Positions 1 to 64,000 of a DNA stretch of 64,000 nucleotides are shown piece after piece; the first letter of the stretch is position 1; every line of letters starts with the position of its first letter. Location of the stretch: NCBI GenBank assembly GCA_041665345.1, contig JBAYJA010000001.1:265206-329205 (forward strand). Direction: 5' to 3'. Made by a program: the position numbers and the translations under genes. The DNA comes from Patescibacteria group bacterium. Lineage in GTDB: Bacteria; Patescibacteriota; Patescibacteriia; PEXW01. The notes below the pieces were generated by a model, which did not search any database, was not told where the DNA came from, and saw only the letters and a list, made by a program, of their open reading frames with translations.

Positions 1-1
1 T

Positions 2-301
2 ACTCGGTTCCTGGTACCCCGGCTGAAGCAGGGGAAGACGGCAGTGCAGACCGCGTACGTTGATATTTTTGGGAAGAATTTCCGCAATGGAACGCAAGTT
101 ACCATTGGGTCGTACCGGATGAAGACATTTGTGAAGTCCAGTACGAACGTGAATGCCCTTATCCCGATTGGAAAAATGAAACCGGGGATTTACGATGTGA
201 AAATTGTGAACCGGGATTCCCAGCAAGTCATCAAACGAGGCGCGTTTGGTGTGCTGGATAGCAAAGGAAACTTACCCCGGATTTTTTTTCGGGTGCAGTA
301 G
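2..301 (+). CDS. C-terminal fragment of a hypothetical protein; the reading frame is open from the window edge
   Basis: The frame of ORF 44..301 has no stop back to position 2, and the first in-frame codon at 44 is GTG. No recognisable motif. Confidence 0.35.
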   Translation, partial: TRFLVPRLKQGKTAVQTAYVDIFGKNFRNGTQVTIGSYRMKTFVKSSTNVNALIPIGKMKPGIYDVKIVNRDSQQVIKRGAFGVLDSKGNLPRIFFRVQ

Positions 302-377
302 GGAGATTGTATTATTGAAGCTTTCTTCGGGGCCCCCGCAGATGTGGCGCGCAGTCCCGCACCAGGACGAGCACCCT

Positions 378-644
378 TTACGGCTTTAGACCCTTGATAA
401 GTCTCTCTTTCTTTCCGCGTGACCATTTTTTGAGTTGCAATTCTCTTTGGCGTGCTTCAAGTAGCGTGGGAAAAATTTCAACATGAACAATATCACCAGG
501 ACCATGCTGTGTAAACCATTTTGCTCCAGTTTTGCTGTTGTGTCGTTTCATCCTATCTGCTGGCAGTAATCCCGTACTGCCAATATACAAACTTCCATCA
601 GCACAGCGTGCGATGTAGAGGTAGAACTTTTCTGGACTAGTCAT
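378..644 (-). CDS. GIY-YIG nuclease family small protein (UPF0213-like)
   Basis: The N-terminus FYLYIARCADGSLYIGSTG ... R..HN is the classic GIY-YIG block. At 88 aa it is the size of YhbQ-like proteins. Confidence 0.65.
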   Translation of the reverse strand: MTSPEKFYLYIARCADGSLYIGSTGLLPADRMKRHNSKTGAKWFTQHGPGDIVHVEIFPTLLEARQRELQLKKWSRGKKERLIKGLKP

Positions 645-775
645 TTACGTATTTCCGTATAGTGCCTCTCGGCTTCGCTCGAGACATTCGACTCGCACTA
701 ACACTTAGAATTGGTCGAAGTCCTGAGTCATACGAAGGACGAAGACCATGAGCGAGCCCTTTAGGGCGAGTCGAA

Positions 776-851
776 TGGCGGACCCGAAGGGAATCGAACC
801 CTCGATCTTCTCCGTGACAGGGAGACGTGTTAACCGCTACACTACGGGTCC
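776..851 (-). tRNA. tRNA-Asp (anticodon GTC)
   Basis: Hand-folded cloverleaf: acceptor GGACCCG/CGGGTCC, D-arm GTGT-AGCGGTTA-ACAC, anticodon stem TCTCC/GGAGA with loop CTGTCAC (GTC), T-arm GAGGG-TTCGATT-CCCTT, discriminator G and an encoded CCA. Confidence 0.9.
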
Positions 852-944
852 AGAGGACTGCGGGGCGAGTGTACCATGAAGCCTTTCCCATTGCCAAGGT
901 CGCGGCGTGCGCTTGCGCACCGCGTTTGGAGTAGGGGAAGCGGC

Positions 945-1286
945 TTAGCGCACCAGATCAACAATACCCTTGAAGGTTTCTGGGTAGAACTCTGCCAGCT
1001 GCGCCAAAATCTTCCGGTCAACTTTAATGTTGGCCTTGATGAGTTTGCCCATGAAGACACTGTAGGACATCTCATGCTGACGGGTGCCAGCGTTAATCTT
1101 CACTTGCCAGAGCGTGCGTGCATCGCGCTTCTTCAGGCGGCGGTGGATGTAGGCGTAGCGGCCGGCTTTGCGGACAGCAACTTTGGCCAACTTGATGCTA
1201 GATTTACGCTTCCAGCGGTAGCCCTTCGCTCGGGAGAGGAGGTTCTTGCGATGCTTGACGTGGGTTGTGCCTCGTTTGACGCGCAT
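945..1286 (-). CDS. rplT: 50S ribosomal protein L20
   Basis: MRVKRGTTHVKHRKNLLSRAKGYRWKRKS... is the typical L20 N-terminus and the length fits. Confidence 0.95.
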   Translation of the reverse strand: MRVKRGTTHVKHRKNLLSRAKGYRWKRKSSIKLAKVAVRKAGRYAYIHRRLKKRDARTLWQVKINAGTRQHEMSYSVFMGKLIKANIKVDRKILAQLAEFYPETFKGIVDLVR

Positions 1287-1292
1287 AGGTAC

Positions 1293-1490
1293 TTAGGCAG
1301 AAGGAGTAACCTGCATGATGGCTCGGAGATTGGTCTTATGCGCAGACACGTCCCGGCGCTTTTTCCGCGTGGTGGTGCCAGATTCCCGGGCATTGAAGTG
1401 GTCTTGCCCAGCTGCGCGACGCATGACGTTCTTCGCGCCGGTGCGGCGGAAGCGTTTGGCTGTTGCTTTGTGGGTCTTGAGCTTTGGCAT
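1293..1490 (-). CDS. rpmI: 50S ribosomal protein L35
   Basis: MPKLKTHKATAKRFRRTGAKN... It sits upstream of rplT in the conserved infC-rpmI-rplT order. Confidence 0.9.
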   Translation of the reverse strand: MPKLKTHKATAKRFRRTGAKNVMRRAAGQDHFNARESGTTTRKKRRDVSAHKTNLRAIMQVTPSA

Positions 1491-1902
1491 ACAGGACTAG
1501 AATGTAACGGTTTCTGGGGGATACGTCAAGGGGGAGGGGTGGAAGATTGAGGAAATTGGTTTGATTTGGATAAAGCCTAGTTCTTGTAGCACAGGCTTTG
1601 ACCGGTAAGGGTTACCCCACCTAACCTCCCCTTCGGAAGGGGAGGAAACGTACAAACAGACCTTGGTCTGTAATAAACAAAAAATTCCTCCCCTCTTTTG
1701 AAGGAGGGGGTAGGGGGAGGTAACCCTGATGAGTAGACCTTAGTATAAAAACCAGGAATGCAAAAAGAGCATAGACAGTCATCTTGGTTCCGTAATACAG
1801 CGGGATTGCCTGTCTCATTGGTAGACAGTTCGTGTTACACGACGCCGCAGCTTGGAGAAGCTGCTGCTTGAGGTGGGGTAACTGGCTTTACACCCTCCCC
1901 AC

Positions 1903-2424
1903 CTACTTTTTCTTTCGAATCAGCAGGGTCAGGCGGCCACCCATTTGGCTGACTGGTGCGTCCACCACCACCCCATCGCCCAGGCTGGCAATGAAGTCGT
2001 GGAGGATCTTCTTGGCCAAATCCGCCCGGGCGCGTTCACGGCCGCGGAGGATCATTTCCAGCTTCACTCGGTCACCCTTCTCAAAGAATTTTAGGGATTG
2101 CTCTTTCCGCATGTTCAGGTCGTGTGCGCCAATTTTCAGGGACAGGCGGATGCCCTTAATTTCTGAGACCTTGGTTTTCGCTTTCTGCTTGCGTTCGGCT
2201 TTTTCCTGCTGGTAGAGGTAGGAACCCCAGTCAATAATTTTGCAAATGGGTGGCTGGGCAATGGGGTTCACTTCCACCAGATCCAGCTCTTGCTCGCGCG
2301 CGTGCGCCAAAGCCTGCTCGGTGGTCATCGGGCCCAGGAATTTGCCGTCGGCGTCAATCACTTGCACTTGGGGAATGCGAATCTGCAGGTTGACCCGGAA
2401 GCGTTTGGTACTTATACGGATTAT
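1903..2424 (-). CDS. infC: translation initiation factor IF-3; the start is probably non-AUG (ATA or ATC)
   Basis: The ORF 1903..2367 matches the IF3 N- and C-domains. The frame stays open upstream to a TAA at 2428-2430 and reads ...IRIPQVQVIDADGKF, with only ATA/ATC candidates. IF3 classically uses AUU/AUA starts. Confidence 0.75.
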   Translation of the reverse strand: MIRISTKRFRVNLQIRIPQVQVIDADGKFLGPMTTEQALAHAREQELDLVEVNPIAQPPICKIIDWGSYLYQQEKAERKQKAKTKVSEIKGIRLSLKIGAHDLNMRKEQSLKFFEKGDRVKLEMILRGRERARADLAKKILHDFIASLGDGVVVDAPVSQMGGRLTLLIRKKK

Positions 2425-2612
2425 GGGTTACACGGAAGGAGATAAGGGGAGTATAGCAGATTTCAATTCGTTAAGCCCCATTTTGGGGATTGTACTCAGC
2501 TCTCCTTCACCCCGGTAAGTTCGTACACGCAAGACGAGCTGGTGCGAAATACTAACTCGTGTGCCCCTCGACTCCGCCCTTCGGCTGCACTCAGGGCTAC
2601 GCTCGGGACACC

Positions 2613-2640
2613 TCAAAAAGCGTCCATGGACGCTTTTTGA
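2613..2640 (-). terminator. palindromic hairpin plus U-run immediately after the proposed tmRNA 3' end
   Basis: aaaaagcgtccatggacgcttttt is a perfect palindrome flanked by A/T runs. Confidence 0.5.
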
Positions 2641-3038
2641 GGTGGAGATGAGGGGTCTTGCACCCCTGTCTAGTTCACCGCTGTTCTACTGGTCGACAGG
2701 TTTGGGCCGTTCAAAGGTGGAGGCTGCAGCGCACGGAATGGCCAAGCTCGCTACAACCCGACCTTACGGAGTTCTCAGTTACCGCCAGTAAGGGTAACGG
2801 TAACCCAGCCTGGAGTATGGCACTCGCGATTCCCGCACCAGGCTGCGGGGCGAATGGGTTGTCGGTTTTTAGGCGACGACCGGAGCAAACTGAGGCGCGA
2901 ACGCGTTAGCGAACGCAACCTTCACTTTGCTGACAAAAGACGTGGCAGTTGTCAATTGTCCAACAGTTTTACGCCATGTTGAACGCGGGCGACCTGCACA
3001 GCAGAGGACGAGCAAACTATCAACTTCTGAACATCCCC
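2641..3038 (-). ncRNA. ssrA: tmRNA (ssrA), one-piece
   Basis: It lies immediately downstream of smpB on the same strand. The 5' GGGGAUG pairs with the 3' CAUCUCC-A-CC, giving a 7-bp acceptor stem with a G3:U70 wobble (alanine identity). The T-arm is AGGGG-UGCAAGA-CCCCU. An internal frame ends GCU AAC GCG UUC GCG CCU CAG UUU GCU CCG GUC GUC GCC UAA, giving the tag ANAFAPQFAPVVA. A terminator follows. The region has no credible protein ORF. Confidence 0.55.
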
Positions 3039-3185
3039 GTTTAGAGAACCAGGGGTGATTCTGTAAACGCGAAGGTTCAGGGTGAGGTATGGGTAGTGGT
3101 GTGGCGGCGAGTATGGTCGTAGGGTAAGGTTGTGGGCTAACAGTAAACAAAACCTTATAACTCCACTCGCCGCAACACCCAAACC

Positions 3186-3638
3186 TTAACCTCTTTTTCG
3201 CATCGCCCTTGCCATATCGCGGTTCGTTTCTCGCTTCTTGATACTCGCGCGTTTGTCGTGCTCCTTCTTCCCACGCGCCAGACCCAAAGCGACTTTGACG
3301 AGTCCGCGGTTGGTGTAGATGCGCAAGGGGATGAGGGTGACGCCCGCGCTGCGCATTTTTCCAGTCAGCGAGGCAATTTCCTGGCGCTTCACCAGGAGCT
3401 GCCTGTCCCGGTCAGGCTGGTAGTGCACTTGCACGGCCGCTGCGGGTTTGTACGGCGCAATGTACGCATGCACCAGCCACAGTCCATTCTCCCGCAGTGA
3501 AACATAGGCTCCCTGGAGGTTCAGATTTCCAGTCTTTGCTGACTTCACTTCCGGGCCGGTGAGGGCAATGCCCGCATCCAAGGTTTCCAATACCTCGTAG
3601 TTGAAGCTAGCTTTCTTATTGGTGGCGAGTTTGGGCAT
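3186..3638 (-). CDS. smpB: SsrA-binding protein SmpB
   Basis: ...GIALTGPEVKS...LQGAYV... are conserved SmpB blocks. The start is placed at MPKLATNKK. Confidence 0.85.
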   Translation of the reverse strand: MPKLATNKKASFNYEVLETLDAGIALTGPEVKSAKTGNLNLQGAYVSLRENGLWLVHAYIAPYKPAAAVQVHYQPDRDRQLLVKRQEIASLTGKMRSAGVTLIPLRIYTNRGLVKVALGLARGKKEHDKRASIKKRETNRDMARAMRKRG

Positions 3639-3708
3639 GCAGACAGTATAGAGGAAAAGAGAAACCCGCGTCGTACCAGTGGCAGACGCGGGGTATTTGA
3701 AGGTTTGT

Positions 3709-4137
3709 TTAGGCGACAGTGGTTGCAAGCGGCCGTAGAAAAATGTACGTGTTTCGTTGTCGTTCTATGACCAGCTTGAAAGCCTGAGCATTTGGGGCTT
3801 CGTAGGCTAGACAGAAGATAATGAAGATATCTTGGTAGACCCGATTCTTCTGCTCGTCTATCAGACTACTCCTGCCGAGCGCTTCCAATTTTGCAGCAGT
3901 CATAATATGGAGTAGCGCGGCTACTTGCGCTGGTACTTCAGTACCTGGGTAGTAGAGATTCGGGCTGCTGATGTGTCCTACCGCTGCAGTTTGCAGAAGT
4001 GCCGGAATAATCCGTCGTATGTCGACTTCGGCTTCCGATCCGAGGAGCGCATCGGGCAGTGCCGCCTCACCAATTGTGCAATGGCCATGTGCTTCCAATT
4101 CGCGTCGCAGTTCTAAGAAGAATTGTGCATTTTTCAT
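3709..4137 (-). CDS. hypothetical protein
   Basis: ORF only. It is in the same frame as the upstream ORF, separated from it by a single TGA. Confidence 0.4.
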   Translation of the reverse strand: MKNAQFFLELRRELEAHGHCTIGEAALPDALLGSEAEVDIRRIIPALLQTAAVGHISSPNLYYPGTEVPAQVAALLHIMTAAKLEALGRSSLIDEQKNRVYQDIFIIFCLAYEAPNAQAFKLVIERQRNTYIFLRPLATTVA

Positions 4138-4140
4138 CGA

Positions 4141-4584
4141 TCAATTCATCTCCATGGATTGCAGGTCAATATTGAAGAACGGGTGGTTCCGACGTTCGGC
4201 CAACCAGAGGTCGTATGTGTTTTGCTTGGGTTCAATGAAAGCCCAACATAGTGCCAGGAATGCGTCGGTAAAAAATCCCCGCATCTCTTCGGCACGAACT
4301 CTGGTGTTGATACGACTGAGGCGAATGTCGCAAATTTCCTTCAGCCGCTGCGCCATATCACCCGGCTGCTCATACGCAACATTGAGTTTGTACGGACAGT
4401 CCGTTGCATTCGCAACACGGTGAATGGAAACTTCAAGGGTCGACCGAACGAGCTCCAACCGCGCCAGGTGCTCAAGGGCATGATCGATGCCGTTTGCATC
4501 ATGGCGCTCATCCAAATCAACTTGAATGAGTTTCTCAAAGGCGCGTTGCGTGTCGAGGAAGTAGGTGTTCGCTGGGTGATCCAT
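4141..4584 (-). CDS. hypothetical protein
   Basis: ORF only. Confidence 0.4.
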   Translation of the reverse strand: MDHPANTYFLDTQRAFEKLIQVDLDERHDANGIDHALEHLARLELVRSTLEVSIHRVANATDCPYKLNVAYEQPGDMAQRLKEICDIRLSRINTRVRAEEMRGFFTDAFLALCWAFIEPKQNTYDLWLAERRNHPFFNIDLQSMEMN

Positions 4585-4686
4585 GCGGATCCTCCTTTCA
4601 AGGATGACGATGTTTCAGGTTTATGTTGACCTCGCACCTTACAAGAACCATGCTTTTTTGTCAAGCATGCGTGGTATACTGCACCC

Positions 4687-6321
4687 ATGCACATCCGATT
4701 CGAACTCCAGAAAATGCTCCAAGAACTTGTTGGGGCTGATGCCTTGAAGGTTAAGGTGGAACGTCCAAGTTCCGCTGAACATGGTGATTACGCAACTAGC
4801 ATCGCTTTAGCGTTGGGCAAGCAGCAGGGGATTGCGCCGCAGCAGGCCGCCAGCCAGCTGGTGGAAAAACTCAAAGCTCAGGCGCACCCAGCCATTGGCG
4901 ATATTTCCATTGCTGGGCCCGGGTTTATGAACTTGCGCTTGTCTGATGCGTGGCTTACTGCACAAGGCGTGGCAGCGGCCAAGAGCGTTGCTGGTCTGGG
5001 CAAGAGCATGTTACACAAAGGTGAGCACGCGCATTTGGAATTTATTTCGGCCAACCCCACTGGTCCGTTGACATTGGCCAATGCGCGTGGTGGCTTTTTG
5101 GGTGATGTCTTGGGGAATGTTCTGCAGCGCACAGGCTATAAGGTCGTTCGGGAATTTTACGTGAATGACCGGGGCAACCAGGTGGGCGTTTTGGCAGAGT
5201 CGGTGCTGCGGCGCTACTGGCAGCAGCAGGGGATTACCATTGACTACCCCGAGACGTGCTACCAAGGCGCGTACGTGGACGAGTTGGCGCGGAAGCTGAA
5301 GCTGGCAAATTATAGAATGACGGACGTGGCCAAGATCCACGAGATTCGGGACAAGATTAAAGACAAAGTCGTGGCAACGATGCTGAAGGAGATTCAGCGC
5401 GTGGTCACCAAGACCATGGGCATTACCTTTGATAACTGGCTATCTGAAAAAGCACTGGTTGCCTCCGGCGTACTGGACAAGTTGCTGGCAAAACTCAAAG
5501 ACCAGGGCATGATCTACGAAAAAGAAGGCGCCACCTGGTTGGCGACCACCAAGTACGGAGATGATAAAGATCGAGTCTTGGTGAAAGCGGATGGGGAAAT
5601 GGCGTACTTCTTACCGGACATTGCCAACCACTGGCTGAAGTTCACCAAGCATAAGGCAAATGTGGCCATCAACATCCTGGGTGCGGATCACCATGGGTAC
5701 GTGGCTCGCATGCGCGCCGCAATGCAGGGCTTGGGTTTTGACAATGCCGCGCATCAGTTTCACCCCATCATCATCCAATTCGTTCGCCTGCTGCAGGATG
5801 GCAAAGAAGTGAAGATGTCTAAGCGCCGGGGGACATACGTGGAAGCGGAAGAAGTGGTGGAAGAAGTTGGTTTGGACGCGGCGCGCTTCTTCTTCCTGAT
5901 GTACGACCCCAACACGCACCTGGATTTCAACCTGGACGCGGCCAAAGCGCAGAATGAGAAGAACCCGGTGTACTACGTGCAGTACGCGCATGCTCGTATG
6001 TGCAGCATCATCGCCAAGACCAAGGGTCTGCCCGTGGCAAAAACCCCGGTGGGGGTATTGCCAGCGTCAGCGCGCCGGCTTATACTCGAACTCCTCCGCT
6101 GGCCTGAGGTGCTGGAAGACGTGAGCCGCGATTACGGCGTGCAGCGCATTCCGCAGTACGCCCTGGATCTGGCGCGGACCTTCCACGATTTCTACACGAA
6201 TGTCCGGGTGATTGATAACGAACACGTCCAGAGCTTGCCGTTCACGCTGGTTCGCGGTACAAAGAATGTACTGGCAGATGTTCTGGACACGCTTGGCATC
6301 ACCGCGCCAGCGCACATGTAG
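4687..6321 (+). CDS. argS: arginyl-tRNA synthetase
   Basis: The class I block ISANPTGPLTLANARGG is present, and VQYAHAR plus the DALR anticodon-binding region are at the C-terminus. Confidence 0.9.
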   Translation: MHIRFELQKMLQELVGADALKVKVERPSSAEHGDYATSIALALGKQQGIAPQQAASQLVEKLKAQAHPAIGDISIAGPGFMNLRLSDAWLTAQGVAAAKSVAGLGKSMLHKGEHAHLEFISANPTGPLTLANARGGFLGDVLGNVLQRTGYKVVREFYVNDRGNQVGVLAESVLRRYWQQQGITIDYPETCYQGAYVDELARKLKLANYRMTDVAKIHEIRDKIKDKVVATMLKEIQRVVTKTMGITFDNWLSEKALVASGVLDKLLAKLKDQGMIYEKEGATWLATTKYGDDKDRVLVKADGEMAYFLPDIANHWLKFTKHKANVAINILGADHHGYVARMRAAMQGLGFDNAAHQFHPIIIQFVRLLQDGKEVKMSKRRGTYVEAEEVVEEVGLDAARFFFLMYDPNTHLDFNLDAAKAQNEKNPVYYVQYAHARMCSIIAKTKGLPVAKTPVGVLPASARRLILELLRWPEVLEDVSRDYGVQRIPQYALDLARTFHDFYTNVRVIDNEHVQSLPFTLVRGTKNVLADVLDTLGITAPAHM

Positions 6322-6381
6322 CAAAAGTGTACGGAGACCGGCCCACTTTGCAGCCTGCTTCCTTCCATAGCAAACGTCCCT

Positions 6382-7524
6382 ATGCGCATCGGCATTGATT
6401 GTCGAACCATCCTCAACCCCGCATCGGGTGAGCGTGCGGGCGTGGGGCACTACGTGGATAGCTTAGTCGTCCATCTGACCAAGCAGTACCCGGATGTGGA
6501 ATTCGTGCTGTATTTTGATTACCGCACGCCGGATTTGGCTGCCTACCAGCGTCCCAATGTGCGGGTGAAGCGCTTCCCATTCTCGCAGTACGGGCGATTC
6601 TTGTCGTTTGGGTACACGCACATGCTCATTACTGCATACTTGCTCAAAGAGGGCCTGGATCTCCTGCATGTGCCGGCGGGTTCTGTTCCGCTGACGTACC
6701 CCAAGAAGATTGTGTACACGGTGCACGACCTGGCCATTTACCAAAATCCAGAGTGGTTCCCATCCTCCTTCATCTCCCGCTCGCTGCTGGTGCCGCAGAG
6801 TTTGCGCAAGGCAGATGGGATCATTGCCGTGTCACGGAGTACTGCCACAGATTTACGGAAACTTTTCAACACCCCGGCCAAAAAAACCTACGTGGTGCAC
6901 CACGGGTTTGCCATAAAGAAAATTCCGCTGAAGCGCCGGATACTGGAAACCCTGGAGAAGTTCAAACTCCCTCCACGTTACTTGCTTTTTGTTGGGACCA
7001 TTGAGCCCCGAAAGAATTTAATCCACCTACTTCGTTCCTACGCCAAGTTGCGGGAACGTGTGCCGGCAGTGGCAGATGTGCCGCTCGTCATTTGCGGGCA
7101 GCACGGGTACCATGCGGAAGAAGTGATGCAAACTATGCTGGATTTGAAGCTGAAGCGGAATGTCCGCTACCTGGGGTACGTCAGTCACAATGAGAAAGTG
7201 GAACTGCTGGGTCATGCCAGCGCCTTTGTCTTCCCCAGCTTGTACGAAGGGTTTGGGCTGCCAATACTAGAGGCCATGGCTTTGGGCGTTCCGGTCATTA
7301 CCAGCAAAATTTCTTCCATGCCAGAGATTGCCGGCAAGGCTGCGCTGTTCGTGGATCCCAGTAATGTAGATCAGCTCGTCCGCGCCATGGCCGACGTGCT
7401 CACCAAACCTGCGGTGGCCAAGCGTCTGGCTGAAGCCGGACCTGAACAAGCCAAGAAATTTTCCTGGGACACCTGCGCTCAAGAAACCATGGAGGTGTAC
7501 AAGAAGGTGATTGGGAAAAAGTAG
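6382..7524 (+). CDS. glycosyltransferase family 4 protein
   Basis: The C-terminal [20 protein letters not shown] block is the GT4 (E-x7-E region) signature. Confidence 0.8.
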
Positions 7525-7557
7525 GGTGGGGAAGCCATAGAGTCTTCTGTTCATACA

Positions 7558-7587
7558 ACTCAGAGCGGCTTTCCCAAGCCGCGTTGG
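7558..7587. repeat. post-stop hairpin repeat (copy 1)
   Basis: actcagagcggctttcccaagccgcgttgg is near-identical to 22813..22841. Both lie just after a stop codon. Confidence 0.5.
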
Positions 7588-7593
7588 TTTGTT

Positions 7594-7663
7594 GGTGACG
7601 AAGGAGATTGCAGACAGTCCTTTGTGCAGAGCAAGATTCTTCGAAGACTCAGAATGACAGAGG
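7594..7663. repeat. 5'-truncated copy of the REP-like palindromic repeat family
   Basis: gacgaaggagattgc...gcaagattcttcgaagactcagaatgacagagg matches the inner and right arms of the copies at 36569, 48047 and 54505. Confidence 0.5.
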
Positions 7664-7732
7664 CTTGTACAGTCAGTGCCTCCCCCTTAGAAGCAGCTTC
7701 TCTAAGCTGCGGTGGATTGAAGATTAAAGTGA

Positions 7733-7797
7733 GGGTAGCCCGGGTCCCTTGACCCGGGCGTTTTCCATTAGGCAAGGTCAAGGGACCTCGCCTACCC
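7733..7797. repeat. compound-hairpin repeat (outer GGGTAG/CTACCC stem around two GTCCCTTGAC-type hairpins)
   Basis: gggtagcccgggtcccttgacccggg...aggtcaagggacct..cctaccc. The same element occurs at 51588..51652, with its modules reordered and in inverted orientation. Confidence 0.55.
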
Positions 7798-7901
7798 GCG
7801 TGGAGGTGTGGGTAGCTGCGCGCCCTCGCTCGCGGCTGAGGAATAGCAATGTACTATCAAGGCCAAAGCGAGGGCTTTGGCCTACCCAAGGTTGGTAAAT
7901 C

Positions 7902-7931
7902 ACAAAAACCCCGGCTCATGGAGAGTCGGGG
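7902..7931 (-). terminator. hairpin plus U-run downstream of the minus-strand gene 7941..8423
   Basis: On the minus strand ccccgactctccatgagccgggg is followed by ttttt. Confidence 0.5.
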
Positions 7932-7940
7932 GATGATTAT

Positions 7941-8423
7941 TTAGTATTCGTAGTGACTGAGCGGTTTAGGCGCTCGCAGTTTGTAGTACCGAGCGAGCTG
8001 TTCGTTGCGAGGGTTGTTGGAAAGCTCAGCATATGCCGCCAGGATTTTTTTCCAAGCTTCGGGTCCATGCTCTTCCAACGGATGGTGGTCGTCCCCCAGA
8101 CGCAGGAGTACATCGGGTTTCACGCCGAAGACAGGAGGGTGGTTGTAGATTATCAACGTAAAGCCATTGATTGGCCCAGTTGCCAGGAGCTCACATGGTA
8201 GTTCGTGCCGGGTTACTAACTCGCAGATGCATGTAAACTCATCAGGCTCCAGTTTTCGTTTCGCATCGCCATGATCCCAGAGGGACTTTTCAAGTTCTTG
8301 CATCCAGCGTTGTTCTGCCGCTGGGATTGGGAGGCGTGGGGTTGATTGCGTTGTCATAGGAAAGTACTCTCTTTCTGCTTTTGGTGTTTCCCACACCGTA
8401 GCGAAGGGGAAAGAAATCGTCAA
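7941..8423 (-). CDS. hypothetical protein; the start may be the internal Met 22 codons downstream
   Basis: ORF only. It is the last gene of a three-gene minus-strand unit. Confidence 0.4.
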   Translation of the reverse strand: MTISFPFATVWETPKAEREYFPMTTQSTPRLPIPAAEQRWMQELEKSLWDHGDAKRKLEPDEFTCICELVTRHELPCELLATGPINGFTLIIYNHPPVFGVKPDVLLRLGDDHHPLEEHGPEAWKKILAAYAELSNNPRNEQLARYYKLRAPKPLSHYEY

Positions 8424-8459
8424 GAAAAAGGCTGAACGCGGGTTCAGCCTTATGGTCGA

Positions 8460-8663
8460 CTAGCTGATTGGAGGTAAGAGCACTTCCATGTGGCAGTGGG
8501 GACAATGGCAGCTATTCCCGTCGCCCTCTGGGATTTCCAGGAAGCAGGTGCCACAGAATTCTTTCCCGCAGGCCGGACAGTCTAAGTGCTCAGCAGTGCT
8601 GTTGCCACAGTTTGTGCACGGTAGCATATTGATTGGATCTTTTCGGACCGTTATGGTCTCCAT
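8460..8663 (-). CDS. small Cys-rich (zinc-ribbon-like) protein
   Basis: CTNCGN...CPACGKEFCGTC...CHCPHC gives eight or more Cys in CxxC spacing. Confidence 0.45.
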   Translation of the reverse strand: METITVRKDPINMLPCTNCGNSTAEHLDCPACGKEFCGTCFLEIPEGDGNSCHCPHCHMEVLLPPIS

Positions 8664-9077
8664 TTATTCCTCCTTGGAGTTTTGTTGTTCAAATAGAGCA
8701 ATCTGCTCGGCCAGATCCTTACGCCAGTAGAGGATTCGGTGTTCATCCTCAAGCCCAACGACAAATTTCACGCCGGTGATAACCTTCATCAAACGAATCA
8801 CTGCCGCCTGTGCCTCCGGAGAAAAACCGAATACAACATTCGGCTTACCAGGTTCAGCGAATTGGATACAATCGTACACAGGGTTTTCTAGATTTGGATT
8901 GTCTCCAACGCACAGTTCAAGGGCCATACTATGCTTTGCGTAGTTGATGAAGTTAACCTGACTTAGGTTTTCCAGCGTGCACGGAAGTGTGTTCCGGGGT
9001 CCCATTTCAAACTCGACGGTGAGGGATTTAGTTCCACCAGTGCACCCATCGCTTGGGCATTGTTCTGACATATTCAC
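8664..9077 (-). CDS. hypothetical protein
   Basis: ORF only. It abuts the downstream zinc-ribbon ORF. Confidence 0.4.
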   Translation of the reverse strand: MNMSEQCPSDGCTGGTKSLTVEFEMGPRNTLPCTLENLSQVNFINYAKHSMALELCVGDNPNLENPVYDCIQFAEPGKPNVVFGFSPEAQAAVIRLMKVITGVKFVVGLEDEHRILYWRKDLAEQIALFEQQNSKEE

Positions 9078-9170
9078 TCCTTATGTGAAAGTTCAATTTC
9101 ATAGCACTGTAGCAGCTGATAAATTGTTCGTCAATGTGTGTGCGTAGCCCTTGCCAAAAAGTGATTTTTT

Positions 9171-12100
9171 TTGTACAGTACATTTTGCACTTGTCTTGCT
9201 ATGGCCAACGCAGCATCACCGCAGAAACCAGCGCAGCAACCCACGCCCTTCCCCGCAATGGAGGAAGAGGTTTTAGATTTGTGGGATAAGCAGCAGGTCT
9301 TCCAGAAAACCTTGGCGCAAACCAAAGCGGGGAAGCCTTTCGTCTTTTTTGAAGGGCCACCAACGGCGAATGGCAAGCCCGGCATTCACCATGTGCTGGC
9401 GCGTGTGTACAAAGACGTCATTGTCCGCTACCAGACTATGCGCGGCAGGTACGTGGAACGCAAGGCTGGCTGGGACACGCACGGTCTCCCAGTGGAATTG
9501 CAAGTGGAGAAGCAGCTGAAAATCTCTGGCAAGCAGCAGATTGAGAGTTTGGTTCCAGGTAATCCAACGGCCAGCATTGAGAAGTTCAACAATGCGTGCA
9601 AAGAGAGCGTGATGCAATTCCGGAATGACTTTGAAGTGCTCACCCGGCGGATTGGTTTTTGGCTGGACATGGCCAACCCCTACGTTACCTACGATCCAGC
9701 GTATATCGAAAGTGTCTGGTCCATTCTGAAAACCGTGTGGGACAAGCAGCTCATGTACAAAGGCCACAAAGTGGTGCCGCATTGCCCACGGTGTGAAACC
9801 ACACTGTCCAGCCACGAAGTAGCGCAGGGGTACAAGAGCGTGGTGGATACGTCTGTTTATGTGCAATACAAGGTACAGAGCAGTCCCAATGCAGAAATCC
9901 AAAAATGTATTGATGATAAGGACAATGTTTTCATTCTCTCCTGGACAACCACACCGTGGACGCTGCCTGGTAACGTTGCTCTGGCAGTTGGAAAAGCAAT
10001 CACCTACGTTTTGGTGAAGCACGATGGTGTGCTACGCATTGTCGCGAAAGACCGCCTAGTCGTTCTGGGTGAGGATGTGAAAGTCCAAGCGGAGTTTTCT
10101 GGCGAGAGTATGGTTGGCACCGTCTACGAGCCACTGTTTGCTGGGGCAGTCGACAAAGGTTCGTCCACCACTGCCTGGACGGTCTTGGCTGCAGATTTCG
10201 TCACCACCACGGACGGCACGGGCGTGGTACACACCGCCGTGATGTACGGTGAAGACGACTACCAACTTGGGAAAGCCATGGGTTTGCCCATGCAGCACAC
10301 GGTTGACCAGAGCGGAAAGTTTTTACCAACCGTTACCAAGTGGGCGGGAAGGTTTGTGAAGAGTAAAGACGTGGAAGCTGGGATTATCCAAGATCTGCAA
10401 GACCGGGGGTTACTGTTCCGCGCTGAACCGCACACGCACGACTACCCCTTCTGTTGGCGTTGCGATACGCCGCTGCTGTACTACGCGAAAGATAGCTGGT
10501 TCATTAAAATGTCTGCGTTGCGCGACCAGCTCCTGAAGAATAACGACGACATCACCTGGGTGCCGGGTCATTTGAAGCAAGGCCGGTTTGGGGAGTGGCT
10601 GCGTGAGGTGAAAGACTGGGCAATTTCTCGGGAACGGTACTGGGGCACGCCGCTGCCCATTTGGGAGTGCCAGCAGTGCAAGCACCAGGAAATGGTGGGC
10701 AGCTACGCTGACCTGCAAGCCAAGGCATCAACCTGGCCGTACTCTGCGCCCGAGCGCCAAATTTTTGTGATGCGCCACGGTGAGGCACAGGGTAATCTCA
10801 CCGGGACTGCACACACCTACATTGAAACCGATGTGAACGATCTGACCGACGCAGGAAAAGCACAGGCACGTGCCACCGCGGAAAAGCTCCACGGGAAAGT
10901 TGACCTCATTGTGACATCTGATTTTTTACGCGCAAAGCAAACTGCAGCGATGGTGAAGGAAATGCTGGGTGGTGATGTACAGGTCATTGAGGAACCTCGC
11001 TTGCGTGAAATCCAAGTGCATGAACATGAGGGAAAGCGCTGGGAAGCAATTTTTCAGCTGATGGGCGGAAATGTGGCGCGGGTAGATAAGCGGCATGGGA
11101 ATGCCGAAACCCTGCGGGAAGTTGCCATCCGCGTACGAGAAGCGGTGGATGCTTACCTCAACGCCTTTCCAGACAAGAGCATTCTCTTCATTTCGCATGG
11201 TGATCCACTGCTGGCTTTTGAATGGTTGCTGTCTGGCCAAGGTCCAGAGATGATTGAGCACCCAACCTACTTGAAAACGGGCGCGTACCGCGAAGTGACC
11301 GTCCACAGTATCCAACTGAATCCTCACCGACCATACATTGATGATGTGCAACTCGCCTGTCCAAAATGTCAGGGGACAATGGTTCGCATACCAGAAGTGA
11401 TTGACGTGTGGTTTGACGCCGGGTCTATGCCCTTTGCCCAGTGGCATTACCCCTTTGCAAACCAGGAGCGGGTTGACCAAGGCACGAACTTCCCGGCCGA
11501 GTACATTTCCGAAGGCATTGACCAGACACGCGGCTGGTTCTACACCCTGCTGGCTATTAGCACTTTGCTGGGCCGGGGCGCACCGTACCGCAACGTCATT
11601 TCCCTGGGGCATATCATGGACGCGAAGGGGAAGAAAATGTCCAAGTCCAAAGGCAACATTGTTGTGCCTGCAGCAGTGATTGACCAGTATGGCGCAGATG
11701 CGTTGCGGCTATACATGTTCACCATGAGCCAGGCCGGGGAGCCAAAGAACTTTGACGTACAGGGTGTGGATGAGGTAGTGAAGAAAACCTTGCTCATCTA
11801 CTGGAATGTGGTTACTTTTGCGACCACCTACGTGCCCAAGGAGCTGTGGGGGAATGCTGTCGCAGCACCAACCAATGTGCTGGATCAATGGGTGCTGGCC
11901 CGGCTGGGGCAGGTTACGCAGATAGTGACGGAAAAGTTGGAAGCCTTTGATCCAACTACCGCTGGCCGCGCCTTGCGAGATTTCATTACTGACCTTTCTA
12001 CCTGGTACCTCCGCCGCAGCCGCGATCGTTTGCGGCCAGGGGAAAGTTTCTCCACCGAAGCCGGGGCAACCCTCGTTTCGGTAATTCGCGCCACTGCGGT

Positions 12101-12743
12101 GTTGCTTGCGCCTTTTGCGCCGTTCATTGCGGAAAAAGTGTACCAGACCTTGCGGCAGGAAGCAGACCCCGAGAGCGTGCACCTGGTTCCGTGGCCTGCA
12201 GCGCAACCGTATGATGAAAAAGTGCTGACCAACATGACCCAGGTTCAGAAGATTGTTGAGCTGGGTCACGCCATTCGGAAAGAGCAGAATTTAAAAATCC
12301 GTCAGCCGCTGGCCACGTTGGGAACGTCGGTGCAACTTCCGGAGGCGTACCACGACATTCTCGCCAGTGAAATGAATGTGCTGCAGATCACGGCGGGCGT
12401 TGCGATACCCGCAGCCTTTGCTCAAAAAACTGCTGGTGAGGTAACCGTTGGTTTGGATACGCAGCTCACCGAAGAATTACAGCACCAAGGTCTGGTGCGT
12501 GAACTGGCGCGGCATGTGAATGATTTGCGAAAAACCGCCGGCTTCACCGTGCAGGACGTGGTGGATGTGGAATGGCAGACTGATGATGCAACACTCCAGC
12601 ACGCGTTCACTGAGCACGCCAAAGAACTGCAAGAGCTGACGCGCAGCAATACCATTCGCGCGGGTTCGGTAACCAACGTTGCGAGCAAGAAAGAGCTGCT
12701 CTTGGGTGGCGCGCGGGTAACCTTTGGCATTCGCAAGCCATGA
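9171..12743 (+). CDS. ileS: isoleucyl-tRNA synthetase, type 2 (eukaryote/archaea-like), carrying an inserted domain
   Basis: PPTANGKPGIHHVLARVYKDVIVRYQTMRGRYVERKAGWDTHGLPVE matches the type-2 IleRS HIGH region. KMSKSKGN is the KMSKS motif. A CxxC...CxxC knuckle is present. The real start may be M11 or M30. Confidence 0.9.
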   Translation: MYSTFCTCLAMANAASPQKPAQQPTPFPAMEEEVLDLWDKQQVFQKTLAQTKAGKPFVFFEGPPTANGKPGIHHVLARVYKDVIVRYQTMRGRYVERKAGWDTHGLPVELQVEKQLKISGKQQIESLVPGNPTASIEKFNNACKESVMQFRNDFEVLTRRIGFWLDMANPYVTYDPAYIESVWSILKTVWDKQLMYKGHKVVPHCPRCETTLSSHEVAQGYKSVVDTSVYVQYKVQSSPNAEIQKCIDDKDNVFILSWTTTPWTLPGNVALAVGKAITYVLVKHDGVLRIVAKDRLVVLGEDVKVQAEFSGESMVGTVYEPLFAGAVDKGSSTTAWTVLAADFVTTTDGTGVVHTAVMYGEDDYQLGKAMGLPMQHTVDQSGKFLPTVTKWAGRFVKSKDVEAGIIQDLQDRGLLFRAEPHTHDYPFCWRCDTPLLYYAKDSWFIKMSALRDQLLKNNDDITWVPGHLKQGRFGEWLREVKDWAISRERYWGTPLPIWECQQCKHQEMVGSYADLQAKASTWPYSAPERQIFVMRHGEAQGNLTGTAHTYIETDVNDLTDAGKAQARATAEKLHGKVDLIVTSDFLRAKQTAAMVKEMLGGDVQVIEEPRLREIQVHEHEGKRWEAIFQLMGGNVARVDKRHGNAETLREVAIRVREAVDAYLNAFPDKSILFISHGDPLLAFEWLLSGQGPEMIEHPTYLKTGAYREVTVHSIQLNPHRPYIDDVQLACPKCQGTMVRIPEVIDVWFDAGSMPFAQWHYPFANQERVDQGTNFPAEYISEGIDQTRGWFYTLLAISTLLGRGAPYRNVISLGHIMDAKGKKMSKSKGNIVVPAAVIDQYGADALRLYMFTMSQAGEPKNFDVQGVDEVVKKTLLIYWNVVTFATTYVPKELWGNAVAAPTNVLDQWVLARLGQVTQIVTEKLEAFDPTTAGRALRDFITDLSTWYLRRSRDRLRPGESFSTEAGATLVSVIRATAVLLAPFAPFIAEKVYQTLRQEADPESVHLVPWPAAQPYDEKVLTNMTQVQKIVELGHAIRKEQNLKIRQPLATLGTSVQLPEAYHDILASEMNVLQITAGVAIPAAFAQKTAGEVTVGLDTQLTEELQHQGLVRELARHVNDLRKTAGFTVQDVVDVEWQTDDATLQHAFTEHAKELQELTRSNTIRAGSVTNVASKKELLLGGARVTFGIRKP
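10755..11315 (+). other. histidine phosphatase (PGAM/SixA-like, RHG motif) domain inserted inside ileS
   Basis: VMRHGEAQGN...LTDAG..QA....KL....DLIVTSDFLRAKQTA...ISHGDPL gives RHG, the RAxQTA arginine and the second HG histidine in the right order. It sits exactly between the IleRS segments ...KASTWPYSAPE and LNPHRPYIDDVQLAC. Confidence 0.7.
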
Positions 12744-13501
12744 GCTTGGTGGATGTCCGCGGCGTGGTCCTGGGGCGGAAGGATGTTCGCGAAGACAGCC
12801 GGCTGTACACCATCTTCACCCAGGAGCGGGGCAAGGTGGAATTTTTTGGCCGTGGGATTCGGAAAGGGAAAGCCAAGTTGGGTGGGCACCTGGAACCTGG
12901 CGCAGTGGTTCGCTGCACCGTCGCACCCGGGAAAACTGGGGAGACCATCACGGCCGTGGAACGCTCGCACGCGCCAACCAGCGCGCAGCAGTCTTTGGCG
13001 CACGTGGCCAGTTTAACTTTTCTGCTTGGGGTTACTGACGCTATAACCAAACCCGAAGCGCCGGATGCGCCGCTCGCTTCATTCTTGGAAGAGGCGCTGA
13101 GCGCGTTGGAATCACTCCCCGTAACTCTAGCCCTACACGCACGTTTCCGCATGTGGGTGGCGTGGCACATTTTTTCCGCAGTTGGCGTGGTGCCAGACAC
13201 TACTCATTGCTCGCATTGCCGCAAACCCTTGGTGGGGGATGCGCGCTTTTCCAAGCACCATGGCGGGTGGGTAGGGCAGGAGTGCGCGAACCTGGACCCC
13301 ACAGCCTTTCCCGTGCCTGCCCAGGTGCGGGACTTCACCCATGCGCTCACGCGGGAGAGCTGGGCAATGATCGCTGATCAGAACATTACTCCCGTAATCG
13401 AAACAGACGCAGCACGCGTGACCCAAGCTGAGCTTCATCATGTCGCTGAGCGAGCCATTCCCGTGGAACGCTTCGTGGCTTTCACCCGGGCGCTGGGGTA
13501 A
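12740..13501 (+). CDS. recO: DNA repair protein RecO
   Basis: The N-terminus LYTIFTQERGKVEFFGRGIRKGKAK matches the RecO OB-fold and the C-terminus has a C4 zinc motif (CSHCRK...). Its ATGA overlaps the ileS stop. Confidence 0.8.
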   Translation: MSLVDVRGVVLGRKDVREDSRLYTIFTQERGKVEFFGRGIRKGKAKLGGHLEPGAVVRCTVAPGKTGETITAVERSHAPTSAQQSLAHVASLTFLLGVTDAITKPEAPDAPLASFLEEALSALESLPVTLALHARFRMWVAWHIFSAVGVVPDTTHCSHCRKPLVGDARFSKHHGGWVGQECANLDPTAFPVPAQVRDFTHALTRESWAMIADQNITPVIETDAARVTQAELHHVAERAIPVERFVAFTRALG

Positions 13502-13724
13502 GACTCGCCACAGAGTATTGACAAAACCCACAGTTTTGCTAGTTTGAGGTACTTGCTCTTTGACAAAGCAAGACCATGCAACATCGCGGGAGACCGTGCA
13601 AATGCTGGTACAAAAGGTACGCCAGCTTTGCGGAGGATTGTCCTCTGATGCATGAAACCTTACGGCTCACGTATTTCGGCCTACATGCAATAGGGTAGGA
13701 AGTTCAGGGTGAGAAGGAGGATGT

Positions 13725-14540
13725 ATGTTATTCCAACCAACCGTCACACTGCGGCTGAATTGCTGCCGTGGCAACCACAAAACCGGAGAAATCATTACCG
13801 CAGTTGATGACAACACCATTGTTGATTGGGAGAAGAATGAACTCTCCGTACCAAAGGAGCCCACAAATGCTTGGTGTGAGCAACGGGAAGGTACGAAAGA
13901 ATTTGTAATGATTCCAGTGTACTGCAAAAAGTGCAATGCCTGGACTATCCACTGGTACTCTTCTGTAGTCGGTGGAGGCACCTGGCAAACTGTGGAACCT
14001 CACTCGTACAAACGATCATTGCATTTCATGTATCGATCATCCACAGATGAGTGCATTAGTACGAAACTCAATCAGCCAGTCTCGGATCTGATGAATGTAA
14101 GTGCCGGGGGTTTCGAGTACCTTTTTGCGACAAATCCAAAGGATAATTGGTTCATCCTTCAGACCTATCAAACTCTTCTCCGCCATTTTTGTGTGTACGC
14201 AACAAGTATTTGGCCAAGATGGGCTTTGGAAAAATGGATTAGAGATGAAGAATCACGACGTTTCCCCAAAAGTTTGGAAATGCTGCAGAAGAATGATCGG
14301 CAAATTGTTGATTACCAGGCTCTGTCGAATGTCGTTTTTGAGTGCGTTGTTGAATTACACCGGCTGCAAGGGAGCATTCAATCACCAACAATTGCGGAGG
14401 TGCGGAAGCGGTTGCAGACCGTGTTAGTTAAGGCTGATGGAGGGTTTGTCACTCAGCTTTCAATGGCAAATGTGCCATTCGTTAGTGCAACCCCAGTGCA
14501 GGTTGTGAAATTGCCTGCAGAACAGGCTGACGAGAAGTAG
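13725..14540 (+). CDS. hypothetical protein (low-GC ORFan)
   Basis: ORF with about 46% GC against about 56% in the flanks. No motif recognised. Confidence 0.45.
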   Translation: MLFQPTVTLRLNCCRGNHKTGEIITAVDDNTIVDWEKNELSVPKEPTNAWCEQREGTKEFVMIPVYCKKCNAWTIHWYSSVVGGGTWQTVEPHSYKRSLHFMYRSSTDECISTKLNQPVSDLMNVSAGGFEYLFATNPKDNWFILQTYQTLLRHFCVYATSIWPRWALEKWIRDEESRRFPKSLEMLQKNDRQIVDYQALSNVVFECVVELHRLQGSIQSPTIAEVRKRLQTVLVKADGGFVTQLSMANVPFVSATPVQVVKLPAEQADEK

Positions 14541-14571
14541 CTTCGTTCGTTCACTATCCGGGATTGCAGAA

Positions 14572-16698
14572 ATGCAGTCCCGGTTTTTCTTTTCCGAATC
14601 CCGGTTTTTCGCTATACTGCATGGCACTATGGCAAAACCGAAGGCAAGCACAGCAAAGCGCGTCCCAATCCGAAAATTGAAGTCTGCCGAACCAGACGAA
14701 TTGCCAGAAAAGCTGGAAGTTGATGCAGCTGACGAAGCGCAGGAGGGTACAACCCCTGTGCATGCGGAGGCTCAGCCGGATGAGGATGTGGAGGCTGATG
14801 ACGAGCAAGACGAAGCCCCAGTGCGTATGCGCGGGGATGTTTTGGATGCCATTTACAAACCTGTGCCAGGTGACGACGATGACGAAGAGGAATCGTCACA
14901 GGATCTAAAAAAAGCCATGCCAAAGTCCAAGAAGAAGCGCCGGCTGATTATTCTCTTCGTCGTGCTTGGGATCCTGGCCGGTGCAACGTTGGCCGGGTAT
15001 TTAGTTTTCCGTTCTTCGTCACGGTTCAGTGAGCGAGTGCAGCTCACGGCGAAAGCCCCAGCAGGCATTGCCGCTGGCGATGAGGTTTCCGTTGTGGTCA
15101 CGGTTACCAATGAAGAGCAGATTGCTTTGCAGAATGCGGAGCTCACGCTCACCCCGCCAGAAGGCTTCACCTTTGCCTCTAGCCAGCCTGCTGCTTCAAA
15201 CGAATTCAACAATGCTTGGCACCTGGGAACGTTGCAGAAATCAGCCGGCACTACCGTAACGGTGAAGGGCCGCTTGGTGGGCGAGCAAGACCAGGAGAAA
15301 GTGTTTCGGTTTACCTTGGGCTACCGGCCGTCCAACTTCAACTACGATTTCCAAAAAAATCTGGAAGTGACGGTACGCATCAGCAGTTCCGTGCTGCAAC
15401 TGCAGCCCGATGTGCCGCTCCGGGTTACCCCTGGGGTGCAGACCCAAATCCCCATCGTGGTTCTGAACACGGGTTCAGCAGCGCTGGAAGACATCCGCCT
15501 AGTCGTGGAGTATCCCAGTAGCTTCACCTTTGGCAGTGCTACGCCCAAGCCAAGCCGGGAAGAAAATATTTGGGACATTGCCAGTATTCCAGCGAAAGGC
15601 CAAACGAAGATTACGGTTACCGGAGTCATCCAAGGAAATGTTGGCGATACTCCCGAATTCAAATTCCGCGCTGGCCGGGTGCTCACCGGCGAGTTGCAGG
15701 TGCAGGCTGAGGCGAGCGGGATTGGTACGTTGGTGCAGCCTGGCTTGCAAGTCACCCTCAATGTGACCAACCCAGGTGGCGGCACCGTACTGTCGTGGGG
15801 TGACATGCTGAACCTCTCTATTAGTTACAAAAATGAAAGCGAGAGCAACATGCAAGACGTGACCATTGTTGCAGAGCTGCGGGAGAAGAATGGCGGCGGG
15901 AAAGATGTAAAGATTTTTGAACTCGACGATCGATCCGATGTGCAGAAGGGGACGCTGTCTGGCCGCACGTTGACGTGGACGAAAGCCCAAGTGCCTGGTT
16001 TGGCAAAAATTGAACCAGGGAAGGGTGGCGACATTCTCCTCCGTCTCCCGGTTCGTTCCGGGCCGGACATTACGGAACAAGGCGACAAGAACTTTACCTC
16101 CACCATTGCGGTTCGGGCGTCCGTAGGCAGCATGGATGATGTGACGGGTAAGAATTTTGAAACCCAGGCCAAACCCTTGGAAACCAAGTTTTCCACCAAG
16201 CTCAACGTGGAACCGGAGGGGAGGTACTACAGTGATGAGCAGGTACCCATTGGTGCCGGACCACTGCCACCGCAGGTTGGCAAAGAGACGACGTACGAAA
16301 TGAGCTGGACCTTGACCAACGCCACCAATGAAACCACGCAAATTGTGGTAAGCGCAACGTTGCCAGATGCAGTGGTATGGACTGGCGTACAGAGTGTTAC
16401 TGCGGGCCAAGCAGTGACGTTTGATCCGACGACGCGGGAAGTGAGCTGGCGGGTGAACCGGGTGCCACCAGGCACTGGGAGTTTGTTCGCCAGTCTGGAA
16501 GCGAAGTTTCAGGTGAAAGTCACCCCAGTTGCCACGGATGTGGGCAAGCTCCTGTCCTTGCTTGGGCAAACTGTTGCCACAGCGCGGGACGAGTTTACGA
16601 CCCAAGATTTGCGGGTGGAAAAAGCGATCATCACCAGCGATTTACCAGGTGACGTTGCCGCGCAGGGCAAGGGGTTAGTTGTCGAAGCAACGCCGTAG
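14572..16698 (+). CDS. large membrane-anchored surface protein with repeated beta-sandwich (DUF11/CARDB-like) modules
   Basis: An acidic N-terminus, one TM helix (RLIILFVVLGILAGATLAGYLVF), then about 550 aa of repeated V/T/G-rich modules. The probable start is the MAKPK codon at 14629. Confidence 0.55.
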   Translation: MQSRFFFSESRFFAILHGTMAKPKASTAKRVPIRKLKSAEPDELPEKLEVDAADEAQEGTTPVHAEAQPDEDVEADDEQDEAPVRMRGDVLDAIYKPVPGDDDDEEESSQDLKKAMPKSKKKRRLIILFVVLGILAGATLAGYLVFRSSSRFSERVQLTAKAPAGIAAGDEVSVVVTVTNEEQIALQNAELTLTPPEGFTFASSQPAASNEFNNAWHLGTLQKSAGTTVTVKGRLVGEQDQEKVFRFTLGYRPSNFNYDFQKNLEVTVRISSSVLQLQPDVPLRVTPGVQTQIPIVVLNTGSAALEDIRLVVEYPSSFTFGSATPKPSREENIWDIASIPAKGQTKITVTGVIQGNVGDTPEFKFRAGRVLTGELQVQAEASGIGTLVQPGLQVTLNVTNPGGGTVLSWGDMLNLSISYKNESESNMQDVTIVAELREKNGGGKDVKIFELDDRSDVQKGTLSGRTLTWTKAQVPGLAKIEPGKGGDILLRLPVRSGPDITEQGDKNFTSTIAVRASVGSMDDVTGKNFETQAKPLETKFSTKLNVEPEGRYYSDEQVPIGAGPLPPQVGKETTYEMSWTLTNATNETTQIVVSATLPDAVVWTGVQSVTAGQAVTFDPTTREVSWRVNRVPPGTGSLFASLEAKFQVKVTPVATDVGKLLSLLGQTVATARDEFTTQDLRVEKAIITSDLPGDVAAQGKGLVVEATP

Positions 16699-16701
16699 GA
16701 T

Positions 16702-18753
16702 ATGTCTGTGAAGCGATACAAACTCTACCTCGCTTCAGGAATTCGGTTGTGGACCATGTACTTTCAAAAGGCGTACACACCCTTTTTTAATCGAAAAGTT
16801 GATCTCTTTCAACCGGCATTGATTGATAAACAGTATACTGGTGATCATCGGAATATTCCCATTCGGATAGCAACGAAAGATCTGGGGGAAATTAATGCTT
16901 GTGATGCAATTTTGGCGTACATGAAGATGTACGATACCCAGGATAACGGACCAGCTGGGACGGATAGCACTTGGGAGTGTGGGTATGCTATTGGTAAGGA
17001 AAAACCTACCATTATGATAGTTGAGGACATTCAGCACTTAGACTACTACTCAGCGCAGTGGATGGTGACTTTTAGCATCGGAGCAATCTTGACAACGGAT
17101 AAACAAGTCGCTGAACAAGCGAAAAATCACGATAAGTTTACACACACGACAATACTCTATTGTGACTCAAAAGCGCAGTTTGAGAAGAAAATCATTGCGT
17201 ACCTTGATCAGTACTACAAGTCCATCTACGCGCGGGAGGGGATAATAAACTACTCGGTTGATCAAGAGCTTCGGGCGTACAGCCAGCAATCGTATATTTC
17301 GGGAATCCTTTCTAAGTGTCACACCACAGCATTTTCAAGTTTTGGGGCTGATGCAGAAATATTTGAAAAACAATTTTGCGCGCTCTACGGCCAAAAGAAA
17401 TTCAAGGCGAATACTGCAACCTATCAGGCCGTATGTAACCACGAAATAGAACGCGCGAGGATTGTACAAAAAATTATAAGAAATGATGTTAAAGATGTGG
17501 TGCCATTTTTACAAACTTATATTCGCCAGGCCATACAAAGTCTTGAGGGGAAACCAAGCATCAATAAGGTTGCACAAATGATTTCTTACTGGCTGCAAAT
17601 CCCAGCGGAAGCAGTCAAAGGCCACAAGCAGGGAAGGAAGAAAACTCGACCTGCTATCTTTTTTGAACTTCACGATTTGGTTAGTCATCACGTAGTAGCG
17701 ACAGATCGCTACTTTGGTGAGCACTTCGTTTACCAGGCTGGTGCGGTGTTGGAGGTATACAATTGGCTGAACACGTACGCCATTGATGATGTATTCGATA
17801 ATTCCCGCACGCGACAAGGGCAGTTGACGTTACATGAAAAGTATAATAGTCGAAAAAATGCCATCCTACTCGGAAGTATTGGGCACTGCCTTTCACTTAT
17901 TTTGCTGCATGGATTGACAAAAGAGAAACCCGTTGTCGCTATGTCTCTCCTCCGCGCCCTCAACGATGTGCAGTTTGTCATGTACCATGGTCAGCAGCTT
18001 GACCTACGCTTAAGTTTTTCCTCTCCGAAGTCCCTTCAAACATATCTACGCGGCCATTCCTTGCATTCCGCAATGGAGGATTATTTTTCTCGTATTTATG
18101 GGATTTGCGGTTCATTTTATGAAGAGATTGGCCGAATGGCAATGCGGTCAACAAACGTGGGGGCGCAATTTTATAACCAGAAAGCTGCGGAGGACGCATG
18201 CATTACTATTGCAAAATACTTCGGCTTAGTACAAATGATCCGGAATGACTTAGGTGATTTACTCCTACCCGAAGACCTTTCAGGAATGAGTAAAGGTATG
18301 AAAGATACCTCCCATAATGATGTCATGGAAGGGAAGTTGACGCTGCCTATATTGTATACATTGCTCAATAAACGGACCACGAGCAAAGACCGGAATATTT
18401 TCATTCATCTCATAGGAAAGCAACATTTGACGGCAAAGAATCGGAAAGATATTAGCCGAATCATTTGGGAAAGCGGCGCTATCGAATACTGCCTGCAGTT
18501 TGTTGCATACTACGCAAAGCAGGTGCGCGAGCAGTATGTAAAGCATATCCATGAAACTCCAACACGGTTAAAGTGGATTCTCAAACTTATGGATGTTACA
18601 CCTTTAATAAACGTCACCTTTCGTCGAATAGCTATTACTAACGGTTGGCGAAAACTAGAACTTGAGCCCCTCGCGTCGGAGTACCTGTTGAAAATTGAAA
18701 AGTTGACTACCCGTGAGGCGTTCTTAGCGGCTTTTTCTCGTAAGAGAAGCTAA
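16702..18753 (+). CDS. fusion protein: N-terminal nucleoside 2-deoxyribosyltransferase-like domain plus C-terminal trans-isoprenyl diphosphate synthase-like domain with a degenerate second Asp-rich motif
   Basis: NDT-like blocks: YLASG...PFFNRK and GTDSTWECGYAIGKEKPTIMIVED, the catalytic Glu block (compare NDT ...GMELGYA...K.V....P). Isoprenyl-diphosphate-synthase blocks: QGRKKTRPA, IDDVFDNSRTRQG (FARM), GQQLD, VQMIRNDLGD (SARM with DD changed to RN), MEGKLTLPILY. GC is about 42-45%. Confidence 0.6.
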   Translation: MSVKRYKLYLASGIRLWTMYFQKAYTPFFNRKVDLFQPALIDKQYTGDHRNIPIRIATKDLGEINACDAILAYMKMYDTQDNGPAGTDSTWECGYAIGKEKPTIMIVEDIQHLDYYSAQWMVTFSIGAILTTDKQVAEQAKNHDKFTHTTILYCDSKAQFEKKIIAYLDQYYKSIYAREGIINYSVDQELRAYSQQSYISGILSKCHTTAFSSFGADAEIFEKQFCALYGQKKFKANTATYQAVCNHEIERARIVQKIIRNDVKDVVPFLQTYIRQAIQSLEGKPSINKVAQMISYWLQIPAEAVKGHKQGRKKTRPAIFFELHDLVSHHVVATDRYFGEHFVYQAGAVLEVYNWLNTYAIDDVFDNSRTRQGQLTLHEKYNSRKNAILLGSIGHCLSLILLHGLTKEKPVVAMSLLRALNDVQFVMYHGQQLDLRLSFSSPKSLQTYLRGHSLHSAMEDYFSRIYGICGSFYEEIGRMAMRSTNVGAQFYNQKAAEDACITIAKYFGLVQMIRNDLGDLLLPEDLSGMSKGMKDTSHNDVMEGKLTLPILYTLLNKRTTSKDRNIFIHLIGKQHLTAKNRKDISRIIWESGAIEYCLQFVAYYAKQVREQYVKHIHETPTRLKWILKLMDVTPLINVTFRRIAITNGWRKLELEPLASEYLLKIEKLTTREAFLAAFSRKRS

Positions 18754-18874
18754 ACTCTGAACACCAGCACTTGAGCGCAAACACAGCCATACGGGTACCT
18801 GGGTTATTTTGACCCTGGCCGCTTTTCGCCGTACACTGAAGGTAATATAAAACGTCACAACCAGGAGGTCGAGC

Positions 18875-19447
18875 ATGAAGGAAAAGATCATTTCCAACTT
18901 CGTACCCTTCCCTCAGTGTCCGTACACCGACGCCCCCTATGTGCTGTGGTTTTTTGCACAACGGTATCTGCAAGTGCAGCATCACGTGCCTGAGTACTAC
19001 CTGTACAAGTGCGAGCTCGAGCGAGATTACATTAGCGGCCTATTTCAATTGCAGCAGGCTTGCTTGCGCGCAGAAGCGGTGAGTACAGACGATATTCTTT
19101 TTCAGGAAGCGGGTACTATTGCGCAGCATATTCTTGCAACGAGTAGTTTTAAGGATTTTCGGGGTAGGAGACAGCGTTACACCAGGCGGTTTTGGCGAGC
19201 TACTGAGCGATTACTAGCAATTACCGAATACCTGCAGATCCCCATACAATTGCAGGACATACGGTCTCATCAGTGGCTCATCGTTGCCAATTTTGCACAT
19301 GCCGCAGGGCTTCAAGGATCAGCATTCTTACGCTACGTGCAAAGATTTGGCGAAGAAGCAATTCAACGTCTGGTTATTCATAACGCAGGAGACCTATACT
19401 CCACGGTTATGCGGGAACGGGACACAAATGCAAGAGTACGTTGGTAG
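18875..19447 (+). CDS. hypothetical protein
   Basis: ORF only. It is in the same lower-GC patch as the fusion gene. Confidence 0.4.
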   Translation: MKEKIISNFVPFPQCPYTDAPYVLWFFAQRYLQVQHHVPEYYLYKCELERDYISGLFQLQQACLRAEAVSTDDILFQEAGTIAQHILATSSFKDFRGRRQRYTRRFWRATERLLAITEYLQIPIQLQDIRSHQWLIVANFAHAAGLQGSAFLRYVQRFGEEAIQRLVIHNAGDLYSTVMRERDTNARVRW

Positions 19448-19636
19448 TGCAGCAGAGTCTGCTCCGTTTCATTAATATGGAACGGAGTTTTTTTATAATG
19501 ACGAATGTACGTCCGCCAGAGGCGGATCTACCTCCCTCTGGGGTGGAACCCGGGTTTGAGACTGGCGGAAATAGGGATAGGGGAGGGTTTCGTTGGTGCG
19601 GCTACGGGAGGGTAAAGTGGTATACTGCAAATACCC

Positions 19637-20026
19637 ATGACTGAGCTGACCACCACCAATCCCGCAGTCTTCCTCTTCCGGGAATTTGTCCAGGATATTT
19701 TGCTATTCCCGGTGTGGTGGTATGGCAAAGGCCTGGCCAAAGCCAGCACCGCGCTCTGGCATCGCACCACTGAATTTGTACAGCGGAGCCGGTGGAGCCC
19801 GGTGATTTGGGTCAAGAATTTATTCGTGCCCATGTACGGCGACTATACGAAGAGTGGCCGCGCCATTAGCTTCTTCGTTCGCACAGTGGTGGCACTAGCG
19901 CTTACCGTTGTTCTGGTGGTCGTACTCCTCATCTACCTTGCGGCATTTTGCCTGTACCTTCTGGCTCCAGTACTTACGGTGTACTACGTGCTGTACCAAA
20001 TTTTCCATTTGCCCTGGCTGATCTAA
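19637..20026 (+). CDS. small integral membrane protein
   Basis: Two or three hydrophobic helices. It is immediately upstream of the Clp ATPase gene. Confidence 0.45.
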   Translation: MTELTTTNPAVFLFREFVQDILLFPVWWYGKGLAKASTALWHRTTEFVQRSRWSPVIWVKNLFVPMYGDYTKSGRAISFFVRTVVALALTVVLVVVLLIYLAAFCLYLLAPVLTVYYVLYQIFHLPWLI

Positions 20027-22759
20027 ATGGCACCCCTACCAAACAGACTCATTGTCACCTGCCCCGCGTGCGTGCACGCTGACGGGGATTGTCCAGCGTG
20101 TGGGAACACCCGGGCGGCGTTGTGGCTCATGGGTCGGCTCTTCGTCTGGCACCGCCGGGTGGACAGGCTGCATATTACCCAGCAGCAGTTGCAGCGTACC
20201 TTACACAGGATTATTGATCTTACCTTAGGTGCCCTGGGTATCGCGGGAATTGTCTTCTTAATCATCGAAGGGCTGCACCTCAAACCTGTTGCGAGTCTGG
20301 ACAGTGTGGTGCACTTTTTGGGTACGCGAACCTGGTACATGCTTGGTTTTAGTATCTCGCTTCTTGCAGATATTGTTTTGGTGAACCGCCTACGCCGGCG
20401 CTACCAGGAGCAAGTCTTGGTTGCACACCGGGATGGTGAACTTTTGGCAGTTCCACCCCCGCCCCTGGCTTGGGAAGATGTGATGCACCAGCAAGTCCGT
20501 TTTGAAAATGTGGCGCCGGCATTTGCCGTTACCGCCATGCGTGCCGTGGAAGGAGCTTGGAACTTGGCCGAACGCTTTGGTCATGCGCGGGTGGATACAC
20601 TCCACTTGTTTGCCGCACTCTTCGCGTTCCCAGACGTGCAAATTGTCTTTGGCCGCCTGGGTGTGCCAGGCAAGCCCCTCAGCGATCGCGTGAATCGTGC
20701 GTTAACAGGTTTGCCGCGCGCCACGCACGCTCCCAAGGTCAGCACTGATCTGCACACCACCCTTTTGCATGCGTACGCAGAGGCAGTGGAAGCGGGTCGT
20801 CCTGTGGTGGATGTGACGGAACTCCTCATCGCGGTGTACAACGACGCACTGGTGGTGGAAATCCTGGCTGACCTGGGGATTGATGCGCAGAAACTTCGCA
20901 ACGTCGTGGCATGGATTTCCATTTCCCGGCAGCTGTCTCGCACCCACACGGCTTGGGCACGGCGCGCGCGGTACCGGTCCAAGAAGACCACCATGAACCG
21001 GGCGTTCACTGCCATTGCCACACCCATGCTGGACCGCACCAGCCGGGATCTGACGCAACTGGCGCGGCTGGGTATGCTGGCACCATGCATTGGCCGGGAA
21101 CGGGAATTCGAAGAGCTGTTCCGCATTTTTGAAAGCGGGCGGTCCAACCCCATGCTGGTGGGTTTGCCTGGTGTGGGGAAGACGACCATTGTGGAAGGCT
21201 TGGCACAGCGCATGGTGGCCGAAGATGTACCACCCTCACTCCAAGATAAACGCTTGGTGAGCTTGTCCGTATCGTCCCTGGTTAGTGCCGCTGGACGCCA
21301 AGGAGAATTGGAAGAGCGCTTCACCATTATCCTCAACGAAATTGTCCGTTCTGGAAACATCATTCTCTACATCGACAACCTGCAGAATATGATGGGACTC
21401 ACTACTGCCGGTGGTTCCAAAATGGATTTGGCAGAAATGCTGGCGCAGGCTTTGGGGCAGCGTGCGTTCCTTGCCATTGCCACCACGAATCCAGTGGATG
21501 AGCATCGGTACATTGAGAAGTCGGGGGTGACTTCAGTCTTCCAGCGTTTGCCCATCAACGAAGTGGATACGAATGGCGCCATCCAGATTCTAGAAGGCAA
21601 GGTTGGGCACATTGAAGCCAAGCACCAAGTAGTCTTCAGCTACGATGCCATTGAACGCGCAGTGGTGCTGTCCCAGCGCTACGTGCATGACCGGTACCTG
21701 CCAGAGAAAGCCGTGACCATTGCAGAGGAAGCGGCGGTCTTCGTCCATAAGACCCGCGGGAAGAACCAAACCGTAAGTGGGGAGGATGTAGCGGCCATTG
21801 TGTCCGAGCGGACAAATGTGCCAGTCACCCAGGTGACAGAAGCTGAAACGGAAAAGCTGCTGCACTTGGAAGAGAAAATTTATGAACGAGTCATTGGCCA
21901 GGAAGAAGCCGTGCATGCCGTGTCGGCCGCCCTCCGCCGTGCCCGGGCTGAGTTGCGCGACGCCAAGCGGCCCATTGCCACCTTCCTCTTTCTGGGACCA
22001 ACCGGGGTTGGAAAAACTGAACTCTCCAAAGCCGTGGCTGAAGTGTACTTTGGGAATGAGCAGAGCATGATTCGTTTGGATATGTCGGAGTACCAAGTAC
22101 AGTCCAGCCTCACCCGGCTCATTGGTAATCCAGACACAGGGGAGAGTGGTTTTCTCACTGAGGCGGTACGGAAGAATCCTTTCACTTTGCTCTTGCTGGA
22201 CGAATTGGAAAAAGCCCACCCAGACATTCTCAACGTCTTCTTGCAGGTCATGGATGATGGTCGGCTCACGGACAGCGGTGGCCGCACCGTGGATTTCACC
22301 AATGTCATCCTCATTGCTACGTCGAACGCTGGTACTTCCACTATCCAAGCCGGGATTAAAGCCGGCGAATCCTTGGAGCACATCCGTCAACATTTGGTGG
22401 ACGAAGAGCTTGCGCGGTACTACCGTCCAGAATTCCTCAACCGTTTTGACGGCATTATCGTCTTCAAGCCCTTGGACTTTGAGCAGGTCGTTGCCATTGC
22501 CCGCCTCATGCTGAAGCAAGTTCAGTCACAGCTGAAGGAGAAGGGGATTACCCTTCGCGTCACAGATCCAGCGTTGGTAGAACTGGCGGAAAAAGGCTTT
22601 GATCCACAGTTTGGCGCCCGGCCCCTGCGTCGTGCCATGCAAGAGCATTTGGACAACGTCCTGGCCAACGCCTTGCTGAAGGGAACGCTTGCCCGGCGTG
22701 ATGTAGCTATTCTGGAACCCGGTGGCAATATTCGGGTGGAGAAGGCGAGGGAGCTGTAG
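20027..22759 (+). CDS. ClpC/ClpB-like two-ring AAA+ chaperone with an N-terminal zinc ribbon and two TM helices
   Basis: N-terminal CPACVHADGDCPACGN plus two hydrophobic helices. Clp_N-like repeats follow. D1 Walker A is GLPGVGKTT and D1 Walker B reads ILYIDNLQN (DN, not DE). D2 Walker A is GPTGVGKTE and D2 Walker B is LLLDELEKAH. The middle region is short and no [LIV]GF ClpP loop is seen. Confidence 0.8.
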   Translation: MAPLPNRLIVTCPACVHADGDCPACGNTRAALWLMGRLFVWHRRVDRLHITQQQLQRTLHRIIDLTLGALGIAGIVFLIIEGLHLKPVASLDSVVHFLGTRTWYMLGFSISLLADIVLVNRLRRRYQEQVLVAHRDGELLAVPPPPLAWEDVMHQQVRFENVAPAFAVTAMRAVEGAWNLAERFGHARVDTLHLFAALFAFPDVQIVFGRLGVPGKPLSDRVNRALTGLPRATHAPKVSTDLHTTLLHAYAEAVEAGRPVVDVTELLIAVYNDALVVEILADLGIDAQKLRNVVAWISISRQLSRTHTAWARRARYRSKKTTMNRAFTAIATPMLDRTSRDLTQLARLGMLAPCIGREREFEELFRIFESGRSNPMLVGLPGVGKTTIVEGLAQRMVAEDVPPSLQDKRLVSLSVSSLVSAAGRQGELEERFTIILNEIVRSGNIILYIDNLQNMMGLTTAGGSKMDLAEMLAQALGQRAFLAIATTNPVDEHRYIEKSGVTSVFQRLPINEVDTNGAIQILEGKVGHIEAKHQVVFSYDAIERAVVLSQRYVHDRYLPEKAVTIAEEAAVFVHKTRGKNQTVSGEDVAAIVSERTNVPVTQVTEAETEKLLHLEEKIYERVIGQEEAVHAVSAALRRARAELRDAKRPIATFLFLGPTGVGKTELSKAVAEVYFGNEQSMIRLDMSEYQVQSSLTRLIGNPDTGESGFLTEAVRKNPFTLLLLDELEKAHPDILNVFLQVMDDGRLTDSGGRTVDFTNVILIATSNAGTSTIQAGIKAGESLEHIRQHLVDEELARYYRPEFLNRFDGIIVFKPLDFEQVVAIARLMLKQVQSQLKEKGITLRVTDPALVELAEKGFDPQFGARPLRRAMQEHLDNVLANALLKGTLARRDVAILEPGGNIRVEKAREL

Positions 22760-22812
22760 GGGGAAGCTGTAGAGCCTTAGTGCTGTAAAGCTGTAGAGGC
22801 TTTTTTAACACA

Positions 22813-22841
22813 ACCCAGAGCGGCTTTTCTAAGCCGCGTGG
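22813..22841. repeat. post-stop hairpin repeat (copy 2)
   Basis: acccagagcggcttttctaagccgcgtgg, compare 7558..7587. Confidence 0.5.
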
Positions 22842-22925
22842 TCTGTATATTGATAAAAGGCAGAGATACATACCTTGACGTTGTCTCATGTCCAGCGTAA
22901 GGTATGAGCAAACCAAGGAGGAAAC

Positions 22926-23321
22926 GTGCCCTTTATTATTACCGCATTAAAACAATGTAGCGCAGAAACGTGGAGAAAATTCCATCAGTTGTACCATGGC
23001 GATGCCAGCCTCATAGAGCTTCAAGAGAAGTACGGGTTGGTCGGGAAGGTTGACTGGCGTACAGATACCAATTGTAAAGCCGCCAAGCGTGGTGGAATAG
23101 CAATTACATTTGTACGGATCCTCAAACCGGATGAATCGCCTGAACCTTTACCGCCAGGTTTCCTTGAAGAAGCAACGCTCCGTCTGCGCGCTTTGTATCG
23201 AAAAACTCCTTTCCCAGTCTCCTTTCATGTTCATCCTACTGGTATGACCCTGGAAGAGATACAAGCAGAGCAGAAGAGCTGGAATGTGTACTGTGAAATG
23301 GCCTGGGCTGCGTCTGGGTAG
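22926..23321 (+). CDS. hypothetical protein (GTG start, RBS aaggagg)
   Basis: ORF with a strong SD 7 nt upstream. It is low GC. Confidence 0.45.
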   Translation: MPFIITALKQCSAETWRKFHQLYHGDASLIELQEKYGLVGKVDWRTDTNCKAAKRGGIAITFVRILKPDESPEPLPPGFLEEATLRLRALYRKTPFPVSFHVHPTGMTLEEIQAEQKSWNVYCEMAWAASG

Positions 23322-23436
23322 AGTATGGGGCCGCTTGCTTTTGCAGGCGGCTTTTCCTCATTGACAAAGTTGGTCGTTCTCGTTAGGGTATTCGGAAACA
23401 TACCCACGTTGAAAATTGAAAGAAAGTGAGGAATAG

Positions 23437-24609
23437 ATGGAAAAGTTTGGTGGAAAGCAGGAGCGCCGTATTCCCGTCATTATTGAAGATGGGAAACGCG
23501 TGCCAATGCTGGCACGGCGACTGTTCGACAGCTCGCTGCATGTCATTACTGAGTCTGGAAAGTACCAGGGCTGGATGACGCACCCAAAGTGGGATGTGAC
23601 TGCAGCGCAGAAGAGGAGCAAGAAGTTTATCCCAAGTAATGTAGCGCACATCCCTGTCCCAGACGTGTACTGGCAGTATCGGCTGTTCACGCATGGCACG
23701 GAAAGGTACCAGCAGGATAAGCATGGAGAAATTCCACGCTTAGTGCAATCGTTGCAGCACCTGCATGAGTTGCACGGTTTACTGTTGGGAAATCTGGATT
23801 CACGCCGTATTGATTTGCTACGCCAGGAAATCAAGCGTGAGGTGATTGCGGTTGTTGCGTTTTTGGGTCCCAATGCCAATGAAACCCAAAAGAAACGCGC
23901 AATTAAACAGGCGATTGCCGTGGCTATCGGTAAAGATAGTTTAGATCGGTTCAACCCGGGTGCTTTTGCCGCCAGAATCGTGACGGCCATCAATGCAGTA
24001 CTCATTCGGGAAAGCGATGCAATTTCCATCAACGCAATTTTCGCACAGTGGCGACGGTTGGATCAATCCATGCTCTGTGTTATGGAATTTGAAGTTGACG
24101 CGCAGTACAGCTTTTTGCAGCGTGTCCTTTCCGAATGGGACAATCTTGTTCGGGATCGTCAGTCCGCTTTGCGCCGCAGACTTGTGAACAATGCAAGTTT
24201 GGTGCAAGCGTATGACTTGAATCCATTTCGTGAGACCTTCACGTACGTGGCACAGGAGTATGCGGAAGCGGAAAGCTTCTTGGCATCAAATCGGCCCTCG
24301 CTGGCCAAACCCTTGCTGGAAACAGCCTACGCAAGTTTGGGTCTGCGAAAAATTCGGGTGCAACTGGAAGCAGCAATGCTGATGGTGAGCCGGAAAGTGC
24401 GTTTTCCCATTGTGCCGTTTCCTTGGCCAAATGTTCGAAGTGGCATTAGCTCGAGCATCACCGAAATTGAACATCTGCAAACGAAGCACATGCGGGCATT
24501 TGATAAGCCCCTGGTTATTGCTGGGTTGCGAGATACAATTGGTCGCCTTGAGACATCAGCGTACGAGGATGCCCATGACCGTTTCCGGCAAACCATTCGC
24601 CTCATCTAG
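23437..24609 (+). CDS. hypothetical protein
   Basis: A 390-aa ORF with no recognisable motif. Confidence 0.45.
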   Translation: MEKFGGKQERRIPVIIEDGKRVPMLARRLFDSSLHVITESGKYQGWMTHPKWDVTAAQKRSKKFIPSNVAHIPVPDVYWQYRLFTHGTERYQQDKHGEIPRLVQSLQHLHELHGLLLGNLDSRRIDLLRQEIKREVIAVVAFLGPNANETQKKRAIKQAIAVAIGKDSLDRFNPGAFAARIVTAINAVLIRESDAISINAIFAQWRRLDQSMLCVMEFEVDAQYSFLQRVLSEWDNLVRDRQSALRRRLVNNASLVQAYDLNPFRETFTYVAQEYAEAESFLASNRPSLAKPLLETAYASLGLRKIRVQLEAAMLMVSRKVRFPIVPFPWPNVRSGISSSITEIEHLQTKHMRAFDKPLVIAGLRDTIGRLETSAYEDAHDRFRQTIRLI

Positions 24610-24741
24610 CCACGAGTTGACAGCTTTTCAGCTCGTCTGCTAAGGTGTGACTCACAGCACATTATGGTTAGTGGGGATGGCGGGCAGACTTTTTCTGTGA
24701 ATGACATCAGTCCCGATCCCTGCTACCTATTGATAAAAAAA

Positions 24742-24836
24742 CGGGAATTAGTTCAGTCGGTAGAACGCTCTTTGCTCGCATCGATTGAGAGCTTTACGAG
24801 CACGGAGAGGTCACAGGTTCAAGTCCTGTATTCCCG
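24742..24836 (+). tRNA. tRNA-like element (type II-like, 95 nt) with an expanded anticodon-loop region. It may be a pseudo-tRNA or a tRNA with a short insertion.
   Basis: Acceptor CGGGAAT/ATTCCCG, D-arm GTTC-AGTCGGTA-GAAC and T-arm ACAGG-TTCAAGT-CCTGT are all canonical. The anticodon stem GCTCT/AGAGC encloses a 14-nt loop and the variable region is about 21 nt. No clean 7-nt anticodon loop is found. Confidence 0.4.
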
Positions 24837-24845
24837 AAAAAAATT

Positions 24846-24959
24846 GGGACGAATGTAGCGGTAACGCCATGGAAGTATGGTGAGGTAGACGGGTAAGTGC
24901 AATCTGCCTTTCCAATCAACGATACGGCCTTGGTTCTGGTTCAAATCCAGGTCGTCCCA
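24846..24959 (+). tRNA. second tRNA-like element (114 nt, much too long for a standard tRNA)
   Basis: Acceptor GGGACGA/TCGTCCC plus discriminator A and T-arm TCTGG-TTCAAAT-CCAGG are canonical. About 60 nt of extra sequence lies between the D and T regions. An intrinsic terminator follows. Confidence 0.3.
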
Positions 24960-24974
24960 AAAATTGTTCATCAA

Positions 24975-25001
24975 AGCGCTTCATCACGAGGCGCTTTTTT
25001 C
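24975..25001 (+). terminator. intrinsic terminator after the tRNA-like pair
   Basis: agcgcttcatcacgaggcgct followed by tttttt. Confidence 0.6.
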
Positions 25002-25031
25002 TTGTTTATCATTCTAGGAATGTAAGTCCGG

Positions 25032-25568
25032 TTGCCTGTTGACGCAAAACAGCAAGCATGGCATGGTAGGGGAGAGCAAAAAATACACCACAAACAGAGA
25101 GGAGTGTGTCCTTTGGCAAATTGGTCGTTTAGTGAGGTCGTTGAAGTGCCGGTAGATTATGGTGATACGCGGAATACGGATCTCAATGACTTTTTTAATG
25201 TGAACCCACGTTTGGATACCGTTCGGTTGTTTCCTGCGAAGACAGGTCTTGGCGTGGTCACCAAAAGATTCCGGTTTATGAGGTCTGATAGCGGCTTTAC
25301 GACAGGTGAGGCCTTGCAAGCCATCACCGACAATGGTTACCGAAATCCAGATTTTGTGGAAACCCGAGCGTTTGACCGTGTGCAACCTGATTCCAAACAA
25401 GGTGCACCAATCGAGAGCTTCTGTGGTTTACTGCACGACCAAGACGGTTTTCAGTTCATTGCGTACATTCATATGGACGCTTCTGGATTGAGTGCCTTCT
25501 TCAACTGGCTTGGGTTCAAGCGGAAACCAACTGTGTTCATTCTCGTCGTTGACGAAACCTCGGACTAG
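25032..25568 (+). CDS. hypothetical protein (start uncertain)
   Basis: ORF with about 48% GC. A terminator follows. Confidence 0.35.
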   Translation: MPVDAKQQAWHGRGEQKIHHKQRGVCPLANWSFSEVVEVPVDYGDTRNTDLNDFFNVNPRLDTVRLFPAKTGLGVVTKRFRFMRSDSGFTTGEALQAITDNGYRNPDFVETRAFDRVQPDSKQGAPIESFCGLLHDQDGFQFIAYIHMDASGLSAFFNWLGFKRKPTVFILVVDETSD

Positions 25569-25579
25569 TGCGCCATACG

Positions 25580-25607
25580 CCAGGAGACTGCATCTCCTGG
25601 CTTTTTA
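25580..25607 (+). terminator. intrinsic terminator
   Basis: ccaggagactgcatctcctgg followed by cttttta. Confidence 0.55.
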
Positions 25608-25647
25608 TTTGCTCAACTGTGGACTTGTTAGTACACTGAGTATACCT

Positions 25648-26967
25648 ATGTCCGAACCCACGAAAATGGAAGTGCTCATGTCCTTTGCCAAGCGGCGGGG
25701 TTTTGTGTTCCCCACGGCGGAAATCTACGGCGGCCTGCAGGGCTTCTGGGATTGGGGTCCGTTGGGTGTGGAATTTAAGAACAATATCAAGAAGGAGTGG
25801 TGGAAACACTTTGTTCAAGGCCGGGCAGATGTGGTGGGCCAGGATGCCGCCATCGTGACCAACCCCACGGTATGGCAGAAGAGCGGCCACGTGCAGGGAT
25901 TTGCGGACAAGTTGGTGGAGTGCAAGGCGTGCCACCATCGCTTCAAAGGGGATGATCTGATGGATCATACCAAGTGCCCAGACTGCGGTGGGCAGCTTAC
26001 CGGGGAGCGGGATTTTAACACCATGTTCACCACGCATGTGGGGCCGGTGGAAGATACTGCTGCCACGGTGTTCATGCGGCCAGAAACTGCCCAGAATATT
26101 TTTGTGAACTTTGATACCGTGCGGCAAACCATGCGCCTAAAGCTGCCGTTTGGCATTGGGCAAATTGGCAAAGCTTTTCGGAACGAAATTACGCCGGGGA
26201 ATTTCATTTTTCGTTCCCGAGAGTTTGAGCAAATGGAATTGGAATTTTTCTGCCACCCAGGTGAGGATGACCGGTGGTTTAAATATTGGTGTGAGGAAAG
26301 TTTGCAGTGGTTCCTGGATTTGGGCATCAAAGCAGACCACCTGCGTTTCCATGAACAGTCAAAGGCCGAGTTGGCACACTACTCCAAGGCCACAACGGAT
26401 ATTGAGTACAATTTCCCTTTCGAAAAGGGTTGGTCAGAACTCATGGGTATTGCGAACCGCACGGACTTTGATTTGAAAGCACACGGCCAGTCCTACCGCG
26501 ATGACAAAACCCCAGAGGCAATTGTGCCGTACTGCATTGAACCATCAGCGGGTGTAGACCGGGCAGCGCTCGCATTTTTGTTGGATGCGTACGAAGAGGT
26601 TGAAGGTGGCCGGTCAACCACAACTGAGGCAAACAAGGAAAAAGAAGTCGTCTTGCGTTTGCACAAAAATTTAGCACCCATCAAAGTCGCCATTTTGCCT
26701 TTGTCTAAGAAAGAGCCACTGGCTGGGAAGGCGCAGGAAATTGCCGCAGAACTCCGCAAGCACTGGACCGTGATGTACGACGACAGTCAGTCCATTGGCC
26801 GCCGCTACCGGCGACAGGATGAAATTGGCACGCCATACTGCGTGACCGTGGATTTTGACACGCTTGAGAAAGACCAGAAAGTCACCGTCCGCGACCGGGA
26901 CACCATGGCGCAGGAGCGGGTGGGGATTGGGGAGCTAGAAGCAGACTTGAAAAAGCGATTTGCGTGA
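25648..26967 (+). CDS. glyQS: glycyl-tRNA synthetase (dimeric class II type)
   Basis: MEVLMSFAKRRGFVFPTAEIYGGLQGFWDWGPLGVE is the canonical GlyRS N-terminus. The start is placed at MSEPTK, and the 25492 extension is rejected. Confidence 0.85.
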   Translation: MSEPTKMEVLMSFAKRRGFVFPTAEIYGGLQGFWDWGPLGVEFKNNIKKEWWKHFVQGRADVVGQDAAIVTNPTVWQKSGHVQGFADKLVECKACHHRFKGDDLMDHTKCPDCGGQLTGERDFNTMFTTHVGPVEDTAATVFMRPETAQNIFVNFDTVRQTMRLKLPFGIGQIGKAFRNEITPGNFIFRSREFEQMELEFFCHPGEDDRWFKYWCEESLQWFLDLGIKADHLRFHEQSKAELAHYSKATTDIEYNFPFEKGWSELMGIANRTDFDLKAHGQSYRDDKTPEAIVPYCIEPSAGVDRAALAFLLDAYEEVEGGRSTTTEANKEKEVVLRLHKNLAPIKVAILPLSKKEPLAGKAQEIAAELRKHWTVMYDDSQSIGRRYRRQDEIGTPYCVTVDFDTLEKDQKVTVRDRDTMAQERVGIGELEADLKKRFA

Positions 26968-27266
26968 GTCGTCAGCAGCATATTCATCAGGAAGAGTTCC
27001 CATACCTACTAACTACTATTGTTCGAAACCGGGCAAAGTTTTTTCGGGAAGAAAAATGGGCTCGTGAACTCTCGGTTATTATTCGTCGAGCGTGCGTGCT
27101 ACATAAATTTTCATTGCTGGCATATGCAATTATGCCTGATCATTTACATTTAATTGTTTACCCCAACCAAGCGCAGGCCTCTGTGCCTGCGTCTCTTGAA
27201 ATTGAACGCGCGGGCAGAGACGCCCGCGCTGGTAGGGCGTATTTTGATAAACAAAAAGCCGAGTGA
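26964..27266 (+). mobile_element. truncated IS200/IS605-family (Y1/RayT-like, HUH) transposase remnant
   Basis: FPYLLTTIVRNRAKFF...LLAYAIMPDHLHLIV matches the Y1-transposase N-terminal half including the HuH motif. The ORF ends at about 100 aa, before the catalytic-Tyr helix. Confidence 0.55.
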
Positions 27267-27614
27267 GTCTCGGCTGAGTTGCAATTTTATTATGACCTTT
27301 GGAGTATCGTTGGATCGGTGAAGATTATTCCACAGGTCAGACAAACATGCACAGCAATTTCGTATCTGGCCGCGGAAACTCCGGGTTGATGAGCGAATTT
27401 CCCCTCGCTATCTTGGCCTCGATCAGCAAGAACGAGAATTCTGTTCTCTGGTTGAACCTCATGTTGTAAAGGGCAGGTTAAATTTACTGACATTTTTGCC
27501 TCACATTCTTGAAAGGTTTGCTAAAACTCTTAGAGATCGACTATTTTTACTATTTCGATAAATCCTATACTATAAGTAAGTAGACGTCAATTATATCGTA
27601 ATGAAGATAAAATC

Positions 27615-28538
27615 ATGACCAAAATCCTCCGTACCGGTATTCTCCTCGCCCTGGGCACGGCACTCATTTCCGGGGTGTCCAACTTCGTGGCCAAGCTCAG
27701 CGTTACGGTCATCAAGGACGCCACGCTCTTCACTTTCCTGAAGAATGCCACGGTTGGCGTGTTGATCATTGGTCTCGTTGTGCTCTTTGTTCAGTGGAAA
27801 GAGCTACGAACGTTGCAGCGAAAGGACTGGGTTCGTTTGCTCACCATCGCCGTGGTTGGTGGCAGCGTGCCATTTCTCCTGTTTTTTAACGGCTTGCAGC
27901 AAACTTCAGCCGTAACTGGAAGTTTGATTCACAAGACGCTGTTCCTCTGGGTGGCAATCCTTGCTGTGTGGAAGCTGAAGGAGAAAGTTACCTGGCTGCA
28001 AGGCGTGGCCTTGGCCGCGCTGCTGGGCGGGACATTTGCCCTGGGTGGGTTTCAAAATTTTCACCTGGGGAAAAGTGAGCTCATGATTCTCGGCGCCACC
28101 CTGTTCTGGGCTGTGGAAAATGTGGTGGCAAAGCGAACACTTGCAAATCTGTCTACGCTTACGGTTGTCGCTAGCCGCATGGTCCTTGGCTCCGTCATTT
28201 TACTAGGAGTTGTGGCAGCGCAGGGGAAGCTTGGCGCAGTTGGCAATCTTTCGTTTAGCCAGTGGGGTTGGGTCGCGCTGCCAAGCCTTCTACTCTTCGG
28301 CTACGTCCTGACCTGGTACAGCGCCCTCAAGCGCGCGCCAGCCATTCTGGTCGCCAGCTTGCTCGTCCCAGCAACCTTCATCACCGCCCTGCTCAGCGGC
28401 ACATTCCAGCACGCGCCCATTTCCTGGCAGAGCTGGGTGAATGGGGGTTTGGTCACGTTTGGCGCCGTGCTCCTGGTATGGTCAGCTCGCAAAACAGCAC
28501 AGCATGATACTCACGAAGCCACAGACCGCCCTGCATGA
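27615..28538 (+). CDS. DMT (EamA-like) family transporter
   Basis: Ten predicted TM helices in two repeated halves. It is preceded by 340 bp of AT-rich DNA. Confidence 0.7.
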   Translation: MTKILRTGILLALGTALISGVSNFVAKLSVTVIKDATLFTFLKNATVGVLIIGLVVLFVQWKELRTLQRKDWVRLLTIAVVGGSVPFLLFFNGLQQTSAVTGSLIHKTLFLWVAILAVWKLKEKVTWLQGVALAALLGGTFALGGFQNFHLGKSELMILGATLFWAVENVVAKRTLANLSTLTVVASRMVLGSVILLGVVAAQGKLGAVGNLSFSQWGWVALPSLLLFGYVLTWYSALKRAPAILVASLLVPATFITALLSGTFQHAPISWQSWVNGGLVTFGAVLLVWSARKTAQHDTHEATDRPA

Positions 28539-29265
28539 CGGGGTGGCGCGGTGCACGCGCTACGCCTTTGGTCCAAATAAGTTGCACCTCTGCGGGCCAG
28601 ATGCCAATGCCGAGGTTTTGGCGTACATCCAAGCTGGGGCAACGGATCCAGGCTTGGCGCATATTCTCCAAGGCTTCGCTACCCTGTACCCGTACCTGAA
28701 AGAAATTGCGCACGCCAACCACATTGTGGATGTCTTTGATGACCGCGTAGTTCAAGCCTACTGGTTGGGTAACGAACTGCTGGAAGCCATTCCGGCGCAG
28801 CAGTTTTTCCGGCACCTGCGGGACAACCTGGACTTGAAGCGGAAGTACGGTGCCAAAGAGTTTGATGAACTGGTTGGCAAGTTGCCGAAAGGGGCGCGCA
28901 TGCACCATTCCTTCCACGTGCTGAATGCGTACAAGCGTACCGGGCATGATGCGAAGTTGCACACCCTGGAGAGCATGGACTCGTGCCGGGTGAGCTGGGG
29001 GAGTGTGGTGGCCATGGAAGGCCCAAAGATTACGGTTCGGCGTAAACCCTTGTTGCAGCAAAACCGGAAGCTCGTTCTCGGCGCGGCAGAGGATACGACG
29101 ATTATGCGCCGCTTGGAAGAAGATGCGACTTTGGATGACCTAGCCATCGGTGACCTGGTGAGCATGCACTGGGGGGTGATTTGTGAGATCATCAACCCCA
29201 AGCACGTGCAGTGGCTGGAGCACTACACAATGCAGTCAATCAACCTCTCCAACGAAACGCTCTGA
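28504..29265 (+). CDS. hypothetical protein adjacent to hydrogenase genes
   Basis: ORF only. The internal Met is preferred over the 28441 start, which would overlap the transporter more. Confidence 0.4.
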   Translation: MILTKPQTALHDGVARCTRYAFGPNKLHLCGPDANAEVLAYIQAGATDPGLAHILQGFATLYPYLKEIAHANHIVDVFDDRVVQAYWLGNELLEAIPAQQFFRHLRDNLDLKRKYGAKEFDELVGKLPKGARMHHSFHVLNAYKRTGHDAKLHTLESMDSCRVSWGSVVAMEGPKITVRRKPLLQQNRKLVLGAAEDTTIMRRLEEDATLDDLAIGDLVSMHWGVICEIINPKHVQWLEHYTMQSINLSNETL

Positions 29266-29267
29266 GT

Positions 29268-29648
29268 ATGGAGTTTTGGATATTTGGCAACCCAGATCTA
29301 CCCCAGGACAGTACGCCCATTCACCTCATGCCCAGGCTGCGAGCAGCATTTCCGGAGCACACCTTTGTGCTCAAAGACCCGTTGGATGAGTGGGAACCCA
29401 TGCCCGAGCATTTGCGCGTCATAGACACTATTGTAGGGCTGTACGACGTGAACGAGTACACGGACTTGGAAGGGTTTGCCCAGGCGCCATCCGTCACCAT
29501 GCACGACTTTGATGCATTGTCCCAGCTCCGTTTTTTGCAGAAGCTTGGCAAGCTAAAAAAAATCACGCTCTACGGCGTGCCCGATACGTTGACCGAAGAT
29601 CAAGCCTTTAGTCAGCTGGAAATGCGGCTCCGACAACTTTCAGTTTAA
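29268..29648 (+). CDS. putative hydrogenase maturation endopeptidase (HycI/HybD-like)
   Basis: MEFWIFGNPDLPQDSTPIHLMPRL resembles the N-terminus of maturation proteases (..LGIGN.L..D.G.G..). Size and genomic context fit. The metal ligands are not confirmed. Confidence 0.4.
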   Translation: MEFWIFGNPDLPQDSTPIHLMPRLRAAFPEHTFVLKDPLDEWEPMPEHLRVIDTIVGLYDVNEYTDLEGFAQAPSVTMHDFDALSQLRFLQKLGKLKKITLYGVPDTLTEDQAFSQLEMRLRQLSV

Positions 29649-30924
29649 GGAAGTGCGAGGCGCAGCTCATGCACGGGTCATACGCCCGAATGATTTTTTC
29701 TAGTTCCAGCTGCACCTTTTCCGCATTAGGGTTTTCCGGCAGAAGCTCTTCCAAGCGGCGCGCCATGTCTTGCTCAATGTTGACTTGGTTTTGGCCCGTG
29801 GGCACCACAATTTCGCCGTCGGTCACCACATCTTTTTCATCAATGGTCACTTTGTGGTAAAGCGTGCCGCGCGGTGCTTCAATGACGCCCACGCCCGTCC
29901 CGCTCTTCTTGGTTGGTTGGACGAGTGGCTCTTTGGTGAATTTTGTGGTCTCCAGCATTTCAATGGACTGATCCACGCAGTGCAGCAGCTCAATGGCCTG
30001 CGCCAGGTTGTTGTGGAAAATGTTGGTGGAAGGAAATTTTGCCAAGGTGTGCGGTATGCTGTCCTTCACTTTCTGGTGCAGGTTGTCTTTGGCCAAGTTG
30101 ATGCGCGCCAAGGCGCCCACCATGTACGCTTTGCCTTTGTACTCGTAGCCAGAGGCTTGGGAGTAGGGGATGACCACATGCTCCAGGTGCTCGCGGAACT
30201 GCGCTTCAGAAATGCGCTCCGGTGACTGATCGCTGACAATTTCTCCGTCCAGGAAACTGAAAGGATTTGCCACCAAAGCCATGAAATGGGTTTTGCGGTC
30301 AAAAGTGAAGTCGCACTTTTCAAACCGTTCAATAGTACGCAGCACGGCTGGGCGAATGCCTTTGAGTTTTTTTACCGCCTCAGCCACTTCTTCCGATGTG
30401 GGGACTTTCAGGAACCCGCCAATCATGGGGTTAATGGCGTGCACGCTTCGGCCGGCAATGATAATCGCCAGGTAATTCCCCGCGGCTTTGATATCAAACG
30501 CGTCGTGGAGAATTTGGTGCTGCTCCGGGTCATTCTCGTCAAAGGACAGGAAGGAATCTTTGCCAAACATGTCCGGCATGGCAAAGAGGTAGAGATGGAG
30601 CGCGTGGTCACGAATGTTCAGCCCATTCATGGTCAAATGCTTCATTGTTATGCTCTGCTTACTGGGGGTAATTCCCAAGGCATGTTCACAGGCCTCGATA
30701 CTGCAGAGCAGGTGGGCGTTGGAGCAGGTGCCGCAAATGCGCGCCAGCAAGGCGGGTAGGCCGCGGTAGGGCTTGCCGCGCATGGCCTGGGTGTAGAAGC
30801 GTTTGTACTCGGTAATGCCAAAGCGACACTTCTCCACTTTGCCGTTCTTCACTTCCACGTCCAAAGTGGCAGCACCTTCCACCTTGGTGATCTCCTTCGT
30901 CATGGACAGGTCAACGGTGTGCAT
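29608..30924 (-). CDS. [NiFe] hydrogenase large subunit
   Basis: The N-terminal RICGTCSNAH (RxCGxCxxxH) and C-terminal DPCMSCASH (DPCxxCxxH) nickel-binding motifs are present. At 438 aa the size is typical of group 3/4 enzymes. Confidence 0.85.
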   Translation of the reverse strand: MHTVDLSMTKEITKVEGAATLDVEVKNGKVEKCRFGITEYKRFYTQAMRGKPYRGLPALLARICGTCSNAHLLCSIEACEHALGITPSKQSITMKHLTMNGLNIRDHALHLYLFAMPDMFGKDSFLSFDENDPEQHQILHDAFDIKAAGNYLAIIIAGRSVHAINPMIGGFLKVPTSEEVAEAVKKLKGIRPAVLRTIERFEKCDFTFDRKTHFMALVANPFSFLDGEIVSDQSPERISEAQFREHLEHVVIPYSQASGYEYKGKAYMVGALARINLAKDNLHQKVKDSIPHTLAKFPSTNIFHNNLAQAIELLHCVDQSIEMLETTKFTKEPLVQPTKKSGTGVGVIEAPRGTLYHKVTIDEKDVVTDGEIVVPTGQNQVNIEQDMARRLEELLPENPNAEKVQLELEKIIRAYDPCMSCASHFLKLKVVGAAFPAD

Positions 30925-30927
30925 ACC

Positions 30928-31425
30928 TTAGACGATCTTAAATTCTTTGAGCATGGCATCCAGGGCAGCTAAAAACTTCTTCTCATCCATGGGGCAGCCG
31001 CCAACTTCAGCATCCACCTTCACCACCTCGGTCAGCTTCTGGCCTTTGGGCAGGAAGGCAAACTTGTCGAGCAGGGGTTGAATGGCCTCCGTCTGCTCTT
31101 TGGTGAAGGTATTGCGCTGGGTCGAAGGAAGACCTGTGCAGGCACAAGCGCCAATGGCCACCAGCTTGGTTGCCTTGGATCGGATTTCCTTCACCATGTC
31201 CACGTGGCGTTGGCAATTCAGCGCGCCTTCCACAAAAGCCACGTCCAGTTGGTCTAGGACGTTGTTGGTCTGCAGCACCCGGGCGTGCCGCACATCCAGG
31301 AGTTTTTTCCACTCCTGCCAGTGATCATTGAGGAGTTCGGTAAAAACAATCGTGCTGTCCTCGCAGCAGGAGAAGGTAAACCAGCCAATGCGGAGTTTCT
31401 TTTGGGGTGTTTGTTTGGCTGGCAT
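30928..31425 (-). CDS. [NiFe] hydrogenase small subunit (NuoB-like)
   Basis: The Cys blocks SCCEDS, GACACTG and GGCP are typical of proximal-cluster small subunits. The start is placed at MPAKQT. Confidence 0.75.
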   Translation of the reverse strand: MPAKQTPQKKLRIGWFTFSCCEDSTIVFTELLNDHWQEWKKLLDVRHARVLQTNNVLDQLDVAFVEGALNCQRHVDMVKEIRSKATKLVAIGACACTGLPSTQRNTFTKEQTEAIQPLLDKFAFLPKGQKLTEVVKVDAEVGGCPMDEKKFLAALDAMLKEFKIV

Positions 31426-31460
31426 AGGTGCAACTAGTATAGCACCGTAAGAGTTTTCAT

Positions 31461-31487
31461 AAAAAACCGAGCTCAGGAGAACTCGGT
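31461..31487 (-). terminator. intrinsic terminator after paralog 1
   Basis: Minus strand: ccgagttctcctgagctcgg followed by tttttt. Confidence 0.55.
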
Positions 31488-31513
31488 TATCTAACAAGTG
31501 CTGTTGCAACTCA

Positions 31514-31873
31514 CTACCTACGAAATCCGACAGTATGTGCGCAAATGATGCACGTGAGGTTATCACCGGATGGGTCATCTTCCGGTACGCCTTTCACCCA
31601 CCCGCAGCCATTGTCGCAGTAGTAGGCTGTTTCGCCGTTGGGAGCCTCCGCAATTTGCGGTTTCGGTGAGGTATGTGGCCGGGGAACAAATAAACCGCCA
31701 TTACTTGCGCATAGTCTGCCCAGGTCGTCACTTCCAACCCGTAATCCTTGCTTCAAATAATGTTGGCGTAAAGTTTGTAGCCGTGATTCCTCGAGATCCC
31801 GCAAATATTTTTGCGCCAGTTCAATAGCCCTATCAAAGGCTCGTACTGCCTCCGGGGACTCAATTTGATTCAT
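31514..31873 (-). CDS. coiled-coil/Cys-rich small protein, paralog 1
   Basis: The C-terminus NGETAYYCDNGCGWVKGVPEDDP...CIICA is shared with the next gene. Confidence 0.5.
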   Translation of the reverse strand: MNQIESPEAVRAFDRAIELAQKYLRDLEESRLQTLRQHYLKQGLRVGSDDLGRLCASNGGLFVPRPHTSPKPQIAEAPNGETAYYCDNGCGWVKGVPEDDPSGDNLTCIICAHTVGFRR

Positions 31874-31945
31874 AAATAACTCCTATTTTTGGATTGTTGG
31901 TTTACCTGATGAAAGCCTTACGCTTTTCTTTAAAAAAGTCAATAG

Positions 31946-31974
31946 TGAAAAACCGAGCCCAGGATGAGCTCGGT
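31946..31974 (-). terminator. intrinsic terminator after paralog 2 (a duplicate of the previous terminator)
   Basis: Minus strand: ccgagctcatcctgggctcgg followed by ttttttc. Confidence 0.55.
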
Positions 31975-31985
31975 CTAATTTTTCA

Positions 31986-32426
31986 TTAGGAACGTACAAG
32001 CACGACTTTTTGAATGAGCGCGTCGCAAATGACACAGTACTTGTGTATACCCGACGTACCACGTCCCGGACTAAGATTGTCATACGGTTCTTCACGGGGC
32101 TTTCCTTTCACCCAACCACAGCCCTCATTTCCGCCCTGATTCTGACAGTAGTAAGCGATTTCGCCGTTTTCCGCTTTTGCGTACCTCGGTTCTTCGTTAT
32201 TCCGCAGTATTCTCTTCGTGAAACTGTCGCCATCTGAGGCCTTTAATTGATCCACATCTGTGGCGATTACACCCTGCTGCATAAGCTGAAGTCTGACTTC
32301 CTTCATACGTTCCTGACGTAAGGCCTCTAGCTGAGCTTCAAGAAGTTCAATGTGCAGATCAAGCTCCAATATTTTTTGGCCTGTAAGTTTTTTAAGCGCA
32401 GAGATTGCGTCATGAAATAAGTACAT
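31986..32426 (-). CDS. coiled-coil/Cys-rich small protein, paralog 2
   Basis: NGEIAYYCQNQGGNEGCGWVKGKPREEP...CVICDA. The start is placed at MYLFHD. Confidence 0.5.
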   Translation of the reverse strand: MYLFHDAISALKKLTGQKILELDLHIELLEAQLEALRQERMKEVRLQLMQQGVIATDVDQLKASDGDSFTKRILRNNEEPRYAKAENGEIAYYCQNQGGNEGCGWVKGKPREEPYDNLSPGRGTSGIHKYCVICDALIQKVVLVRS

Positions 32427-32478
32427 TTTTCCTCCTGGTTTGTTTTCTTTGCCCCTATCTTGTACCGTGAAAGGAGAT

Positions 32479-33330
32479 ATGTCAAATCTCATCGACACCC
32501 ACTGCCACCTGAATTTCAATGCGTACAAAGATGACCTAGATCAGGTCATTGAACGCACGTTGGCTGCAGGAATGCGAGTCATAAATATTGGCTCCCAAAG
32601 CACCACCAGCCAGCGAGCAGTGGAGTTGGCAAAACAACATCCTGGAAAGTTTTTTGCAGCTATTGGTCTGCACCCATTGCACCTGTTCGAGACGTTTGTG
32701 GATAAGGATGAAGTGGACATTCCCTTCAAAACCCGGCAGGAAGTTTTTGATGTGGCGTTCTACAGCAACCTTGCAAAAGAGAAGGGCGTGGTAGCAGTAG
32801 GCGAGTGTGGCGTGGACTACTACCGCGTGCCAGATGGAATCGATCCACAAGTTTTTGTTGCGCGGCAAAAAGAAGTGTTCCTTCAGCAAGCAGCTTTTGC
32901 ACAAGGTCATGACCTTCCCTTAGTGCTCCATACCCGCGCGCATCCAAAAGAGCCAACCAAAGCGTATAATGATCTCCTGGAATTACTGCAGCACGCAGGA
33001 TACAACCGCGGGGTCGTACATTGCTACACCGGAGATGTAGATACCGCTCGGAAGTTCGTTGATGCTGGCTGTCTCATTTCTTTCACCGGGATCATCACCT
33101 TCCCAAATGCAACCAAACTCCTGGATGTCGTTCGTTTTGTGCCGCTGGATCGGATGATGGTGGAAACCGATGCGCCGTACCTGGCGCCGCAGCAATTTCG
33201 CGGAAAGCGCAACGAGCCGCTATACGTGCAGCACGTGGCGGATAAAATTGCTGAGGTGAAGGGGATTGGGGTGGAGGAAGTCGTGCGCCAGACCACGAAG
33301 AACGCAGAGGTATTTTTTCATCTCCCGTAA
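32479..33330 (+). CDS. tatD: TatD family hydrolase/DNase
   Basis: The N-terminal IDTHCHLNF metal-binding motif is present and the TIM-barrel length fits. Confidence 0.85.
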   Translation: MSNLIDTHCHLNFNAYKDDLDQVIERTLAAGMRVINIGSQSTTSQRAVELAKQHPGKFFAAIGLHPLHLFETFVDKDEVDIPFKTRQEVFDVAFYSNLAKEKGVVAVGECGVDYYRVPDGIDPQVFVARQKEVFLQQAAFAQGHDLPLVLHTRAHPKEPTKAYNDLLELLQHAGYNRGVVHCYTGDVDTARKFVDAGCLISFTGIITFPNATKLLDVVRFVPLDRMMVETDAPYLAPQQFRGKRNEPLYVQHVADKIAEVKGIGVEEVVRQTTKNAEVFFHLP

Positions 33331-33335
33331 CACAT

Positions 33336-34103
33336 ATGATATTTCTCTTTGTACTCATGATGTTCGTCCTTCCTGTTCTTGTTATTGTCGTGATTGTGAA
33401 AGTCATCCTCCATGCGATTCAACACTATCAAGATTTGCACTTTGGGAAATTGTTGGAGACCGTGCAAAATTTTAGCACACACCAGAGTTATTCTTTTCAA
33501 AAATTACCCCTGTACACATCCGCAGGTTTGCGTGGGCTTCGCGCTGCACTTCCGCGAGGATTGCCCTATAGCTACGGCCAGCCCCGCATTCCCATGTATA
33601 CACTCTCCCAAGAGCATAGGGCAATGTACCGTCCAGTTTTTATACTAGATGCATCGGCGGTCGGTAAATTTAGTAAGATGTTCATTCTACCGTTGTACGC
33701 TGACTACCAAAAAAATGTGAAAGGTGTTTGCTATGCAGTTGTGGAAATACCACAAACAAATCATTGGTTAAAAGTAGAAACGGACCCTGGATTGATGGGT
33801 ATTGCAAAAGATCATGATCTAGAATCTCGGGTATTCAATAAGAAGTATCATCTCTCTGGAAGTGACCGAAAACTTCTAACCGAAGTATTTGATCCCCAGC
33901 TCATTGATCAATTTTCGAAATACAAAGGTGGCTCTCTCTACGTGCGTATACGGCCTGGTTTTTCAGAAGTTGCTATGCAAGGCATATTGAATCAGGAATT
34001 TTTTTCCGAAACGCAAAGCATTCTTGAGCTAGTAACGAAACGTTTTTCACGCGTTTACCCGTCACATCCCGAGCCAAAAGAAGCACCCACGCAAATTGCG
34101 TAG
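33336..34103 (+). CDS. membrane-anchored hypothetical protein (low GC)
   Basis: N-terminal TM helix, about 42% GC. Confidence 0.45.
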   Translation: MIFLFVLMMFVLPVLVIVVIVKVILHAIQHYQDLHFGKLLETVQNFSTHQSYSFQKLPLYTSAGLRGLRAALPRGLPYSYGQPRIPMYTLSQEHRAMYRPVFILDASAVGKFSKMFILPLYADYQKNVKGVCYAVVEIPQTNHWLKVETDPGLMGIAKDHDLESRVFNKKYHLSGSDRKLLTEVFDPQLIDQFSKYKGGSLYVRIRPGFSEVAMQGILNQEFFSETQSILELVTKRFSRVYPSHPEPKEAPTQIA

Positions 34104-34639
34104 GTGCTGTGAATGATCTTTGATGATTTTACACTTGGTCTCGGCCCCGTTTACTGCCGAGTTTTCGGCCTCGCTCGGTCGATTCAGTGGGCGAACGACG
34201 CCGGCCGGCAATTTGCTCTGTATGACGCAGTATCGTGGCTTCGGCGAGTTCGCTCACCCCTGTGAGTCCTGTTGGACCACCGTTGGCCCTGTAGTGCACC
34301 GGGCCGGAAGGTTCGTTAGGTGTCTCCACTTTTTCTTTCTTTTTTCTCCCCATTGCTTCCTCCTTGGATGGTTTGGGGTAAAGGTTTTTGGTTTGTGTAT
34401 CGAAGTAACGAAGGTAACATGGAACGTAGACAATTGCAAGCCTCTTGCGAATATGGGTGAGCTTCGGTATAGTCCAAGTGAAAGTATATACTCACGTTCA
34501 TTGACAACCCGCGAAGTCAGGCGCGCGGCGCGTTATTTTTGACCAATTATAAAGAGAAAGGAGAAACAACACTCGCTCGGGCGGTGAGGAAGGTCAGTGT
34601 TTTCCGTGGGGATAACACACTCATTGCAAGGAGAGCGAA

Positions 34640-35360
34640 AATGAAATTTCTGTATGCTATTCTACTCATTGGGCTTGCATGCTTTGCGCAACTGCAGGCT
34701 GATTCTCGTATCCGTTTTACGGCACCCACCACAGGTTTTTTCTGTGAACAAGAGTACTTTTGCGTTGAGATTGACAGTCGAGCTACGCCAGCCCCACTCA
34801 TAGTGACTTTAGAATGTCGCGATGCATTGGATGACACCGCACGTTGGGAGGTAGTGGGATCAGATCTTAATACACAAGGACCATGGTGCTTCAACCTTCC
34901 AACGAATGATTGTATGAATGTGAGGGAAGGATTCTACTACTTTCGTGCGTTTGTGATCGATGCTCATGCGAATATGACGTACTCTGATGCCATTGCCCTT
35001 TTCTACGACAACAGCTCACCTGCGACAAAACTGCTGAGTATATCTGATGGCATCACTGAGAAACCTTTTACATCTGGGGAAGAGATCGTCTTTCCAGTTG
35101 GAACTGAGGTTTTATCATTCACTTTTCAAGCGATTGATAACCTTTCCAGCTGGGGTCCATCTCCCGTGTACAACTCTGGTGTCAGTGCGATTGTCTGTGG
35201 TTTATATGCGGAAGATGCAATCCAGAACGGTGACGGGACATTCACGTATACGTATGATGTGCCCATCCAAGGGGCGCCAACTGAACCGTTGACTTTTACA
35301 GTCTATGATGCGGTTGGCTGTAACGAAACTATCATGCAGGCATGGGTGACGTTGCGTTAA
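34640..35360 (+). CDS. secreted hypothetical protein
   Basis: Signal peptide MKFLYAILLIGLACFAQLQA, then a Cys-containing beta-rich region. Confidence 0.5.
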
Positions 35361-35447
35361 GTCATCTTGGCACGTACTTTTTTACGGCCGGAAGCTCAAC
35401 TTCCTGCCGTTTTTTATTACCCCAAAAGTGTAGTATGCTGCAGCCAT

Positions 35448-36512
35448 ATGGAAATCCCCCTCATTATCATCAGCGTGCTGGTTTTGGTTGGTATTTTGGT
35501 GCTCATTCTCCGCCAGGGGAAGGGGAGTACGCAAACGTCTGACCCGGCCATGCATGAGAAAATGGTGCGGCTGGAAGAGCGACTTTCGCAGCTCTCGGAG
35601 AAGAATGCAGATTTGAACCGGACCGTGGATTCCAAAATGACGGAGTCCACCCGCGCCATGCAGCAGCAATTTGGCCAGTCCGCCAAGATTATTCAAGACG
35701 TCACCGAGCGTTTGACGAAGTTGGATGAAACCAACCGGCAGGTCGTAGGTTTTGCTGACCAGCTCCGGAGTTTGCAAGACATTCTCAAAAACCCCAAGCA
35801 ACGTGGGGTGCTGGGAGAGTACTACTTAGAAACGCTCCTCAAGAACGTGCTGCCCCCAAATGCGTATGAAATGCAGTACAAGTTTAAAGACGGCGAGATT
35901 GTAGACGCCGTGGTGTTCGTCAAGGACAAGATCGTGCCCATTGATTCCAAGTTTAGCCTGGAGAACTACAACCGCATGGCTGCTACCACGGACAAGTCTG
36001 AGCATGACCGCTTGGAAAAAGTCTTTGTGAACGATTTAAAAATGCGCATCCAGGAAACCGCCAAGTACGTCCGGCCCAATGAAGGCACCATGGACTTTGC
36101 CTTCATGTTCATTCCGCACGAAGCAATTTACTACGACCTACTGGTGAACAAGGTGGGCGCCATTACCGATGATACGGAAAATCTTATCCAACGTGCGGCT
36201 GGAAAGTACCACGTCATTATCGTCTCGCCCACGTCTTTCCTGGCGTACCTGCAAACCGTGCTCCAAGGTTTACGAGCCATGCAGATTGAAGAGTCGGCCA
36301 AGGAGATTAGGCAGAATGTGGAATTACTGGCCAAGCATTTGTCCAGCTACGATGTCTACATGCAAAAGCTGGGCGGCCACCTGGGCACCACGGTGAACAC
36401 CTACAACACGGCGTACAAAGAATTTAAGAAGGTGGACAAAGATGTCCTGAAGATTGCTGATGTTGGTGGAACAATCGAACCATTGGAATTGGAAAAGCCG
36501 AAAGGGGAGTAG
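35448..36512 (+). CDS. rmuC: DNA recombination protein RmuC
   Basis: An N-terminal TM helix and coiled coil are followed by the C-terminal RmuC nuclease-like region. Confidence 0.7.
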   Translation: MEIPLIIISVLVLVGILVLILRQGKGSTQTSDPAMHEKMVRLEERLSQLSEKNADLNRTVDSKMTESTRAMQQQFGQSAKIIQDVTERLTKLDETNRQVVGFADQLRSLQDILKNPKQRGVLGEYYLETLLKNVLPPNAYEMQYKFKDGEIVDAVVFVKDKIVPIDSKFSLENYNRMAATTDKSEHDRLEKVFVNDLKMRIQETAKYVRPNEGTMDFAFMFIPHEAIYYDLLVNKVGAITDDTENLIQRAAGKYHVIIVSPTSFLAYLQTVLQGLRAMQIEESAKEIRQNVELLAKHLSSYDVYMQKLGGHLGTTVNTYNTAYKEFKKVDKDVLKIADVGGTIEPLELEKPKGE

Positions 36513-36568
36513 AGGGGGGGGGCTGCGCCGTAAAGCTATAAAGCCATAGGGCTGTAGAGGTCTTTTTC

Positions 36569-36656
36569 TTGTCATCCTGAGTCATACGAAGGATCTTGCT
36601 CTTTGCTTGGAACCACCACTAAGATCCTTCGTCGCAGAATTCTCAGAATGACAGAG
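36569..36656. repeat. REP-like long palindromic repeat (full copy)
   Basis: gtcatcctgagtcatacgaaggatc ... gatccttcgtcgcagaattctcagaatgac. The arms are complementary. Confidence 0.6.
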
Positions 36657-36807
36657 GAGGGTTATTGCGGTGTCCGTTGTAATACGGGGCCAGGTTGCTT
36701 AATAATAATTTTTAAGCTTACTTAGATGCTCTTAGTAAACCAAGTAATTTAACAATCGTACTTTTTGAAAGAAAAGAAGACCCCCAGAGTGGAGGTCTTA
36801 TTTTTTA

Positions 36808-37104
36808 CTACCCGTTGATGCACAGGAGAAATCCGCTAGCCATACCCAGGAGCCCAAGGACGAAAGCAATGATTGCGTAGACACGACGTCGACGCGATTT
36901 CAGGTACTCCACCTCAGCGGCGGCTTCTTCGTATCGGTCAACATACTGGGGTCCGTACCGAATTTCTTCTGCATTTCTTGGAACTTGCTTGCGAATCCAT
37001 TGGCTAATCATTCCTGATTTCATTGCAAGTAGCACTGCGAGTATGCCAGAAGCAAGTCCCAGGCAAAAGAGCACAACGCCGAGTGTATTTACTTGTACGT
37101 ACAT
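36808..37104 (-). CDS. small two-TM membrane protein
   Basis: Two hydrophobic helices. Confidence 0.4.
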   Translation of the reverse strand: MYVQVNTLGVVLFCLGLASGILAVLLAMKSGMISQWIRKQVPRNAEEIRYGPQYVDRYEEAAAEVEYLKSRRRRVYAIIAFVLGLLGMASGFLLCING

Positions 37105-37200
37105 TTTTCCTCCTCTATTTTTTCATAACCACCTTACGACGAGTCTCCCGTAGTGTCAATGTTGCTCAAGCGGGTAACACCGCGTATCATAAGTTTAGCT

Positions 37201-38232
37201 ATGTCCGAACAATTTGAATCACATTACCAGCAGTCAGAAGTCCAAACCTCCACGGACGCGGCATCGGCGCGTGTTGTTGAGCAAGTGGAGCAGGTCGCTG
37301 AGGAACACGTGGAGCAAACTCGCCAAGCGCTGTTTGAACGGCTACCGGAACTCGCGGCACAACTTAGTGAGCAGGAGGTACGAACCTTGGCTGCAGTAGG
37401 GGAAAAAGACGCGGGAACCTTCACCCACCTGATGGACGTGGCAGAAACCGTGCAGCAGCACATGCCCATGCTGCAGAAAATTTTGGCAACGGAAAAACTC
37501 CCATCCGAAGCGCTTGCCAAAGCAGCGCTGTTCCATGATGTGGGGAAGCTTGGTTTACCCACGCGCTTGGTGCAAGGCACAGTGGGGGAGCAAGCGCTGC
37601 AAACCCGGCTGGCCGTGCTGCTGGAAGATCCAGATGGAGATACTACATTCCTAGACGAACGCTTGCGTGCGCTGGGGCAGTTGCCCAGCTGGAAAAATGC
37701 AAATGCCTTAACCCCGGAGCAAAAGGGGAAATTAAGTTCTCGAGCGCGTGAACTGCTCACCTTGGCACAGTACTTTGGCGGCGACCCAGAGGCTCTGGCG
37801 GAGTGCCGAGCATATGGTTTGGATCCAGAGCAGACTTCGTTCATGGATGCGCTGCACACGCACGAAGCGCAGACCAAGGAGATTTTGGAAAACTTGGGGT
37901 ATGCGCCAGATGACCCCGTGGCGGCAGTGGCTGGGACGCATCATAACTACTCTGATGAGCTGAGGCACTACCCACTTTCAACTGCTTTTTTGGAAATTGT
38001 AGATATGTACGAAGCCCTTACCCAAGAGCGCACCTACCAGGCTGGTCGTTCCTCGTTGGAAGCTCTGCATACCATCATGCAAGCCCCAAAAGGTGATCCA
38101 TTCCACCGCCGGATGCGGGCGAAGTTTGTTCGGGAGAAGTTGAAGGAGTTGGATTTTTCCACAGTCACTGCTCGGGAGCATGAACTCCTGGATGCTATTG
38201 AGCGCGGTATTACACGGGAACCAGATCTCTAA
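37201..38232 (+). CDS. HD-domain phosphohydrolase, HD-GYP-like with a degenerate GYP block
   Basis: ALFHDVGK is the HD motif. GTHHNYSDELRHYP resembles HHExxDGxGYP. DMYEALTQERTYQAG matches the HD-GYP C-terminal D.YDAL...R.Y signature. Confidence 0.55.
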   Translation: MSEQFESHYQQSEVQTSTDAASARVVEQVEQVAEEHVEQTRQALFERLPELAAQLSEQEVRTLAAVGEKDAGTFTHLMDVAETVQQHMPMLQKILATEKLPSEALAKAALFHDVGKLGLPTRLVQGTVGEQALQTRLAVLLEDPDGDTTFLDERLRALGQLPSWKNANALTPEQKGKLSSRARELLTLAQYFGGDPEALAECRAYGLDPEQTSFMDALHTHEAQTKEILENLGYAPDDPVAAVAGTHHNYSDELRHYPLSTAFLEIVDMYEALTQERTYQAGRSSLEALHTIMQAPKGDPFHRRMRAKFVREKLKELDFSTVTAREHELLDAIERGITREPDL

Positions 38233-38274
38233 ACAAAAAAAGAAAACAGGCCATCAAATGGTGATAGCCTGTGA

Positions 38275-38580
38275 TTACCGAAAGTCCAGCAGGACAATGA
38301 TGAGCAAGATGAAAGCAGCGAAAAGGAAGCCGAGTCCCAACAGCATGCACCAGAATACCCGCAGTTTGTTTAGGAAGAACCCAGGGTACCGCTGTACCAG
38401 TATTTCCCTTTCCTCTTTTGTCACATTTCTCCATTCCGCCATGAGTGATTCAGCTTGCTGGTGTTTGGTGAGTCCTGGTTTTCGGTTTGGACAGTGTGCT
38501 TCAGACCGTTGATCATACAGCGCAAAAGCGTACACGGTTGCCGCAAAGCACAGGGCCAGGACGCCAATGATGTACCACAT
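38275..38580 (-). CDS. small membrane protein
   Basis: Two TM helices. Confidence 0.4.
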   Translation of the reverse strand: MWYIIGVLALCFAATVYAFALYDQRSEAHCPNRKPGLTKHQQAESLMAEWRNVTKEEREILVQRYPGFFLNKLRVFWCMLLGLGFLFAAFILLIIVLLDFR

Positions 38581-38681
38581 GTTTTTCCTTTCTCAAAGAA
38601 CCTTGGCCAAAGCCTAGCCCTGGCGGCGGAGGTTCGTCAAGCTCTTGAATAACCTGGCCGACGCGCGTAGCATAAAGGTAT

Positions 38682-39482
38682 ATGTTGCAGGTGCAGGGAT
38701 TAACGAAAAAGTTTGGGGAAGTAACCGCGGTTGAGGCGGTCACCTTTGACGCCCACGCGGGTGAGATTTTTGGTTTACTGGGGCCAAATGGTGCGGGGAA
38801 AACCACCACCATTCGGGTTATTGCCACAATTCTGCAGCCAACCGAAGGTACGGCCGTGGTCGATGGCCATGATATTCGCAAAGAACCAGAGGCAGTGAGA
38901 AAGACCTTGGGTTTACTCACTGCGGACATTGGAGTGTACGACCGCTTCACCGCCCGGGAAAATTTGCGGTACATGGGCCGGCTCTACGGTTTGGGTGGTA
39001 CGGCTTTGGAAAATCGTATACACACACTACTCGTCGCTTTAGAAATGGAACACTTTGCGGATCGGCGGGCGGGTACGTTTTCCACCGGCATGAAGCAGAA
39101 AGTGGCCATTGCTCGCTCTATTATCCACGATCCAAAGGTTGTGATTTTTGACGAACCAACGGCTGGGTTGGATGTGCTGGCTAGCCAGACGGTGATTCGG
39201 TACATGCAGCATGCCAAGCAGGATGGGAAATTAGTTATTCTTTCCACGCACGACATGGCGCACGCGCAAGCATTGTGTGATCGGGTGGGGATCATCCACC
39301 GGAGCAAGCTCATCACGCTAGCCACGCCACAAGAGTTGCTACAGCAGACGCAGTCCCAAAATTTGGAGGAGGCTTTCTTGGCGATCGTTGGCCAGAACGC
39401 AGCGCAAACAACAGAGCGTGAGCGGGAGGAAGCGCATTTACGTGACGTTGCCAAGAAGCGCAAAAAGCTTTTCAAACTATGA
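38682..39482 (+). CDS. ABC transporter ATP-binding protein
   Basis: Walker A GPNGAGKTT, ABC signature FSTGMKQKVAIARS and Walker B VVIFDEPTAGLD. Confidence 0.85.
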   Translation: MLQVQGLTKKFGEVTAVEAVTFDAHAGEIFGLLGPNGAGKTTTIRVIATILQPTEGTAVVDGHDIRKEPEAVRKTLGLLTADIGVYDRFTARENLRYMGRLYGLGGTALENRIHTLLVALEMEHFADRRAGTFSTGMKQKVAIARSIIHDPKVVIFDEPTAGLDVLASQTVIRYMQHAKQDGKLVILSTHDMAHAQALCDRVGIIHRSKLITLATPQELLQQTQSQNLEEAFLAIVGQNAAQTTEREREEAHLRDVAKKRKKLFKL

Positions 39483-40663
39483 ATCCCATTCGCACCATTT
39501 GCAGCAAAGAGCTGCTGGACAGTTTGCGTGACCGGCGTACGCTGCTCACTGCCGTGCTGCTACCCGTCCTGCTCATGCCGGCCATCCTGGTGGGGAGCAT
39601 CAAATTCCAGGAGTACCAAATTCAGCAGGCTGAGGAGAAGCCGGTCACGCTGGCACTGGAGCATGAAGCTGCGGTACCAACTTTGGTTGCATTCTTCAAA
39701 CAACAACCGAAGGTTGAACTGAAAATCACAACCGACTACCCAGCGGACTTGGACAGCGGTGCCATTGCCGCGTACCTGAGTTTCACGCCGACCTTGGAAC
39801 AGGACGTGCAGAAAGGGATTCCGGCTGATGTGCGGGTAATCCAGAAGAGTTCCAACATTACCTCAACTACTGCCGCAGCCAAAGCGCTGAGTTTGCTCCA
39901 GCTTTTCAACCGAGAGCAGGCCGCCAAACGCCTTGCCGCGCAACAGGTGGATGCCAAGCTCCTGGATGCGCTTGTTCCAGTGCCCGTGGATATCGCCACC
40001 AGTCAGGAGAAGAGTGGCTTCTTCCTGGGTTTGCTCCTGCCAATGTTCATTGTCCTCTTCGCACTCATTGGTGGGATGTACATTGCCATTGATGTTTCCG
40101 CAGGGGAGAAGGAGCGCAAGACCTTGGAAGCCCTGCTGCTCACGCCGGCCACGCGTCTGCAAATTGTCGCTGGGAAGTTTGCGGCTGTTGCCATCACTGC
40201 CAGCACCACCATTGTTCTGTCCCTCGCATCCATGTACGCTGCGTTCAAACTTTTCCCACCGTCTTTTGGCGAAGAGACTGTGGCTATTCAGCTGTCTTTG
40301 GGTGCGGTTGGCATCATGCTGGGTATTGGGGTCATTCTTGCGGTTATGTTCTCCGGGCTCCTACTCTCTGTAGCTATTTTCGCCAAGAACTACAAGGAAG
40401 CGCAGAATTACATTACCCCATTCTACCTCCTCGCTGTGCTGCCAGTGGCTATCTTCGCGCAAATTCCAGGGTTCAAGCCCACGGTCGCCTTCTTCCTCAT
40501 TCCCGGGGTGAACGCGGTCTTCGTCATCAAGGAAGTGCTCATTGGCACATTCAACTGGCCGCACATTGGGCTAACCGTTGGGTCATTACTGGTGTACGCG
40601 CTGGTTGCCATCTTCGTCTCCAGCCGCATCTACGCCAAGGAGAGTGTGCTGTTCCGGAGCTAG
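39479..40663 (+). CDS. ABC-2 family transporter permease
   Basis: An N-terminal TM helix, a periplasmic loop and five C-terminal TM helices. Its start overlaps the ATPase stop. Confidence 0.7.
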   Translation: MNPIRTICSKELLDSLRDRRTLLTAVLLPVLLMPAILVGSIKFQEYQIQQAEEKPVTLALEHEAAVPTLVAFFKQQPKVELKITTDYPADLDSGAIAAYLSFTPTLEQDVQKGIPADVRVIQKSSNITSTTAAAKALSLLQLFNREQAAKRLAAQQVDAKLLDALVPVPVDIATSQEKSGFFLGLLLPMFIVLFALIGGMYIAIDVSAGEKERKTLEALLLTPATRLQIVAGKFAAVAITASTTIVLSLASMYAAFKLFPPSFGEETVAIQLSLGAVGIMLGIGVILAVMFSGLLLSVAIFAKNYKEAQNYITPFYLLAVLPVAIFAQIPGFKPTVAFFLIPGVNAVFVIKEVLIGTFNWPHIGLTVGSLLVYALVAIFVSSRIYAKESVLFRS

Positions 40664-40742
40664 AGCTGGAGTTGGCGGCAAGTTGGCACACTAATAGGTT
40701 TGTAAGTTGGGAAAAAGAAAACCCATCGATATCCTCGATGGG

Positions 40743-41237
40743 TTATTTGGCGTCTGGCCAAGGAAGGATGAGCTCCTTGCCATTTTGGAAGGCAATGACC
40801 ATCCCTTCGCTGGAAGGCAGGCATGAGGTAGGCTCGGAAGCAGACCAGTCATCAGGCGGGGGTTGCCGCTTTTCAATGCTCACCGCGTACCGGGTGCCAA
40901 ATTTTGTGTCCCGGTGAGCGATGTACAGTTGGTAGGTGTGTGCCCCACGTTGGACAACCGTGAAGGGTTCTAGGCTCTTGTACCATTGTGCGGTTGGCGA
41001 AGTAACCCGCATACTCCGAGCGGCTTCCACAAAGTCCTCGTGTGAGGCTTTCCGTTCTTCATGGTGGAAATGGACCATCAAGAAGAGGACGAGCCCGCCA
41101 ATCACACCCACACCCAGACAAATGGTGCCAACGATGTAGGCCTGAATGACGATGAGGAAAATGCCAACCACAAAGACGGCAAGAATGACCAGAACCGCAA
41201 ATGAGATCGCGGGAATTTTCAGATTGTCATGCCGAGG
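40743..41237 (-). CDS. membrane-anchored hypothetical protein
   Basis: Two TM helices followed by a soluble domain. The start is placed at MPRHDN. Confidence 0.4.
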   Translation of the reverse strand, partial: PRHDNLKIPAISFAVLVILAVFVVGIFLIVIQAYIVGTICLGVGVIGGLVLFLMVHFHHEERKASHEDFVEAARSMRVTSPTAQWYKSLEPFTVVQRGAHTYQLYIAHRDTKFGTRYAVSIEKRQPPPDDWSASEPTSCLPSSEGMVIAFQNGKELILPWPDAK

Positions 41238-41386
41238 CATGGGTTCCTCCTGGGAAAGATCGTTTGCTGTCAGGCTAGGGTACGGGCGGGAATTGGTCAA
41301 TGTACCGGACTGTTGACTTGCCTCAACGAGAGGCGTAGGGTAGGGACAAAGAAAAAGAAGAAACAATTCTTTGAAAAGGAGTTCCA

Positions 41387-42046
41387 ATGTTCCGTTGGTT
41401 ACCATTTTTTCTCTGCCTGTTCGCTGCACCAGGAATCCAGGCGCAGCAAGATGTGCTGTGCACCATTACCGCCTACGATTCAGCGCAGGTACAAGTTGTG
41501 CTTTACAATGCAGTCTACGGACGCGCCACATTTAACACCATTTGCGTCCCCGGTGCGACAAAAGTATCCACGACTGATTTTCATCCCCAAGTGCCAGATT
41601 CCATTCCTGATTGGTGGGCTGAAGTCGTCGACATTCAGATTCTGCTTGTTCCATTGCACCTACCAGCACCCTTATTCATTCTACATTCGGCTCCAGGATC
41701 AGATTGTGGCGGCGGGGATAACAGGGCAAATCCCTTTGAGCATGGCTTTGAGTTGAGAATGAACTACCAGTTGCAGCCATGGAAGAAAATTTTTGCGGAG
41801 GGCTGGGAACCAAAAAATAGAGTAAATTTTGGAGGCCCCAATGGATTTTTTTCTAGCGTGGAAGTGCATGTTGATGGCACTAAGAAATCTCGGCAAATTG
41901 TTTCTCTGTCTTCCTACGGCACTTCAATGCAATGCAACATTGAAGATTTTTTACCAACTGACACCATGGAGTGCTGGCTCCTGCTCCTTCGAGGAGCTGA
42001 CCCAGATTTTGAAGCAACCATTCGTGTGCCAATGCGCTCTTTGTAG
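41387..42046 (+). CDS. secreted hypothetical protein
   Basis: Signal peptide MFRWLPFFLCLFAAPGIQA. Confidence 0.45.
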   Translation: MFRWLPFFLCLFAAPGIQAQQDVLCTITAYDSAQVQVVLYNAVYGRATFNTICVPGATKVSTTDFHPQVPDSIPDWWAEVVDIQILLVPLHLPAPLFILHSAPGSDCGGGDNRANPFEHGFELRMNYQLQPWKKIFAEGWEPKNRVNFGGPNGFFSSVEVHVDGTKKSRQIVSLSSYGTSMQCNIEDFLPTDTMECWLLLLRGADPDFEATIRVPMRSL

Positions 42047-42266
42047 ATTACCCCTCGCCGACCTCACCTAGGTCGGCTTTTTTGTGCAAGAGAAAACCGC
42101 CAGGAGAAGCCGGGCGGTTTACAGAGAGCGAGACTGAGATTACTTTTTGTTATTCAGCTCAGTAATGATTTTTGCCATCTCCAGCGGTGGCATTTTCCCA
42201 GTTGCGGGCTTCGTTGGCTGAACTACTTTGTCTGCCATGTGCACCTCCTGTGCGTGGCTATAGGGT

Positions 42267-42821
42267 TTAGTTTTCGGTTTGCTCTGAGTTAGAGTCGGCT
42301 GGTGCCGGTTCCTCTTCAGTTCTGGCGGAGAGCAGGGCAGCAAGTTCGGGCGGGTAGAATTCGTACTTCCGGTCACCGACGGGCTTGCCATTTGCCAGTT
42401 GCACGGCAACGCTCACATTCGGTAAATGACCCGGATCCTTGGGATTCACAAAGCAAATTTTTAACCACTTTTCTTGTTGCGGAGCGGATTGTTCTTCGGG
42501 TAGCACATCGGATTTCGTACCGTTGTGCGTACACGTCCCAACGGTGACCCGCCAGGTACTGCGAATGGCTAGACCCACCGGGAGGTGCGTCTTCAAATCT
42601 TGTTCAAACTGGATGACGGTTACCCCACCACTTGCTTTCGTGTCGTAGGTCCGAAACCTACCCGCTGTCTTCAGCCTTTGCATTTGTGCATCCATCGCTG
42701 CGTCCAGCATGACGCGAAGTGAATCCACGGATGCTTGGGTGTACCCGTCGGTGAGCCCAACGGTTGCCGTGGGGGTGGGCGCACTCGCCAGGGTAGCGAG
42801 CAGGGCAAATGTGATGAGCAA
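42267..42821 (-). CDS. secreted hypothetical protein
   Basis: Signal peptide ending ...ALLATLASAPTPTA. Confidence 0.45.
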   Translation of the reverse strand: MLITFALLATLASAPTPTATVGLTDGYTQASVDSLRVMLDAAMDAQMQRLKTAGRFRTYDTKASGGVTVIQFEQDLKTHLPVGLAIRSTWRVTVGTCTHNGTKSDVLPEEQSAPQQEKWLKICFVNPKDPGHLPNVSVAVQLANGKPVGDRKYEFYPPELAALLSARTEEEPAPADSNSEQTEN

Positions 42822-42901
42822 TGTTCCTCCTTGTTTGTTCCTATCCTACAGCGTTTTTTTGATCGGTCAAGCTACAAAAATATGCTACACTGGAAATCAC
42901 T

Positions 42902-44164
42902 ATGCTGCAACGAACCACTTTGCCCAACGGGCTCCGCGTGCTCATCCACCCCCTGAAAGAAACCCAAGCCGTTACGGTCATGGCCTTTGTGAAAGTTGGT
43001 TCCCGGTACGAAACCCGGCCCCTCAGCGGCGCGGCGCACTTCTTGGAGCACCTCTTCTTCAAAGGCACCAAGCGGCGGCCAACCACCCTGACCATTTCCA
43101 AAGAGCTGGACGGCATTGGCGCGGCGTTCAACGCCTTCACCTCCAAAGACCACACGGCATACTACATTAAGGCCAACCGTCAGCATGTGGGTTTGGCGCT
43201 GGATATGCTCTCCGACATGCTGGTGCATTCCACGTTTGATGCCACGGAGCTGAACCGCGAGCGAGGTGTGATTATCGAAGAAATAAAAATGTATGAGGAT
43301 AACCCCATGGCTCTGCTGGAAGACGTGCTGGAGCAGGGGTTGTACGGCAACACGCCGTTAGGTTGGAATATCGCTGGCACGGCCAAAGGTATCACGGCTA
43401 TGGATCGGGCGGCCATGCTGGCGTTCAAAGACCAGTACTACGTGGGGAAGAACATGTGGCTGGTGCTGGCCGGCAATGTCCCCAAGAATATCCAACAGCT
43501 GGTGCAGAAAACCTTTGGTCAGGTACCGGCACGTCGGTCTGGTACGGCCGCACCCAAGCAGCAACGCTTTGGCACGGAGCGCATTACCCTCCGCACCAAA
43601 GATACCGCCCAAGTCCAGCTGGGTTTCAGCATGCCGGGTGTGCACTACCAGCACCCAGATGCAGATGCACTGAGCCTCTTAGCAGTCATGCTGGGTGGCA
43701 CCATGAGCTCTCGGCTCTTCATTGAAATTCGGGAGCGGCGGGGTCTGTGCTACAGCATTCGGGCCAGCGTGAATCCCTACGAAGACATTGGGCACTTGGC
43801 CGTCCAGGTGGGTTTGGACAAAGCGCGCTTGGAGGAAGCCGTTCCGGCAATTCTGGGTGTGCTGGCAGACTTTCAGAAAGGGGATTTTACCGCTGAAGAG
43901 TTCACCCGTGCCAAGGAGTACGTCAAAGGCAAATTCATTTTGGACTTGGAAGATTCGGAGAATATTGCCGGTTGGCTGGGGAAGCAGGTACTGTTTGCAA
44001 AGAAAGTGAAAACCGCCACAGAGCGCATAGCCGACATTGAAAAAGTAACCGCGGCTCGTGTTCGGGCTTTGGCCAAGCGGGTGCTGCAGCGGAAGGGCTT
44101 CCGTCTGGCCGTGGTGGGTCCGTACACCAGCACGCAATCTTTCCGTAAGCTTATGGCCGGGTAA
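42902..44164 (+). CDS. M16 family zinc peptidase (insulinase-like)
   Basis: The HFLEHLFFKGT block contains the inverted zinc motif HxxEH. Confidence 0.85.
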   Translation: MLQRTTLPNGLRVLIHPLKETQAVTVMAFVKVGSRYETRPLSGAAHFLEHLFFKGTKRRPTTLTISKELDGIGAAFNAFTSKDHTAYYIKANRQHVGLALDMLSDMLVHSTFDATELNRERGVIIEEIKMYEDNPMALLEDVLEQGLYGNTPLGWNIAGTAKGITAMDRAAMLAFKDQYYVGKNMWLVLAGNVPKNIQQLVQKTFGQVPARRSGTAAPKQQRFGTERITLRTKDTAQVQLGFSMPGVHYQHPDADALSLLAVMLGGTMSSRLFIEIRERRGLCYSIRASVNPYEDIGHLAVQVGLDKARLEEAVPAILGVLADFQKGDFTAEEFTRAKEYVKGKFILDLEDSENIAGWLGKQVLFAKKVKTATERIADIEKVTAARVRALAKRVLQRKGFRLAVVGPYTSTQSFRKLMAG

Positions 44165-44179
44165 GCCGTAAGGATTTGG

Positions 44180-45277
44180 TTGCCCCGCATCGCCTTGCAG
44201 GGTATACTGGGGTGCATGGATACTCCAACCCCACGCCAGTCCGTGAACGTCAATATCAGCACGTCAACCATCCTGCGCTTGGTCTTGGTTTTTTTGCTCA
44301 TCGCTTTTGCGTACGCTATTAAGGACGTTTTCGTCCTGCTTCTGGTGGCGGTAGTGCTGGCAACGGCATTGGATCCGTGGGTGGATAAATTGCAGTGGAA
44401 GCGGATTCCCCGGGCAGCGACAGTAGTCATTTTACTGGTGCTGCTCTTCGGTGGGGTGAGCCTCATCCTCGCGCTTATCATCCCCCCCTTGGTGAATCAG
44501 GTGAATGAACTGTCATCCAATTTTCCTGCACTCTACCAGCGGTTCTTAGATGAGTTTAGCTCCATCCGCGACCTGGCTGCCAATGCGGGTCTGCAGCAGA
44601 ACGTCAGCAACGCCCTGCAGTCCTTGCAGCTCAATATTGGGAAAGCTGGTTCTGGGGTCTTTGGGGCAGTAGCCAGTTTTTTTGGTGGCCTCATCTCCTT
44701 TGTGGCCATTATCATCATGACCTACTACATGCTCAGCGAAGAGAGCGGCATGAAGCGGTTTTTCCGTTCGGTGGCGCCCCTGAAGTACCAGCCCTTCTTC
44801 CACCAGGTCATGGCGAAGGTGCAGGTGAAAATGGGTGGGTGGCTGCGCGGGCAGCTCATGCTCATGCTCATTGTTGCTGTCCTGGATTTCGTTGGTTTGT
44901 CCATCATCGGGGTGAAGTACGCGCTCGCCTTAGCCCTCTTTGCTGGGTTGCTAGAAATTATTCCGCTCATTGGTTCCACCGTGGCCGCCATCCCTGCGGC
45001 ATTCATCGCCTTCACCCTTAGCCCCACCAAGGGCGTGCTCACCATTATCCTCTTCTTCGTGGTGCAGCAGGTGCAGAATAACTTCATTACCCCCAAGGTC
45101 ATGAAGTCCACGACCGGCCTGCACTCGATTGTCATCATCATTGTGCTGCTCATTGGGGCAAAGCTCGCCGGTTTGCTGGGTGTGCTCCTGGCCATTCCCG
45201 TCACCCTCATTGTCATGACCATCTACGAGGAGATTTACGGGAAGAAGCGTGAGGAAGAACTGCAGCTTGAACGTTAA
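44180..45277 (+). CDS. AI-2E family transporter (PerM/UPF0118)
   Basis: Eight TM helices arranged like PerM. Confidence 0.7.
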   Translation: MPRIALQGILGCMDTPTPRQSVNVNISTSTILRLVLVFLLIAFAYAIKDVFVLLLVAVVLATALDPWVDKLQWKRIPRAATVVILLVLLFGGVSLILALIIPPLVNQVNELSSNFPALYQRFLDEFSSIRDLAANAGLQQNVSNALQSLQLNIGKAGSGVFGAVASFFGGLISFVAIIIMTYYMLSEESGMKRFFRSVAPLKYQPFFHQVMAKVQVKMGGWLRGQLMLMLIVAVLDFVGLSIIGVKYALALALFAGLLEIIPLIGSTVAAIPAAFIAFTLSPTKGVLTIILFFVVQQVQNNFITPKVMKSTTGLHSIVIIIVLLIGAKLAGLLGVLLAIPVTLIVMTIYEEIYGKKREEELQLER

Positions 45278-45291
45278 GGATACACTCTAGT

Positions 45292-46755
45292 ATGGCTACC
45301 CGCGTGCCACTCCTGGTTACCACGCCGATTTACTACGCCAACGCAGCGCCGCACGTCGGCTCAGCGTACACAACCATTGCCGCGGACGTCCTGGCCCGGT
45401 ACTGGCGCGGCAAAGGCCGCAAGGTTTTTTCGTTGATCGGCACGGACGAGCATGGCGCAAAAGTTGCGGCATCCGCTGCAAAGGCGGGAGTTGAACCCCA
45501 AGCGTTCGTTGACCAGCAAGCCAAAGTCTTCCAGCAGGTTTTTGGTACGCTAGATATTGCGTACGATCGTTTTATTCGAACCACGGATGCTGATCACATT
45601 GCCGGCGTCCATGCATTTCTCACGAAACTCTATGCCGCAAAAACACCGAAGGGCCGTCCGGCTGTGGAAAAGGGCAAGTACGAAGGGCTCTACTGCCAGG
45701 GTTGTGAAAAATTCATCACTGAAAAAGAGTTGGTGAACGGTAAGTGTCCGTTACATTTAACCGTGCCAGAGAAAGTCGTGGAAGAAAATTACTTTTTCCA
45801 CCTCACAGATTACTTGTCCAAGCTGCTTGCCGCCATCAAAAAGGGCGATATTACCATTGAGCCCAAGAACGCGAAGCAAGAAGTGTTGGGGTACTTTAAG
45901 CAGGGTCTGCAAGATTTTTCCATCTCCCGGGAAAAAGTCCAATGGGGGATTCCGCTGCCGTTCGACTCTACGCAGACCACCTACGTGTGGGTAGATGCCT
46001 TGCCCAATTACCTGACGGCAGTTGGCTATGGCAAAAACCCCAAGCAGTTCCGGCAGTGGTGGCACGGGGAAGTGGTGCACCTCATGGCGCGGGATATTCT
46101 GAAGTTTCATAGCATCTACTGGCCAGCCCTGCTCATGGCCGTGGGCGAGCCTTTACCAGCACACATTTTTGCCCACGGGTACTTTACGGTGAACGGGCAG
46201 AAGATGAGTAAGAGTTTGGGCAATGTCATCAATCCTTTGGATCTGGTGGGGAAGTACGGTGTAGATGGAACGCGCTACTTACTCCTCACACCATTTCCTT
46301 TTGGTCAGGACGGGGATTTGCCGGTTGACCAGTTCACCACCAAGTACAACGCAGACTTAGCAAATGGTCTTGGGAACCTGGTGAGCCGAACCACCAACAT
46401 GGTGGCCAGTTACTTGGGTGGAGTGGTGATAAAAGTTGATGCACCAAAGCCACTAACCAAAGCTGACAAGCTTACGGAGAAATTGGCTTTTAGCCAGGCT
46501 CTGCAGGAAATCTGGCAGGCTGTCGCCTGGGCGAATCAGGCTATTGATCGCGCGCAACCCTGGACCTTAGCGAAGAGTGAAAAAGCAGCGGATAAAAAAA
46601 CACTGGCCACGCTGCTTGCTAACGTGGTGGCTGAGCTCCGAGAAATTACCCGGGCGGTTGCGCCATATCTCCCGGTTACCGCCGGGCAGCTGAAGGGTAT
46701 ACTGGGTGCGAAGCAGATTGCAAAAGCCCCACCCCTCTTCCAACGCGTGGTATGA
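45292..46755 (+). CDS. metG: methionyl-tRNA synthetase (minimal form)
   Basis: PIYYANAAPHVGSAYT is the HIGH region, CQGCEKF...CPLH the zinc knuckle and KMSKSLGN the KMSKS motif. Confidence 0.9.
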   Translation: MATRVPLLVTTPIYYANAAPHVGSAYTTIAADVLARYWRGKGRKVFSLIGTDEHGAKVAASAAKAGVEPQAFVDQQAKVFQQVFGTLDIAYDRFIRTTDADHIAGVHAFLTKLYAAKTPKGRPAVEKGKYEGLYCQGCEKFITEKELVNGKCPLHLTVPEKVVEENYFFHLTDYLSKLLAAIKKGDITIEPKNAKQEVLGYFKQGLQDFSISREKVQWGIPLPFDSTQTTYVWVDALPNYLTAVGYGKNPKQFRQWWHGEVVHLMARDILKFHSIYWPALLMAVGEPLPAHIFAHGYFTVNGQKMSKSLGNVINPLDLVGKYGVDGTRYLLLTPFPFGQDGDLPVDQFTTKYNADLANGLGNLVSRTTNMVASYLGGVVIKVDAPKPLTKADKLTEKLAFSQALQEIWQAVAWANQAIDRAQPWTLAKSEKAADKKTLATLLANVVAELREITRAVAPYLPVTAGQLKGILGAKQIAKAPPLFQRVV

Positions 46756-47264
46756 GCACAACCGACATTGTCCTCCTCGTTCTCCTCTTCGGCTTCACCT
46801 GGGCCGGGTTCTGGTATGGGATTATTCAAACTTTGGGTGGCATTGTGGGGGTCATTGCCGGCGCGGTCATTGCCGGCCGGTTTGCACCCACGGCTGGCAG
46901 CTGGATTAGCGGTCTTGGGAATACGCAGTTCACCCAGTGGGCAGCCTTCGCCATGATTTTCGTGGTGGTGAACCGCGCGGTGGCCATTGCCACCGGCGTC
47001 ATTGGCAAAGCCTTGAATGTAACGAAGTTGGTTCCGGGTGTTGCCGCAGCAAACCGCTTGGGCGGCGCGCTGGTGGGGCTGGTGGAAGGCGCACTCACCC
47101 TTGGTTTGCTTATTGCTTTGGCTGAGCGCTTGCAGGTGAGTCAGCCACTGCTTAGACTTTTTGATAATTCAGTCATTGCAAACATTCTGAGTTCCATTGG
47201 GAGTAGCCTTATGCCCTTGCTCCCCGAAGCAATTAAGGGCGCGCAGAGTGTATTGCAACTTTAA
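46752..47264 (+). CDS. cvpA: CvpA family membrane protein
   Basis: Four TM helices. Size and topology are like CvpA. Confidence 0.55.
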   Translation: MSTTDIVLLVLLFGFTWAGFWYGIIQTLGGIVGVIAGAVIAGRFAPTAGSWISGLGNTQFTQWAAFAMIFVVVNRAVAIATGVIGKALNVTKLVPGVAAANRLGGALVGLVEGALTLGLLIALAERLQVSQPLLRLFDNSVIANILSSIGSSLMPLLPEAIKGAQSVLQL

Positions 47265-47947
47265 TGGCCGGCACGCTCACCATTGTCGCCACGCCCATTG
47301 GCAACCTGAGTGACTTTAGCCCACGAGCCAAAGAAGCATTGGTACATGCCAACCTCATTCTGGCGGAAGATACCCGGGAAGTAGCAAAGTTGCTGCAGCA
47401 CATTGGCGCGGAGAAAACTGTGGTGCGGTATGACGAACACACACGTGGCGCAAGAGAAGATGCGCTCCTTGATCGTTTGCGAAAAGGGGAGACACTTGCG
47501 TTAGTCGCAGATCGGGGTACGCCAAACATCGCTGATCCTGGTGGTCGACTCGTTGAGCGTGTGTACCGAGAGTGTCCACGTGTCAAAGTCGTGCCCATTC
47601 CTGGTCCATCCGCTATGGCCACAGCACTCTCCGTCTGTGGCTTCCCGTTACAGCAATTCACGGGATATGGTTTTTTACCCCTGAAGAACGGCCGGCAAGG
47701 GATCCTCAAGCGTATAGCAGAAGATGCCCGCCCCGCGGTATTTTTTGAATCCCCGCACCGGGTTGAGAAAGTGCTGCAGTTTTTCGTGGACAACTGTCCG
47801 GAGCGAGAAGTATTTGTGGCGCGAGAGCTGACCAAGACTTTCGAGCATCTCTACCGTGGTCTACCAGCAAAAGTTCTTGCTGACCTCCGGGCAGATGCCG
47901 TGAAGGGGGAGTTCACCGTGGTGTTGGGACCGTGGGGCAAAGTATAG
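47264..47947 (+). CDS. rsmI: 16S rRNA (cytidine1402-2'-O)-methyltransferase RsmI
   Basis: TLTIVATPIGNLSDFSPRAKEAL matches the tetrapyrrole-methylase-fold RsmI N-terminus. Confidence 0.8.
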   Translation: MAGTLTIVATPIGNLSDFSPRAKEALVHANLILAEDTREVAKLLQHIGAEKTVVRYDEHTRGAREDALLDRLRKGETLALVADRGTPNIADPGGRLVERVYRECPRVKVVPIPGPSAMATALSVCGFPLQQFTGYGFLPLKNGRQGILKRIAEDARPAVFFESPHRVEKVLQFFVDNCPEREVFVARELTKTFEHLYRGLPAKVLADLRADAVKGEFTVVLGPWGKV

Positions 47948-48046
47948 GCGGCAGAGATTTTTTGTCATTGCGAGGAACGAGTCTGCGAGTGACGTGGCAA
48001 TCTTGCGGTACTACGGAACCAAGGGGGGCTCCCTGGCTCTTTTTTC

Positions 48047-48130
48047 TGTCATCCTGAGGAGTCTACGACGAAGGATCTCCAGATAATGTACAAACTTCGG
48101 AGATTCTTCGTCAGACTCAGAATGACAAAG
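48047..48130. repeat. REP-like long palindromic repeat (full copy)
   Basis: tgtcatcctgaggagtctacgacgaaggatctcc ... ggagattcttcgtcagactcagaatgaca. Confidence 0.6.
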
Positions 48131-48262
48131 GGGAAAAGGTGAAGGTATGGATACTGAAGAGAAGAGTAGAATGCGACTGGCTATCCCTGTATCAATTCCG
48201 TACTCTTCACCCTCCGTCCACACCTTCACCAAAAACGAAACCCTTTATCCCCGCGCCCTCCA

Positions 48263-48955
48263 ATGCGTGTTATACTGTTCCCAATGTATGGAGGGGATAT
48301 GCCACCACGAAAAAAATCCAAAACTCAGGTAAAGCAGAGGACAAGGAAAATAAAAAATCCCCCGGATCGGCGGGTACATTTTGGCATTGTCCTGGGGGCA
48401 ATTGCAGCTTTGGTTGTGGCCTGCGCCTTATCGTTTTGCTTGTTTGGAGAGCGAGTACAGGCTGTGCCTGTGCCAGATTCACGCACAGCCCTGCTACTTT
48501 TCCAAAACCAAAAGCGCGTGCAAGCAAGTGCGCCCAGTACGCAGGCGTTCTGGGAATCAGAAATGCTCCATTTGGCCAGGACGCGCACAGAGGAATTCTT
48601 TGCCCGGTTACAGCAGCATGACACCACGCTTTTTGTCGATGTGCTCACTGTCCCGCAGTACGTAGAGTTACCAGCCAGCGTACAAAGTTTTGTGGAAAGG
48701 CCACAGCAAGTAACCGGGACTGTGACGCTGGATACGAAAGGTAATGACCTGCACGACCAGTCTGAAAAAAAAATGATCGTGCGGGAGCAATATGGAAATG
48801 TGGAGATGTCACTGGTTTTTGTTGACGGCGCAGCGGTTACTTCCCCCATGTCCATCACCGGCCGAGGTTTTCTCTTAGGTTCGACCTTCTACACCTCAAC
48901 CGTACTCTCACGGTTGACGCCTCAACCCGCAGCAATCACCCCATCAGCGGAGTGA
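48263..48955 (+). CDS. membrane-anchored hypothetical protein
   Basis: A basic N-terminus and one TM helix. The start is uncertain. Confidence 0.4.
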   Translation: MRVILFPMYGGDMPPRKKSKTQVKQRTRKIKNPPDRRVHFGIVLGAIAALVVACALSFCLFGERVQAVPVPDSRTALLLFQNQKRVQASAPSTQAFWESEMLHLARTRTEEFFARLQQHDTTLFVDVLTVPQYVELPASVQSFVERPQQVTGTVTLDTKGNDLHDQSEKKMIVREQYGNVEMSLVFVDGAAVTSPMSITGRGFLLGSTFYTSTVLSRLTPQPAAITPSAE

Positions 48956-49061
48956 CCAAGTAGGCATCACTGGTATTTCGCTGCAACCAGGATGTTGGCA
49001 GAAAACGCCGGAGCCGGATCAACGGCTTGGGTTGCGCCTGCATTTGCAAAAACCGCCCACC

Positions 49062-49089
49062 TTGACATTTTGGGTTTAGTTCGTACAAT
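49062..49089 (+). promoter_or_regulatory. sigma70-like promoter upstream of the ATP synthase operon
   Basis: TTGACA, a 16-nt spacer, then TACAAT, about 70 nt before the atpI-like start. Confidence 0.4.
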
Positions 49090-49159
49090 AGATTTGCACG
49101 ATTTTTCGTGAAAAAACAACGGTATTTCGCCGTCGTTGCGTGCATTTTCGGTTCCGAGC

Positions 49160-49417
49160 ATGGAGAAAAATCCACAATCACAAGGTTTCTGGCATGCTCT
49201 GGGCATTGCCTGGGAACTGGGGTACGTCATCGCCATTCCCATTGTTATTTTCGCCCTGGGTGGGCGTTTGCTGGATAAGCATTTTGGCACGTCACCATGG
49301 CTCTTCCTTGCAGGCGTTTTGGTCTCCATCGCCCTAACCTCCATTGGTCTAGTCTGGAAGTTTAAGAAGCTCATCAAATCTCTGGAACCGCCAGTCGAAC
49401 CTCCAAAGAAACTGTAA
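49160..49417 (+). CDS. ATP synthase protein I / AtpZ-like small membrane protein
   Basis: A two-TM small protein immediately upstream of atpB. Confidence 0.5.
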   Translation: MEKNPQSQGFWHALGIAWELGYVIAIPIVIFALGGRLLDKHFGTSPWLFLAGVLVSIALTSIGLVWKFKKLIKSLEPPVEPPKKL

Positions 49418-49421
49418 ACAC

Positions 49422-50168
49422 ATGGCCGCAGAAGTATCACTAGCCGCAGAAACCGTGTTCCACCTTGGGCCCCTACCCGTGAGCAACAGTTTGCTGACGA
49501 CCTGGGTGGTTGTCGCCCTGGTGATCATTGGCGCCTTGCTGCTTCGCCGCAAAGTGAAAACCATACCTCATGGTTTGCAAAATTTGGTGGAAGCCATGTT
49601 TGATGGAGCGTTGGGGATTATGGACTCAGTAACGCAGGATCGAAAGCAGTCGGAGAAGTTCTTCCCGTTTGTCTTCACGCTTTTCCTGTTCATTCTCATT
49701 GGCAACTGGTTGGGGCTCATGCCCGGGGTGGGTACTATTGGCTTTAACGAAATCCACGACGGCCACGAGCTCTTCGTGCCGCTCTTCCGTGGGCCAGCTG
49801 CGGACCTGAACTTCACCTTGGCACTTGCGCTCATTTCCGTGGTTGCCACGCAGGTCATTGCCGTGTTCACTATTGGGTTCATGAAGCACCTGAAGAAGTA
49901 CGTGAACTTCAAAGACCCCATCATGGGTTTCGTGGGTGCGTTGGAAGGTATGTCCGAGTTCGCGAAGATTCTCTCCTTCAGCTTCCGGTTGTTCGGCAAC
50001 GTTTTTGCCGGAGAAGTGTTACTCATTGTCATTGGGCTCATCATCCCATTCCTGGTGCCCGTGCCTTTCCTCTTCCTGGAAATTTTTGTTGGGTTTATTC
50101 AGGCATTCATTTTTGCAATGTTGACCCTGGTGTTCTTGAAAGTTGCAACTGCTGTCCATGAACACTAA
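49422..50168 (+). CDS. atpB: F0F1 ATP synthase subunit a
   Basis: The conserved ...SFSFRLFGNVFAGEVLL... arginine-containing helix is present. Confidence 0.9.
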   Translation: MAAEVSLAAETVFHLGPLPVSNSLLTTWVVVALVIIGALLLRRKVKTIPHGLQNLVEAMFDGALGIMDSVTQDRKQSEKFFPFVFTLFLFILIGNWLGLMPGVGTIGFNEIHDGHELFVPLFRGPAADLNFTLALALISVVATQVIAVFTIGFMKHLKKYVNFKDPIMGFVGALEGMSEFAKILSFSFRLFGNVFAGEVLLIVIGLIIPFLVPVPFLFLEIFVGFIQAFIFAMLTLVFLKVATAVHEH

Positions 50169-50282
50169 GTTGTAGTGGTGAAATGTGAGTGAATGAGCAT
50201 TCTCGTTCCGTCACATTTCGTCACTAAGTGTCTCTGCCGCACCGACGTTAAACTCCAAACCTCGTCGTGTGCCAGGAGATGA

Positions 50283-50522
<240 letters not shown>

Positions 50523-50588
50523 GTATCCCTGACGTTTGGGAGCTGACCCACGTCTGCTCCCAGGGCTAGTGATTCATAACTTATCCGT

Positions 50589-51092
50589 ATGGAAGAACTC
50601 GTCAAAAAATTCGGCATCGAACCCACACTCCTCTTAGCGCAGGTCATCAACTTTGGCCTGGTGCTATTCGTGCTGTGGAAATTTGCCTACAAGCCCGTGC
50701 TGAAAATTATGCGCGAGCGTCGGGAGAAAATTGCCAAGAGCTTGGATGATGCCAAAGCCGTGGAGCAGAAGTTAGCTGAAGCTGAGGAGCTGAAGAAAGT
50801 GAAGCTGAAGGAAGCCCGAACTGAGGCGCAGGCGTTAATGGAAGCCACGTCTGTTGAAAGCGAGCGCTACCGCCAGGAACGGTTGAAGGAAATTGAAGCA
50901 GAGATGCAGCAGCATCGCGTGCAGGCTCAGGCGCAAATGCAGGCGGAGAAAGCGCAGGCCATGCAAGAAGCAAAAGCAGAATTGGTGAACCTGGTGATGA
51001 GCGCTACGCAGAAGGTGGTTCCCAGCGGGGTGGCCAAGGACTTGGATAAGAAACTCGTTGCTGAGGCAGTAGAGGAAAGTCAGAAATCTTAA
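50589..51092 (+). CDS. atpF: F0F1 ATP synthase subunit b
   Basis: An N-terminal TM helix followed by a long charged coiled coil. Confidence 0.8.
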   Translation: MEELVKKFGIEPTLLLAQVINFGLVLFVLWKFAYKPVLKIMRERREKIAKSLDDAKAVEQKLAEAEELKKVKLKEARTEAQALMEATSVESERYRQERLKEIEAEMQQHRVQAQAQMQAEKAQAMQEAKAELVNLVMSATQKVVPSGVAKDLDKKLVAEAVEESQKS

Positions 51093-51094
51093 GT

Positions 51095-51496
51095 ATGCGC
51101 AAAGCCTCCATTCGCCAGTACGCCGAAGCCTACCTGGGTGCTGCCAAAGCTGCCCCAGCGGCTGAGCGTGAGGAGATTGCAGGTCGCCTGATTCACGTCC
51201 TTGCCCGGCAGCGGCAGCTACGCTTGGTACCCAGGATTGCCGCGGAACTGGAACGGCTAATTGCCGAGCAGGGCGGGCCAGTAGTGGTGAAGGTTCGCAG
51301 CGCCAAAGCGTTAACCGCAACCGAAGATGCAGCCTTGGCAAAAAATCTGGAAACCAGCTTGAAGCGAAAAGTAAAACTCCGCCATATACATGAACCGAAG
51401 CTCATCGCTGGAGTGAAAATCCAAGTGGGGGATCAGTTGATTGATAGCTCTGTTTCCAGCCGGTTCGCCAGCCTCAAAGCGCACCTTTTACAATAA
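51095..51496 (+). CDS. atpH: F0F1 ATP synthase subunit delta (short form)
   Basis: Identified by position between atpF and atpA and by its OSCP-like C-terminus. It is only 133 aa. Confidence 0.65.
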   Translation: MRKASIRQYAEAYLGAAKAAPAAEREEIAGRLIHVLARQRQLRLVPRIAAELERLIAEQGGPVVVKVRSAKALTATEDAALAKNLETSLKRKVKLRHIHEPKLIAGVKIQVGDQLIDSSVSSRFASLKAHLLQ

Positions 51497-51587
51497 TTTC
51501 TCAGCCACTTCAGTGGCGTTGCAAATTAACAAGCAACCCGACTAAAGTCGGTGAGAAGAATGGAGTAGAGACTTTAGTCTCTTGGGT

Positions 51588-51652
51588 GGGTAGGCGAGGT
51601 CCCTTGACCTCGCCTCGCGGAGGACGCCCGGGTCAAGGGACCCGGGCTACCC
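51588..51652. repeat. compound-hairpin repeat (inverted copy of 7733..7797) inside a larger 51539..51692 palindromic structure
   Basis: gggtaggcgaggtcccttgacctcgcc...cccgggtcaagggacccgggctaccc. It is enclosed by the pairing arms ggagtagag/ctctactcc and gtgggtag/ctacccac. Confidence 0.55.
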
Positions 51653-51685
51653 ACTAGAGTGTAAGAGGCTAAAGCCTCTACTCCG

Positions 51686-51725
51686 AGAGAAAAAACAAAA
51701 AGCGCCTTGATACAATCGCAGCGCA
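51686..51725. repeat. conserved left block of the intra-atp cassette (copy A), likely the terminator of the antisense small ORF
   Basis: gagagaaaaaacaaaaagcgccttgatacaatcgcagcgca is 38/40 identical to 54590..54629. Confidence 0.6.
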
Positions 51726-51744
51726 TTAGAAAGAGAATGGTATT

Positions 51745-51924
51745 TTAAGATTCCTGAAGAGGTCGCCTAAAGAGAACCCGTTTTACACAATTCTGTGTTT
51801 CCCAGGCGGCAAACGCTTCCCACCCCTCCTTGCCAAGTACGTTCATATTCATTTCCAGTTTTTGTCCTTCTAATAATGGTTCTCTGTCGACAAAGACCTT
51901 ATACTCCCATTTCTTTGTAGGCAT
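51745..51924 (-). CDS. small antisense ORF (59 aa), DUF4177-like, with its own promoter
   Basis: MPTKKWEYKVFVDREPLLEGQKLEMNMNVLGKEGWEAFAAWE... The RBS is gaggga. On the minus strand TTGACA-17nt-TAAAGT lies at 51990..51962. Confidence 0.45.
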   Translation of the reverse strand: MPTKKWEYKVFVDREPLLEGQKLEMNMNVLGKEGWEAFAAWETQNCVKRVLFRRPLQES

Positions 51925-51994
51925 TTTTCCCTCATTTGTTAAAGATTCGGTTTAAGCATTCACTTTATTCTGCTGTTATCATACTGTCAACCCC

Positions 51995-52028
51995 CTGAAG
52001 CGAACCGCTAGGCGCGAAAAACCCTTTC
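51995..52028. repeat. conserved right block of the intra-atp cassette (copy A)
   Basis: ctgaagcgaaccgctaggcgcgaaaaaccctttcgcccctgacccatctcttca is about 95% identical to 54881..54934 and contains the hairpin GGCGCGAAA/TTTCGCCCC. Confidence 0.6.
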
Positions 52029-52108
52029 GCCCCTGACCCATCTCTTCATCAATAAATTTATTACAATTCGCGCAGGCAGAGACACCTGCGCTCGGACAAT
52101 GAAAATAT

Positions 52109-53596
52109 ATGCCGCATACAATCGTCGACGTTCTCAAAACCCAGCTCCAGTCCTACACCGCTAAAGCCACCACGGCCACGGTTGGCCACGTCATTGACGT
52201 AGGCGACGGCATTGCCCGAGTAGAAGGCCTGAGCAATGTGCAGTCCAGTGAAAAAGTCACCTTTGCGTCTGGCGCAACCGGCGTGGCATTGAACTTGGAA
52301 GAGGATACCGTGGGTGTGATGATTCTCAATGGCGCCACGCTTGTTTCCGAAGGTGAAGAAGTCCGGGGCACGGGGCAGGTCATGTCCGTCCCAGTAGGTG
52401 ATGCTTTGGTTGGCCGGGTGGTGAATCCCTTGGGTGATCCGATTGACGGCAAAGGCGCGATCAAGGGTGCAGAGCTGTACCCCGTGGAGCGCGTGGCACC
52501 TGGCGTCATTACGCGTGAAGGCGTGAAGCAGCCCCTGCAAACTGGCATCAAAGCCATTGACGCACTCATCCCCATTGGCCGTGGGCAGCGTGAGCTCATC
52601 ATTGGTGACCGGCAGACCGGCAAAACCGCCATTGCCATTGATACGATCATCAACCAGAAGGGGACAGGCGTCACCTGCATCTACGTGGCCATTGGGCAAA
52701 AAGCCTCCAAGATCGCGCGCATTGTGGCGGAATTGGAAAAGCACGGTGCCATGGCGCACACAATCATCGTCCTGGCCAGCGCGTCAGACCCCGCTGCCCT
52801 CTCTTTCCTTTCACCATACGCCGGCTGCGCCATGGGTGAGTACTTCATGGCCAAAGGCAAAGATGCATTGGTCATTTACGACGACCTGTCCAAGCACGCA
52901 TGGGCGTACCGCCAAATTTCTCTGCTCCTCCGCCGACCCCCAGGCCGCGAAGCCTACCCTGGAGATATTTTTTACCTGCACTCTCGCTTGCTGGAGCGCG
53001 CGGCAAAAATGAGCAAAGAGAACGGTGGTGGCTCACTCACAGCCTTGCCGATTATTGAAACGCAGGCCGGGGACATGAGCGCCTACATTCCCACCAACGT
53101 CATTTCCATTACCGACGGACAGATCATTCTGGAATCCGATTTGTTCTACCAAGGCCAACGTCCAGCCTTAAACGTTGGATTGTCTGTCTCCCGCGTGGGT
53201 TCCAGTGCTCAGGTGAAAGCCATGAAGAAGGTGGCCGGGAAGCTCCGTTTGGACATGGCGCAGTACCGCGAACTCGCAGCCTTTGCCCAGTTCGGTTCGG
53301 ATTTGGATGATGCCACCAAGCAGCAGTTGGAGCGCGGCAAGCGCACGGCTGAATTGCTAAAGCAGGGGATTGGCCAGCCCATGCCCGTGTCGGAGCAAGT
53401 AGCCGTGCTCTACGCCGTTACCCAAGGGCACGTGGACAAAGTTGAAGTGGAAAACGTCCAAGCCTGGGAAAAAGCTTTTGTGAAAATGCTCCGCAGCACA
53501 GGCAGCAAATGGCTGAAAGAGATTGAGACCAAAGGTGAATTGACCCCAGCACTTGAAGCACAGTTGAAAACCCTTCTGCAGAACTTTTCAATGTAA
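52109..53596 (+). CDS. atpA: F0F1 ATP synthase subunit alpha
   Basis: [15 protein letters not shown] is the P-loop. The alignment is full length. Confidence 0.95.
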
Positions 53597-53598
53597 AC

Positions 53599-54495
53599 AT
53601 GGCCAGTACCCGCGACATTCGGCGGCGGATCAAGTCCGTCGGCAATACCAAGAAGATCACCAAAGCCATGGAACTGGTGGCGGCGTCCAAGATGCGTCGC
53701 GCCGTGCAGCAGGCGTTGATGACCCGCGCCTACGCCAAGGCCGCCTGGGACGTCCTCACGAATGTCAGCGCCGTGACCAATCGTGACCTGCACCCGCTGC
53801 TGGTGGAACGCCCCGTCCAAAAAGCCGCGGTGATTGTCATAAGCTCAGACCGGGGTTTGGCGGGTGGTTTGAACGCAAACATTGTGCGGCAGACCATGGA
53901 GGTTGTGCAGAAGCAAGCGGTGCAGGTGGATTTGATTACCGTTGGGACTAAAGCCGCGGACGCTCTGCGTCGGTTGAATGCGAACATCGTTGCCGCCTTT
54001 CCCAACGCGCACGCCCACCCAACCGTGGCCGACCTACAACCAATTGTAAAAATTGCCATTGATGATTACGTCGCCGGCGTGTACGACAAGATTTTCGTGG
54101 TGTACACAGACTTCATTTCCACCCTCAACCAGAAAGCGCGGGCACGGCAAATACTTCCCATCCGGAAGCAGGATTTGAAAGAAGTCTTGGACGATACGCA
54201 GCACGTGGTATTGGATAAAGAGCTGGAAGGTTTTCAAAACCCTTACCTGTTTGAACCCAACGCGGATGCCGTACTGGAGAAAATGCTGCGGAACTTGGTG
54301 ACCAGCCAGCTGTACCAAGTGGTGCTGGAATCGTTAGCCTCAGAACATGCGGCGCGGATGGTCGCCATGCGTAACGCCACGGACGCAGCTGAAGAGCTTA
54401 TCGACGATCTCAACCTTACCTACAACCAAGCTCGCCAAGCCGGAATCACCCGCGAAATCGCGGAAATCTCTGCGGGCAGAGCAGCGTTGGAGTAA
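53599..54495 (+). CDS. atpG: F0F1 ATP synthase subunit gamma
   Basis: The N-terminus IRRRIKSVGNTKKITKAMELVAASKMRRA is a hallmark of gamma. Confidence 0.9.
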   Translation: MASTRDIRRRIKSVGNTKKITKAMELVAASKMRRAVQQALMTRAYAKAAWDVLTNVSAVTNRDLHPLLVERPVQKAAVIVISSDRGLAGGLNANIVRQTMEVVQKQAVQVDLITVGTKAADALRRLNANIVAAFPNAHAHPTVADLQPIVKIAIDDYVAGVYDKIFVVYTDFISTLNQKARARQILPIRKQDLKEVLDDTQHVVLDKELEGFQNPYLFEPNADAVLEKMLRNLVTSQLYQVVLESLASEHAARMVAMRNATDAAEELIDDLNLTYNQARQAGITREIAEISAGRAALE

Positions 54496-54504
54496 CCCCT
54501 CTTT

Positions 54505-54592
54505 TGTCATCCTGAGTCTTCGAAGGATCCTTCTGGAAGCACGTACTTGAGTAGCAAGATCCTTCGTCGAAGACTCCTCAGGATGACAAGAG
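54505..54592. repeat. REP-like long palindromic repeat (full, near-perfect copy)
   Basis: tgtcatcctgagtcttcgaaggatcc...gatccttcgtcgaagactcctcaggatgaca. Confidence 0.65.
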
Positions 54593-54629
54593 AGAAAAAT
54601 AAAAAGCGCCTTGATACAATCGCAGCGCA
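54590..54629. repeat. conserved left block of the intra-atp cassette (copy B)
   Basis: gagagaaaaataaaaagcgccttgatacaatcgcagcgca. Confidence 0.6.
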
Positions 54630-54635
54630 ACGGAA

Positions 54636-54806
54636 TTACACACTGTATTTTTCTAGGGATTTAGCTGCAAATTTAGTGATGATGCTACCTATTATCATCA
54701 TGAGCATCATTTTCCCTAGAGTAAGATCGCTGTTCCCGAAGATGTAGACAAATGGGGGAACAATGAGTAACCCCAACCCTGTTAAAAGCAAGTACATTCT
54801 AAACAT
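54636..54806 (-). CDS. small antisense ORF (56 aa), a two-TM membrane protein with its own promoter
   Basis: MFRMYLLLTGLGLLIVPPFVYIFGNSDLTLGKMMLMMIIGSIITKFAAKSLEKYSV. gagg lies before the ATG. On the minus strand TTGACA-17nt-TAGGTA lies at 54869..54841. Confidence 0.4.
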   Translation of the reverse strand: MFRMYLLLTGLGLLIVPPFVYIFGNSDLTLGKMMLMMIIGSIITKFAAKSLEKYSV

Positions 54807-54880
54807 TTTCAACCTCGATTTTTCTTTGTCTGGTAGTATATACCTAGCATTGAAAGTCCACCATGTCAACTAATATATCT

Positions 54881-54934
54881 CTGAAGCGAACCGCTAGGTG
54901 CGAAAGACCCTTTCGCCCCTGACCCATCTCTTCA
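54881..54934. repeat. conserved right block of the intra-atp cassette (copy B)
   Basis: ctgaagcgaaccgctaggtgcgaaagaccctttcgcccctgacccatctcttca. Confidence 0.6.
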
Positions 54935-54938
54935 CTAA

Positions 54939-56359
<1,421 letters not shown>

Positions 56360-56360
<1 letters not shown>

Positions 56361-56779
56361 TGACCAACCTTCACCTCACCATTACCACCCCAGAACGCAT
56401 TGTCCTCGAAACCGAGGTCAGCAGCGTGAACGTGCCAACTGTGGAAGGGGAGATTGGCGTGCTGGCCAACCACATTCCCTTGGTGTCCATTCTGGCTCCA
56501 GGCGAGCTGCATGCCATTGCTGCTGACGGTATGGAGCAGGTGATGGCCGTGTCTGGTGGTTTTGTGGAAGTGCGGGATAATAAGGTGGTTATCTTGGCAG
56601 ACACTGCGGAAAAAGCTGAGGAGATTGATGAAGCACGAGCCGAAGCCGGTCGCGAAAAAGCACGCCAACTGATGCAAGAACGTGCAACCGATGACGTGGG
56701 CTTTGCTGACGCGCAAGCCGCGCTGGCCAAAGAACTGGCGCGGTTGAAGGTGGTGCGGAAACGGCGGAAGCAGGTGTAG
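56360..56779 (+). CDS. atpC: F0F1 ATP synthase subunit epsilon
   Basis: The N-terminal beta-sandwich (ITTPERIVLETEVSSVNVP) and C-terminal helices are present. Its start overlaps the atpD stop. Confidence 0.85.
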
Positions 56780-56810
56780 AAATTTTGCATTATTGAGACA
56801 AGGATAAACC

Positions 56811-56839
56811 TTGACTTTTTTGTCATTTCCTGTATACTA
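56811..56839 (+). promoter_or_regulatory. sigma70-like promoter
   Basis: TTGACT, a 17-nt spacer, then TATACT. It lies downstream of atpC and about 110 nt before the next ORF. Confidence 0.4.
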
Positions 56840-56950
56840 GTTTGTTCAATTCGCAATTCCGTGGATTGAGCGCAAAAACCAAATGTTTACCTACTGGATA
56901 TGGACTTTGGGTAATACCCAATACCAATTGAAAGAGGTAGAAGGAGTTTT

Positions 56951-57421
56951 ATGTCAACGCGTGTGTACTTTAAAACCAATGAGCTGCCGAAAGGTTTGAC
57001 CTTTCAAAATGATCCAGCACTCTTCTGTTTCCTACTCAATGGGGAAAAAATTGGCTCCTATCTTTCTCTTGAGGGAGGAGGATATTACTGGGAGTTCACA
57101 AATTCGAATTCCCAAAATCCAAATCTCATCCCCGAGCTCTTGCAGAAAATGGTCTCGCACGTCACAATAGTCGACCACATAAGTGATGAAGCGCACCTGG
57201 TGATTTTGGATCCAGGTGAGCATTCCTTTGAAGGGAGTACAGCGTCCGTCCGAAGGAGTTTCGTCATTCCGACTCGCGGAGAACGTTACGATCATATTGA
57301 GATACGCGTCGAAGCGAAGACGCTTGATCAGGCTATCATGCTGTTTCGGGAAATCCTTGCAGGAAGAAAGGCCGAAAAACCTTTCTACAAGCGTCTGCCG
57401 TGGTGGAGACGGCTCGTCTAA
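56951..57421 (+). CDS. hypothetical protein (low GC)
   Basis: ORF with about 42% GC. Confidence 0.4.
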   Translation: MSTRVYFKTNELPKGLTFQNDPALFCFLLNGEKIGSYLSLEGGGYYWEFTNSNSQNPNLIPELLQKMVSHVTIVDHISDEAHLVILDPGEHSFEGSTASVRRSFVIPTRGERYDHIEIRVEAKTLDQAIMLFREILAGRKAEKPFYKRLPWWRRLV

Positions 57422-57534
57422 AAAAACCAATCGCAACTTCCAAGCCGGGGAAATCCTTCCTCGGCTTTTTGATGATTGACAAAGAAAGGATGTTTGCCTA
57501 TGGTACAGAAAAACCTACAACGAAAGGATAAACA

Positions 57535-58080
57535 ATGCTTCTTTTACCCAAAGTGCGGTTGAGTCTCATACCGTCGCCACTCATTTTTCTTGTTGGTCCC
57601 ATTGCTTGCGCTCCACCCTGGCATGCTGAGGCAATACATATCCTCCACGAGCTGGCACCGGACGTACACGTGGCTTGCCCAAATCTTCACCCACACGGCA
57701 TTGCAGATAAAGTCGAAGTGGTCCGTCGAGGGGATGGTCCAGATTTCGAAAGCCGGCGAGCGTGGGAGTGGTACTACCTTGAGCACGCAGCGAAACATGG
57801 AGTGATCATGGCCTGGTTACCAACTCCACAGAAGCATGATTGCAACATTGTCTACGGCGCAACCACGAGATTAGAGCTGGGGCAGTGGATGACACGGGCA
57901 TTAATGGATCCAAGTATCAACCTGTGCGTGGGTTCAGACGGCGGCTTCCCGGTTATCAGTGTCATTGCACGTGACTTACTGCAGCACTTGCCGAACAGTA
58001 TTTTGCAGCCAACCTTGCGCGATACATGTGAGCAGGCGGTACGCATGTTAAACATGCAGCGATTCTCGATTGGTACGTAG
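57535..58080 (+). CDS. nucleoside 2-deoxyribosyltransferase-like (NDT/DRTase-fold) protein
   Basis: LIFLVGPIACAPPWH...ILHELAPDVHVACP matches the (I/L)YLAGP...W...L....EV..P block. CNIVYGATTRLELGQWMTRA matches the catalytic-Glu block (..GT..ELGYA). Confidence 0.45.
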   Translation: MLLLPKVRLSLIPSPLIFLVGPIACAPPWHAEAIHILHELAPDVHVACPNLHPHGIADKVEVVRRGDGPDFESRRAWEWYYLEHAAKHGVIMAWLPTPQKHDCNIVYGATTRLELGQWMTRALMDPSINLCVGSDGGFPVISVIARDLLQHLPNSILQPTLRDTCEQAVRMLNMQRFSIGT

Positions 58081-58123
58081 AAGAACATTTCAATAGTATA
58101 GGCATAAAATCTTAGGAGGTAGT

Positions 58124-58342
58124 GTGGAAAAAGCACAAGACTTTTGTCGGTGCAAGCGCGCGTTGACATCATTTGGTTTCTGCATGGGGTGCGGGAAGAA
58201 AGAGCCGCTCTGCTCTTGCGAGATTCTTTCCGATGCAGATCAGCAGATGCGTGCGCAGTGTGAAGCTTTGTTCGCTTCAGAGCATGTACGCGTCCGTGAT
58301 CAGAAGGGATATTTTGGTGATCGGCGCGTCCGCGCATCATGA
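58124..58342 (+). CDS. small Cys-rich protein
   Basis: CRCKRAL...FCMGCGKKEPLCSCE...QCEALF gives eight Cys in zinc-ribbon spacing. Confidence 0.35.
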   Translation: MEKAQDFCRCKRALTSFGFCMGCGKKEPLCSCEILSDADQQMRAQCEALFASEHVRVRDQKGYFGDRRVRAS

Positions 58343-58751
58343 AGTCATTTGCACTTTCAAGCCCGTTGGGATTCCAGTGGGCTTTTTGTTGCTTTGTCTG
58401 TCCATTTTGCTATACTTTTTTTGAAAATAGAGCATCCCTACTTTTTGGTAAAGGAGAGAGATTGTGGAAAAGAGAAAAATGTTCTTAGTCATTGCCTGCT
58501 TGTTCATTGCAGCTGGAACCGCGGGTAAGGCGCTTACCGATAACTCCATCTATATGGTTGGAGTCGGAATCGGTATGGCCATCCTTATTGGCTATTTCAG
58601 ACCAAGATCCATTTGAGGGTAACGACTGCAGCCCTCTGCAAACAGCATGCGCTCTGCTCAACAGGGCGCTTTTTTATACATTCACACCCCCTTCACCACA
58701 TTTTGGTAGAGTCAGGAAGTCGCGACATTCGTTCTTAACCATACACAATCT

Positions 58752-59204
58752 ATGCGAAAGAAGTACGTTGCAGCCGTGCTGTTCACTGCCCTGGGGCTCT
58801 CCATTGCCGGGGTGAGTGCGGCATCAGCGCATGGTTGGGGGTTTGGCCTGGGTGCCAACGCCACACCAGAAGAGGTTGCAGCTCAGCAAACAGAAATGTT
58901 CCAGCACCAAGCTGACATCCTGGGCATAGCCGTGGATAAAGTGAAAGACGGTTGGGCACAGGGGAAGACGCTCTCTGAACTCGCTGATGAAAACAATGTG
59001 AGTGAGGAGCAGTTGCAGACGCGTTTGCAGGAGCAACGCGCAGCACAGCAGAAAGAACGCTTGCAAACTTTAGTCGAACAAAAGGTCATTACGCAGGCGC
59101 AGGCTGATGCGCGGCTGAAGGTCATGGAGGAGAAGTTCAAAAATGCTCCAGCCAAAGGCATGCGGCACGGTATGCGCGGCATGCACGGAGAACTGGGGAT
59201 GTAG
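58752..59204 (+). CDS. secreted helical protein
   Basis: A signal peptide ...IAGVSAASAHG is followed by a charged helical domain. Confidence 0.45.
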   Translation: MRKKYVAAVLFTALGLSIAGVSAASAHGWGFGLGANATPEEVAAQQTEMFQHQADILGIAVDKVKDGWAQGKTLSELADENNVSEEQLQTRLQEQRAAQQKERLQTLVEQKVITQAQADARLKVMEEKFKNAPAKGMRHGMRGMHGELGM

Positions 59205-59332
59205 GAGTTTGCGGGTGAGGCAAGCGAGCGCTCAGGCATGGGCGCTCGTTTTTGCATATATCCTTGACTAAACCTCAAATAGCAAGTAGGCTCTACTGAA
59301 AATCAAACAACGTCTTTTTCCAAGGAGGATAT

Positions 59333-60187
59333 GTGGAAAGTACGGCAGCGTACTATGACAGCCTGGGCAATGATGCATTGCCGGGCACTGGCTTTGTGGG
59401 CGTTTTTGCAGGCGATCAGCTGCACCCACCCATGGTGGATTCAGAACGTTTGCAAAACCCAATGTTTTGGAAGGAAGGAGTCAAGGCGTCGACTCGCTTA
59501 CTTGCCAACAAGATGTCCCTAGAGCAATCAAGTCTGGTTCTGGATGTGGGTTGCGGTGTTGGTGGTGTGTCTTTGCAGCTCGCCGAAGAGTACCAGTGTT
59601 CCTGCGTGGGAGTGAATACATGCGCAAAGCAGATTGCAACGGCGCAGCAAATTCATGCGGATCGAGGTATTCTTCGTAATTTTTTTGTGCAAGCTGATGC
59701 GTTGGCAATGCCATTTGCAGCTGCACAATTTTCCCAGGTCATGTGCATGAACATGGCGTATCTCGTTCCTGATCATTTTGCCCTCTTTCGGGAGATGGCT
59801 CGGTGCTTGGCTCGCGGTGGGTTCCTGGGATTTGATGATTGGTGCATTACCGATCAAACGACTGAGGATGAGATTGCAGAGCTCCGTACACATTGGTCAT
59901 GCCCAAATGGCTTTCACACCATGGAAGAATACCTGCAAGCCGCGCAGGCAGCTGGGCTACAGGTGCAATGGTCACGTGACTGCCAGAGTATCGGTCAAGA
60001 GCTCTACACTAGTCCCCAGCGCTTCCAGCAGTTTCGGACACTCTACCGCCCCATGGCCATTACGATGTACGGCCAGGAGCGAGGGACACAGGTGATCGAA
60101 GACTTCATTGGCTCATGGACTCGGCTTGGGAAACTCTTTCAAAATAGACATTTTGGTTACTACCAAGTGGTTTTCAAAAAAATGTAA
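59333..60187 (+). CDS. class I SAM-dependent methyltransferase (GTG start)
   Basis: LDVGCGVGGVSLQLAEEY is motif I, followed by the post-I acidic and motif II-like regions. Confidence 0.75.
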   Translation: MESTAAYYDSLGNDALPGTGFVGVFAGDQLHPPMVDSERLQNPMFWKEGVKASTRLLANKMSLEQSSLVLDVGCGVGGVSLQLAEEYQCSCVGVNTCAKQIATAQQIHADRGILRNFFVQADALAMPFAAAQFSQVMCMNMAYLVPDHFALFREMARCLARGGFLGFDDWCITDQTTEDEIAELRTHWSCPNGFHTMEEYLQAAQAAGLQVQWSRDCQSIGQELYTSPQRFQQFRTLYRPMAITMYGQERGTQVIEDFIGSWTRLGKLFQNRHFGYYQVVFKKM

Positions 60188-60235
60188 ACCCTTCAGGCCC
60201 GTTGCAAATACAGCGGGCTTTTTTTTATCCGTAAG

Positions 60236-60427
60236 GTGTATACTCCAGCCATGGGGCCCAAATTTCTTATCTACCTTTTTCTCAGTGTTAGTTCATTCCT
60301 TGGTGGTTGGATACCAACCTTGTGGGGCGCCAGCGCCTTTGGGATGGTATCAACCCTGGGTGGCCTGATTGGTGGAGGCCTGGGTATCTGGGCAGGGTTC
60401 AAACTTGGCCAGACAATTGGCGGATAA
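60236..60427 (+). CDS. small glycine-zipper membrane protein (GlsB/YeaQ/YmgE-like)
   Basis: The hairpin is two Gly-rich helices with GxxxG repeats. Confidence 0.45.
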   Translation: MYTPAMGPKFLIYLFLSVSSFLGGWIPTLWGASAFGMVSTLGGLIGGGLGIWAGFKLGQTIGG

Positions 60428-60451
60428 TTTTTTTCCTAACACCACACGCGT

Positions 60452-60850
60452 ATGCATGGGTACCACCAGAATATTGAAGAGCTGACAGTAGCGAATACCA
60501 ATTTTCGCAAAGTCCTATACACTGCCAAGCACACGCAGCTGGTTTTGATGTGCCTGCAACCAGGTGAAGCAATTGGGATGGAAGTGCATGCAGAGAATGA
60601 CCAGTTCTTCCGTTTTGAAGCAGGGCAGGGGAGAGTGACCGTTGATGGAAATGTCCATGAGGTCAAAGATGGTTCGGCAGTCATTGTTCCAGCCGGGGCA
60701 CAGCACAATGTAGAAAATACCTCAGCCATGGAACCGCTGAAACTCTACACACTGTACAGCCCGTCACATCATAAGGATGGGATTGTCCGAGCGACGAAAG
60801 CAGATGCTGAGGCCAATGATGCAGAGTTTGACGGGAAGACAACGGAGTAG
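60452..60850 (+). CDS. cupin domain protein
   Basis: GMEVHAENDQFFRFEAGQG...AVIVPAGAQHNVENTS are the two cupin motifs. Confidence 0.7.
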   Translation: MHGYHQNIEELTVANTNFRKVLYTAKHTQLVLMCLQPGEAIGMEVHAENDQFFRFEAGQGRVTVDGNVHEVKDGSAVIVPAGAQHNVENTSAMEPLKLYTLYSPSHHKDGIVRATKADAEANDAEFDGKTTE

Positions 60851-60870
60851 AGCGTTATAAAAAAGTAAAA

Positions 60871-60899
60871 TCCCCACATAGTTTTTTGCCATGTGGGGG
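60871..60899. terminator. bidirectional intrinsic terminator between convergent genes
   Basis: aaaaatccccacatagttttttgccatgtggggg: the hairpin ccccacat/atgtgggg is flanked by A and T runs. Confidence 0.55.
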
Positions 60900-60904
60900 A
60901 GGTG

Positions 60905-61126
60905 TTATGCCCATTGGATGAGTGTGCCTGCGGTGTAGCCGAAAATTACCGGGATGCTGGCGCGCAGGAAAAGCTCTTTTTTGCCATGCAGAATGTCTGC
61001 AGCCATGGCAGTACAAGCAAGGAAGAGCGCAGCTTCGCCAGCGGTATGCACCTCCCATTGCCACGGACATCGGTAACTGATAAACCCACCAGCGCAGACC
61101 AAGAGGATACTAGTGTGCCATTTCAT
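60905..61126 (-). CDS. small membrane protein
   Basis: Two TM helices. It is convergent with the cupin gene. Confidence 0.35.
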   Translation of the reverse strand: MKWHTSILLVCAGGFISYRCPWQWEVHTAGEAALFLACTAMAADILHGKKELFLRASIPVIFGYTAGTLIQWA

Positions 61127-61260
61127 TCGTTCATTTCCTTAGGTTGTCTTTTGGTATTGCGGCCAGCATACGTTGGAGGCTGCTTGACGTCAAGCAGACG
61201 AACTACTCCCAATCCAGAGTGAGTTAGTGTATACTACGATTACCGTAACCAAACAAGCCT

Positions 61261-62103
61261 ATGCGTCGGATTACATTCAGCATATTCGTTCTGGGATTAG
61301 CTACCTTCCTGCTCGTCGCATGCGAAAAAACTGTTACCCCAGGCTCGAATTTCAATGCGACTCAGGCAATCAATGCAGTGGTGCAGCAGAACGTGAATCA
61401 GATGCTAGCAAATGTAAATACAGGGATAGCGGCTGGTATAGTTTGGCAGAAGACTGGCGCAGGTTGGACGGTGTTGGGAAATCCTCCAAGCTGTCCTGAT
61501 CCTTTGCAGCTCCAATCTCCGGTGGATGTTGCAAAAGCCACAGCGATTTTGTACCCAGGGCAAACGCGCGGCGGCAATTACAAGCCGCATGGTGGTTTTC
61601 GATTTAGTAGTGCCACAAATACCGTACCTGTTCGTGCTCCTCTGGACGCGCAACTGGTAGAAGGGTCTCGGTACATTGAGCAAGGTGAAACGCAGTACCT
61701 GCTCGTTTTCCAAAATCCTTGCGGTCTGCGTTACCGGTTCGACCACCTGCTCACCCTGGCACCAGCCTTCGCCACCGTGGTTGCAACATTACCCGCAGCA
61801 CAAGTTGATCAGTCACAAACCACAGCATTTGCAAACCCAGTGCAGGTAAGCGCAGGCGACGTCATTGCTAGTGCCGTAGGTTTTGCTAAGACCAAGAATG
61901 TCTCCGTTGACTTTGGGGTGTACGACCTCCGGCAAAAAAACGCGGCATCAAAAAATGCCACCTGGGCTGCTAGCCACGATGTTGAGCAAGCGCAGTACGC
62001 CCTTTGCTGGTTGGACTTGTTACCAGCCGCTGAAGTGACAACCATGAAAGCCTTGCCTGGCGCTGACCAAACCGCAGGCAAGACCAGTGATTACTGCACG
62101 TAG
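61261..62103 (+). CDS. lipoprotein, function unknown
   Basis: Lipobox FLLVAC after MRRITFSIFVLGLAT. Confidence 0.55.
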   Translation: MRRITFSIFVLGLATFLLVACEKTVTPGSNFNATQAINAVVQQNVNQMLANVNTGIAAGIVWQKTGAGWTVLGNPPSCPDPLQLQSPVDVAKATAILYPGQTRGGNYKPHGGFRFSSATNTVPVRAPLDAQLVEGSRYIEQGETQYLLVFQNPCGLRYRFDHLLTLAPAFATVVATLPAAQVDQSQTTAFANPVQVSAGDVIASAVGFAKTKNVSVDFGVYDLRQKNAASKNATWAASHDVEQAQYALCWLDLLPAAEVTTMKALPGADQTAGKTSDYCT

Positions 62104-62181
62104 GATGAGGAACAAACTCTCCGTCTTCAAGGAGGAGTTTGTCCAGTAGGGAGAGCCGTGGTATAACCTTACTTTCTGGGT

Positions 62182-63225
62182 ATGCCAAGAAAAACCCTCA
62201 CCATTGGCGGAATCGGCATTACCTGCCTGGCGCTGGCTAGCGTGGGTTTTTTCCTACGCCATCCGCAACCAGAATTGCGACCGACACAAACGAACACATC
62301 GGCACCTCCTGATGGCAAAGTGGAGGCAGAGACCGTGGCTATTTCACCCACAGAAGCACCACACCCTGTGTCACTACCCGCACTCATGGCCACCATTTTT
62401 GATGGGCGCGGTTTGAAGCTCGGGCAAGTTTTGGAGAGTAACAGTGCCTACACCCGGCACTTCATAACCTACAAGAGCGGGGAGCTGACCATTTCCGGCA
62501 TATTGAACATCCCTAAGGGCGCTGGTCCTTTTCCGGTACTCATCTTGAATCACGGTCACATTGATACCAATGTGTATACCAATGGTCGCGGTCTTAAGCG
62601 TGAGCAAGACTACTTGGCGCGCCAAGGATTTGCCGTGCTGCACCCTGACTACCGGAACCACGCGCAATCATCAAAAGATACCCGAGATGCACTCGCAGTT
62701 CGGCTTGGGTATGTGGAAGACGTGATCAACGCAGTCTACGCACTCCGGGCTGCCGGAATCTCGGGGTTGGATCTGGAACACATCGGGATGCTGGGTCATT
62801 CTATGGGTGGGGGAGTAACCCTCTCTGCACTGGTCACCGTGCCGGAGTTGATTGACGCCGCAGTGCTCTACGCGCCGGTATCTGGGGATATGCGGAAGAG
62901 CTACGAACGGTGGATTGCCCGGGAGTCGAATAATGCAGTGCTGCTTGGGGAGTTGTACGGCACGCCGGAAGCGAATCCAATTTTTTGGGATAATCTCTCG
63001 GCCGAAAGTTTCTACGAAAAGGTACAAGCACCGGTACGGATATTCCATGGCACAGGGGATGAGAGTGTGCCCATTGCTTGGTCTCAAGAAACCCAGCGCT
63101 TGCTCAAAGCTGCCGGCAAAGAAGTGTCACTCATAACCTACCCAGGTGCGCCCCATGAATTCACCAGCACCTGGTCAGATTTCATGCGGCAAACGGCAGC
63201 GTTTTTCAAAGCATCGTTTCAGTAA
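62182..63225 (+). CDS. alpha/beta hydrolase (S9/dienelactone-hydrolase-like) with an N-terminal TM or signal anchor
   Basis: GHSMGG is the nucleophile elbow. Asp and a C-terminal His (GAPHEF) follow. Confidence 0.7.
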   Translation: MPRKTLTIGGIGITCLALASVGFFLRHPQPELRPTQTNTSAPPDGKVEAETVAISPTEAPHPVSLPALMATIFDGRGLKLGQVLESNSAYTRHFITYKSGELTISGILNIPKGAGPFPVLILNHGHIDTNVYTNGRGLKREQDYLARQGFAVLHPDYRNHAQSSKDTRDALAVRLGYVEDVINAVYALRAAGISGLDLEHIGMLGHSMGGGVTLSALVTVPELIDAAVLYAPVSGDMRKSYERWIARESNNAVLLGELYGTPEANPIFWDNLSAESFYEKVQAPVRIFHGTGDESVPIAWSQETQRLLKAAGKEVSLITYPGAPHEFTSTWSDFMRQTAAFFKASFQ

Positions 63226-63252
63226 CCTTTGGTACGGGTGTAGAATGGAAGT

Positions 63253-63552
63253 ATGTTCCTCTCCGCCCCAGCCAACCCCACAAAAACGAAGCACGTTATC
63301 TATCTCCTGGCCGCTCTTAGTTTAGGGGTAGTGCTGAGTTTTCTTGTCCACGCGGGAATTGAAACAGCGTATTTGTCCTGGGCAGGATCGGCTGGCAAAA
63401 CAGTTACTTGGTATGGTGGCTGTGCCTTGCATCCAGTCATTCAAGTTGGATTAGTCATAGTTGGAGCAGTTAGCGGTTTTTTCCTGGGCCGGTTTTGGTG
63501 GCGGCTGGTGTACATTGAACGCCGATGGGCGAAAGGAAAAATAACTCATTAA
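63253..63552 (+). CDS. small membrane protein
   Basis: Three hydrophobic helices. Confidence 0.4.
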   Translation: MFLSAPANPTKTKHVIYLLAALSLGVVLSFLVHAGIETAYLSWAGSAGKTVTWYGGCALHPVIQVGLVIVGAVSGFFLGRFWWRLVYIERRWAKGKITH

Positions 63553-63557
63553 GGTCT

Positions 63558-64000
63558 ATGCCTGAACACATTTCTCAAGAACCGATAGATCAAAATGAAG
63601 AGCAACGTGAATTGCAACGCCAGTACGAAGAACGAATGATCCGAGTTCGAATAAATATTGAGCAATTGTACGATAAAGCTTTGGCGGAAGGAAAAAATCC
63701 GGTTGATGCATTGTTGGATGAAGACTTCTCCGAAGGTCGGCAGATTTTTGGTGCAGATGTCGTGGATGGTTTTGTTACCACAGCCAGAGAGCTTGAAGTT
63801 TTATCACGGGAAGAGTTTATCGAACAAACTACAGAACGCATTGGGAACATTGTGCAATTAGTGTATTTTGATCAAGAAGTGCGGGCGCGTTCTGCGGCGT
63901 TGCAGGCCGAGCGGGCTAGCCAGCATAAGGAGCAAATTTCCTTCGGCCATCTGAATGCCAGTATCCGTGATTTTGAATGGAGCGACCTGTCACTTGGGGG
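63558..64000 (+). CDS. hypothetical protein, 5' partial (runs off the window end)
   Basis: ATG at 63558 with aagg upstream. There is no stop through 64000. The sequence is a charged helical protein MPEHISQEPIDQNEEQRELQRQYEERM... Confidence 0.45.
   Translation, partial: MPEHISQEPIDQNEEQRELQRQYEERMIRVRINIEQLYDKALAEGKNPVDALLDEDFSEGRQIFGADVVDGFVTTARELEVLSREEFIEQTTERIGNIVQLVYFDQEVRARSAALQAERASQHKEQISFGHLNASIRDFEWSDLSLG

Follow-up and report, generated by a model that had tools for sequence, protein, structure and literature searches.

A predicted-active histidine phosphatase nested in the CP3 zinc knuckle of a patescibacterial isoleucyl-tRNA synthetase

An isoleucyl-tRNA synthetase (IleRS) gene from a member of the Patescibacteria carries a histidine phosphatase (HP) domain nested within its zinc-knuckle region, in a surface loop of the catalytic core, and the same phosphatase stays with IleRS, either nested or as the product of an overlapping neighbor gene, in hundreds of related species. 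Our best explanation, which we hold with moderate confidence, is that the domain is a predicted-active accessory phosphatase that works with IleRS. The gene, ileS, was analyzed within a 64,000-nucleotide stretch of contig JBAYJA010000001.1 (hereafter, the window). The features that define the host synthetase are:

9171..12743, plus strand: ileS open reading frame from a TTG start (1190 aa; mechanical ORF)
9201..12743, plus strand: ileS from ATG 9201, encoding a type-2 IleRS with nested phosphatase (1180 aa)
9151..9179, plus strand: promoter-like site TTGCCA-17-TACAGT, just upstream of ATG 9201 (consensus match only)
9381..9392, plus strand: GIHH, a non-canonical G-x-H-H form of the class I HIGH signature (aa 71-74)
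9945..9962, plus strand: TTTPWT, motif of the CP1 editing domain, intact
10215..10232, plus strand: GTGVVH, editing motif, intact
11634..11648, plus strand: KMSKS class I signature loop, intact (aa 822-826)

The initial annotation had described a type-2 IleRS of ~1190 aa. The type is borne out by profile searches: the product scores 866.8 bits against the NCBIfam ileS model TIGR00392 (cutoff 621.4), in two stretches interrupted by the insert, and Pfam recognizes tRNA-synt_1 (E=3e-116), Anticodon_1, His_Phos_1 (aa 531-700), and DUF5915 (PF19302), with the last forming the type-2 region at the C-terminus. The length applies to the TTG open reading frame, while the probable ATG start gives the shorter product listed above. 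We consider ATG 9201 to be probably the genuine start because its product matches the public protein P0181 at 100% identity, and because the promoter-like site overlaps TTG 9171; the region of this site shows no overall enrichment relative to shuffled sequence. TTTPWT and GTGVVH are known IleRS editing motifs, and the protein also matches the editing-domain structures 1wk8 and 1udz. The GxHH signature is the mupirocin hyper-resistance variant of IleRS2, and is documented as functional (PMC10485003). Judged by its motifs (GxHH, KMSKS, both editing motifs, and the type-2 C-terminus), the window gene qualifies as a complete IleRS2 of the housekeeping type. Two other identities were rejected: scores for the acquired mupirocin-resistance IleRS MupB and MupA (758 and 738.5 bits) are both below the cutoff of 1900, and the model for an IleRS with an embedded GNAT (NF040702) gives 317.6 bits vs a cutoff of 1999.

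The insertion site was placed by alignment to the IleRS2 of Priestia megaterium (8c8w), with CP3 defined as in PMC7191050:

10668..10679, plus strand: CQQC (C500, C503), first half of the CP3 zinc knuckle
10734..11315, plus strand: inserted segment (aa 522-715, 194 aa, from the alignment to 8c8w)
11358..11369, plus strand: CPKC (C730, C733), second half of the CP3 zinc knuckle

Query residues 30-521 align with chain residues 13-480, and query residues 716-1072 with chain residues 486-846. Because the alignment jumps from 521 to 716 in the query but from 480 to 486 in the chain, we conclude that ~194 aa stand in place of a ~5-residue linker. The HP domain thus falls between the two CxxC halves of CP3, in keeping with the clean zinc-knuckle insertion that had been proposed, and hangs on two short linkers within the knuckle loop. 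C500 (C490 in ATG numbering) is nearly invariant in the family alignment. An interval of 10755-11315 (187 aa) had been given for the insert, which is essentially right, although the start lies seven codons earlier. The boundaries read ...KAST|WPYSAPE... and ...VHSIQ|LNPHRPY; they lack Cys, Ser, or Thr, and the HP fold occupies the entire insert, which agrees with the earlier view that this is no intein. Pfam likewise finds no Hint or intein domains in the window IleRS. The G+C content of the insert equals that of its flanks, and base composition is uniform.

The following features characterize the insert as a phosphatase:

10761..11270, plus strand: Pfam His_Phos_1 core (PF00300)
10773..10781, plus strand: R535-H536-G537 (RHG), with H536 the predicted phospho-accepting nucleophile
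10794..10796, plus strand: N542, phosphate-pocket residue
10929..10931, plus strand: R587, second phosphate-pocket Arg, in the motif SDFLRAKQTA
11007..11009, plus strand: E613, predicted general acid/base, in the motif LREIQ
11196..11198, plus strand: H676, second catalytic His, in the motif SHGDPL

On the insert alone, PF00300 gives E=1.5e-30 and 106.8 bits (cutoff 21.7), covering profile positions 1-171 of 194. The AlphaFold model of the insert has a pLDDT of 95 and a pTM of 0.91. Its nearest folds are PhoE, GpgP, and CobC, with Foldseek probabilities of 1.00 for PhoE, CobC, GpgP, and dPGM structures and a TM score of 0.80 (rmsd 2.7 A) for PhoE 1h2e. This confirms that the insert is a member of branch 1 of the histidine phosphatase superfamily, and the PGAM/SixA-type superfamily assignment made from the sequence holds, with a profile hit to histidine phosphatase and a predicted PhoE-like fold. 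All of the motifs quoted in the initial annotation are present (RHGE 535-538, LTDAG 558-562, RAKQTA 587-592, and SHGDPL 675-680). Its catalytic residues, both His and both Arg, are correctly aligned and are 95-100% conserved in 122 nested homologues; R535, H536, R587, and H676 align with PhoE, GpgP, and PGM structures and are invariant in alignment A1. In the same 122 nested copies, R535, H536, and G537 are conserved at 96%, 95%, and 89%, N542 at 84%, R587 at 99%, and H676 at 100%, while E613 is found in 88% of the nested copies and in 99% of the free ones. Glu613 (LREIQ) and Asn542 are thus also present, in addition to the motifs quoted earlier. By alignment, then, the nested HP has the full predicted catalytic set of the superfamily, kept in essentially every nested copy, and these putative catalytic residues are under clear purifying selection. 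The nested phosphatase appears, from its sequence, to be active.

We could not assign the insert to a named enzyme of this superfamily. It was rejected as a dPGM (NF038349, 64.4 bits vs 225; TIGR01258, 16.5 vs 81.7; PRK14115, 17.1 vs 305), and it has HGD in place of HGN. CobC alpha-ribazole phosphatase was also rejected (TIGR03162, 66.6 vs 162.9; PRK15004, 35.2 vs 250), as was SixA (TIGR00249, 37.5 vs 74.5, with only the N-terminal half matched).

The nested form recurs widely. The ATG-9201 product is identical to NCBI MFA6473511.1, a Patescibacteria sequence on a contig of 1.08 Mb; JGI, Logan, and ENA contain it as well, and another assembly has a one-mismatch variant. An assembly artefact had been raised as a possible refutation, and this recurrence in independent assemblies answers it. 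An exhaustive HMMER search of 1.84 billion representatives returned 223 hits at E<=1e-10; ~110 of the best 150 hits are IleRS proteins or fragments with HP at the same site, and more than 100 representative protein clusters carry a nested HP. A survey of related IleRS sequences had been suggested, and our GTDB scan provides it: there are 412 confirmed loci, and HP is nested at the same IleRS site in 76 of the best 80. This census was run with the SHGDPL subset A2, so it is biased to that motif and misses ValRS-type copies, which have THGD. Altogether, hundreds of orthologues with 30-47% identity share the insert junctions.

With the window insert as sole query, a word-indexed search recovered few relatives and only one fused fragment; it was the exhaustive HMMER search that revealed the family. 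In a word-indexed profile search built from 33 nested domains, the best 120 hits were all free-standing, and this search served to find split forms rather than as an architecture census. The architecture had been called unusual, which is true among aminoacyl-tRNA synthetases (aaRSs) generally, but it is common in Patescibacteria, where it is shared across the family and not peculiar to one genome. Public databases list these proteins under generic names such as "class I tRNA ligase family protein", and annotations therefore do not reveal the architecture. In the literature we searched, we found no description of a nested HP-IleRS, and two broad treatments of IleRS evolution do not mention such an insertion (bioRxiv 10.64898/2026.02.03.703510; PMC10485003).

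The genomic setting of ileS is also conserved, with a block that runs SmpB-ArgRS-[HP]-IleRS-RecO-DUF11. In the window, its members and the adjoining tmRNA gene are:

2640..3038, minus strand: tmRNA gene
3186..3728, minus strand: smpB, adjoining the tmRNA gene
4687..6321, plus strand: argS (ArgRS), upstream of ileS
12740..13501, plus strand: recO, with its ATG overlapping the ileS stop (ATGA)
14572..16698, plus strand: DUF11-domain protein, downstream of ileS

Conserved gene order in compact CPR genomes can last without a functional link, which counts against reading coupling from synteny. The MetRS, ArgRS, and class II synthetases of the window are without HP domains, and no kinase or signaling gene is linked to HP or ileS in any locus examined.

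The strongest functional clues are the split operonic, ValRS, TsaC, and multi-copy versions of the phosphatase. In the split form, a separate HP gene has a stop codon that overlaps the start of an insert-free ileS; such overlapping pairs occur in window-type synteny at loci L001, L058, L070, L072, and L095/L096. The HP gene of L004 is separated from the downstream ileS by ~2 kb. At L091/L092, ileS is followed by a TsaC/Sua5-HP gene whose start overlaps the ileS stop, with a CCA-adding enzyme and TGT nearby. ValRS carries HP at its CP3-equivalent site in up to four copies, and in multi-copy proteins every HP copy keeps R-H-N-R-E-H. The nearest relatives of the split, TsaC-fused, and ValRS HP copies are the IleRS-nested copies. 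Nested and separate HP never occur together (0/96 loci). In hosts of >=900 aa, 155/156 HP domains are internal and none is N-terminal; none of the 156 is an end-to-end fusion.

Other free or fused relatives show a range of contexts. HP and smpB are overlapping genes in one Peregrinibacteria lineage, a weak hint of a link to RNA. The free operonic HPs are as basic as the SmpB of the same genomes, and the TsaC-HP protein, at a net charge of +28, stands among neutral neighbors, while an unlinked free HP in L004 is acidic. Net charge is weak evidence for RNA binding, since low-GC, basic proteomes partly explain the signal. The free relative P0198 adjoins G6PD-6PGD and PGI, a sugar-phosphate context. 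Two candidate partners were dropped: a QueH-HP fusion (P0253/P0281), considered as a fourth tRNA-enzyme partner, has an HP without the clade motif (THSA), and a second TsaC-HP fusion, P0114, was ruled out as linked to ileS, as its upstream gene encodes a membrane protein.

We think that the nested phosphatase is probably a dedicated partner of the synthetase and not a passenger. A single HP clade is kept with IleRS in four ways (nested in CP3, coupled by stop/start overlap, ~2 kb upstream, or fused to TsaC/Sua5), and the same clade is also nested at the equivalent site of ValRS. End-to-end fusions were not seen, though one mutation would suffice to make them, which hints that it is important where on the synthetase the domain sits.

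What the phosphatase acts on is a more tentative matter. Our leading guess, though well short of probable, is that the synthetase presents a nucleotide-like ligand from which the domain hydrolyzes a terminal phosphomonoester, with a 2'/3'-phosphorylated tRNA acceptor end, which would not otherwise be chargeable, as the likeliest case. The phosphate would pass to His536, forming a phospho-histidine, and then to water, with Arg535, Arg587, Asn542, and His676 forming the putative phosphate pocket and Glu613 acting as general acid. The HP domain would then offer the flexible CCA end a third active site to visit, beside the synthetic and editing sites. The narrower proposal, which we regard as slightly more doubtful still, is that the nested HP is a tRNA-end phosphatase that strips a 2'/3'-phosphate, or some other terminal phosphomonoester, from enzyme-bound tRNA-Ile or tRNA-Val at its acceptor end; the split HP of related lineages would in that case be a trans-acting subunit. 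Action on a nucleotide or tRNA end is compatible with the genomic-context evidence. The nearest structures to the insert are all small-molecule phosphatases or mutases, which counts against a tRNA-end substrate. The literature searched holds no histidine phosphatase acting on RNA ends; the sole hit was a reference-list citation.

A metabolic role is a possible though not favored alternative to the dedicated partner: an ordinary PhoE/CobC/GpgP-type phosphatase, of broad specificity or belonging to a pathway, that acts on a small metabolite unrelated to aminoacylation and resides at ileS for co-expression or through drift. The top structural and profile matches are metabolite phosphatases, the free relative P0198 stands beside pentose-phosphate and glycolysis genes, the mycobacterial RNase HI-HP fusion has functionally independent domains, and compact CPR genomes hold translation genes in conserved order. 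However, nesting in the catalytic core at the same CP3 site of two synthetases would be a costly route to co-expression, and drift or co-expression does not readily account for one clade kept with ileS in four independent arrangements, for nested and split forms that are mutually exclusive, or for the lack of end-to-end fusions where overlapping stop/start codons make one easy.

IleRS, ValRS, and TsaC/Sua5 each form an acyl-adenylate and release PPi and AMP. The phosphatase could destroy PPi, AMP, or a related nucleotide from the activation step and so pull the reaction forward, which we consider unlikely. This reading draws on the shared adenylate chemistry of the three partners, on CobC-type relatives that act on a nucleotide-like 5'-phosphate, and on the higher local activity that extra HP copies would bring. 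However, branch-1 histidine phosphatases are not known as pyrophosphatases, a nucleotide scavenger would be wasting AMP by hydrolyzing it, the pairing of HP with smpB involves no adenylate chemistry, and the other synthetases of the window (MetRS, ArgRS, and class II) do without the domain.

A regulatory module is more improbable again. Here, HP would sense a phosphorylated metabolite by way of its phospho-histidine state and so adjust IleRS activity, or would relieve inhibitory phosphorylation of the synthetase in cis, as a protein phosphatase opposing HipA/HipT-like kinases. CP3 connects directly to the active-site strand WFDAG, which could pass on a conformational change in CP3; protein phosphatases exist in the superfamily (SixA, PGAM5, and Sts-1), and the N-terminal half of the insert weakly matches the SixA model. 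Against this, that score is below its cutoff (see above), the predicted fold is capped as in PhoE, whereas the SixA site is open, the loci examined have no linked kinase or signaling gene, and multi-copy variants are hard to reconcile with a sensor role. A paper on host defense against Patescibacteria, checked for synthetase-targeting toxins, had nothing relevant. Finally, some domains nested in essential enzymes are inteins, and chimeras can arise in metagenome bins, but nothing positive favors a chimera, a mobile or recent horizontal insertion, or a decayed pseudo-enzyme spacer here, and we reject such readings as scarcely credible given the identical protein in four independent collections and its one-mismatch variant elsewhere, the hundreds of orthologues with the same junctions, the uniform base composition across the insert, boundaries without intein residues or a Hint fold, and putative catalytic residues under purifying selection.

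Aminoacyl-tRNA synthetases are among the best-studied enzymes, and to our knowledge the modules known to be nested in them, such as editing domains, all serve the fidelity of tRNA charging. A predicted-active, autonomous phosphatase in the catalytic core would represent an additional, undescribed function of the translation apparatus; it has been kept over hundreds of species of Patescibacteria, organisms with minimal genomes that are very hard to study genetically, is repeated in ValRS, and is interchangeable with a coupled separate subunit. If the tRNA-end proposal is true, the histidine phosphatase superfamily would have its first case of RNA-end healing and the aaRSs a new form of proofreading, with tRNA repair or quality control coupled directly to charging. 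If the domain is instead a passenger, the class Ia CP3 loop tolerates a 190-aa guest enzyme, and several in some relatives, which would be useful for synthetase engineering.

The closest known relatives of the host are the IleRS2 enzymes of P. megaterium (8c8u/8c8w) and T. thermophilus (1ile). These align with the window protein over its full length outside the insert (E=1e-247) and match its domain order, with editing domain, KMSKS, and DUF5915-type C-terminus all in place, and the CP3 zinc knuckle of the T. thermophilus enzyme resembles that of the window enzyme (PMC7191050). However, they have ~5 residues in the CP3 knuckle loop, where the window protein has a 194-aa enzyme domain. For the insert, the closest systems are PhoE, CobC, and GpgP, which share its fold, its R-H-(N)-R-E-H set, and its size (~190-200 aa). 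It differs from them in that it scores under every NCBIfam equivalog cutoff, is found either inside a tRNA synthetase or in an operon with one, and has the His motif HGDPL(W), in contrast to HGN of the mutases and HGG of many phosphatases.

The only studied joining of an HP to a nucleic-acid enzyme that we found is RnhC (Rv2228c/MSMEG_4305), which combines RNase HI with a CobC-like acid phosphatase; the RnhC-type model NF005567 is among the better NCBIfam hits of the insert (57.6 bits). RnhC/MSMEG_4305 is an end-to-end fusion with a variable linker, confined to Actinomycetales, in which the domains are independent in vivo and the HP serves B12- and pigment-related functions. The window HP, in contrast, sits inside the catalytic core; a paralogous synthetase has it too, and a split form with translational coupling takes the place of the nested one in other lineages. 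Curated precedent for an unrelated enzyme embedded in IleRS exists in NF040702 (isoleucine--tRNA ligase, N-acetyltransferase domain-containing), although that guest is a GNAT and not an HP. The insertion modules of class Ia synthetases (CP1 editing, the LeuRS leucine-specific domain, and the ARD2 INS of IleRS2) are likewise nested and modulate tRNA handling or catalysis (bioRxiv 10.64898/2026.02.03.703510). These modules are synthetase-specific folds that have no independent existence, whereas the HP domain is a widespread, autonomous enzyme fold, encountered as a free protein too.

The window ileS is a single long ORF (9171..12743, forward strand) encoding 1190 aa from TTG 9171. The start is probably ATG 9201, giving a product of 1180 aa, because the identical public protein starts there and a promoter-like sequence (TTGCCA-17-TACAGT, 9151-9179) overlaps the TTG; every residue of this product matches P0181 (NCBI MFA6473511.1, [quoted passage not shown]). 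Residue numbers here count from the TTG unless ATG numbering (10 lower) is stated. The protein passes the NCBIfam ileS equivalog cutoff (866.8 bits vs. 621.4), and Pfam recognizes tRNA-synt_1, Anticodon_1, and DUF5915, with His_Phos_1 (aa 531-700) between the halves of the catalytic domain. This confirms the initial annotation, which had placed a histidine phosphatase (HP) domain inside a type-2 isoleucyl-tRNA synthetase (IleRS2).

Judged from its motifs, the host enzyme looks fully functional: KMSKS, the knuckle cysteines, and the editing motifs TTTPWT and GTGVVH are all present. The signature motif is GIHH (9381-9392) instead of the canonical HIGH/HxGH. The non-canonical G/AxHH motif is active in IleRS2 and confers mupirocin hyper-resistance (PMC10485003). 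Family members with a readable motif carry GxHH (47), HxGH (13), or AIHH (1). The stop of ileS and the start of recO share the sequence ATGA (12740-12743), which points to translational coupling of the two genes, and IleRS-RecO adjacency is kept in 25 of 80 related loci.

Taken alone, the 187-aa segment delimited in the initial annotation scores 106.8 bits against His_Phos_1 (PF00300; cutoff 21.7; E=1.5e-30), placing it in the histidine phosphatase superfamily as a complete branch-1 enzyme. Its AlphaFold2 model, built with a 33-sequence alignment (pLDDT 95, pTM 0.91), is matched by Foldseek to PhoE (1h2e; TM 0.80, rmsd 2.7 Å), and also to glucosyl-3-phosphoglycerate phosphatase, CobC, a riboflavin-pathway phosphatase, and dPGMs. 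The following residues are predicted from alignment to solved PhoE, GpgP, and PGM-family structures; percentages give conservation in 122 nested copies.

R535 and H536: RHG motif, predicted catalytic (96% and 95%)
N542: predicted catalytic residue (84%)
R587: predicted catalytic residue (99%)
E613: predicted general acid (88%)
H676: predicted second catalytic His (100%)

The Arg and His of RHG, the second Arg, and the second His singled out earlier hold up, at 95-100% conservation, and E613 joins them. Because these residues are kept while overall identity between nested copies is only ~30-35%, the alignment points clearly to purifying selection on HP catalysis. Since the second-His motif is HGD, vs. 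HGN in mutases, and no NCBIfam equivalog threshold was reached (CobC 66.6 against a cutoff of 162.9, archaeal dPGM 64.4 against 225, SixA 37.5 against 74.5), the insert is a phosphatase-type member of the superfamily without an assigned specificity.

Aligned with phmmer, P. megaterium IleRS2 (8c8w) matches the window enzyme in two blocks (query 30-521 to chain 13-480; query 716-1072 to chain 486-846), and aa 522-715 (nt 10734-11315) stand where 8c8w has ~5 residues. The insert is flanked by CQQC (aa 500-503) and CPKC (aa 730-733), each one half of the CP3 zinc knuckle, which bears out the proposed knuckle location. The CP3 subdomain follows CP2 and precedes the second Rossmann-fold half, varies in topology among IleRSs, and binds zinc in T. 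thermophilus IleRS (PMC7191050). G+C content shows no shift at the insert, and neither intein boundary residues nor a Hint fold was found in it, in agreement with the earlier view that it is not an intein. In the full-length AlphaFold model (pLDDT 89.5, pTM 0.79), the only drops in confidence are at residues 515-517 and ~700-710 (ATG numbering), where insert and host join, the pattern expected of a folded module on short linkers. These analyses show that the CP3 loop of an IleRS2 complete in all other respects holds a tethered module, modeled as confidently folded, whose phospho-histidine catalytic apparatus is intact.

JGI/IMG, Logan, and ENA also contain P0181, which is carried on a 1,075,605-bp contig, and a second assembly holds a 1-mismatch variant. 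These occurrences rule out an assembly artefact. We searched 1.84 billion representative proteins exhaustively with the insert plus 30-aa flanks, which yielded 3878 matches with E<=1e-3, of which 223 have E<=1e-10. Among the best 150, ~110 are IleRSs or contig-truncated fragments with flanks and insert in one stretch at the same position. A scan of GTDB species representatives for I[LA]x[VI]SHGDPL gave 412 confirmed loci, the best 80 of which comprise 76 IleRSs with HP at the same site and four free genes. Almost all the records bear the labels of Patescibacteria/CPR lineages (Parcubacteria, Paceibacterota, Minisyncoccia, Kaiser-, Colwell-, Niyogi-, Uhr-, Nealson-, Vogel-, Doudna-, Sung-, Terry-, and Liptonbacteria), and the records include a complete 1.17-Mb chromosome (CP129476.1). 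Labels such as Binatia, Acutalibacteraceae, and "uncultured Gammaproteobacteria" on a few records with typical CPR-type HP-IleRS genes (L014, L023, L031, L034, L044, L053, L055, L059, L064, L076) may be placeholders, mislabelling, or mis-binned contigs.

The best free-standing relatives of the insert are encoded directly upstream of insert-free type-2 ileS genes, where the HP stop and ileS start overlap (ATGA, or 7-10 nt) in loci L001 (P0190), L058, L070, L072, and L095/L096 (P0174); in L004 (P0192), the HP gene lies ~2 kb upstream on the same strand. The loci with overlapping genes share the synteny of the window (SmpB - ArgRS - HP - IleRS - (small ORF) - RecO - DUF11/DUF7619), and the insert-free IleRSs of split loci carry GVHH or GLHH. 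With 47% identity to the window enzyme, the insert-free IleRS of L004 is no more distant from it than insert-bearing relatives (44%). Near the window ileS, ORFs without a Pfam match lie at 7941-8423 (-), 8664-9077 (-), 13725-14540 (+), and 18875-19447 (+); the first two sit between a glycosyltransferase gene and ileS, the position of the free HP in split-form relatives. HP is also fused to TsaC.

5001-6179 of L091 (P0010): TsaC/Sua5(YrdC)-HP fusion, overlapping the ileS stop codon
977-2140 of L094 (P0114): second TsaC/Sua5(YrdC)-HP fusion, not adjoined by ileS

In L091/L092, the fusion gene and an insert-free ileS overlap at their start and stop codons (TGATG), near genes for the CCA-adding enzyme and TGT. 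In both fusions, HP takes the place of the SUA5 domain of Sua5-type enzymes.

ValRS, too, bears HP (P0111, P0042, P0177). In the full-length P0111 (valS, 1018 bits), it spans aa 452-626, in the CP3-equivalent segment bounded by the PVWY and DTLDTWFSSG anchors, and P0042 (1161 aa, contig-truncated) has four copies. Some IleRSs, including P0083, P0112, P0145, P0165, and P0167 (1379-1468 aa), have a second copy or another site: in tandem, after the WFDSG strand, or at the anticodon-binding-domain junction. Counted with P0042, these synthetases have two to four copies each. Nearly all complete copies keep R-H-N-R-E-H, with a few single substitutions (P0042, P0130, P0165). The nearest relatives of the split, TsaC-fused, and ValRS copies include IleRS-nested ones, and split and nested forms are up to 53% identical, more than is typical between two nested copies; all belong to one clade. 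HP fused to QueH (PF02677, epoxyqueuosine reductase) in P0253 and P0281 (365 aa) is without the SHGDPL clade motif, and this fusion may be an unrelated one.

No nested copy is accompanied by a separate one in any of 96 loci. In hosts of at least 900 aa, 155 of 156 HP domains are internal and none is N-terminal; the one exception, scored as "C-terminal", belongs to a protein truncated by the contig end. Losing a single stop codon would turn a split locus into an N-terminal fusion, so the absence of such fusions suggests that HP position on the synthetase matters. Among free relatives, P0198 adjoins G6PD-6PGD and PGI, and the end of the Peregrinibacteria gene for P0214 (L009, 5001-5570) coincides with the start of smpB, not ileS, so that it may be translationally coupled to a translation-related partner other than IleRS. 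Within the window, HP is absent from MetRS, ArgRS, and the class II synthetase, and there is no HP gene besides the ileS insert. Elsewhere in the window, a 683-aa ORF (16702-18753, +) is an odd fusion of nucleoside 2-deoxyribosyltransferase-like (aa 30-114) and polyprenyl synthetase (aa 310-579) domains, and another (29608-30924, -) matches the NiFe-hydrogenase large subunit (PF00374) in an apparently small Patescibacteria genome.

Comparative genomics suggests that HP is probably a dedicated IleRS partner, acting as a subunit or nested domain. What IleRS, ValRS, TsaC, and, in one case, SmpB share is a tRNA or tRNA-like acceptor arm. HPs encoded freely in operons match SmpB of their own genomes in basicity, the TsaC-HP fusion is strongly basic among neutral neighbours, and nested copies are near neutral, a pattern that fits independent RNA affinity needed only by an untethered HP, with base composition confounding the signal. 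In our leading specific model, to which we give a low probability, HP would strip a terminal phosphomonoester off the acceptor end of tRNA or off a ligand resembling a nucleotide; a literature search found no histidine phosphatase acting on RNA ends. Separately, tRNA-Ala(CGC) (24742-24837, +; 96 nt) aligns to the Rfam model with 34 nt in place of 11 within the anticodon arm, and the extra ~23 nt form an intron-like insertion, unusual in a bacterial tRNA; if it leaves by cleavage and ligation, phosphorylated RNA ends would arise.

HP could instead be a metabolic passenger unrelated to aminoacylation, which we consider about as probable as the leading model. This reading is kept alive by mycobacterial RnhC/MSMEG_4305, the one studied precedent of HP joined to a nucleic-acid enzyme, whose domains are functionally independent and whose HP has B12- and pigment-related roles. 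Adenylate chemistry is common to three of the four HP partners; that HP clears the by-products PPi or AMP seems quite improbable. A regulatory role, or protein phosphatase activity in cis, is very improbable.

Full-text searches of open-access papers and bioRxiv returned none joining IleRS or any tRNA synthetase with a histidine phosphatase domain, and two recent, broad treatments of how IleRS evolved and is built say nothing of a phosphatase or of Patescibacteria. The sequences are public, precomputed Pfam annotation already gives PF00133+PF00300, and the name used by NCBI goes no further than "class I tRNA ligase family protein". Here, in an arrangement undescribed in that literature, a known synthetase type hosts a known enzyme fold, and the arrangement is conserved and has split equivalents.

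Follow-up and report, generated by a model that had tools for sequence, protein, structure and literature searches.

A conserved protein joining a nucleoside 2-deoxyribosyltransferase-like domain to a trans-isoprenyl diphosphate synthase-like domain in Patescibacteria and DPANN-type archaea

The fused gene and its surroundings

The window analysed here, a stretch of 64,000 nucleotides from the genome of a Patescibacteria group bacterium, carries on its forward strand an open reading frame (ORF) of 683 aa, for which a GTG at 16708 may be the true start. Its product is a domain of the nucleoside 2-deoxyribosyltransferase (NDT) fold joined to a C-terminal domain of the trans-isoprenyl diphosphate synthase (IPPS) fold, and the locus is arranged as follows:

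14572..16698, + strand: upstream gene for a DUF11-repeat surface protein, ending 3 nt before the ORF
16702..18753, + strand: the whole ORF (683 aa), with an NDT-like domain, a helical linker and an IPPS-like domain
16702..17220, + strand: NDT-fold domain (aa 1-173), built of six beta-strands with helices in between
17221..17484, + strand: helical linker (aa 174-261), confidently modelled and the most variable part in sequence
17485..18750, + strand: trans-IPPS-fold domain (aa 262-683)
18875..19447, + strand: downstream ORF of 190 aa, with no family match
19461..19488, + strand: terminator-like hairpin after the 190-aa ORF, with a stem of 12 bp and then a T run

Both folds had been named in the initial annotation, and both were borne out by profile match and fold comparison, while a search for a family match to the helical linker (aa 174-261) returned none. 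The fusion itself is real and conserved: at least 53 full-length homologues of the fused protein (35-67% identity) occur in CPR/Patescibacteria and DPANN-type archaea, and the GTDB representative genomes hold 21 loci among 185,579 species representatives, with 16 complete fused ORFs. An identical 681-aa product was obtained from two separate sample assemblies (ERZ27249449 and SRR6484324), which together with the full-length homologues rules out a chimeric assembly. That an assembly or gene-calling error joined two genes is next to impossible, as the low GC of this stretch is all that speaks for it, whereas the two independent assemblies, the origin of the homologues in many studies, the complete GTDB fusions and an alignment that runs unbroken across the domain junction all speak against it. 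In one locus (L044) a true split gene was considered and dropped, the preferred cause being slippage by 1 nt within an A6 run near position 1585.

The DUF11 gene and the 683-aa ORF may be co-transcribed, and a transcription unit starting at the DUF11 gene may terminate at the hairpin, the number of terminator-like sites in the region being not above chance. The DUF11 gene is not a conserved neighbour of fused homologues in other genomes. Clustering of flanking ORFs across the 21 loci uncovered only local synteny among close relatives, so that the fused gene does not belong to a conserved operon, and across the same loci no recurrent neighbour was found that could represent an acceptor gene (such as a ComX-like peptide) or a biosynthetic cluster. 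The same holds for the 190-aa ORF, which the initial annotation had grouped with the fused gene on account of its low GC: it is not conserved beside homologues and is therefore probably outside the system.

Horizontal acquisition of the fused gene, which had also been proposed from its composition, is plausible. On the one hand, its GC3 is the lowest of its neighbourhood in this stretch (z about -2), and the family is patchily distributed over bacteria and archaea; on the other hand, no mobile element abuts the gene. Moreover, 16 of 18 fused loci have a total GC lower than their flanks, whereas only 9 of 17 have a GC3 lower than the mean of their neighbours, so that the low GC partly reflects amino-acid composition and is weaker as proof of recent transfer.

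Conserved residues of the two domains

The N-terminal domain has a flavodoxin-like alpha/beta fold nearest to that of solved NDTs. Its PF05014 score is marginal (29.1 bits against a cut-off of 28.8), and its identity was settled by fold comparison alone, a PDB sequence search being uninformative (E about 0.3-0.5), although in these weak matches HMMER paired E92 and D68 with the matching residues of 6qai and 2a0k. All three of the elements looked for are present, namely an E-x-G-Y/F-A block with a nucleophilic-type Glu, an Asp block ahead of it and a Tyr in the first strand:

16717..16752, + strand: YKLYLASGIRLW (aa 6-17), 'Y-L-A-G/S' strand, counterpart of the Tyr-containing first NDT strand
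16894..16926, + strand: NACDAILAYMK (aa 65-75), aligned with the Asp block ('cDAvia') of NDTs of solved structure
16957..17007, + strand: GTDSTWECGYAIGKEKP (aa 86-102), catalytic-Glu block, with E92 aligned to the nucleophilic Glu of NDTs

In the first strand W17 is invariant, and Y9 is conserved in at least 90% of 40 full-length sequences and invariant in alignments of the N-domain. In the family alignment the Asp block has an invariant N65 and a D68 conserved to at least 90%, and the catalytic-Glu block has D88, W91, E92, G94, Y95, K101 and P102 as invariant residues. In comparison with NDT/PTD, DNPH1/Rcl and MilB/BlsM (PF05014), the loop from Asp to Glu is two residues shorter and the domain has invariant aromatic residues of its own (W17, W91 and W120). 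In NDTs a C-terminal residue completes the neighbouring active site, whereas the linker takes that place in the fused protein.

The C-terminal domain gives a PF00348 profile match, has the alpha-helical IPPS fold and contains these conserved segments, including the first Asp-rich motif (FARM) and a counterpart of the second (SARM):

17632..17652, + strand: GRKKTRP (aa 311-317), region I, equivalent to GGKRxRP, with K313, K314 and R316 conserved
17758..17784, + strand: YNWLNTYAI (aa 353-361), helix immediately before the FARM
17785..17820, + strand: DDVFDNSRTRQG (aa 362-373), intact FARM, with D362, D363 and D366 invariant
18091..18123, + strand: RIYGICGSFYE (aa 464-474), standing where canonical G-K-T-G would be
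18232..18273, + strand: QMIRNDLGDLLLPE (aa 511-524), pseudo-SARM N515-D516-x-x-D519
18289..18345, + strand: SKGMKDTSHNDVMEGKLTL (aa 530-548), region VI or lid loop, with K534, H538, D540 and K545 invariant

The chain-length residues of IPPS sit in the helix preceding the FARM, and in the fused family this helix is unusually polar and aromatic (Y353, N354, W355, N357, T358 and Y359 are invariant). After the FARM, R371 is invariant and canonical RRG has become RQG (Q372), while the Lys-Thr pair is lost in favour of an invariant I468-C469 (G-I-C-G). Low model confidence at residues 527-535 is what would be expected of a mobile lid.

It had been suggested that the SARM is crippled or disabled, with the usual DD turned into RN, but this reading was off by one register. 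The canonical DDxxD is indeed absent, and the motif is N-D-x-x-D (NDLGD here), with Q511, M512, R514, N515 and D516 invariant and D519 conserved in at least 90% of 40 sequences. As each of the 40 sequences and each of the 16 complete GTDB fusions has the Asn, a degenerate SARM is ruled out. The all-alpha-helical prenyltransferases ComQ, StheQ and PalQ, as well as XiaM and Ord1, likewise combine the IPPS fold with an intact FARM and an NDxxx-type pseudo-SARM, and ComQ and StheQ prenylate indole rather than elongate chains. Since NDxxD is typical of active ComQ-type prenyltransferases, an active prenyl-transfer site is more likely than the alternative offered in the initial annotation, in which the C-domain would merely bind a pyrophosphate-containing ligand. 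A specific sequence kinship to Ord1 was not found: Ord1 is missing from the 29 PDB sequence matches at E<=0.01, where canonical synthases score better, so the shared NDxxD may be convergent. StheQ keeps the Lys of the K-T pair (K174), whereas the fused family has Ile there, and the family differs from the ComQ/Ord1 type in being without an adjacent substrate-peptide gene and in having an added NDT-like domain and helical linker.

With canonical trans-IPPS (FPPS, GGPPS and long-chain synthases; PF00348) the fused family has in common the fold, the Pfam family, the region I Lys/Arg, the FARM, GQxxD and the GK-T of region VI. Region I, the FARM, GQxxD and region VI are conserved across the fused proteins, the best structural matches are GGPP and long-chain synthases, public annotations read 'polyprenyl synthetase family protein' or 'geranylgeranyl pyrophosphate synthase/nucleoside 2-deoxyribosyltransferase', and in one genome a UppS gene lies 10 kb away, all of which would suit an ordinary short-chain FPP/GGPP synthase of reduced genomes carrying an unrelated accessory domain. 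This explanation is nevertheless improbable, because three canonical catalytic positions have been altered and then fixed family-wide (the first SARM Asp to Asn, K-T to I-C and the second Arg of RRG to Gln), and the best NCBIfam scores against curated synthase equivalogs (FPPS, GGPPS and long-chain) are 20-42 bits against cut-offs of 383-600. The polar and aromatic residues before the FARM and the 260 extra N-terminal residues further set the family apart, its distribution over so few loci is too patchy for a housekeeping enzyme, and an ordinary synthase would leave unexplained why the unfused N-domain tracks UbiA genes, as described below.

Natural Asp-to-Asn changes at the first SARM position are also found in chrysanthemyl diphosphate synthase, mealybug FPPS-like proteins and fungal IDS-like terpene synthases, and in such IDS-derived enzymes NDxx variants accompany lost or changed regular IPP coupling; NDxxD variants in particular are known from irregular-coupling enzymes and IDS-like terpene synthases. 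These enzymes are, however, eukaryotic and single-domain, and their terpene-synthase forms read NDxxSxxxD/E and no longer possess the Arg of region I, which the fused family retains. The combination typical of IDS-like and class I terpene synthases, an NSE/DTE triad (N/D)Dxx(S/T)xxxE with loss of the IPP-binding Arg, was not found in the C-domain.

Stand-alone N-domain genes and the proposed chemistry

The stand-alone N-domain homologues, which carry precomputed PF05014 and PF15891 matches, make up a family of their own, and UbiA prenyltransferase genes directly adjoin them in 7 of 7 informative loci, some of which also hold an Lnt-like acyltransferase and an adenylating enzyme. N-domain homologues were found in two settings only, either fused to the IPPS-like domain or directly beside UbiA genes, which indicates that the NDT-like module is dedicated to partnering prenyl-diphosphate enzymes, whichever of the two folds these have. 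The suggestion in the initial annotation that the two halves cooperate in isoprenoid-linked chemistry thereby gains independent genomic support. The pairing takes three forms: a fusion, a probable fusion in a divergent lineage, and adjacency to UbiA genes. The UbiA superfamily differs from the C-domain in being integral to the membrane, in belonging to another Pfam family and in being encoded by separate genes, and no named subfamily could be assigned to the UbiA partners, every NCBIfam score being under its cut-off. The closest stand-alone relatives of the C-domain, on the other hand, such as P0068 from a Micrarchaeia MAG (motif RNDLMD), lack an N-domain and have no UbiA gene in their vicinity, so a C-type domain can act alone.

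The fusion and the UbiA adjacency point to undescribed chemistry joining nucleobases or nucleotides to isoprenoid lipids. Tentatively, we favour a two-site soluble enzyme in which N-glycosidic cleavage or exchange is coupled to prenyl transfer onto an acceptor other than IPP. The C-domain would bind a prenyl diphosphate via Mg2+ at the FARM and ionise it, and the prenyl group would be handed to a non-IPP acceptor, as it is to indole by the ComQ/StheQ/Ord1 'FARM + pseudo-SARM' enzymes. The conserved Lys/Arg residues of region I may hold a phosphate of the acceptor, although conservation of region I would also be expected of an IPP-using enzyme. Glu92 of the N-domain would cleave or exchange the N-glycosidic bond of a nucleotide or nucleoside, either immediately ahead of prenylation, so that the acceptor is a free heteroaromatic base or a new nucleoside, or immediately afterwards, freeing a prenylated base. 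Overall, a nucleobase or nucleoside would end up prenylated. Where the N-domain is unfused, a membrane UbiA enzyme would replace the soluble IPPS-like domain. This logic resembles, by analogy only, that of cytokinin IPT and the phosphoribohydrolase LOG, in which prenylation of a purine nucleotide is combined with N-glycosidic cleavage that frees the base; the fused protein matches neither the P-loop family of IPT nor PF03641, the family of LOG, and both folds differ.

It is also conceivable, if rather unlikely, that the N-domain has a regulatory or scaffolding role, binding a nucleotide or just oligomerising, while catalysis (prenyl transfer, irregular coupling or a terpene-synthase-type reaction) is left to the IPPS-like domain or UbiA. 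Proteins of the NDT fold are obligate oligomers, partnership with two kinds of prenyl enzyme could mean a common need for regulation, NDxxD variants occur in irregular-coupling enzymes and in IDS-like terpene synthases, which need no second substrate, and relatives of the C-domain do without any N-domain.

A further explanation is that a (deoxy)ribosyl or phosphoribosyl group linked to Glu92 is resolved by a polyprenyl phosphate to give a lipid-linked pentose, comparable to decaprenyl-phospho-ribose, with the IPPS-like or UbiA partner supplying or holding the lipid. Pentosyl transfer of this kind is decidedly unlikely: the UbiA partners reach only about 29 bits with phosphoribosyltransferase models, compared with 140-180 bits for unnamed 'prenyltransferase' models, a soluble IPPS-like domain whose elongation residues are changed would be a poor source of long polyprenyl phosphates, and we know of no NDT-family enzyme that uses a phosphate acceptor.

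NDT-like effectors are reported from retron and other defence systems, and the patchy family, with a composition at odds with its hosts, two domains of life among them and Zeta_toxin or AbiEii toxin-type genes near some members, might be taken for a horizontally mobile conflict effector of CPR and DPANN, with an NDT-like nucleotide-degrading toxin and a sensor or regulatory helical domain. Such a role is very improbable, as neither the gene nor five of its neighbours have a PADLOC match at E<=1, none of the 21 loci has a multigene defence architecture or conserved partner, and the fused gene was found on no viral contig. In addition, the full set of metal- and diphosphate-binding residues in the C-domain would be needless for a mere sensor, and the stand-alone form of the N-domain sits in lipid-enzyme operons.

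Implications for NDT-fold and IPPS-fold enzymes

Both domains belong to well-studied enzyme families, and no description of their pairing was found, in line with the initial annotation, which knew of no enzyme combining the two folds. Literature searches on the domain pair, on UbiA together with deoxyribosyltransferases and on CPR/DPANN isoprenoid enzymes yielded nothing relevant. The coupled two-site enzyme favoured above would enlarge the small group of IPPS-fold enzymes that prenylate non-isoprenoid acceptors, and would give NDT-fold enzymes a role beyond nucleotide salvage and defence; in this regard, the N-domain never stands alone in a salvage context, being either fused to a prenyl enzyme or placed beside UbiA. 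As the protein is soluble and self-contained, the hypothesis is directly testable in vitro.

In conclusion, the pairing points to a so far unrecognised metabolite, combining a lipid with a nucleobase or a sugar, in CPR and DPANN organisms; the envelope and membrane biochemistry of these organisms is largely uncharted. A pathway shared by these lineages is possible, if doubtful, in which an NDT-like N-glycosyl enzyme and a prenyltransferase, either a fused IPPS-fold domain or a paired UbiA enzyme, would make prenylated nucleobases or nucleosides, or else lipid-linked pentoses derived from nucleotides. If such a pathway exists, its products would represent a new class of metabolites, which these ultra-small symbionts might use at their membrane or toward their hosts.

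Architecture and family of the fused protein

The fused gene occupies window positions 16702-18753 on the forward strand as a single long ORF of 683 aa. A GTG start at 16708, with AGGA 7 nt upstream, agrees with the length of 681 aa that gene callers give the identical database protein P0001, and the starts of homologues coincide in alignment with the ATG form, a trivial difference. The motifs from which the initial annotation read a fusion of a nucleoside 2-deoxyribosyltransferase (NDT)-like and a polyprenyl-synthase-like domain were all recovered where it had placed them, and Pfam profile searches put the C-terminus in polyprenyl_synt (residues 310-579, E=1.9e-17, 63.8 bits against a cut-off of 27) and the N-terminus, marginally, in Nuc_deoxyrib_tr (residues 30-114, 29.1 bits, barely over the cut-off of 28.8). 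An AlphaFold2 model built from a 40-sequence family alignment was confident (mean pLDDT 88.4, pTM 0.88) and delimits an N-domain to residue ~173, a helical linker at ~174-261 and an isoprenyl-diphosphate synthase (IPPS) fold from near residue 262. Foldseek matches in the PDB were exclusively trans-IPPS structures (TM 0.70-0.75 normalised to target). A sequence-only PDB search with the N-domain returned weak matches (E about 0.3-0.5), in whose alignments E92 and D68 correspond to the catalytic Glu and the 'cDAvia' Asp, respectively, of the Leishmania and Trypanosoma enzymes.

Among 5.8 billion proteins searched, at least 53 full-length homologues with 35-67% identity were found, all of the same architecture and, where a source was named, assigned to Patescibacteria lineages. 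These homologues exclude a chimeric assembly, as does the fact that two samples independently yielded the identical gene, and an artefact of any kind has next to no probability as an explanation.

Conserved motifs and the putative prenyl-diphosphate site

In an alignment of 40 family members, the invariant or near-invariant positions of the N-domain are Y9, N65, D68, D88, W91, E92, G94, Y95 and K101. The first-ranked rival, according to which the N-domain regulates or scaffolds a prenyl enzyme, appears unlikely. In the C-domain, such positions comprise K313/K314/R316 of region I, Y353-N354-W355-x-N357-T358-Y359, D362-D363-x-F365-D366, R371, Q431/D434, I468-C469-G470, Q511-M512-x-R514-N515-D516-x-x-D519, K534, H538, D540 and K545. 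When aligned with solved synthases, the family differs from the canonical enzyme at three fixed points:

DDxxD, replaced by N515-D516-x-x-D519
G-K-T-G, replaced by G-I-C-G
RRG, replaced by RQG

The second Asp-rich motif (SARM) had been read as DD turned into RN, and as crippled; that register is off by one, just the first Asp being altered, and the Asn in its place is invariant in the family, a pattern which identifies it as a selected feature rather than decay. The R-N-D-x-x-D pattern is also present in the nearest stand-alone C-domain relatives, for example P0068 from a Micrarchaeia MAG; these relatives have neither an N-domain nor a UbiA (membrane prenyltransferase) gene close by.

IPPS-fold enzymes with an intact first Asp-rich motif (FARM) and a 'pseudo-SARM' are known as prenyltransferases acting on non-IPP acceptors. 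The ComQ-family pseudo-SARM is stated as 'NDXXX', and in StheQ it consists of N215, D216 and D219, the Asn mattering in Trp indole prenylation and the motif lacking visible metal (bioRxiv 10.64898/2026.08.29.745113). In Ord1, farnesyl thiodiphosphate is bound at the FARM while the pseudo-SARM contacts the diphosphate directly, with no condensation of isoprene units (PMC12510300). The Asp-to-Asn change at the first SARM position has been linked with irregular coupling in chrysanthemyl diphosphate synthase. Mealybug FPPS-like proteins, which are uncharacterised, show it too (PMC10960109), as do fungal IDS-like terpene synthases in which coupling activity has been lost (PMC7484799). ComQ and Ord1 resemble the C-domain in motif pattern and fold, although they are not close sequence kin. 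The motif pattern argues for a putatively active but repurposed prenyl-diphosphate site. Automatic database annotation calls the fused protein a polyprenyl synthetase, but the third-ranked rival, that of an ordinary FPP/GGPP synthase to which an accessory domain is attached, seems improbable, every curated synthase equivalog scoring far under its cut-off.

Distribution, composition and surroundings

When 1.84 billion cluster representatives were searched exhaustively by profile, full-length members made up no more than about three clusters at 50% identity. Scanning 185,579 species-representative genomes for the pattern gave 21 loci, namely 16 complete fusions, two cut by contig ends and three stand-alone N-domain genes. 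Archaea contribute some of the fused loci: L027, with a CDC48-type ATPase and DUF7343 on its flanks; L006, with a tRNA-splicing endonuclease beside it; and L015, labelled Nanoarchaeota. The family is therefore shared between CPR bacteria and DPANN-type archaea. Two further fused genes (L016, L019) lie in MAGs labelled 'uncultured Gammaproteobacteria'; the flanks scanned in L016 hold one SecY and one GT2/HAD gene, which do not settle whether the label is correct. The Buchananbacteria contig CAIOLF010000046.1 carries two copies in opposite orientation and of the same length and composition (L022, 22027-38545; L023, 70530-87048), which reflects either the inverted duplication of a large segment or a misassembly. 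At L044 (1092-3099), a divergent NDT-like ORF shares 26 nt with a linker-plus-IPPS-like ORF, the overlap falling at an A6 run. A split gene was rejected here: dropping one A joins both ORFs at a junction matching that of the family, so this locus, with NDLKD at the SARM position, is probably a divergent fused lineage, its break likely a frameshift (sequencing error, pseudogene or slippage).

The fused gene has 43.5% GC against 52.2% for the window, and its GC3 of 0.466, where the neighbours average 0.597, is the lowest among ten genes in the window. Of the 17 loci tested, 15 have a family GC3 of about 0.29-0.50. It is lowest or second lowest in the neighbourhood in higher-GC hosts (L001, L007, L018, L020, L022); in L006, a host of low GC, it is unusually high (z = +2.6), and in archaeal L027 and L028 it is about 0.70, matching their hosts. 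Horizontal acquisition, previously considered probable, is here graded plausible, on the strength of the GC3 pattern and the patchy, cross-domain distribution. Directly beside the gene there is neither a tRNA nor a mobile element. None of the fused genes was found on viral contigs, and the fourth-ranked rival, a conflict effector, is very unlikely. Atypical composition is not unique to the fused gene, since several ORFs around it also have a low GC3 (0.46-0.55, against 0.61-0.68 in adjoining housekeeping genes); those scanned against Pfam, NCBIfam or PADLOC gave no match:

13725-14540, atypical ORF
18875-19447, atypical ORF
22926-23321, atypical ORF
23437-24609, atypical ORF

Other features of the window are as follows:

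9171-12743 (+), isoleucyl-tRNA synthetase gene with a histidine-phosphatase (His_Phos_1) domain embedded mid-synthetase, bearing 'FVMRHGEAQGN', an unusual insertion for an aminoacyl-tRNA synthetase
24742-24837 (+), predicted tRNA-Ala(CGC) of 96 nt, ~20 nt above normal tRNA length, which may contain an intron or insertion
about 26964-27266 (+) (L001 20257-20559), small IS200/IS605-type Y1 transposase ORF some 8 kb downstream of the fused gene, directly 3' of a gene for a class II aminoacyl-tRNA synthetase (Pfam tRNA-synt_2b and HGTP_anticodon), in a kilobase of low GC (46.4%)

Stand-alone N-domains, UbiA genes and proposed function

Neighbourhood conservation did not emerge around the fused genes: no neighbour is conserved among the 21 loci, and the 8-10 kb around them contain neither a UbiA nor a canonical IPPS gene. 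The exhaustive profile search also recovered short proteins of 163-193 aa that match the N-domain only (E 1e-38 to 1e-57), align full length at 33-45% identity and retain Y9, W17, H49, D88-S89, W91-E92, K101 and W120-M121. They constitute a discrete family of ~31 clusters, divided by a score gap (207-265 bits against ~40 bits) from generic NDT-like proteins. UbiA-family genes directly abut the stand-alone gene in all seven independent arrangements with readable flanks, a count that leaves out L010 and L041 as too short to judge.

Genes adjoining stand-alone N-domain genes
L008, archaeon: N-domain beside UbiA and two canonical IPPS genes, with FMN_dh-family and HD genes near
L029, Saccharibacteria: N-domain preceded by three complete tandem UbiA, with a fourth, partial, where the contig begins
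L030, Patescibacteria: two UbiA, then N-domain, then Lnt-like gene
L031 / L047, Paceibacterota: UbiA, then N-domain
L036, metagenome: UbiA, N-domain, UbiA, UbiA
L037-40 / L048-49, metagenome: N-domain, UbiA, UbiA
L042, metagenome: UbiA, then N-domain

The archaeal set is a compact isoprenoid cluster, whose FMN_dh-family gene we take to be IDI-2-like; its IPPS genes (9508-11754, minus strand) are tandem paralogues with near-identical C-terminal halves. In L029 (21-3691), all UbiA paralogues immediately 5' of the NDT-like gene carry NDAFDYETD. CPR UbiA partners have intact NDxxDxxxD and DxxxD motifs and match only unnamed 'prenyltransferase' models, below cut-offs. An Lnt-like membrane acyltransferase (LNT_N and CN_hydrolase) and an AMP-binding-like protein of some 410-444 aa that scores under the Pfam cut-off occur in three arrangements (L030, L036, L037/L048), forming with two to three tandem UbiA genes and the stand-alone gene a recurring CPR operon (L030 4979-10082; L036 1686-7857; L037 2640-8240; L048 3748-9246) that looks like an undescribed membrane-lipid modification pathway. 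The setting of the stand-alone N-domain is one of membrane lipid, not nucleotide salvage. The second-ranked rival, in which a pentosyl group is moved from a nucleotide to polyprenyl phosphate, is rather improbable.

With anatomy, conservation and genomic association established, a two-domain model of prenyl transfer and N-glycosidic-bond chemistry is tentatively favoured for the fused protein, a chemistry that we infer. The C-domain would ionise a prenyl diphosphate at the FARM and hand the prenyl group to a non-IPP acceptor, while Glu92 of the N-domain would cleave or exchange the N-glycosidic bond of a nucleotide or nucleoside, thereby making the prenyl acceptor or else processing the prenylated product; in unfused systems, a membrane UbiA would stand in for the soluble C-domain. 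Neither the fusion, for which the initial annotation knew of no described enzyme, nor the link between N-domain and UbiA was found described in the literature searched, outside which most subscription-journal papers lie. In conclusion, the fused protein is rated as a variant of known enzyme kinds, and the chance of its marking a new pathway is realistic.

Follow-up and report, generated by a model that had tools for sequence, protein, structure and literature searches.

The genomes of Patescibacteria (CPR) are tiny and are thought to leave little room for accessory DNA. What, then, are the two long spacers, each with a small gene on the opposite strand, that interrupt the F-type ATP synthase operon in the patescibacterial chromosome analyzed here? 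In the 64-kb stretch of DNA that we examined as a whole (hereafter, the window), the operon comprises the following elements:

49062-49089: predicted promoter of the atp operon
49422-50168, plus strand: atpB
50295-50522, plus strand: atpE
50589-51092, plus strand: atpF
51095-51496, plus strand: atpH (delta subunit; Pfam OSCP, E 5.5e-24), the upstream neighbour of the first long spacer
52109-53596, plus strand: atpA (alpha subunit)
53599-54495, plus strand: atpG (gamma subunit)
54990-56360, plus strand: atpD (beta subunit)
56360-56779, plus strand: atpC

The atpH-atpA junction (HA) is 612 nt long and the atpG-atpD junction (GD) is 494 nt long. The identical window sequence was independently assembled in ENA, JGI and two Logan runs, which rules out an assembly artefact as the source of the spacers. 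On the minus strand, each spacer contains, in the same order, the hairpin of a repeated block (R), a predicted promoter (a -10 box preceded by TTGACA at -35), a Shine-Dalgarno sequence, a small ORF (the passenger), and a second repeated block (L). The features of the HA spacer are:

51538-51551, minus strand: terminator-like small hairpin, CCGACTTTAGTCGG with a T-rich tail, shortly before atpH
51562-51684, no strand assigned: composite REP/REPIN-like palindrome, recognized by inverted repeats and a dispersed copy, with outer arms of the GGAGTAGAG... type (51562-51583 and 51663-51684) and an inner hairpin (51586-51654); a further copy of the inner hairpin lies at 7733-7797
51686-51725, minus strand: block L, copy 1, the putative intrinsic terminator of ORF1, GCGCU..GAU...AUC..AGGCGC followed by UUUUUGUUUUUU
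51745-51924, minus strand: ORF1 (passenger 1), 59 aa, soluble, DUF4177-like, called as a gene in four assemblies
51929-51933, minus strand: Shine-Dalgarno sequence of ORF1, GAGGG, read from the sequence
51962-51990, minus strand: predicted ORF1 promoter of the sigma-70 type, TTGACA-17-TAAAGT, with 10 of 12 consensus positions
51995-52048, no strand assigned: block R, copy 1, a 54-nt imperfect hairpin located 4 nt upstream of the minus-strand -35 box
52049-52108, plus strand: tail A, AT-rich (TTATTACAAT) with a GC hairpin at ~52070-52091, extending to the atpA start codon

The GD spacer contains:

54499-54594, no strand assigned: REP-like palindrome of the GTCATCCTGAG...CTCAGGATGAC family, with more copies at ~48047-48129 and 36567-36653
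54590-54629, minus strand: block L, copy 2, the putative intrinsic terminator of ORF2
54636-54806, minus strand: ORF2 (passenger 2), a 56-aa hydrophobic, membrane-type peptide; an orphan for which no homologue was found
54813-54816, minus strand: Shine-Dalgarno sequence of ORF2, GAGG, read from the sequence
54841-54869, minus strand: predicted ORF2 promoter, TTGACA-17-TAGGTA, with a weaker -10 box, read from the sequence
54881-54934, no strand assigned: block R, copy 2
54935-54989, plus strand: tail B, with two tandem 14-nt units containing GGCTTACAGC (54952-54979), extending to the atpD start codon

Much of this arrangement had been anticipated. The original prediction described the HA spacer as unusually long and as carrying a minus-strand 59-aa ORF with its own promoter and RBS, all of which are present, and reported a near-identical recurrence of both blocks in the GD spacer, which we confirmed: the 35-nt L copies (51691-51725 and 54595-54629) are 97% identical, and the 54-nt R copies match at 52 of the 54 positions (96%). 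Comparison of the two small ORFs also confirmed that they are unrelated. The right block had been quoted with the correct sequence, which is 54 nt long, but with an end at 52028, whereas the true end is at 52048. When three mismatches are tolerated, L and R each have exactly two matches in the 64-kb window and none in 100 shuffles.

The ORF1 protein scores 14.5 bits against DUF4177 (PF13783), under the Pfam gathering cut-off of 25. An exhaustive HMMER search retrieved the small proteins P0126 and P0128-P0130, themselves scoring 18-23 bits to DUF4177, and ORF1 aligns over its full length with DUF4177-like proteins, the WEY, GxxGWE and KRP motifs being conserved throughout. These relatives and shared motifs bear out the earlier suggestion that ORF1 is DUF4177-like and, judging from the alignment, it is probably a divergent member of this family. 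The most likely start codon of ORF2 is the ATG at 54806, with GAGG upstream, and not the TTG at 54869. In a word-indexed search of 5.8 billion proteins, ORF1 and ORF2 each matched only themselves, with no close homologues.

Block L is best read as the Rho-independent terminator of the small gene on the minus strand. On this strand, a GC-rich stem-loop is directly followed by a U-run, UUUUU(N)UUUUU; the predicted stem folds at -9 kcal/mol in the window, versus -13 to -21 kcal/mol for the related contigs L117, L112, L108 and L104. In L104 and L108, L adopts the canonical terminator fold, with a 13-bp stem (-18 to -21 kcal/mol) and then the U-run. On the plus strand, no termination is expected from L because there the A-run precedes the stem. 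Antisense transcripts would probably be mostly stopped by L before they reach atpH or atpG, with the small hairpin at 51538-51551 as a possible second stop; the original notion that antisense transcription is driven toward these two genes accordingly finds no favour in the structure of L. We also considered L as a plus-strand extended -10 promoter (TGATACAAT) and rejected this assignment: the motif is lost in the second clade, and the hairpin and the minus-strand U-run are kept. Neither window spacer contains a plus-strand hairpin followed by a U-run, that is, a terminator-like site, and the stretches from R to the start codons of atpA and atpD contain no detectable plus-strand promoter. Rfam searches of the spacers yielded no family at the gathering score, only chance-level matches with E of at least 1.6.

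Block R may be a structural insulator or a 5' hairpin that stabilises the downstream atp mRNA. Its arms are CTGAAG(C/G)GA and (T/C)C(T/C)CTTCA, and its folding energy is alike on both strands. A strand-specific RNA role of R is not backed by folding, given this similarity between the strands, and the covariation signal, a single compensatory pair in 7 sequences, is insufficient for a decision. Because R is split by a ~130-nt palindrome in L117 and absent in L112, it is not indispensable; in a more distant relative, the place of R is taken by an unrelated hairpin. A covariance model of R, run against 718 kb consisting of the 64-kb window (~6% of the source genome) and 62 other loci, among them atp operons of distant Patescibacteria, found no copy outside the two atp junctions. 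A JGI metagenome scan for the R core produced 17 stretches, of which the sole true relative was L098; the other 16 were discarded as unrelated simple hairpins of the TAGGGGCGAAA...TTTCGCCCCTGA type. An exact-pattern scan of viral contigs for L and R and blastn searches of both units against phage and plasmid records gave no matches. Thus, no reservoir of passengers came to light in viral contigs, phage records or plasmids, and the metagenome scan contributed only the one true match.

Overall, we identified 11 units in 8 Patescibacteria sequences (the window and seven related contigs), along with a number of empty junctions:

HA junction, filled: the window, L102, L117, L108, L115
GD junction, filled: the window, L098, L104, L108, L115, L112
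One junction empty (3-21 nt): L005 (GD), L104 (HA), L112 (HA)
Both junctions empty (3-21 nt): L106, L109, L111, L113/L114, L116

All 11 units are antisense to atp and are located at one of these two junctions, and in all 11, the same elements can be read: a TTGACA or TTGACT -35 box, a 17-18 nt spacer, a -10 box, GAGG or GGAGG, and a small ORF. L is present in 10 units; the HA unit of L115 reaches the end of the contig ahead of L. Filled junctions are 494-1064 nt long, compared to 3-21 nt for the empty ones, and L116, which is empty at both, shows 87% nucleotide identity to the window in atpA/atpG. The spacers therefore represent, as originally proposed, insertions into a normally contiguous operon, and close relatives have empty sites. 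No consistent target-site duplication or clean insertion boundary emerged from the comparison of empty and filled sites. The surroundings of the units consist of the atp genes, a Met-tRNA ligase-type gene, a methylase gene and similar genes, with no phage or prophage setting.

The claim that conserved ends enclose a variable passenger also holds among the relatives. The flanks of the L102 HA unit match those of the window GD unit at 89% and 84%, whereas the sequence separating L from R, 250-325 nt in length, is unalignable (a forced alignment gives 40%). One complete flank set is thus shared by the HA junction of L102 and the GD junction of the window, which are not homologous. The tails show the same kind of correspondence: tail A, before atpA in the window, is homologous to the pre-atpD tail of L104, and tail B, before atpD, to the pre-atpA tails of L102, L115 and L117. 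L098 has mosaic affinities that differ between the two sides of its spacer. Although four-fold degenerate sites in atpA/atpG have diverged by 0.39 between the window and L102, only 2 of the 83 positions of L and R combined differ (81 matches). Such close agreement has P ~3e-13 if the blocks evolved neutrally and 8.5e-4 if they evolved as fast as coding sequence overall.

The passenger ORFs encode 36-89 aa and are unrelated to each other, save for one pair, both members of which are DUF4177-like. Seven of the 11 passengers are hydrophobic, six by Kyte-Doolittle score, with one or two predicted membrane segments, and the seventh, the partial peptide of the L115 HA unit, by reading; the four soluble ones are the two DUF4177-like proteins, one of 77 aa and one of 49 aa. 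Compared to their surroundings, the passengers are AT-rich: the G+C content of the passenger regions is 31-46%, versus 47-59% in the flanking genes, and GC3 is 0.42-0.57 in the passenger ORFs versus 0.57-0.70 in the atp genes.

The large palindromes adjoining L belong to a different system, namely the REP/REPIN elements of a RAYT transposase. They have dispersed intergenic copies, and the same GGAGTAGAG-type repeats flank a RAYT gene (NF047646, 114.7 bits) located in the GD spacer of L108.

Given that, at both junctions, a self-contained gene on the opposite strand has conserved ends and a varying coding part, the essential operon appears to serve as a slot for exchangeable mini-genes. We put at roughly 60% the probability that each long atp spacer is an autonomous, moron-like antisense small-gene unit added between genes that are contiguous in close relatives, a reading that is based on sequence comparison. 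The antisense transcript would be halted at L ahead of atpH or atpG, whereas transcription from the operon promoter, because no hairpin in the window spacers has a plus-strand U-run, would continue into atpA and atpD, in head-on opposition to the small gene. The exclusively antisense orientation could be explained by the fact that a sense-oriented unit would set the terminator of L within the operon. Because L and R are far better conserved than the synonymous sites of the atp genes and the interior differs throughout, passengers are likely to be replaced via recombination inside or at the edges of L and R. Whole spacers, in addition, might be passed between relatives through recombination within the conserved atp genes that flank them, although this route does not explain the flank set shared by HA and GD, for which some copying between junctions is needed. 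It also counts against the model that no recombination or transposition machinery was identified for the units and that R and L were found solely at atp junctions, the latter being odd for a freely mobile unit. A more speculative extension, which we consider doubtful, is that L and R are recombination sites of an undescribed hairpin-based cassette-exchange system, for which a Y1/HUH enzyme, like the RAYT transposase encoded beside one unit, might be responsible. The atp junctions would then be an expression platform for small genes, mostly encoding membrane peptides, that are swapped from a population-wide pool, with expression tied to head-on atp transcription.

Several features of the units are, in principle, compatible with a transposable element that is mobilised in trans by a Y1 (HUH) transposase, that is, an IS200/IS605-derived PATE or a REP/RAYT system, with L and R as subterminal ssDNA hairpins and the small gene as cargo. 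There are hairpins at both ends, the presence of the units is patchy across close relatives, a complete flank set occurs at two different junctions, a RAYT gene sits within the GD spacer of L108, and REP palindromes abut the units directly after CTCTTCAA (in L104 and L108) or are inserted in R (in L117). Nevertheless, we regard this explanation as unlikely: the hairpin of L is unlike that of R, and both are unlike the GGAGTAGAG repeats around the RAYT gene; the window contains no Y1 gene, the comparison of empty and filled junctions reveals no constant target sequence or clean boundary, and the coincidence of the ends with a terminator and a promoter module is enough to account for their conservation. 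The confinement of R to the atp junctions in the 718 kb searched argues in the same direction, and does not lend itself to the MITE-like element entertained in the original prediction. The accompanying idea of a gene cassette fared better with respect to the insertions, the conserved ends and the unrelated passengers, but not in its integron version, with recombination at attC-like hairpins, which we find hardly credible. Although R, at 54 nt, is about as long as an attC site, forms an imperfect hairpin in which some bases are unpaired, and lies beside variable small ORFs, it contains CTGAAG...CTTCA instead of the RYYYAAC/GTTRRRY core sites; the units are single, do not form arrays and bring their own promoters and terminators, and no integrase was detected within 5-6 kb at any locus among the called genes with Pfam matches.

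Alternatively, L and R might serve atpA and atpD on the plus strand as locally duplicated regulatory elements of the operon, for instance as internal promoter, processing site or 5'-UTR stabiliser, and the minus-strand ORFs would then be incidental. The restriction of the blocks to the regions upstream of atpA and atpD, with R always 55-200 nt upstream of the start codon, is consistent with this possibility, as are the extended -10-like motif TGATACAAT in L of the window and the GNRA-type plus-strand loops in 5 of the 6 second-clade R copies (GCAA three times, GGAA and GTGA). However, close relatives lack these spacers entirely, TGATACAAT becomes ACGAGGTTAT in the other clade with the hairpin and minus-strand U-run persisting, and every unit has a full minus-strand promoter, RBS and ORF, with the L terminator wherever the far end was sequenced. 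The full-length alignment of ORF1 to DUF4177-like proteins, the equal stability of R on both strands, and the lack of a detectable plus-strand promoter from R to the start codons weigh on the same side, so that we consider this reading slightly less likely than trans-mobilisation. The confinement of the blocks to two places, which the original prediction had named as speaking against itself, holds as far as position goes, but the local duplication that it had been taken to imply is at odds with the relatives, which have the same ends with other genes, or empty junctions. Still less probable is a type I toxin-antitoxin-like arrangement, in which the hydrophobic peptides would act as membrane toxins and the fully complementary read-through mRNA of the operon as the antitoxin RNA, so that toxin expression is tied to operon transcription. 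Four passengers, ORF1 among them, are soluble, the peptides share no common family, and there is no conserved dedicated antisense promoter, the sole candidate, TGATACAAT in L, being lost in the second clade; these facts outweigh, in our assessment, the predominance of small hydrophobic passengers, the strong predicted promoters and RBS in all units, the complete overlap of the passengers by the convergent operon transcript, and the unit size of ~250-330 nt, which is typical for such loci.

Here, the most conserved operon of energy metabolism contains small genes whose presence and content vary between relatives. If expressed, these would be a natural case of a strong convergent promoter inside an essential operon, insulated by a terminator, and a route for fast turnover of small proteins in episymbiotic bacteria. 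Because the boundaries are sharp, with ends conserved far beyond synonymous sites and the interior replaced, the recombination mechanism can be tested with population metagenomes, and the conserved L and R modules could mark further such slots. A literature search on antisense small proteins in atp operons, atp operon insertions in CPR and RAYT in Patescibacteria returned nothing relevant.

Several known systems share individual features with the atp units. Type I toxin-antitoxin loci (ldr/rdl long direct repeats, ibs/sib, txpA/ratA) are ~0.3-0.5 kb in size; they encode very small, hydrophobic peptides, are driven by a strong promoter and are overlapped by an antisense transcript. The atp units conserve the ends and not the peptide, the reverse of those families; moreover, the operon mRNA itself would take the part of the antisense RNA, and some of the cargos are soluble. 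Integron cassettes are similar in that variable small ORFs adjoin a conserved imperfect hairpin, but the atp units lack attC core sites, an integrase and an array organization, and carry a promoter and terminator of their own. IS200 elements have a terminator hairpin at one end, and the atp units resemble IS200/IS605 elements and PATEs in their hairpin ends, the absence of terminal inverted repeats and small size. They differ in encoding no Y1 transposase and in their two ends, whose hairpins (GCGCC...GCGC in L, CTGAAG...GCGAAA...TTTCGC...CTTCA in R) have no sequence in common; furthermore, no dispersed copies turned up in the 718 kb searched, and a defined target sequence could not be derived. 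The likeness to REP/REPIN and RAYT systems is limited to the palindromes beside L (51562-51684 and 54499-54594), which are dispersed intergenic repeats; L, R and the small genes are not members of this repeat class and are not dispersed.

The closest analogue of the atp units is the phage moron. Morons are autonomously transcribed units that have been inserted between neighbouring genes of a phage (PMC3594210). Like morons, the atp units are extra DNA between genes that are adjacent in close relatives, have, as far as can be read from the DNA, their own promoter and terminator, differ from their neighbours in G+C content (the atp passengers being AT-richer), and carry small cargo of varied function. 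Unlike morons, they reside in an essential cellular operon, that of the F-type ATP synthase, on a Patescibacteria chromosome rather than in a phage, and are always antisense. Finally, unrelated cargos of the atp units share the L terminator and the R hairpin, which is not a described property of morons.

The F-type ATP synthase operon of this Patescibacteria (CPR) bacterium is complete in the window, on the + strand, and two of its junctions are long: 612 nt between atpH and atpA (the HA junction) and 494 nt between atpG and atpD (the GD junction). The same sequence was assembled independently in four samples, with one contig of 1.07 Mb, so the long spacers with their conserved end blocks are not an artefact. 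Each spacer contains a small minus-strand gene, ORF1 in HA and ORF2 in GD, between two conserved blocks, L and R; on the minus strand, the order of parts is the same in both: R, -35, -10, RBS, small ORF, L.

Features of the atp operon and its two long spacers
49062-49089, upstream of the atp genes: operon consensus promoter TTGACA-16-TACAAT
49422-50168, +: atpB
50295-50522, +: atpE
50589-51092, +: atpF
51095-51496, +: atpH
51551..51538, -: second small terminator-like hairpin, just before atpH
51691-51725: L copy 1, 35 nt, 97% identical to copy 2
51924..51745, -: ORF1, 59 aa
51967..51962, -: ORF1 -10 box TAAAGT, 17 nt from TTGACA
51995-52048: R copy 1, 54 nt, 52/54 identical to copy 2
52109-53596, +: atpA
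53599-54495, +: atpG
54595-54629: L copy 2, 35 nt
54806..54636, -: ORF2, 56 aa
54846..54841, -: ORF2 -10 box TAGGTA, 17 nt from TTGACA
54881-54934: R copy 2, 54 nt
54990-56360, +: atpD
56360-56779, +: atpC
56799-56813: terminator-like site, 3' of atpC

These results bear out the original observation of a long HA spacer with a minus-strand 59-aa ORF and of two blocks that recur in the GD spacer, except that R, previously thought to end at 52028, extends to 52048. With up to three mismatches allowed, L and R each have exactly two matches in the 64 kb and none in shuffled sequence. The TTGACA -35 box lies 4 nt from R in the HA spacer and 11 nt in the GD spacer, and an RBS, GAGG(G), is located 4-6 nt 5' of the ATG in both units. 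On the minus strand, L reads GCGCU..GAU...AUC..AGGCGC followed by UUUUUGUUUUUU, which has the form of an intrinsic terminator; hence antisense transcription, which had been expected to run into atpH and atpG, probably does not do so. On the + strand, the A-run comes ahead of the L hairpin, and neither a hairpin followed by a U-run nor any hit in a scan for terminator-like sites was found in either window spacer.

The comparison covered a graded series of AtpG homologues and their contigs, to which L098, the sole true match of a metagenome pattern scan, was added.

Filled and empty (3-21 nt) junctions in the window and related Patescibacteria contigs, with the small ORF (passenger) of each filled junction
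Window: HA, 59 aa, DUF4177-like; GD, 56 aa, membrane-type
L102: HA, 78 aa, two membrane segments
L117: HA, 77 aa, soluble
L098: GD, 71 aa, DUF4177-like
L104: GD, 36 aa, one membrane segment; HA empty
L108: HA, about 89 aa, membrane-type; GD, about 60 aa, membrane-type
L115: HA, partial, hydrophobic; GD, about 75 aa, membrane-type
L112: GD, 49 aa, soluble; HA empty
L005: GD empty
L106, L109, L111, L113/L114, L116: both empty

The units are confined to one Patescibacteria clade and, within the operon, to HA or GD, where all 11 are antisense to atp and comprise a consensus -35, a 17-18 nt spacer, a -10, GAGG or GGAGG, and a small ORF. Ten of the 11 carry an L-type terminator, L115 HA being truncated by the contig end ahead of L; in L104 and L108, it is a textbook terminator, with a U-run behind a 13-bp stem (-18 to -21 kcal/mol) that closes a 5-nt loop. 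The search for empty sites in related genomes yielded uniform, short junctions of the "TAA cc..cat ATG" type, even in L116, which is 87% identical to the window in atpA/atpG at the nucleotide level and belongs to the same 90% AtpG cluster. This patchy distribution, together with the uniformly short empty sites, favours insertional gain of the units over their repeated, precise loss. In L117, the GD spacer (3986-4049) consists of 64 CT-rich nt without a cassette and could be either a lost-unit remnant or an unrelated expansion; in L111, whose HA and GD are empty, a third junction, atpA-atpG (4836-5000), has a 165-nt spacer that contains the tail B motif GGCTTACAGC and no small gene. Several contigs end in or beside these spacers (L102 at 5898-5955, L005 and L115 at their starts). 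This suggests that short-read assembly breaks down at the repeated L/R blocks and palindromes, and MAGs probably under-represent such cassettes as a result. Elsewhere in these contigs, the atp operon of L104 is followed, about 2 kb downstream, by a heliorhodopsin gene (PF18761; 9967-10779), and that of L112 is directly preceded by a reverse-transcriptase gene (RVT_1; 1-718).

ORF1 scores 14.5 bits against Pfam DUF4177, below the threshold of 25. Exhaustive HMMER search with ORF1 retrieved small proteins of 56-70 aa (P0126, P0128-P0130), which score 18-23 bits to DUF4177, align with full-length ORF1 and share with it the conserved WEY, GxxGWE and (K/R)RP motifs; because of this alignment and these motifs, and despite the sub-threshold Pfam score, ORF1 is probably a real, divergent member of the DUF4177 fold family. 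ORF2 and most other passengers are orphan hydrophobic peptides, and their status as genes rests on the consistent promoter, RBS and terminator. Every passenger has a Shine-Dalgarno site, whereas most genes of this genome lack one. Among the start regions of 35 long window ORFs, the site was unrecognisable in most, including all atp genes, and all small intergenic ORFs of the window have GAGG or GGAGG. An intergenic stretch at 58124-58675 encodes two such small genes with strong Shine-Dalgarno sites, a Cys-rich 72-aa ORF (58124-58342) and a 50-aa membrane peptide (58464-58616) with a GCGC...GGCGCTTTTTT terminator downstream; no L or R block accompanies either gene. A GGCGCTTTTTT-type terminator (24976-25000) also follows a tRNA-Ala(CGC) gene (24742-24837; anticodon at position 36) that, at 96 nt, is unusually long for tRNA-Ala and may contain an intron or insertion; the tmRNA gene is at 2640-3038 on the minus strand (Rfam RF00023, 79.5 bits).

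All-against-all BLASTP showed the passenger proteins to be unrelated, as had been proposed for the two window ORFs, apart from the DUF4177-like pair, which share 42% identity across 36 aa (E 2e-7). The clearest comparison is between the L102 HA and window GD spacers, which are 89% identical over the stretch that begins right behind the stop codon and extends across the palindrome and L, and 84% identical from R to the start codon, whereas the 250-325 nt that separate L from R are unalignable (40% in a forced alignment). The palindrome that opens the L117 HA spacer recurs at the start of the L102 GD spacer, and the tails before the start codons fall into three types (A, B, C) common to both junction positions. 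The spacers are thus mosaics in which five kinds of module are combined, namely palindrome(s), L, passenger, R and tail. The atpA/atpG genes of the window and L102 differ at 39% of four-fold degenerate sites and 13% overall, but over the 83 positions of L and R together there are only two differences (P about 3e-13 for the neutral rate and 8.5e-4 for the overall coding rate); L remains recognisable in L112 (24/29) although its atp genes are only about 70% identical. The end blocks, being far less divergent than the four-fold degenerate sites, are either strongly constrained or recently exchanged; on either account, the alignments indicate that the interior was replaced, not diverged. Passenger regions have 31-46% G+C compared to 47-59% in flanking genes, and the GC3 of passenger ORFs is lower as well. 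L098 hints weakly at recombination across the spacer: its atpG end is nearest to L104 (87%) and its atpD start to L113 and L005 (83%).

R folds into an imperfect hairpin whose stability is the same for the two strands (-17 to -22 kcal/mol). The stems CTGAAG/CTTCA and GCGAAA/TTTCGC are common to nine copies with variable loops, GNRA-type in 5 of 6 copies of the second clade; the changes include one compensatory G-C to A-U and several mismatch-to-pair replacements, covariation being non-significant with so few sequences. Together with the adjoining CCCC and TTGACA, R makes up a single conserved module. In L112, the place of R is taken by an unrelated AT-rich 16-bp hairpin (z = -4.1), and in L117 a palindrome of about 130 nt splits R, so a hairpin just ahead of the promoter appears to be part of the architecture, yet dispensable. 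Our preferred guess is that R may serve as an insulator or as a stem-loop that would protect the 5' end of the downstream atp mRNA.

The large palindromes between the upstream atp gene and L (51562-51684, 54499-54594) lie outside the unit; their repeat families have other window copies (7733-7797, 36567-36653, 48047-48129). At least two intergenic long-palindrome families, GTCATCCTGAG...CTCAGGATGAC and GTGGGTAGGCGAGG..., occur at 7639-7797, 36567-36653 and 48047-48129, yielding spurious ORFs with LRMT-like peptides. The GD spacer of L108 contains a gene for a REP-associated tyrosine transposase (RAYT; 5967-6473, +, same strand as atp; NF047646, 114.7 bits, cut-off 80; Pfam Y1_Tnp) flanked by GGAGTAGAG-type REP hairpins, the repeats found in the outer arms of the window palindrome 51562-51684. 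The spacer palindromes are REP/REPIN elements, which tend to accumulate beside or within cassettes; no RAYT gene was found in the window. In L104 (6300-6430), a GTCATCCTGAG-type palindrome directly follows R, with (A/T)CTCTTCAA on both sides, which may represent a duplicated target or a site at which this family inserts preferentially; in L108 HA, the same repeat type directly follows CTCTTCAAT.

Thus, the original proposal is partly supported: the sequence comparisons show recombining cassettes with conserved ends. The likeness to integron cassettes fails: core sites, integrase and array organisation are all at odds with it, and these cassettes have their own promoters. A MITE is not supported by the sequences covered; an R covariance model detected no further copy across the window and 62 other loci. 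An IS200/IS605 or PATE element is less likely, since its end hairpins would be related and those of L and R are not; dispersed copies and a transposase acting in trans may exist beyond the loci covered. A type I toxin-antitoxin system fits in part, with seven hydrophobic cargos, but four are soluble and there is no conserved antisense promoter. A purely atp-regulatory role of L and R is contradicted by the relatives with empty junctions and by the loss of a putative + strand motif.

The best-supported reading, in our analysis, is a moron-like unit. In a sense-oriented unit, L would terminate the operon; with an antisense unit, atp transcription would pass, and L would shield atpH and atpG from antisense read-through, such that the antisense orientation of all 11 units would be what selection allows. 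As far as the searched literature shows, atp cassettes of this kind are undescribed, and we know of no morons with end modules shared among unrelated cargos. Phage morons are autonomous extra gene units that separate genes adjacent in relatives, bring their own promoter and terminator and deviate in G+C (PMC3594210), and the atp units show all three properties, promoter and terminator being predicted by sequence. The atp units differ from phage morons in that they lie outside a phage and in that their unrelated cargos share end modules.
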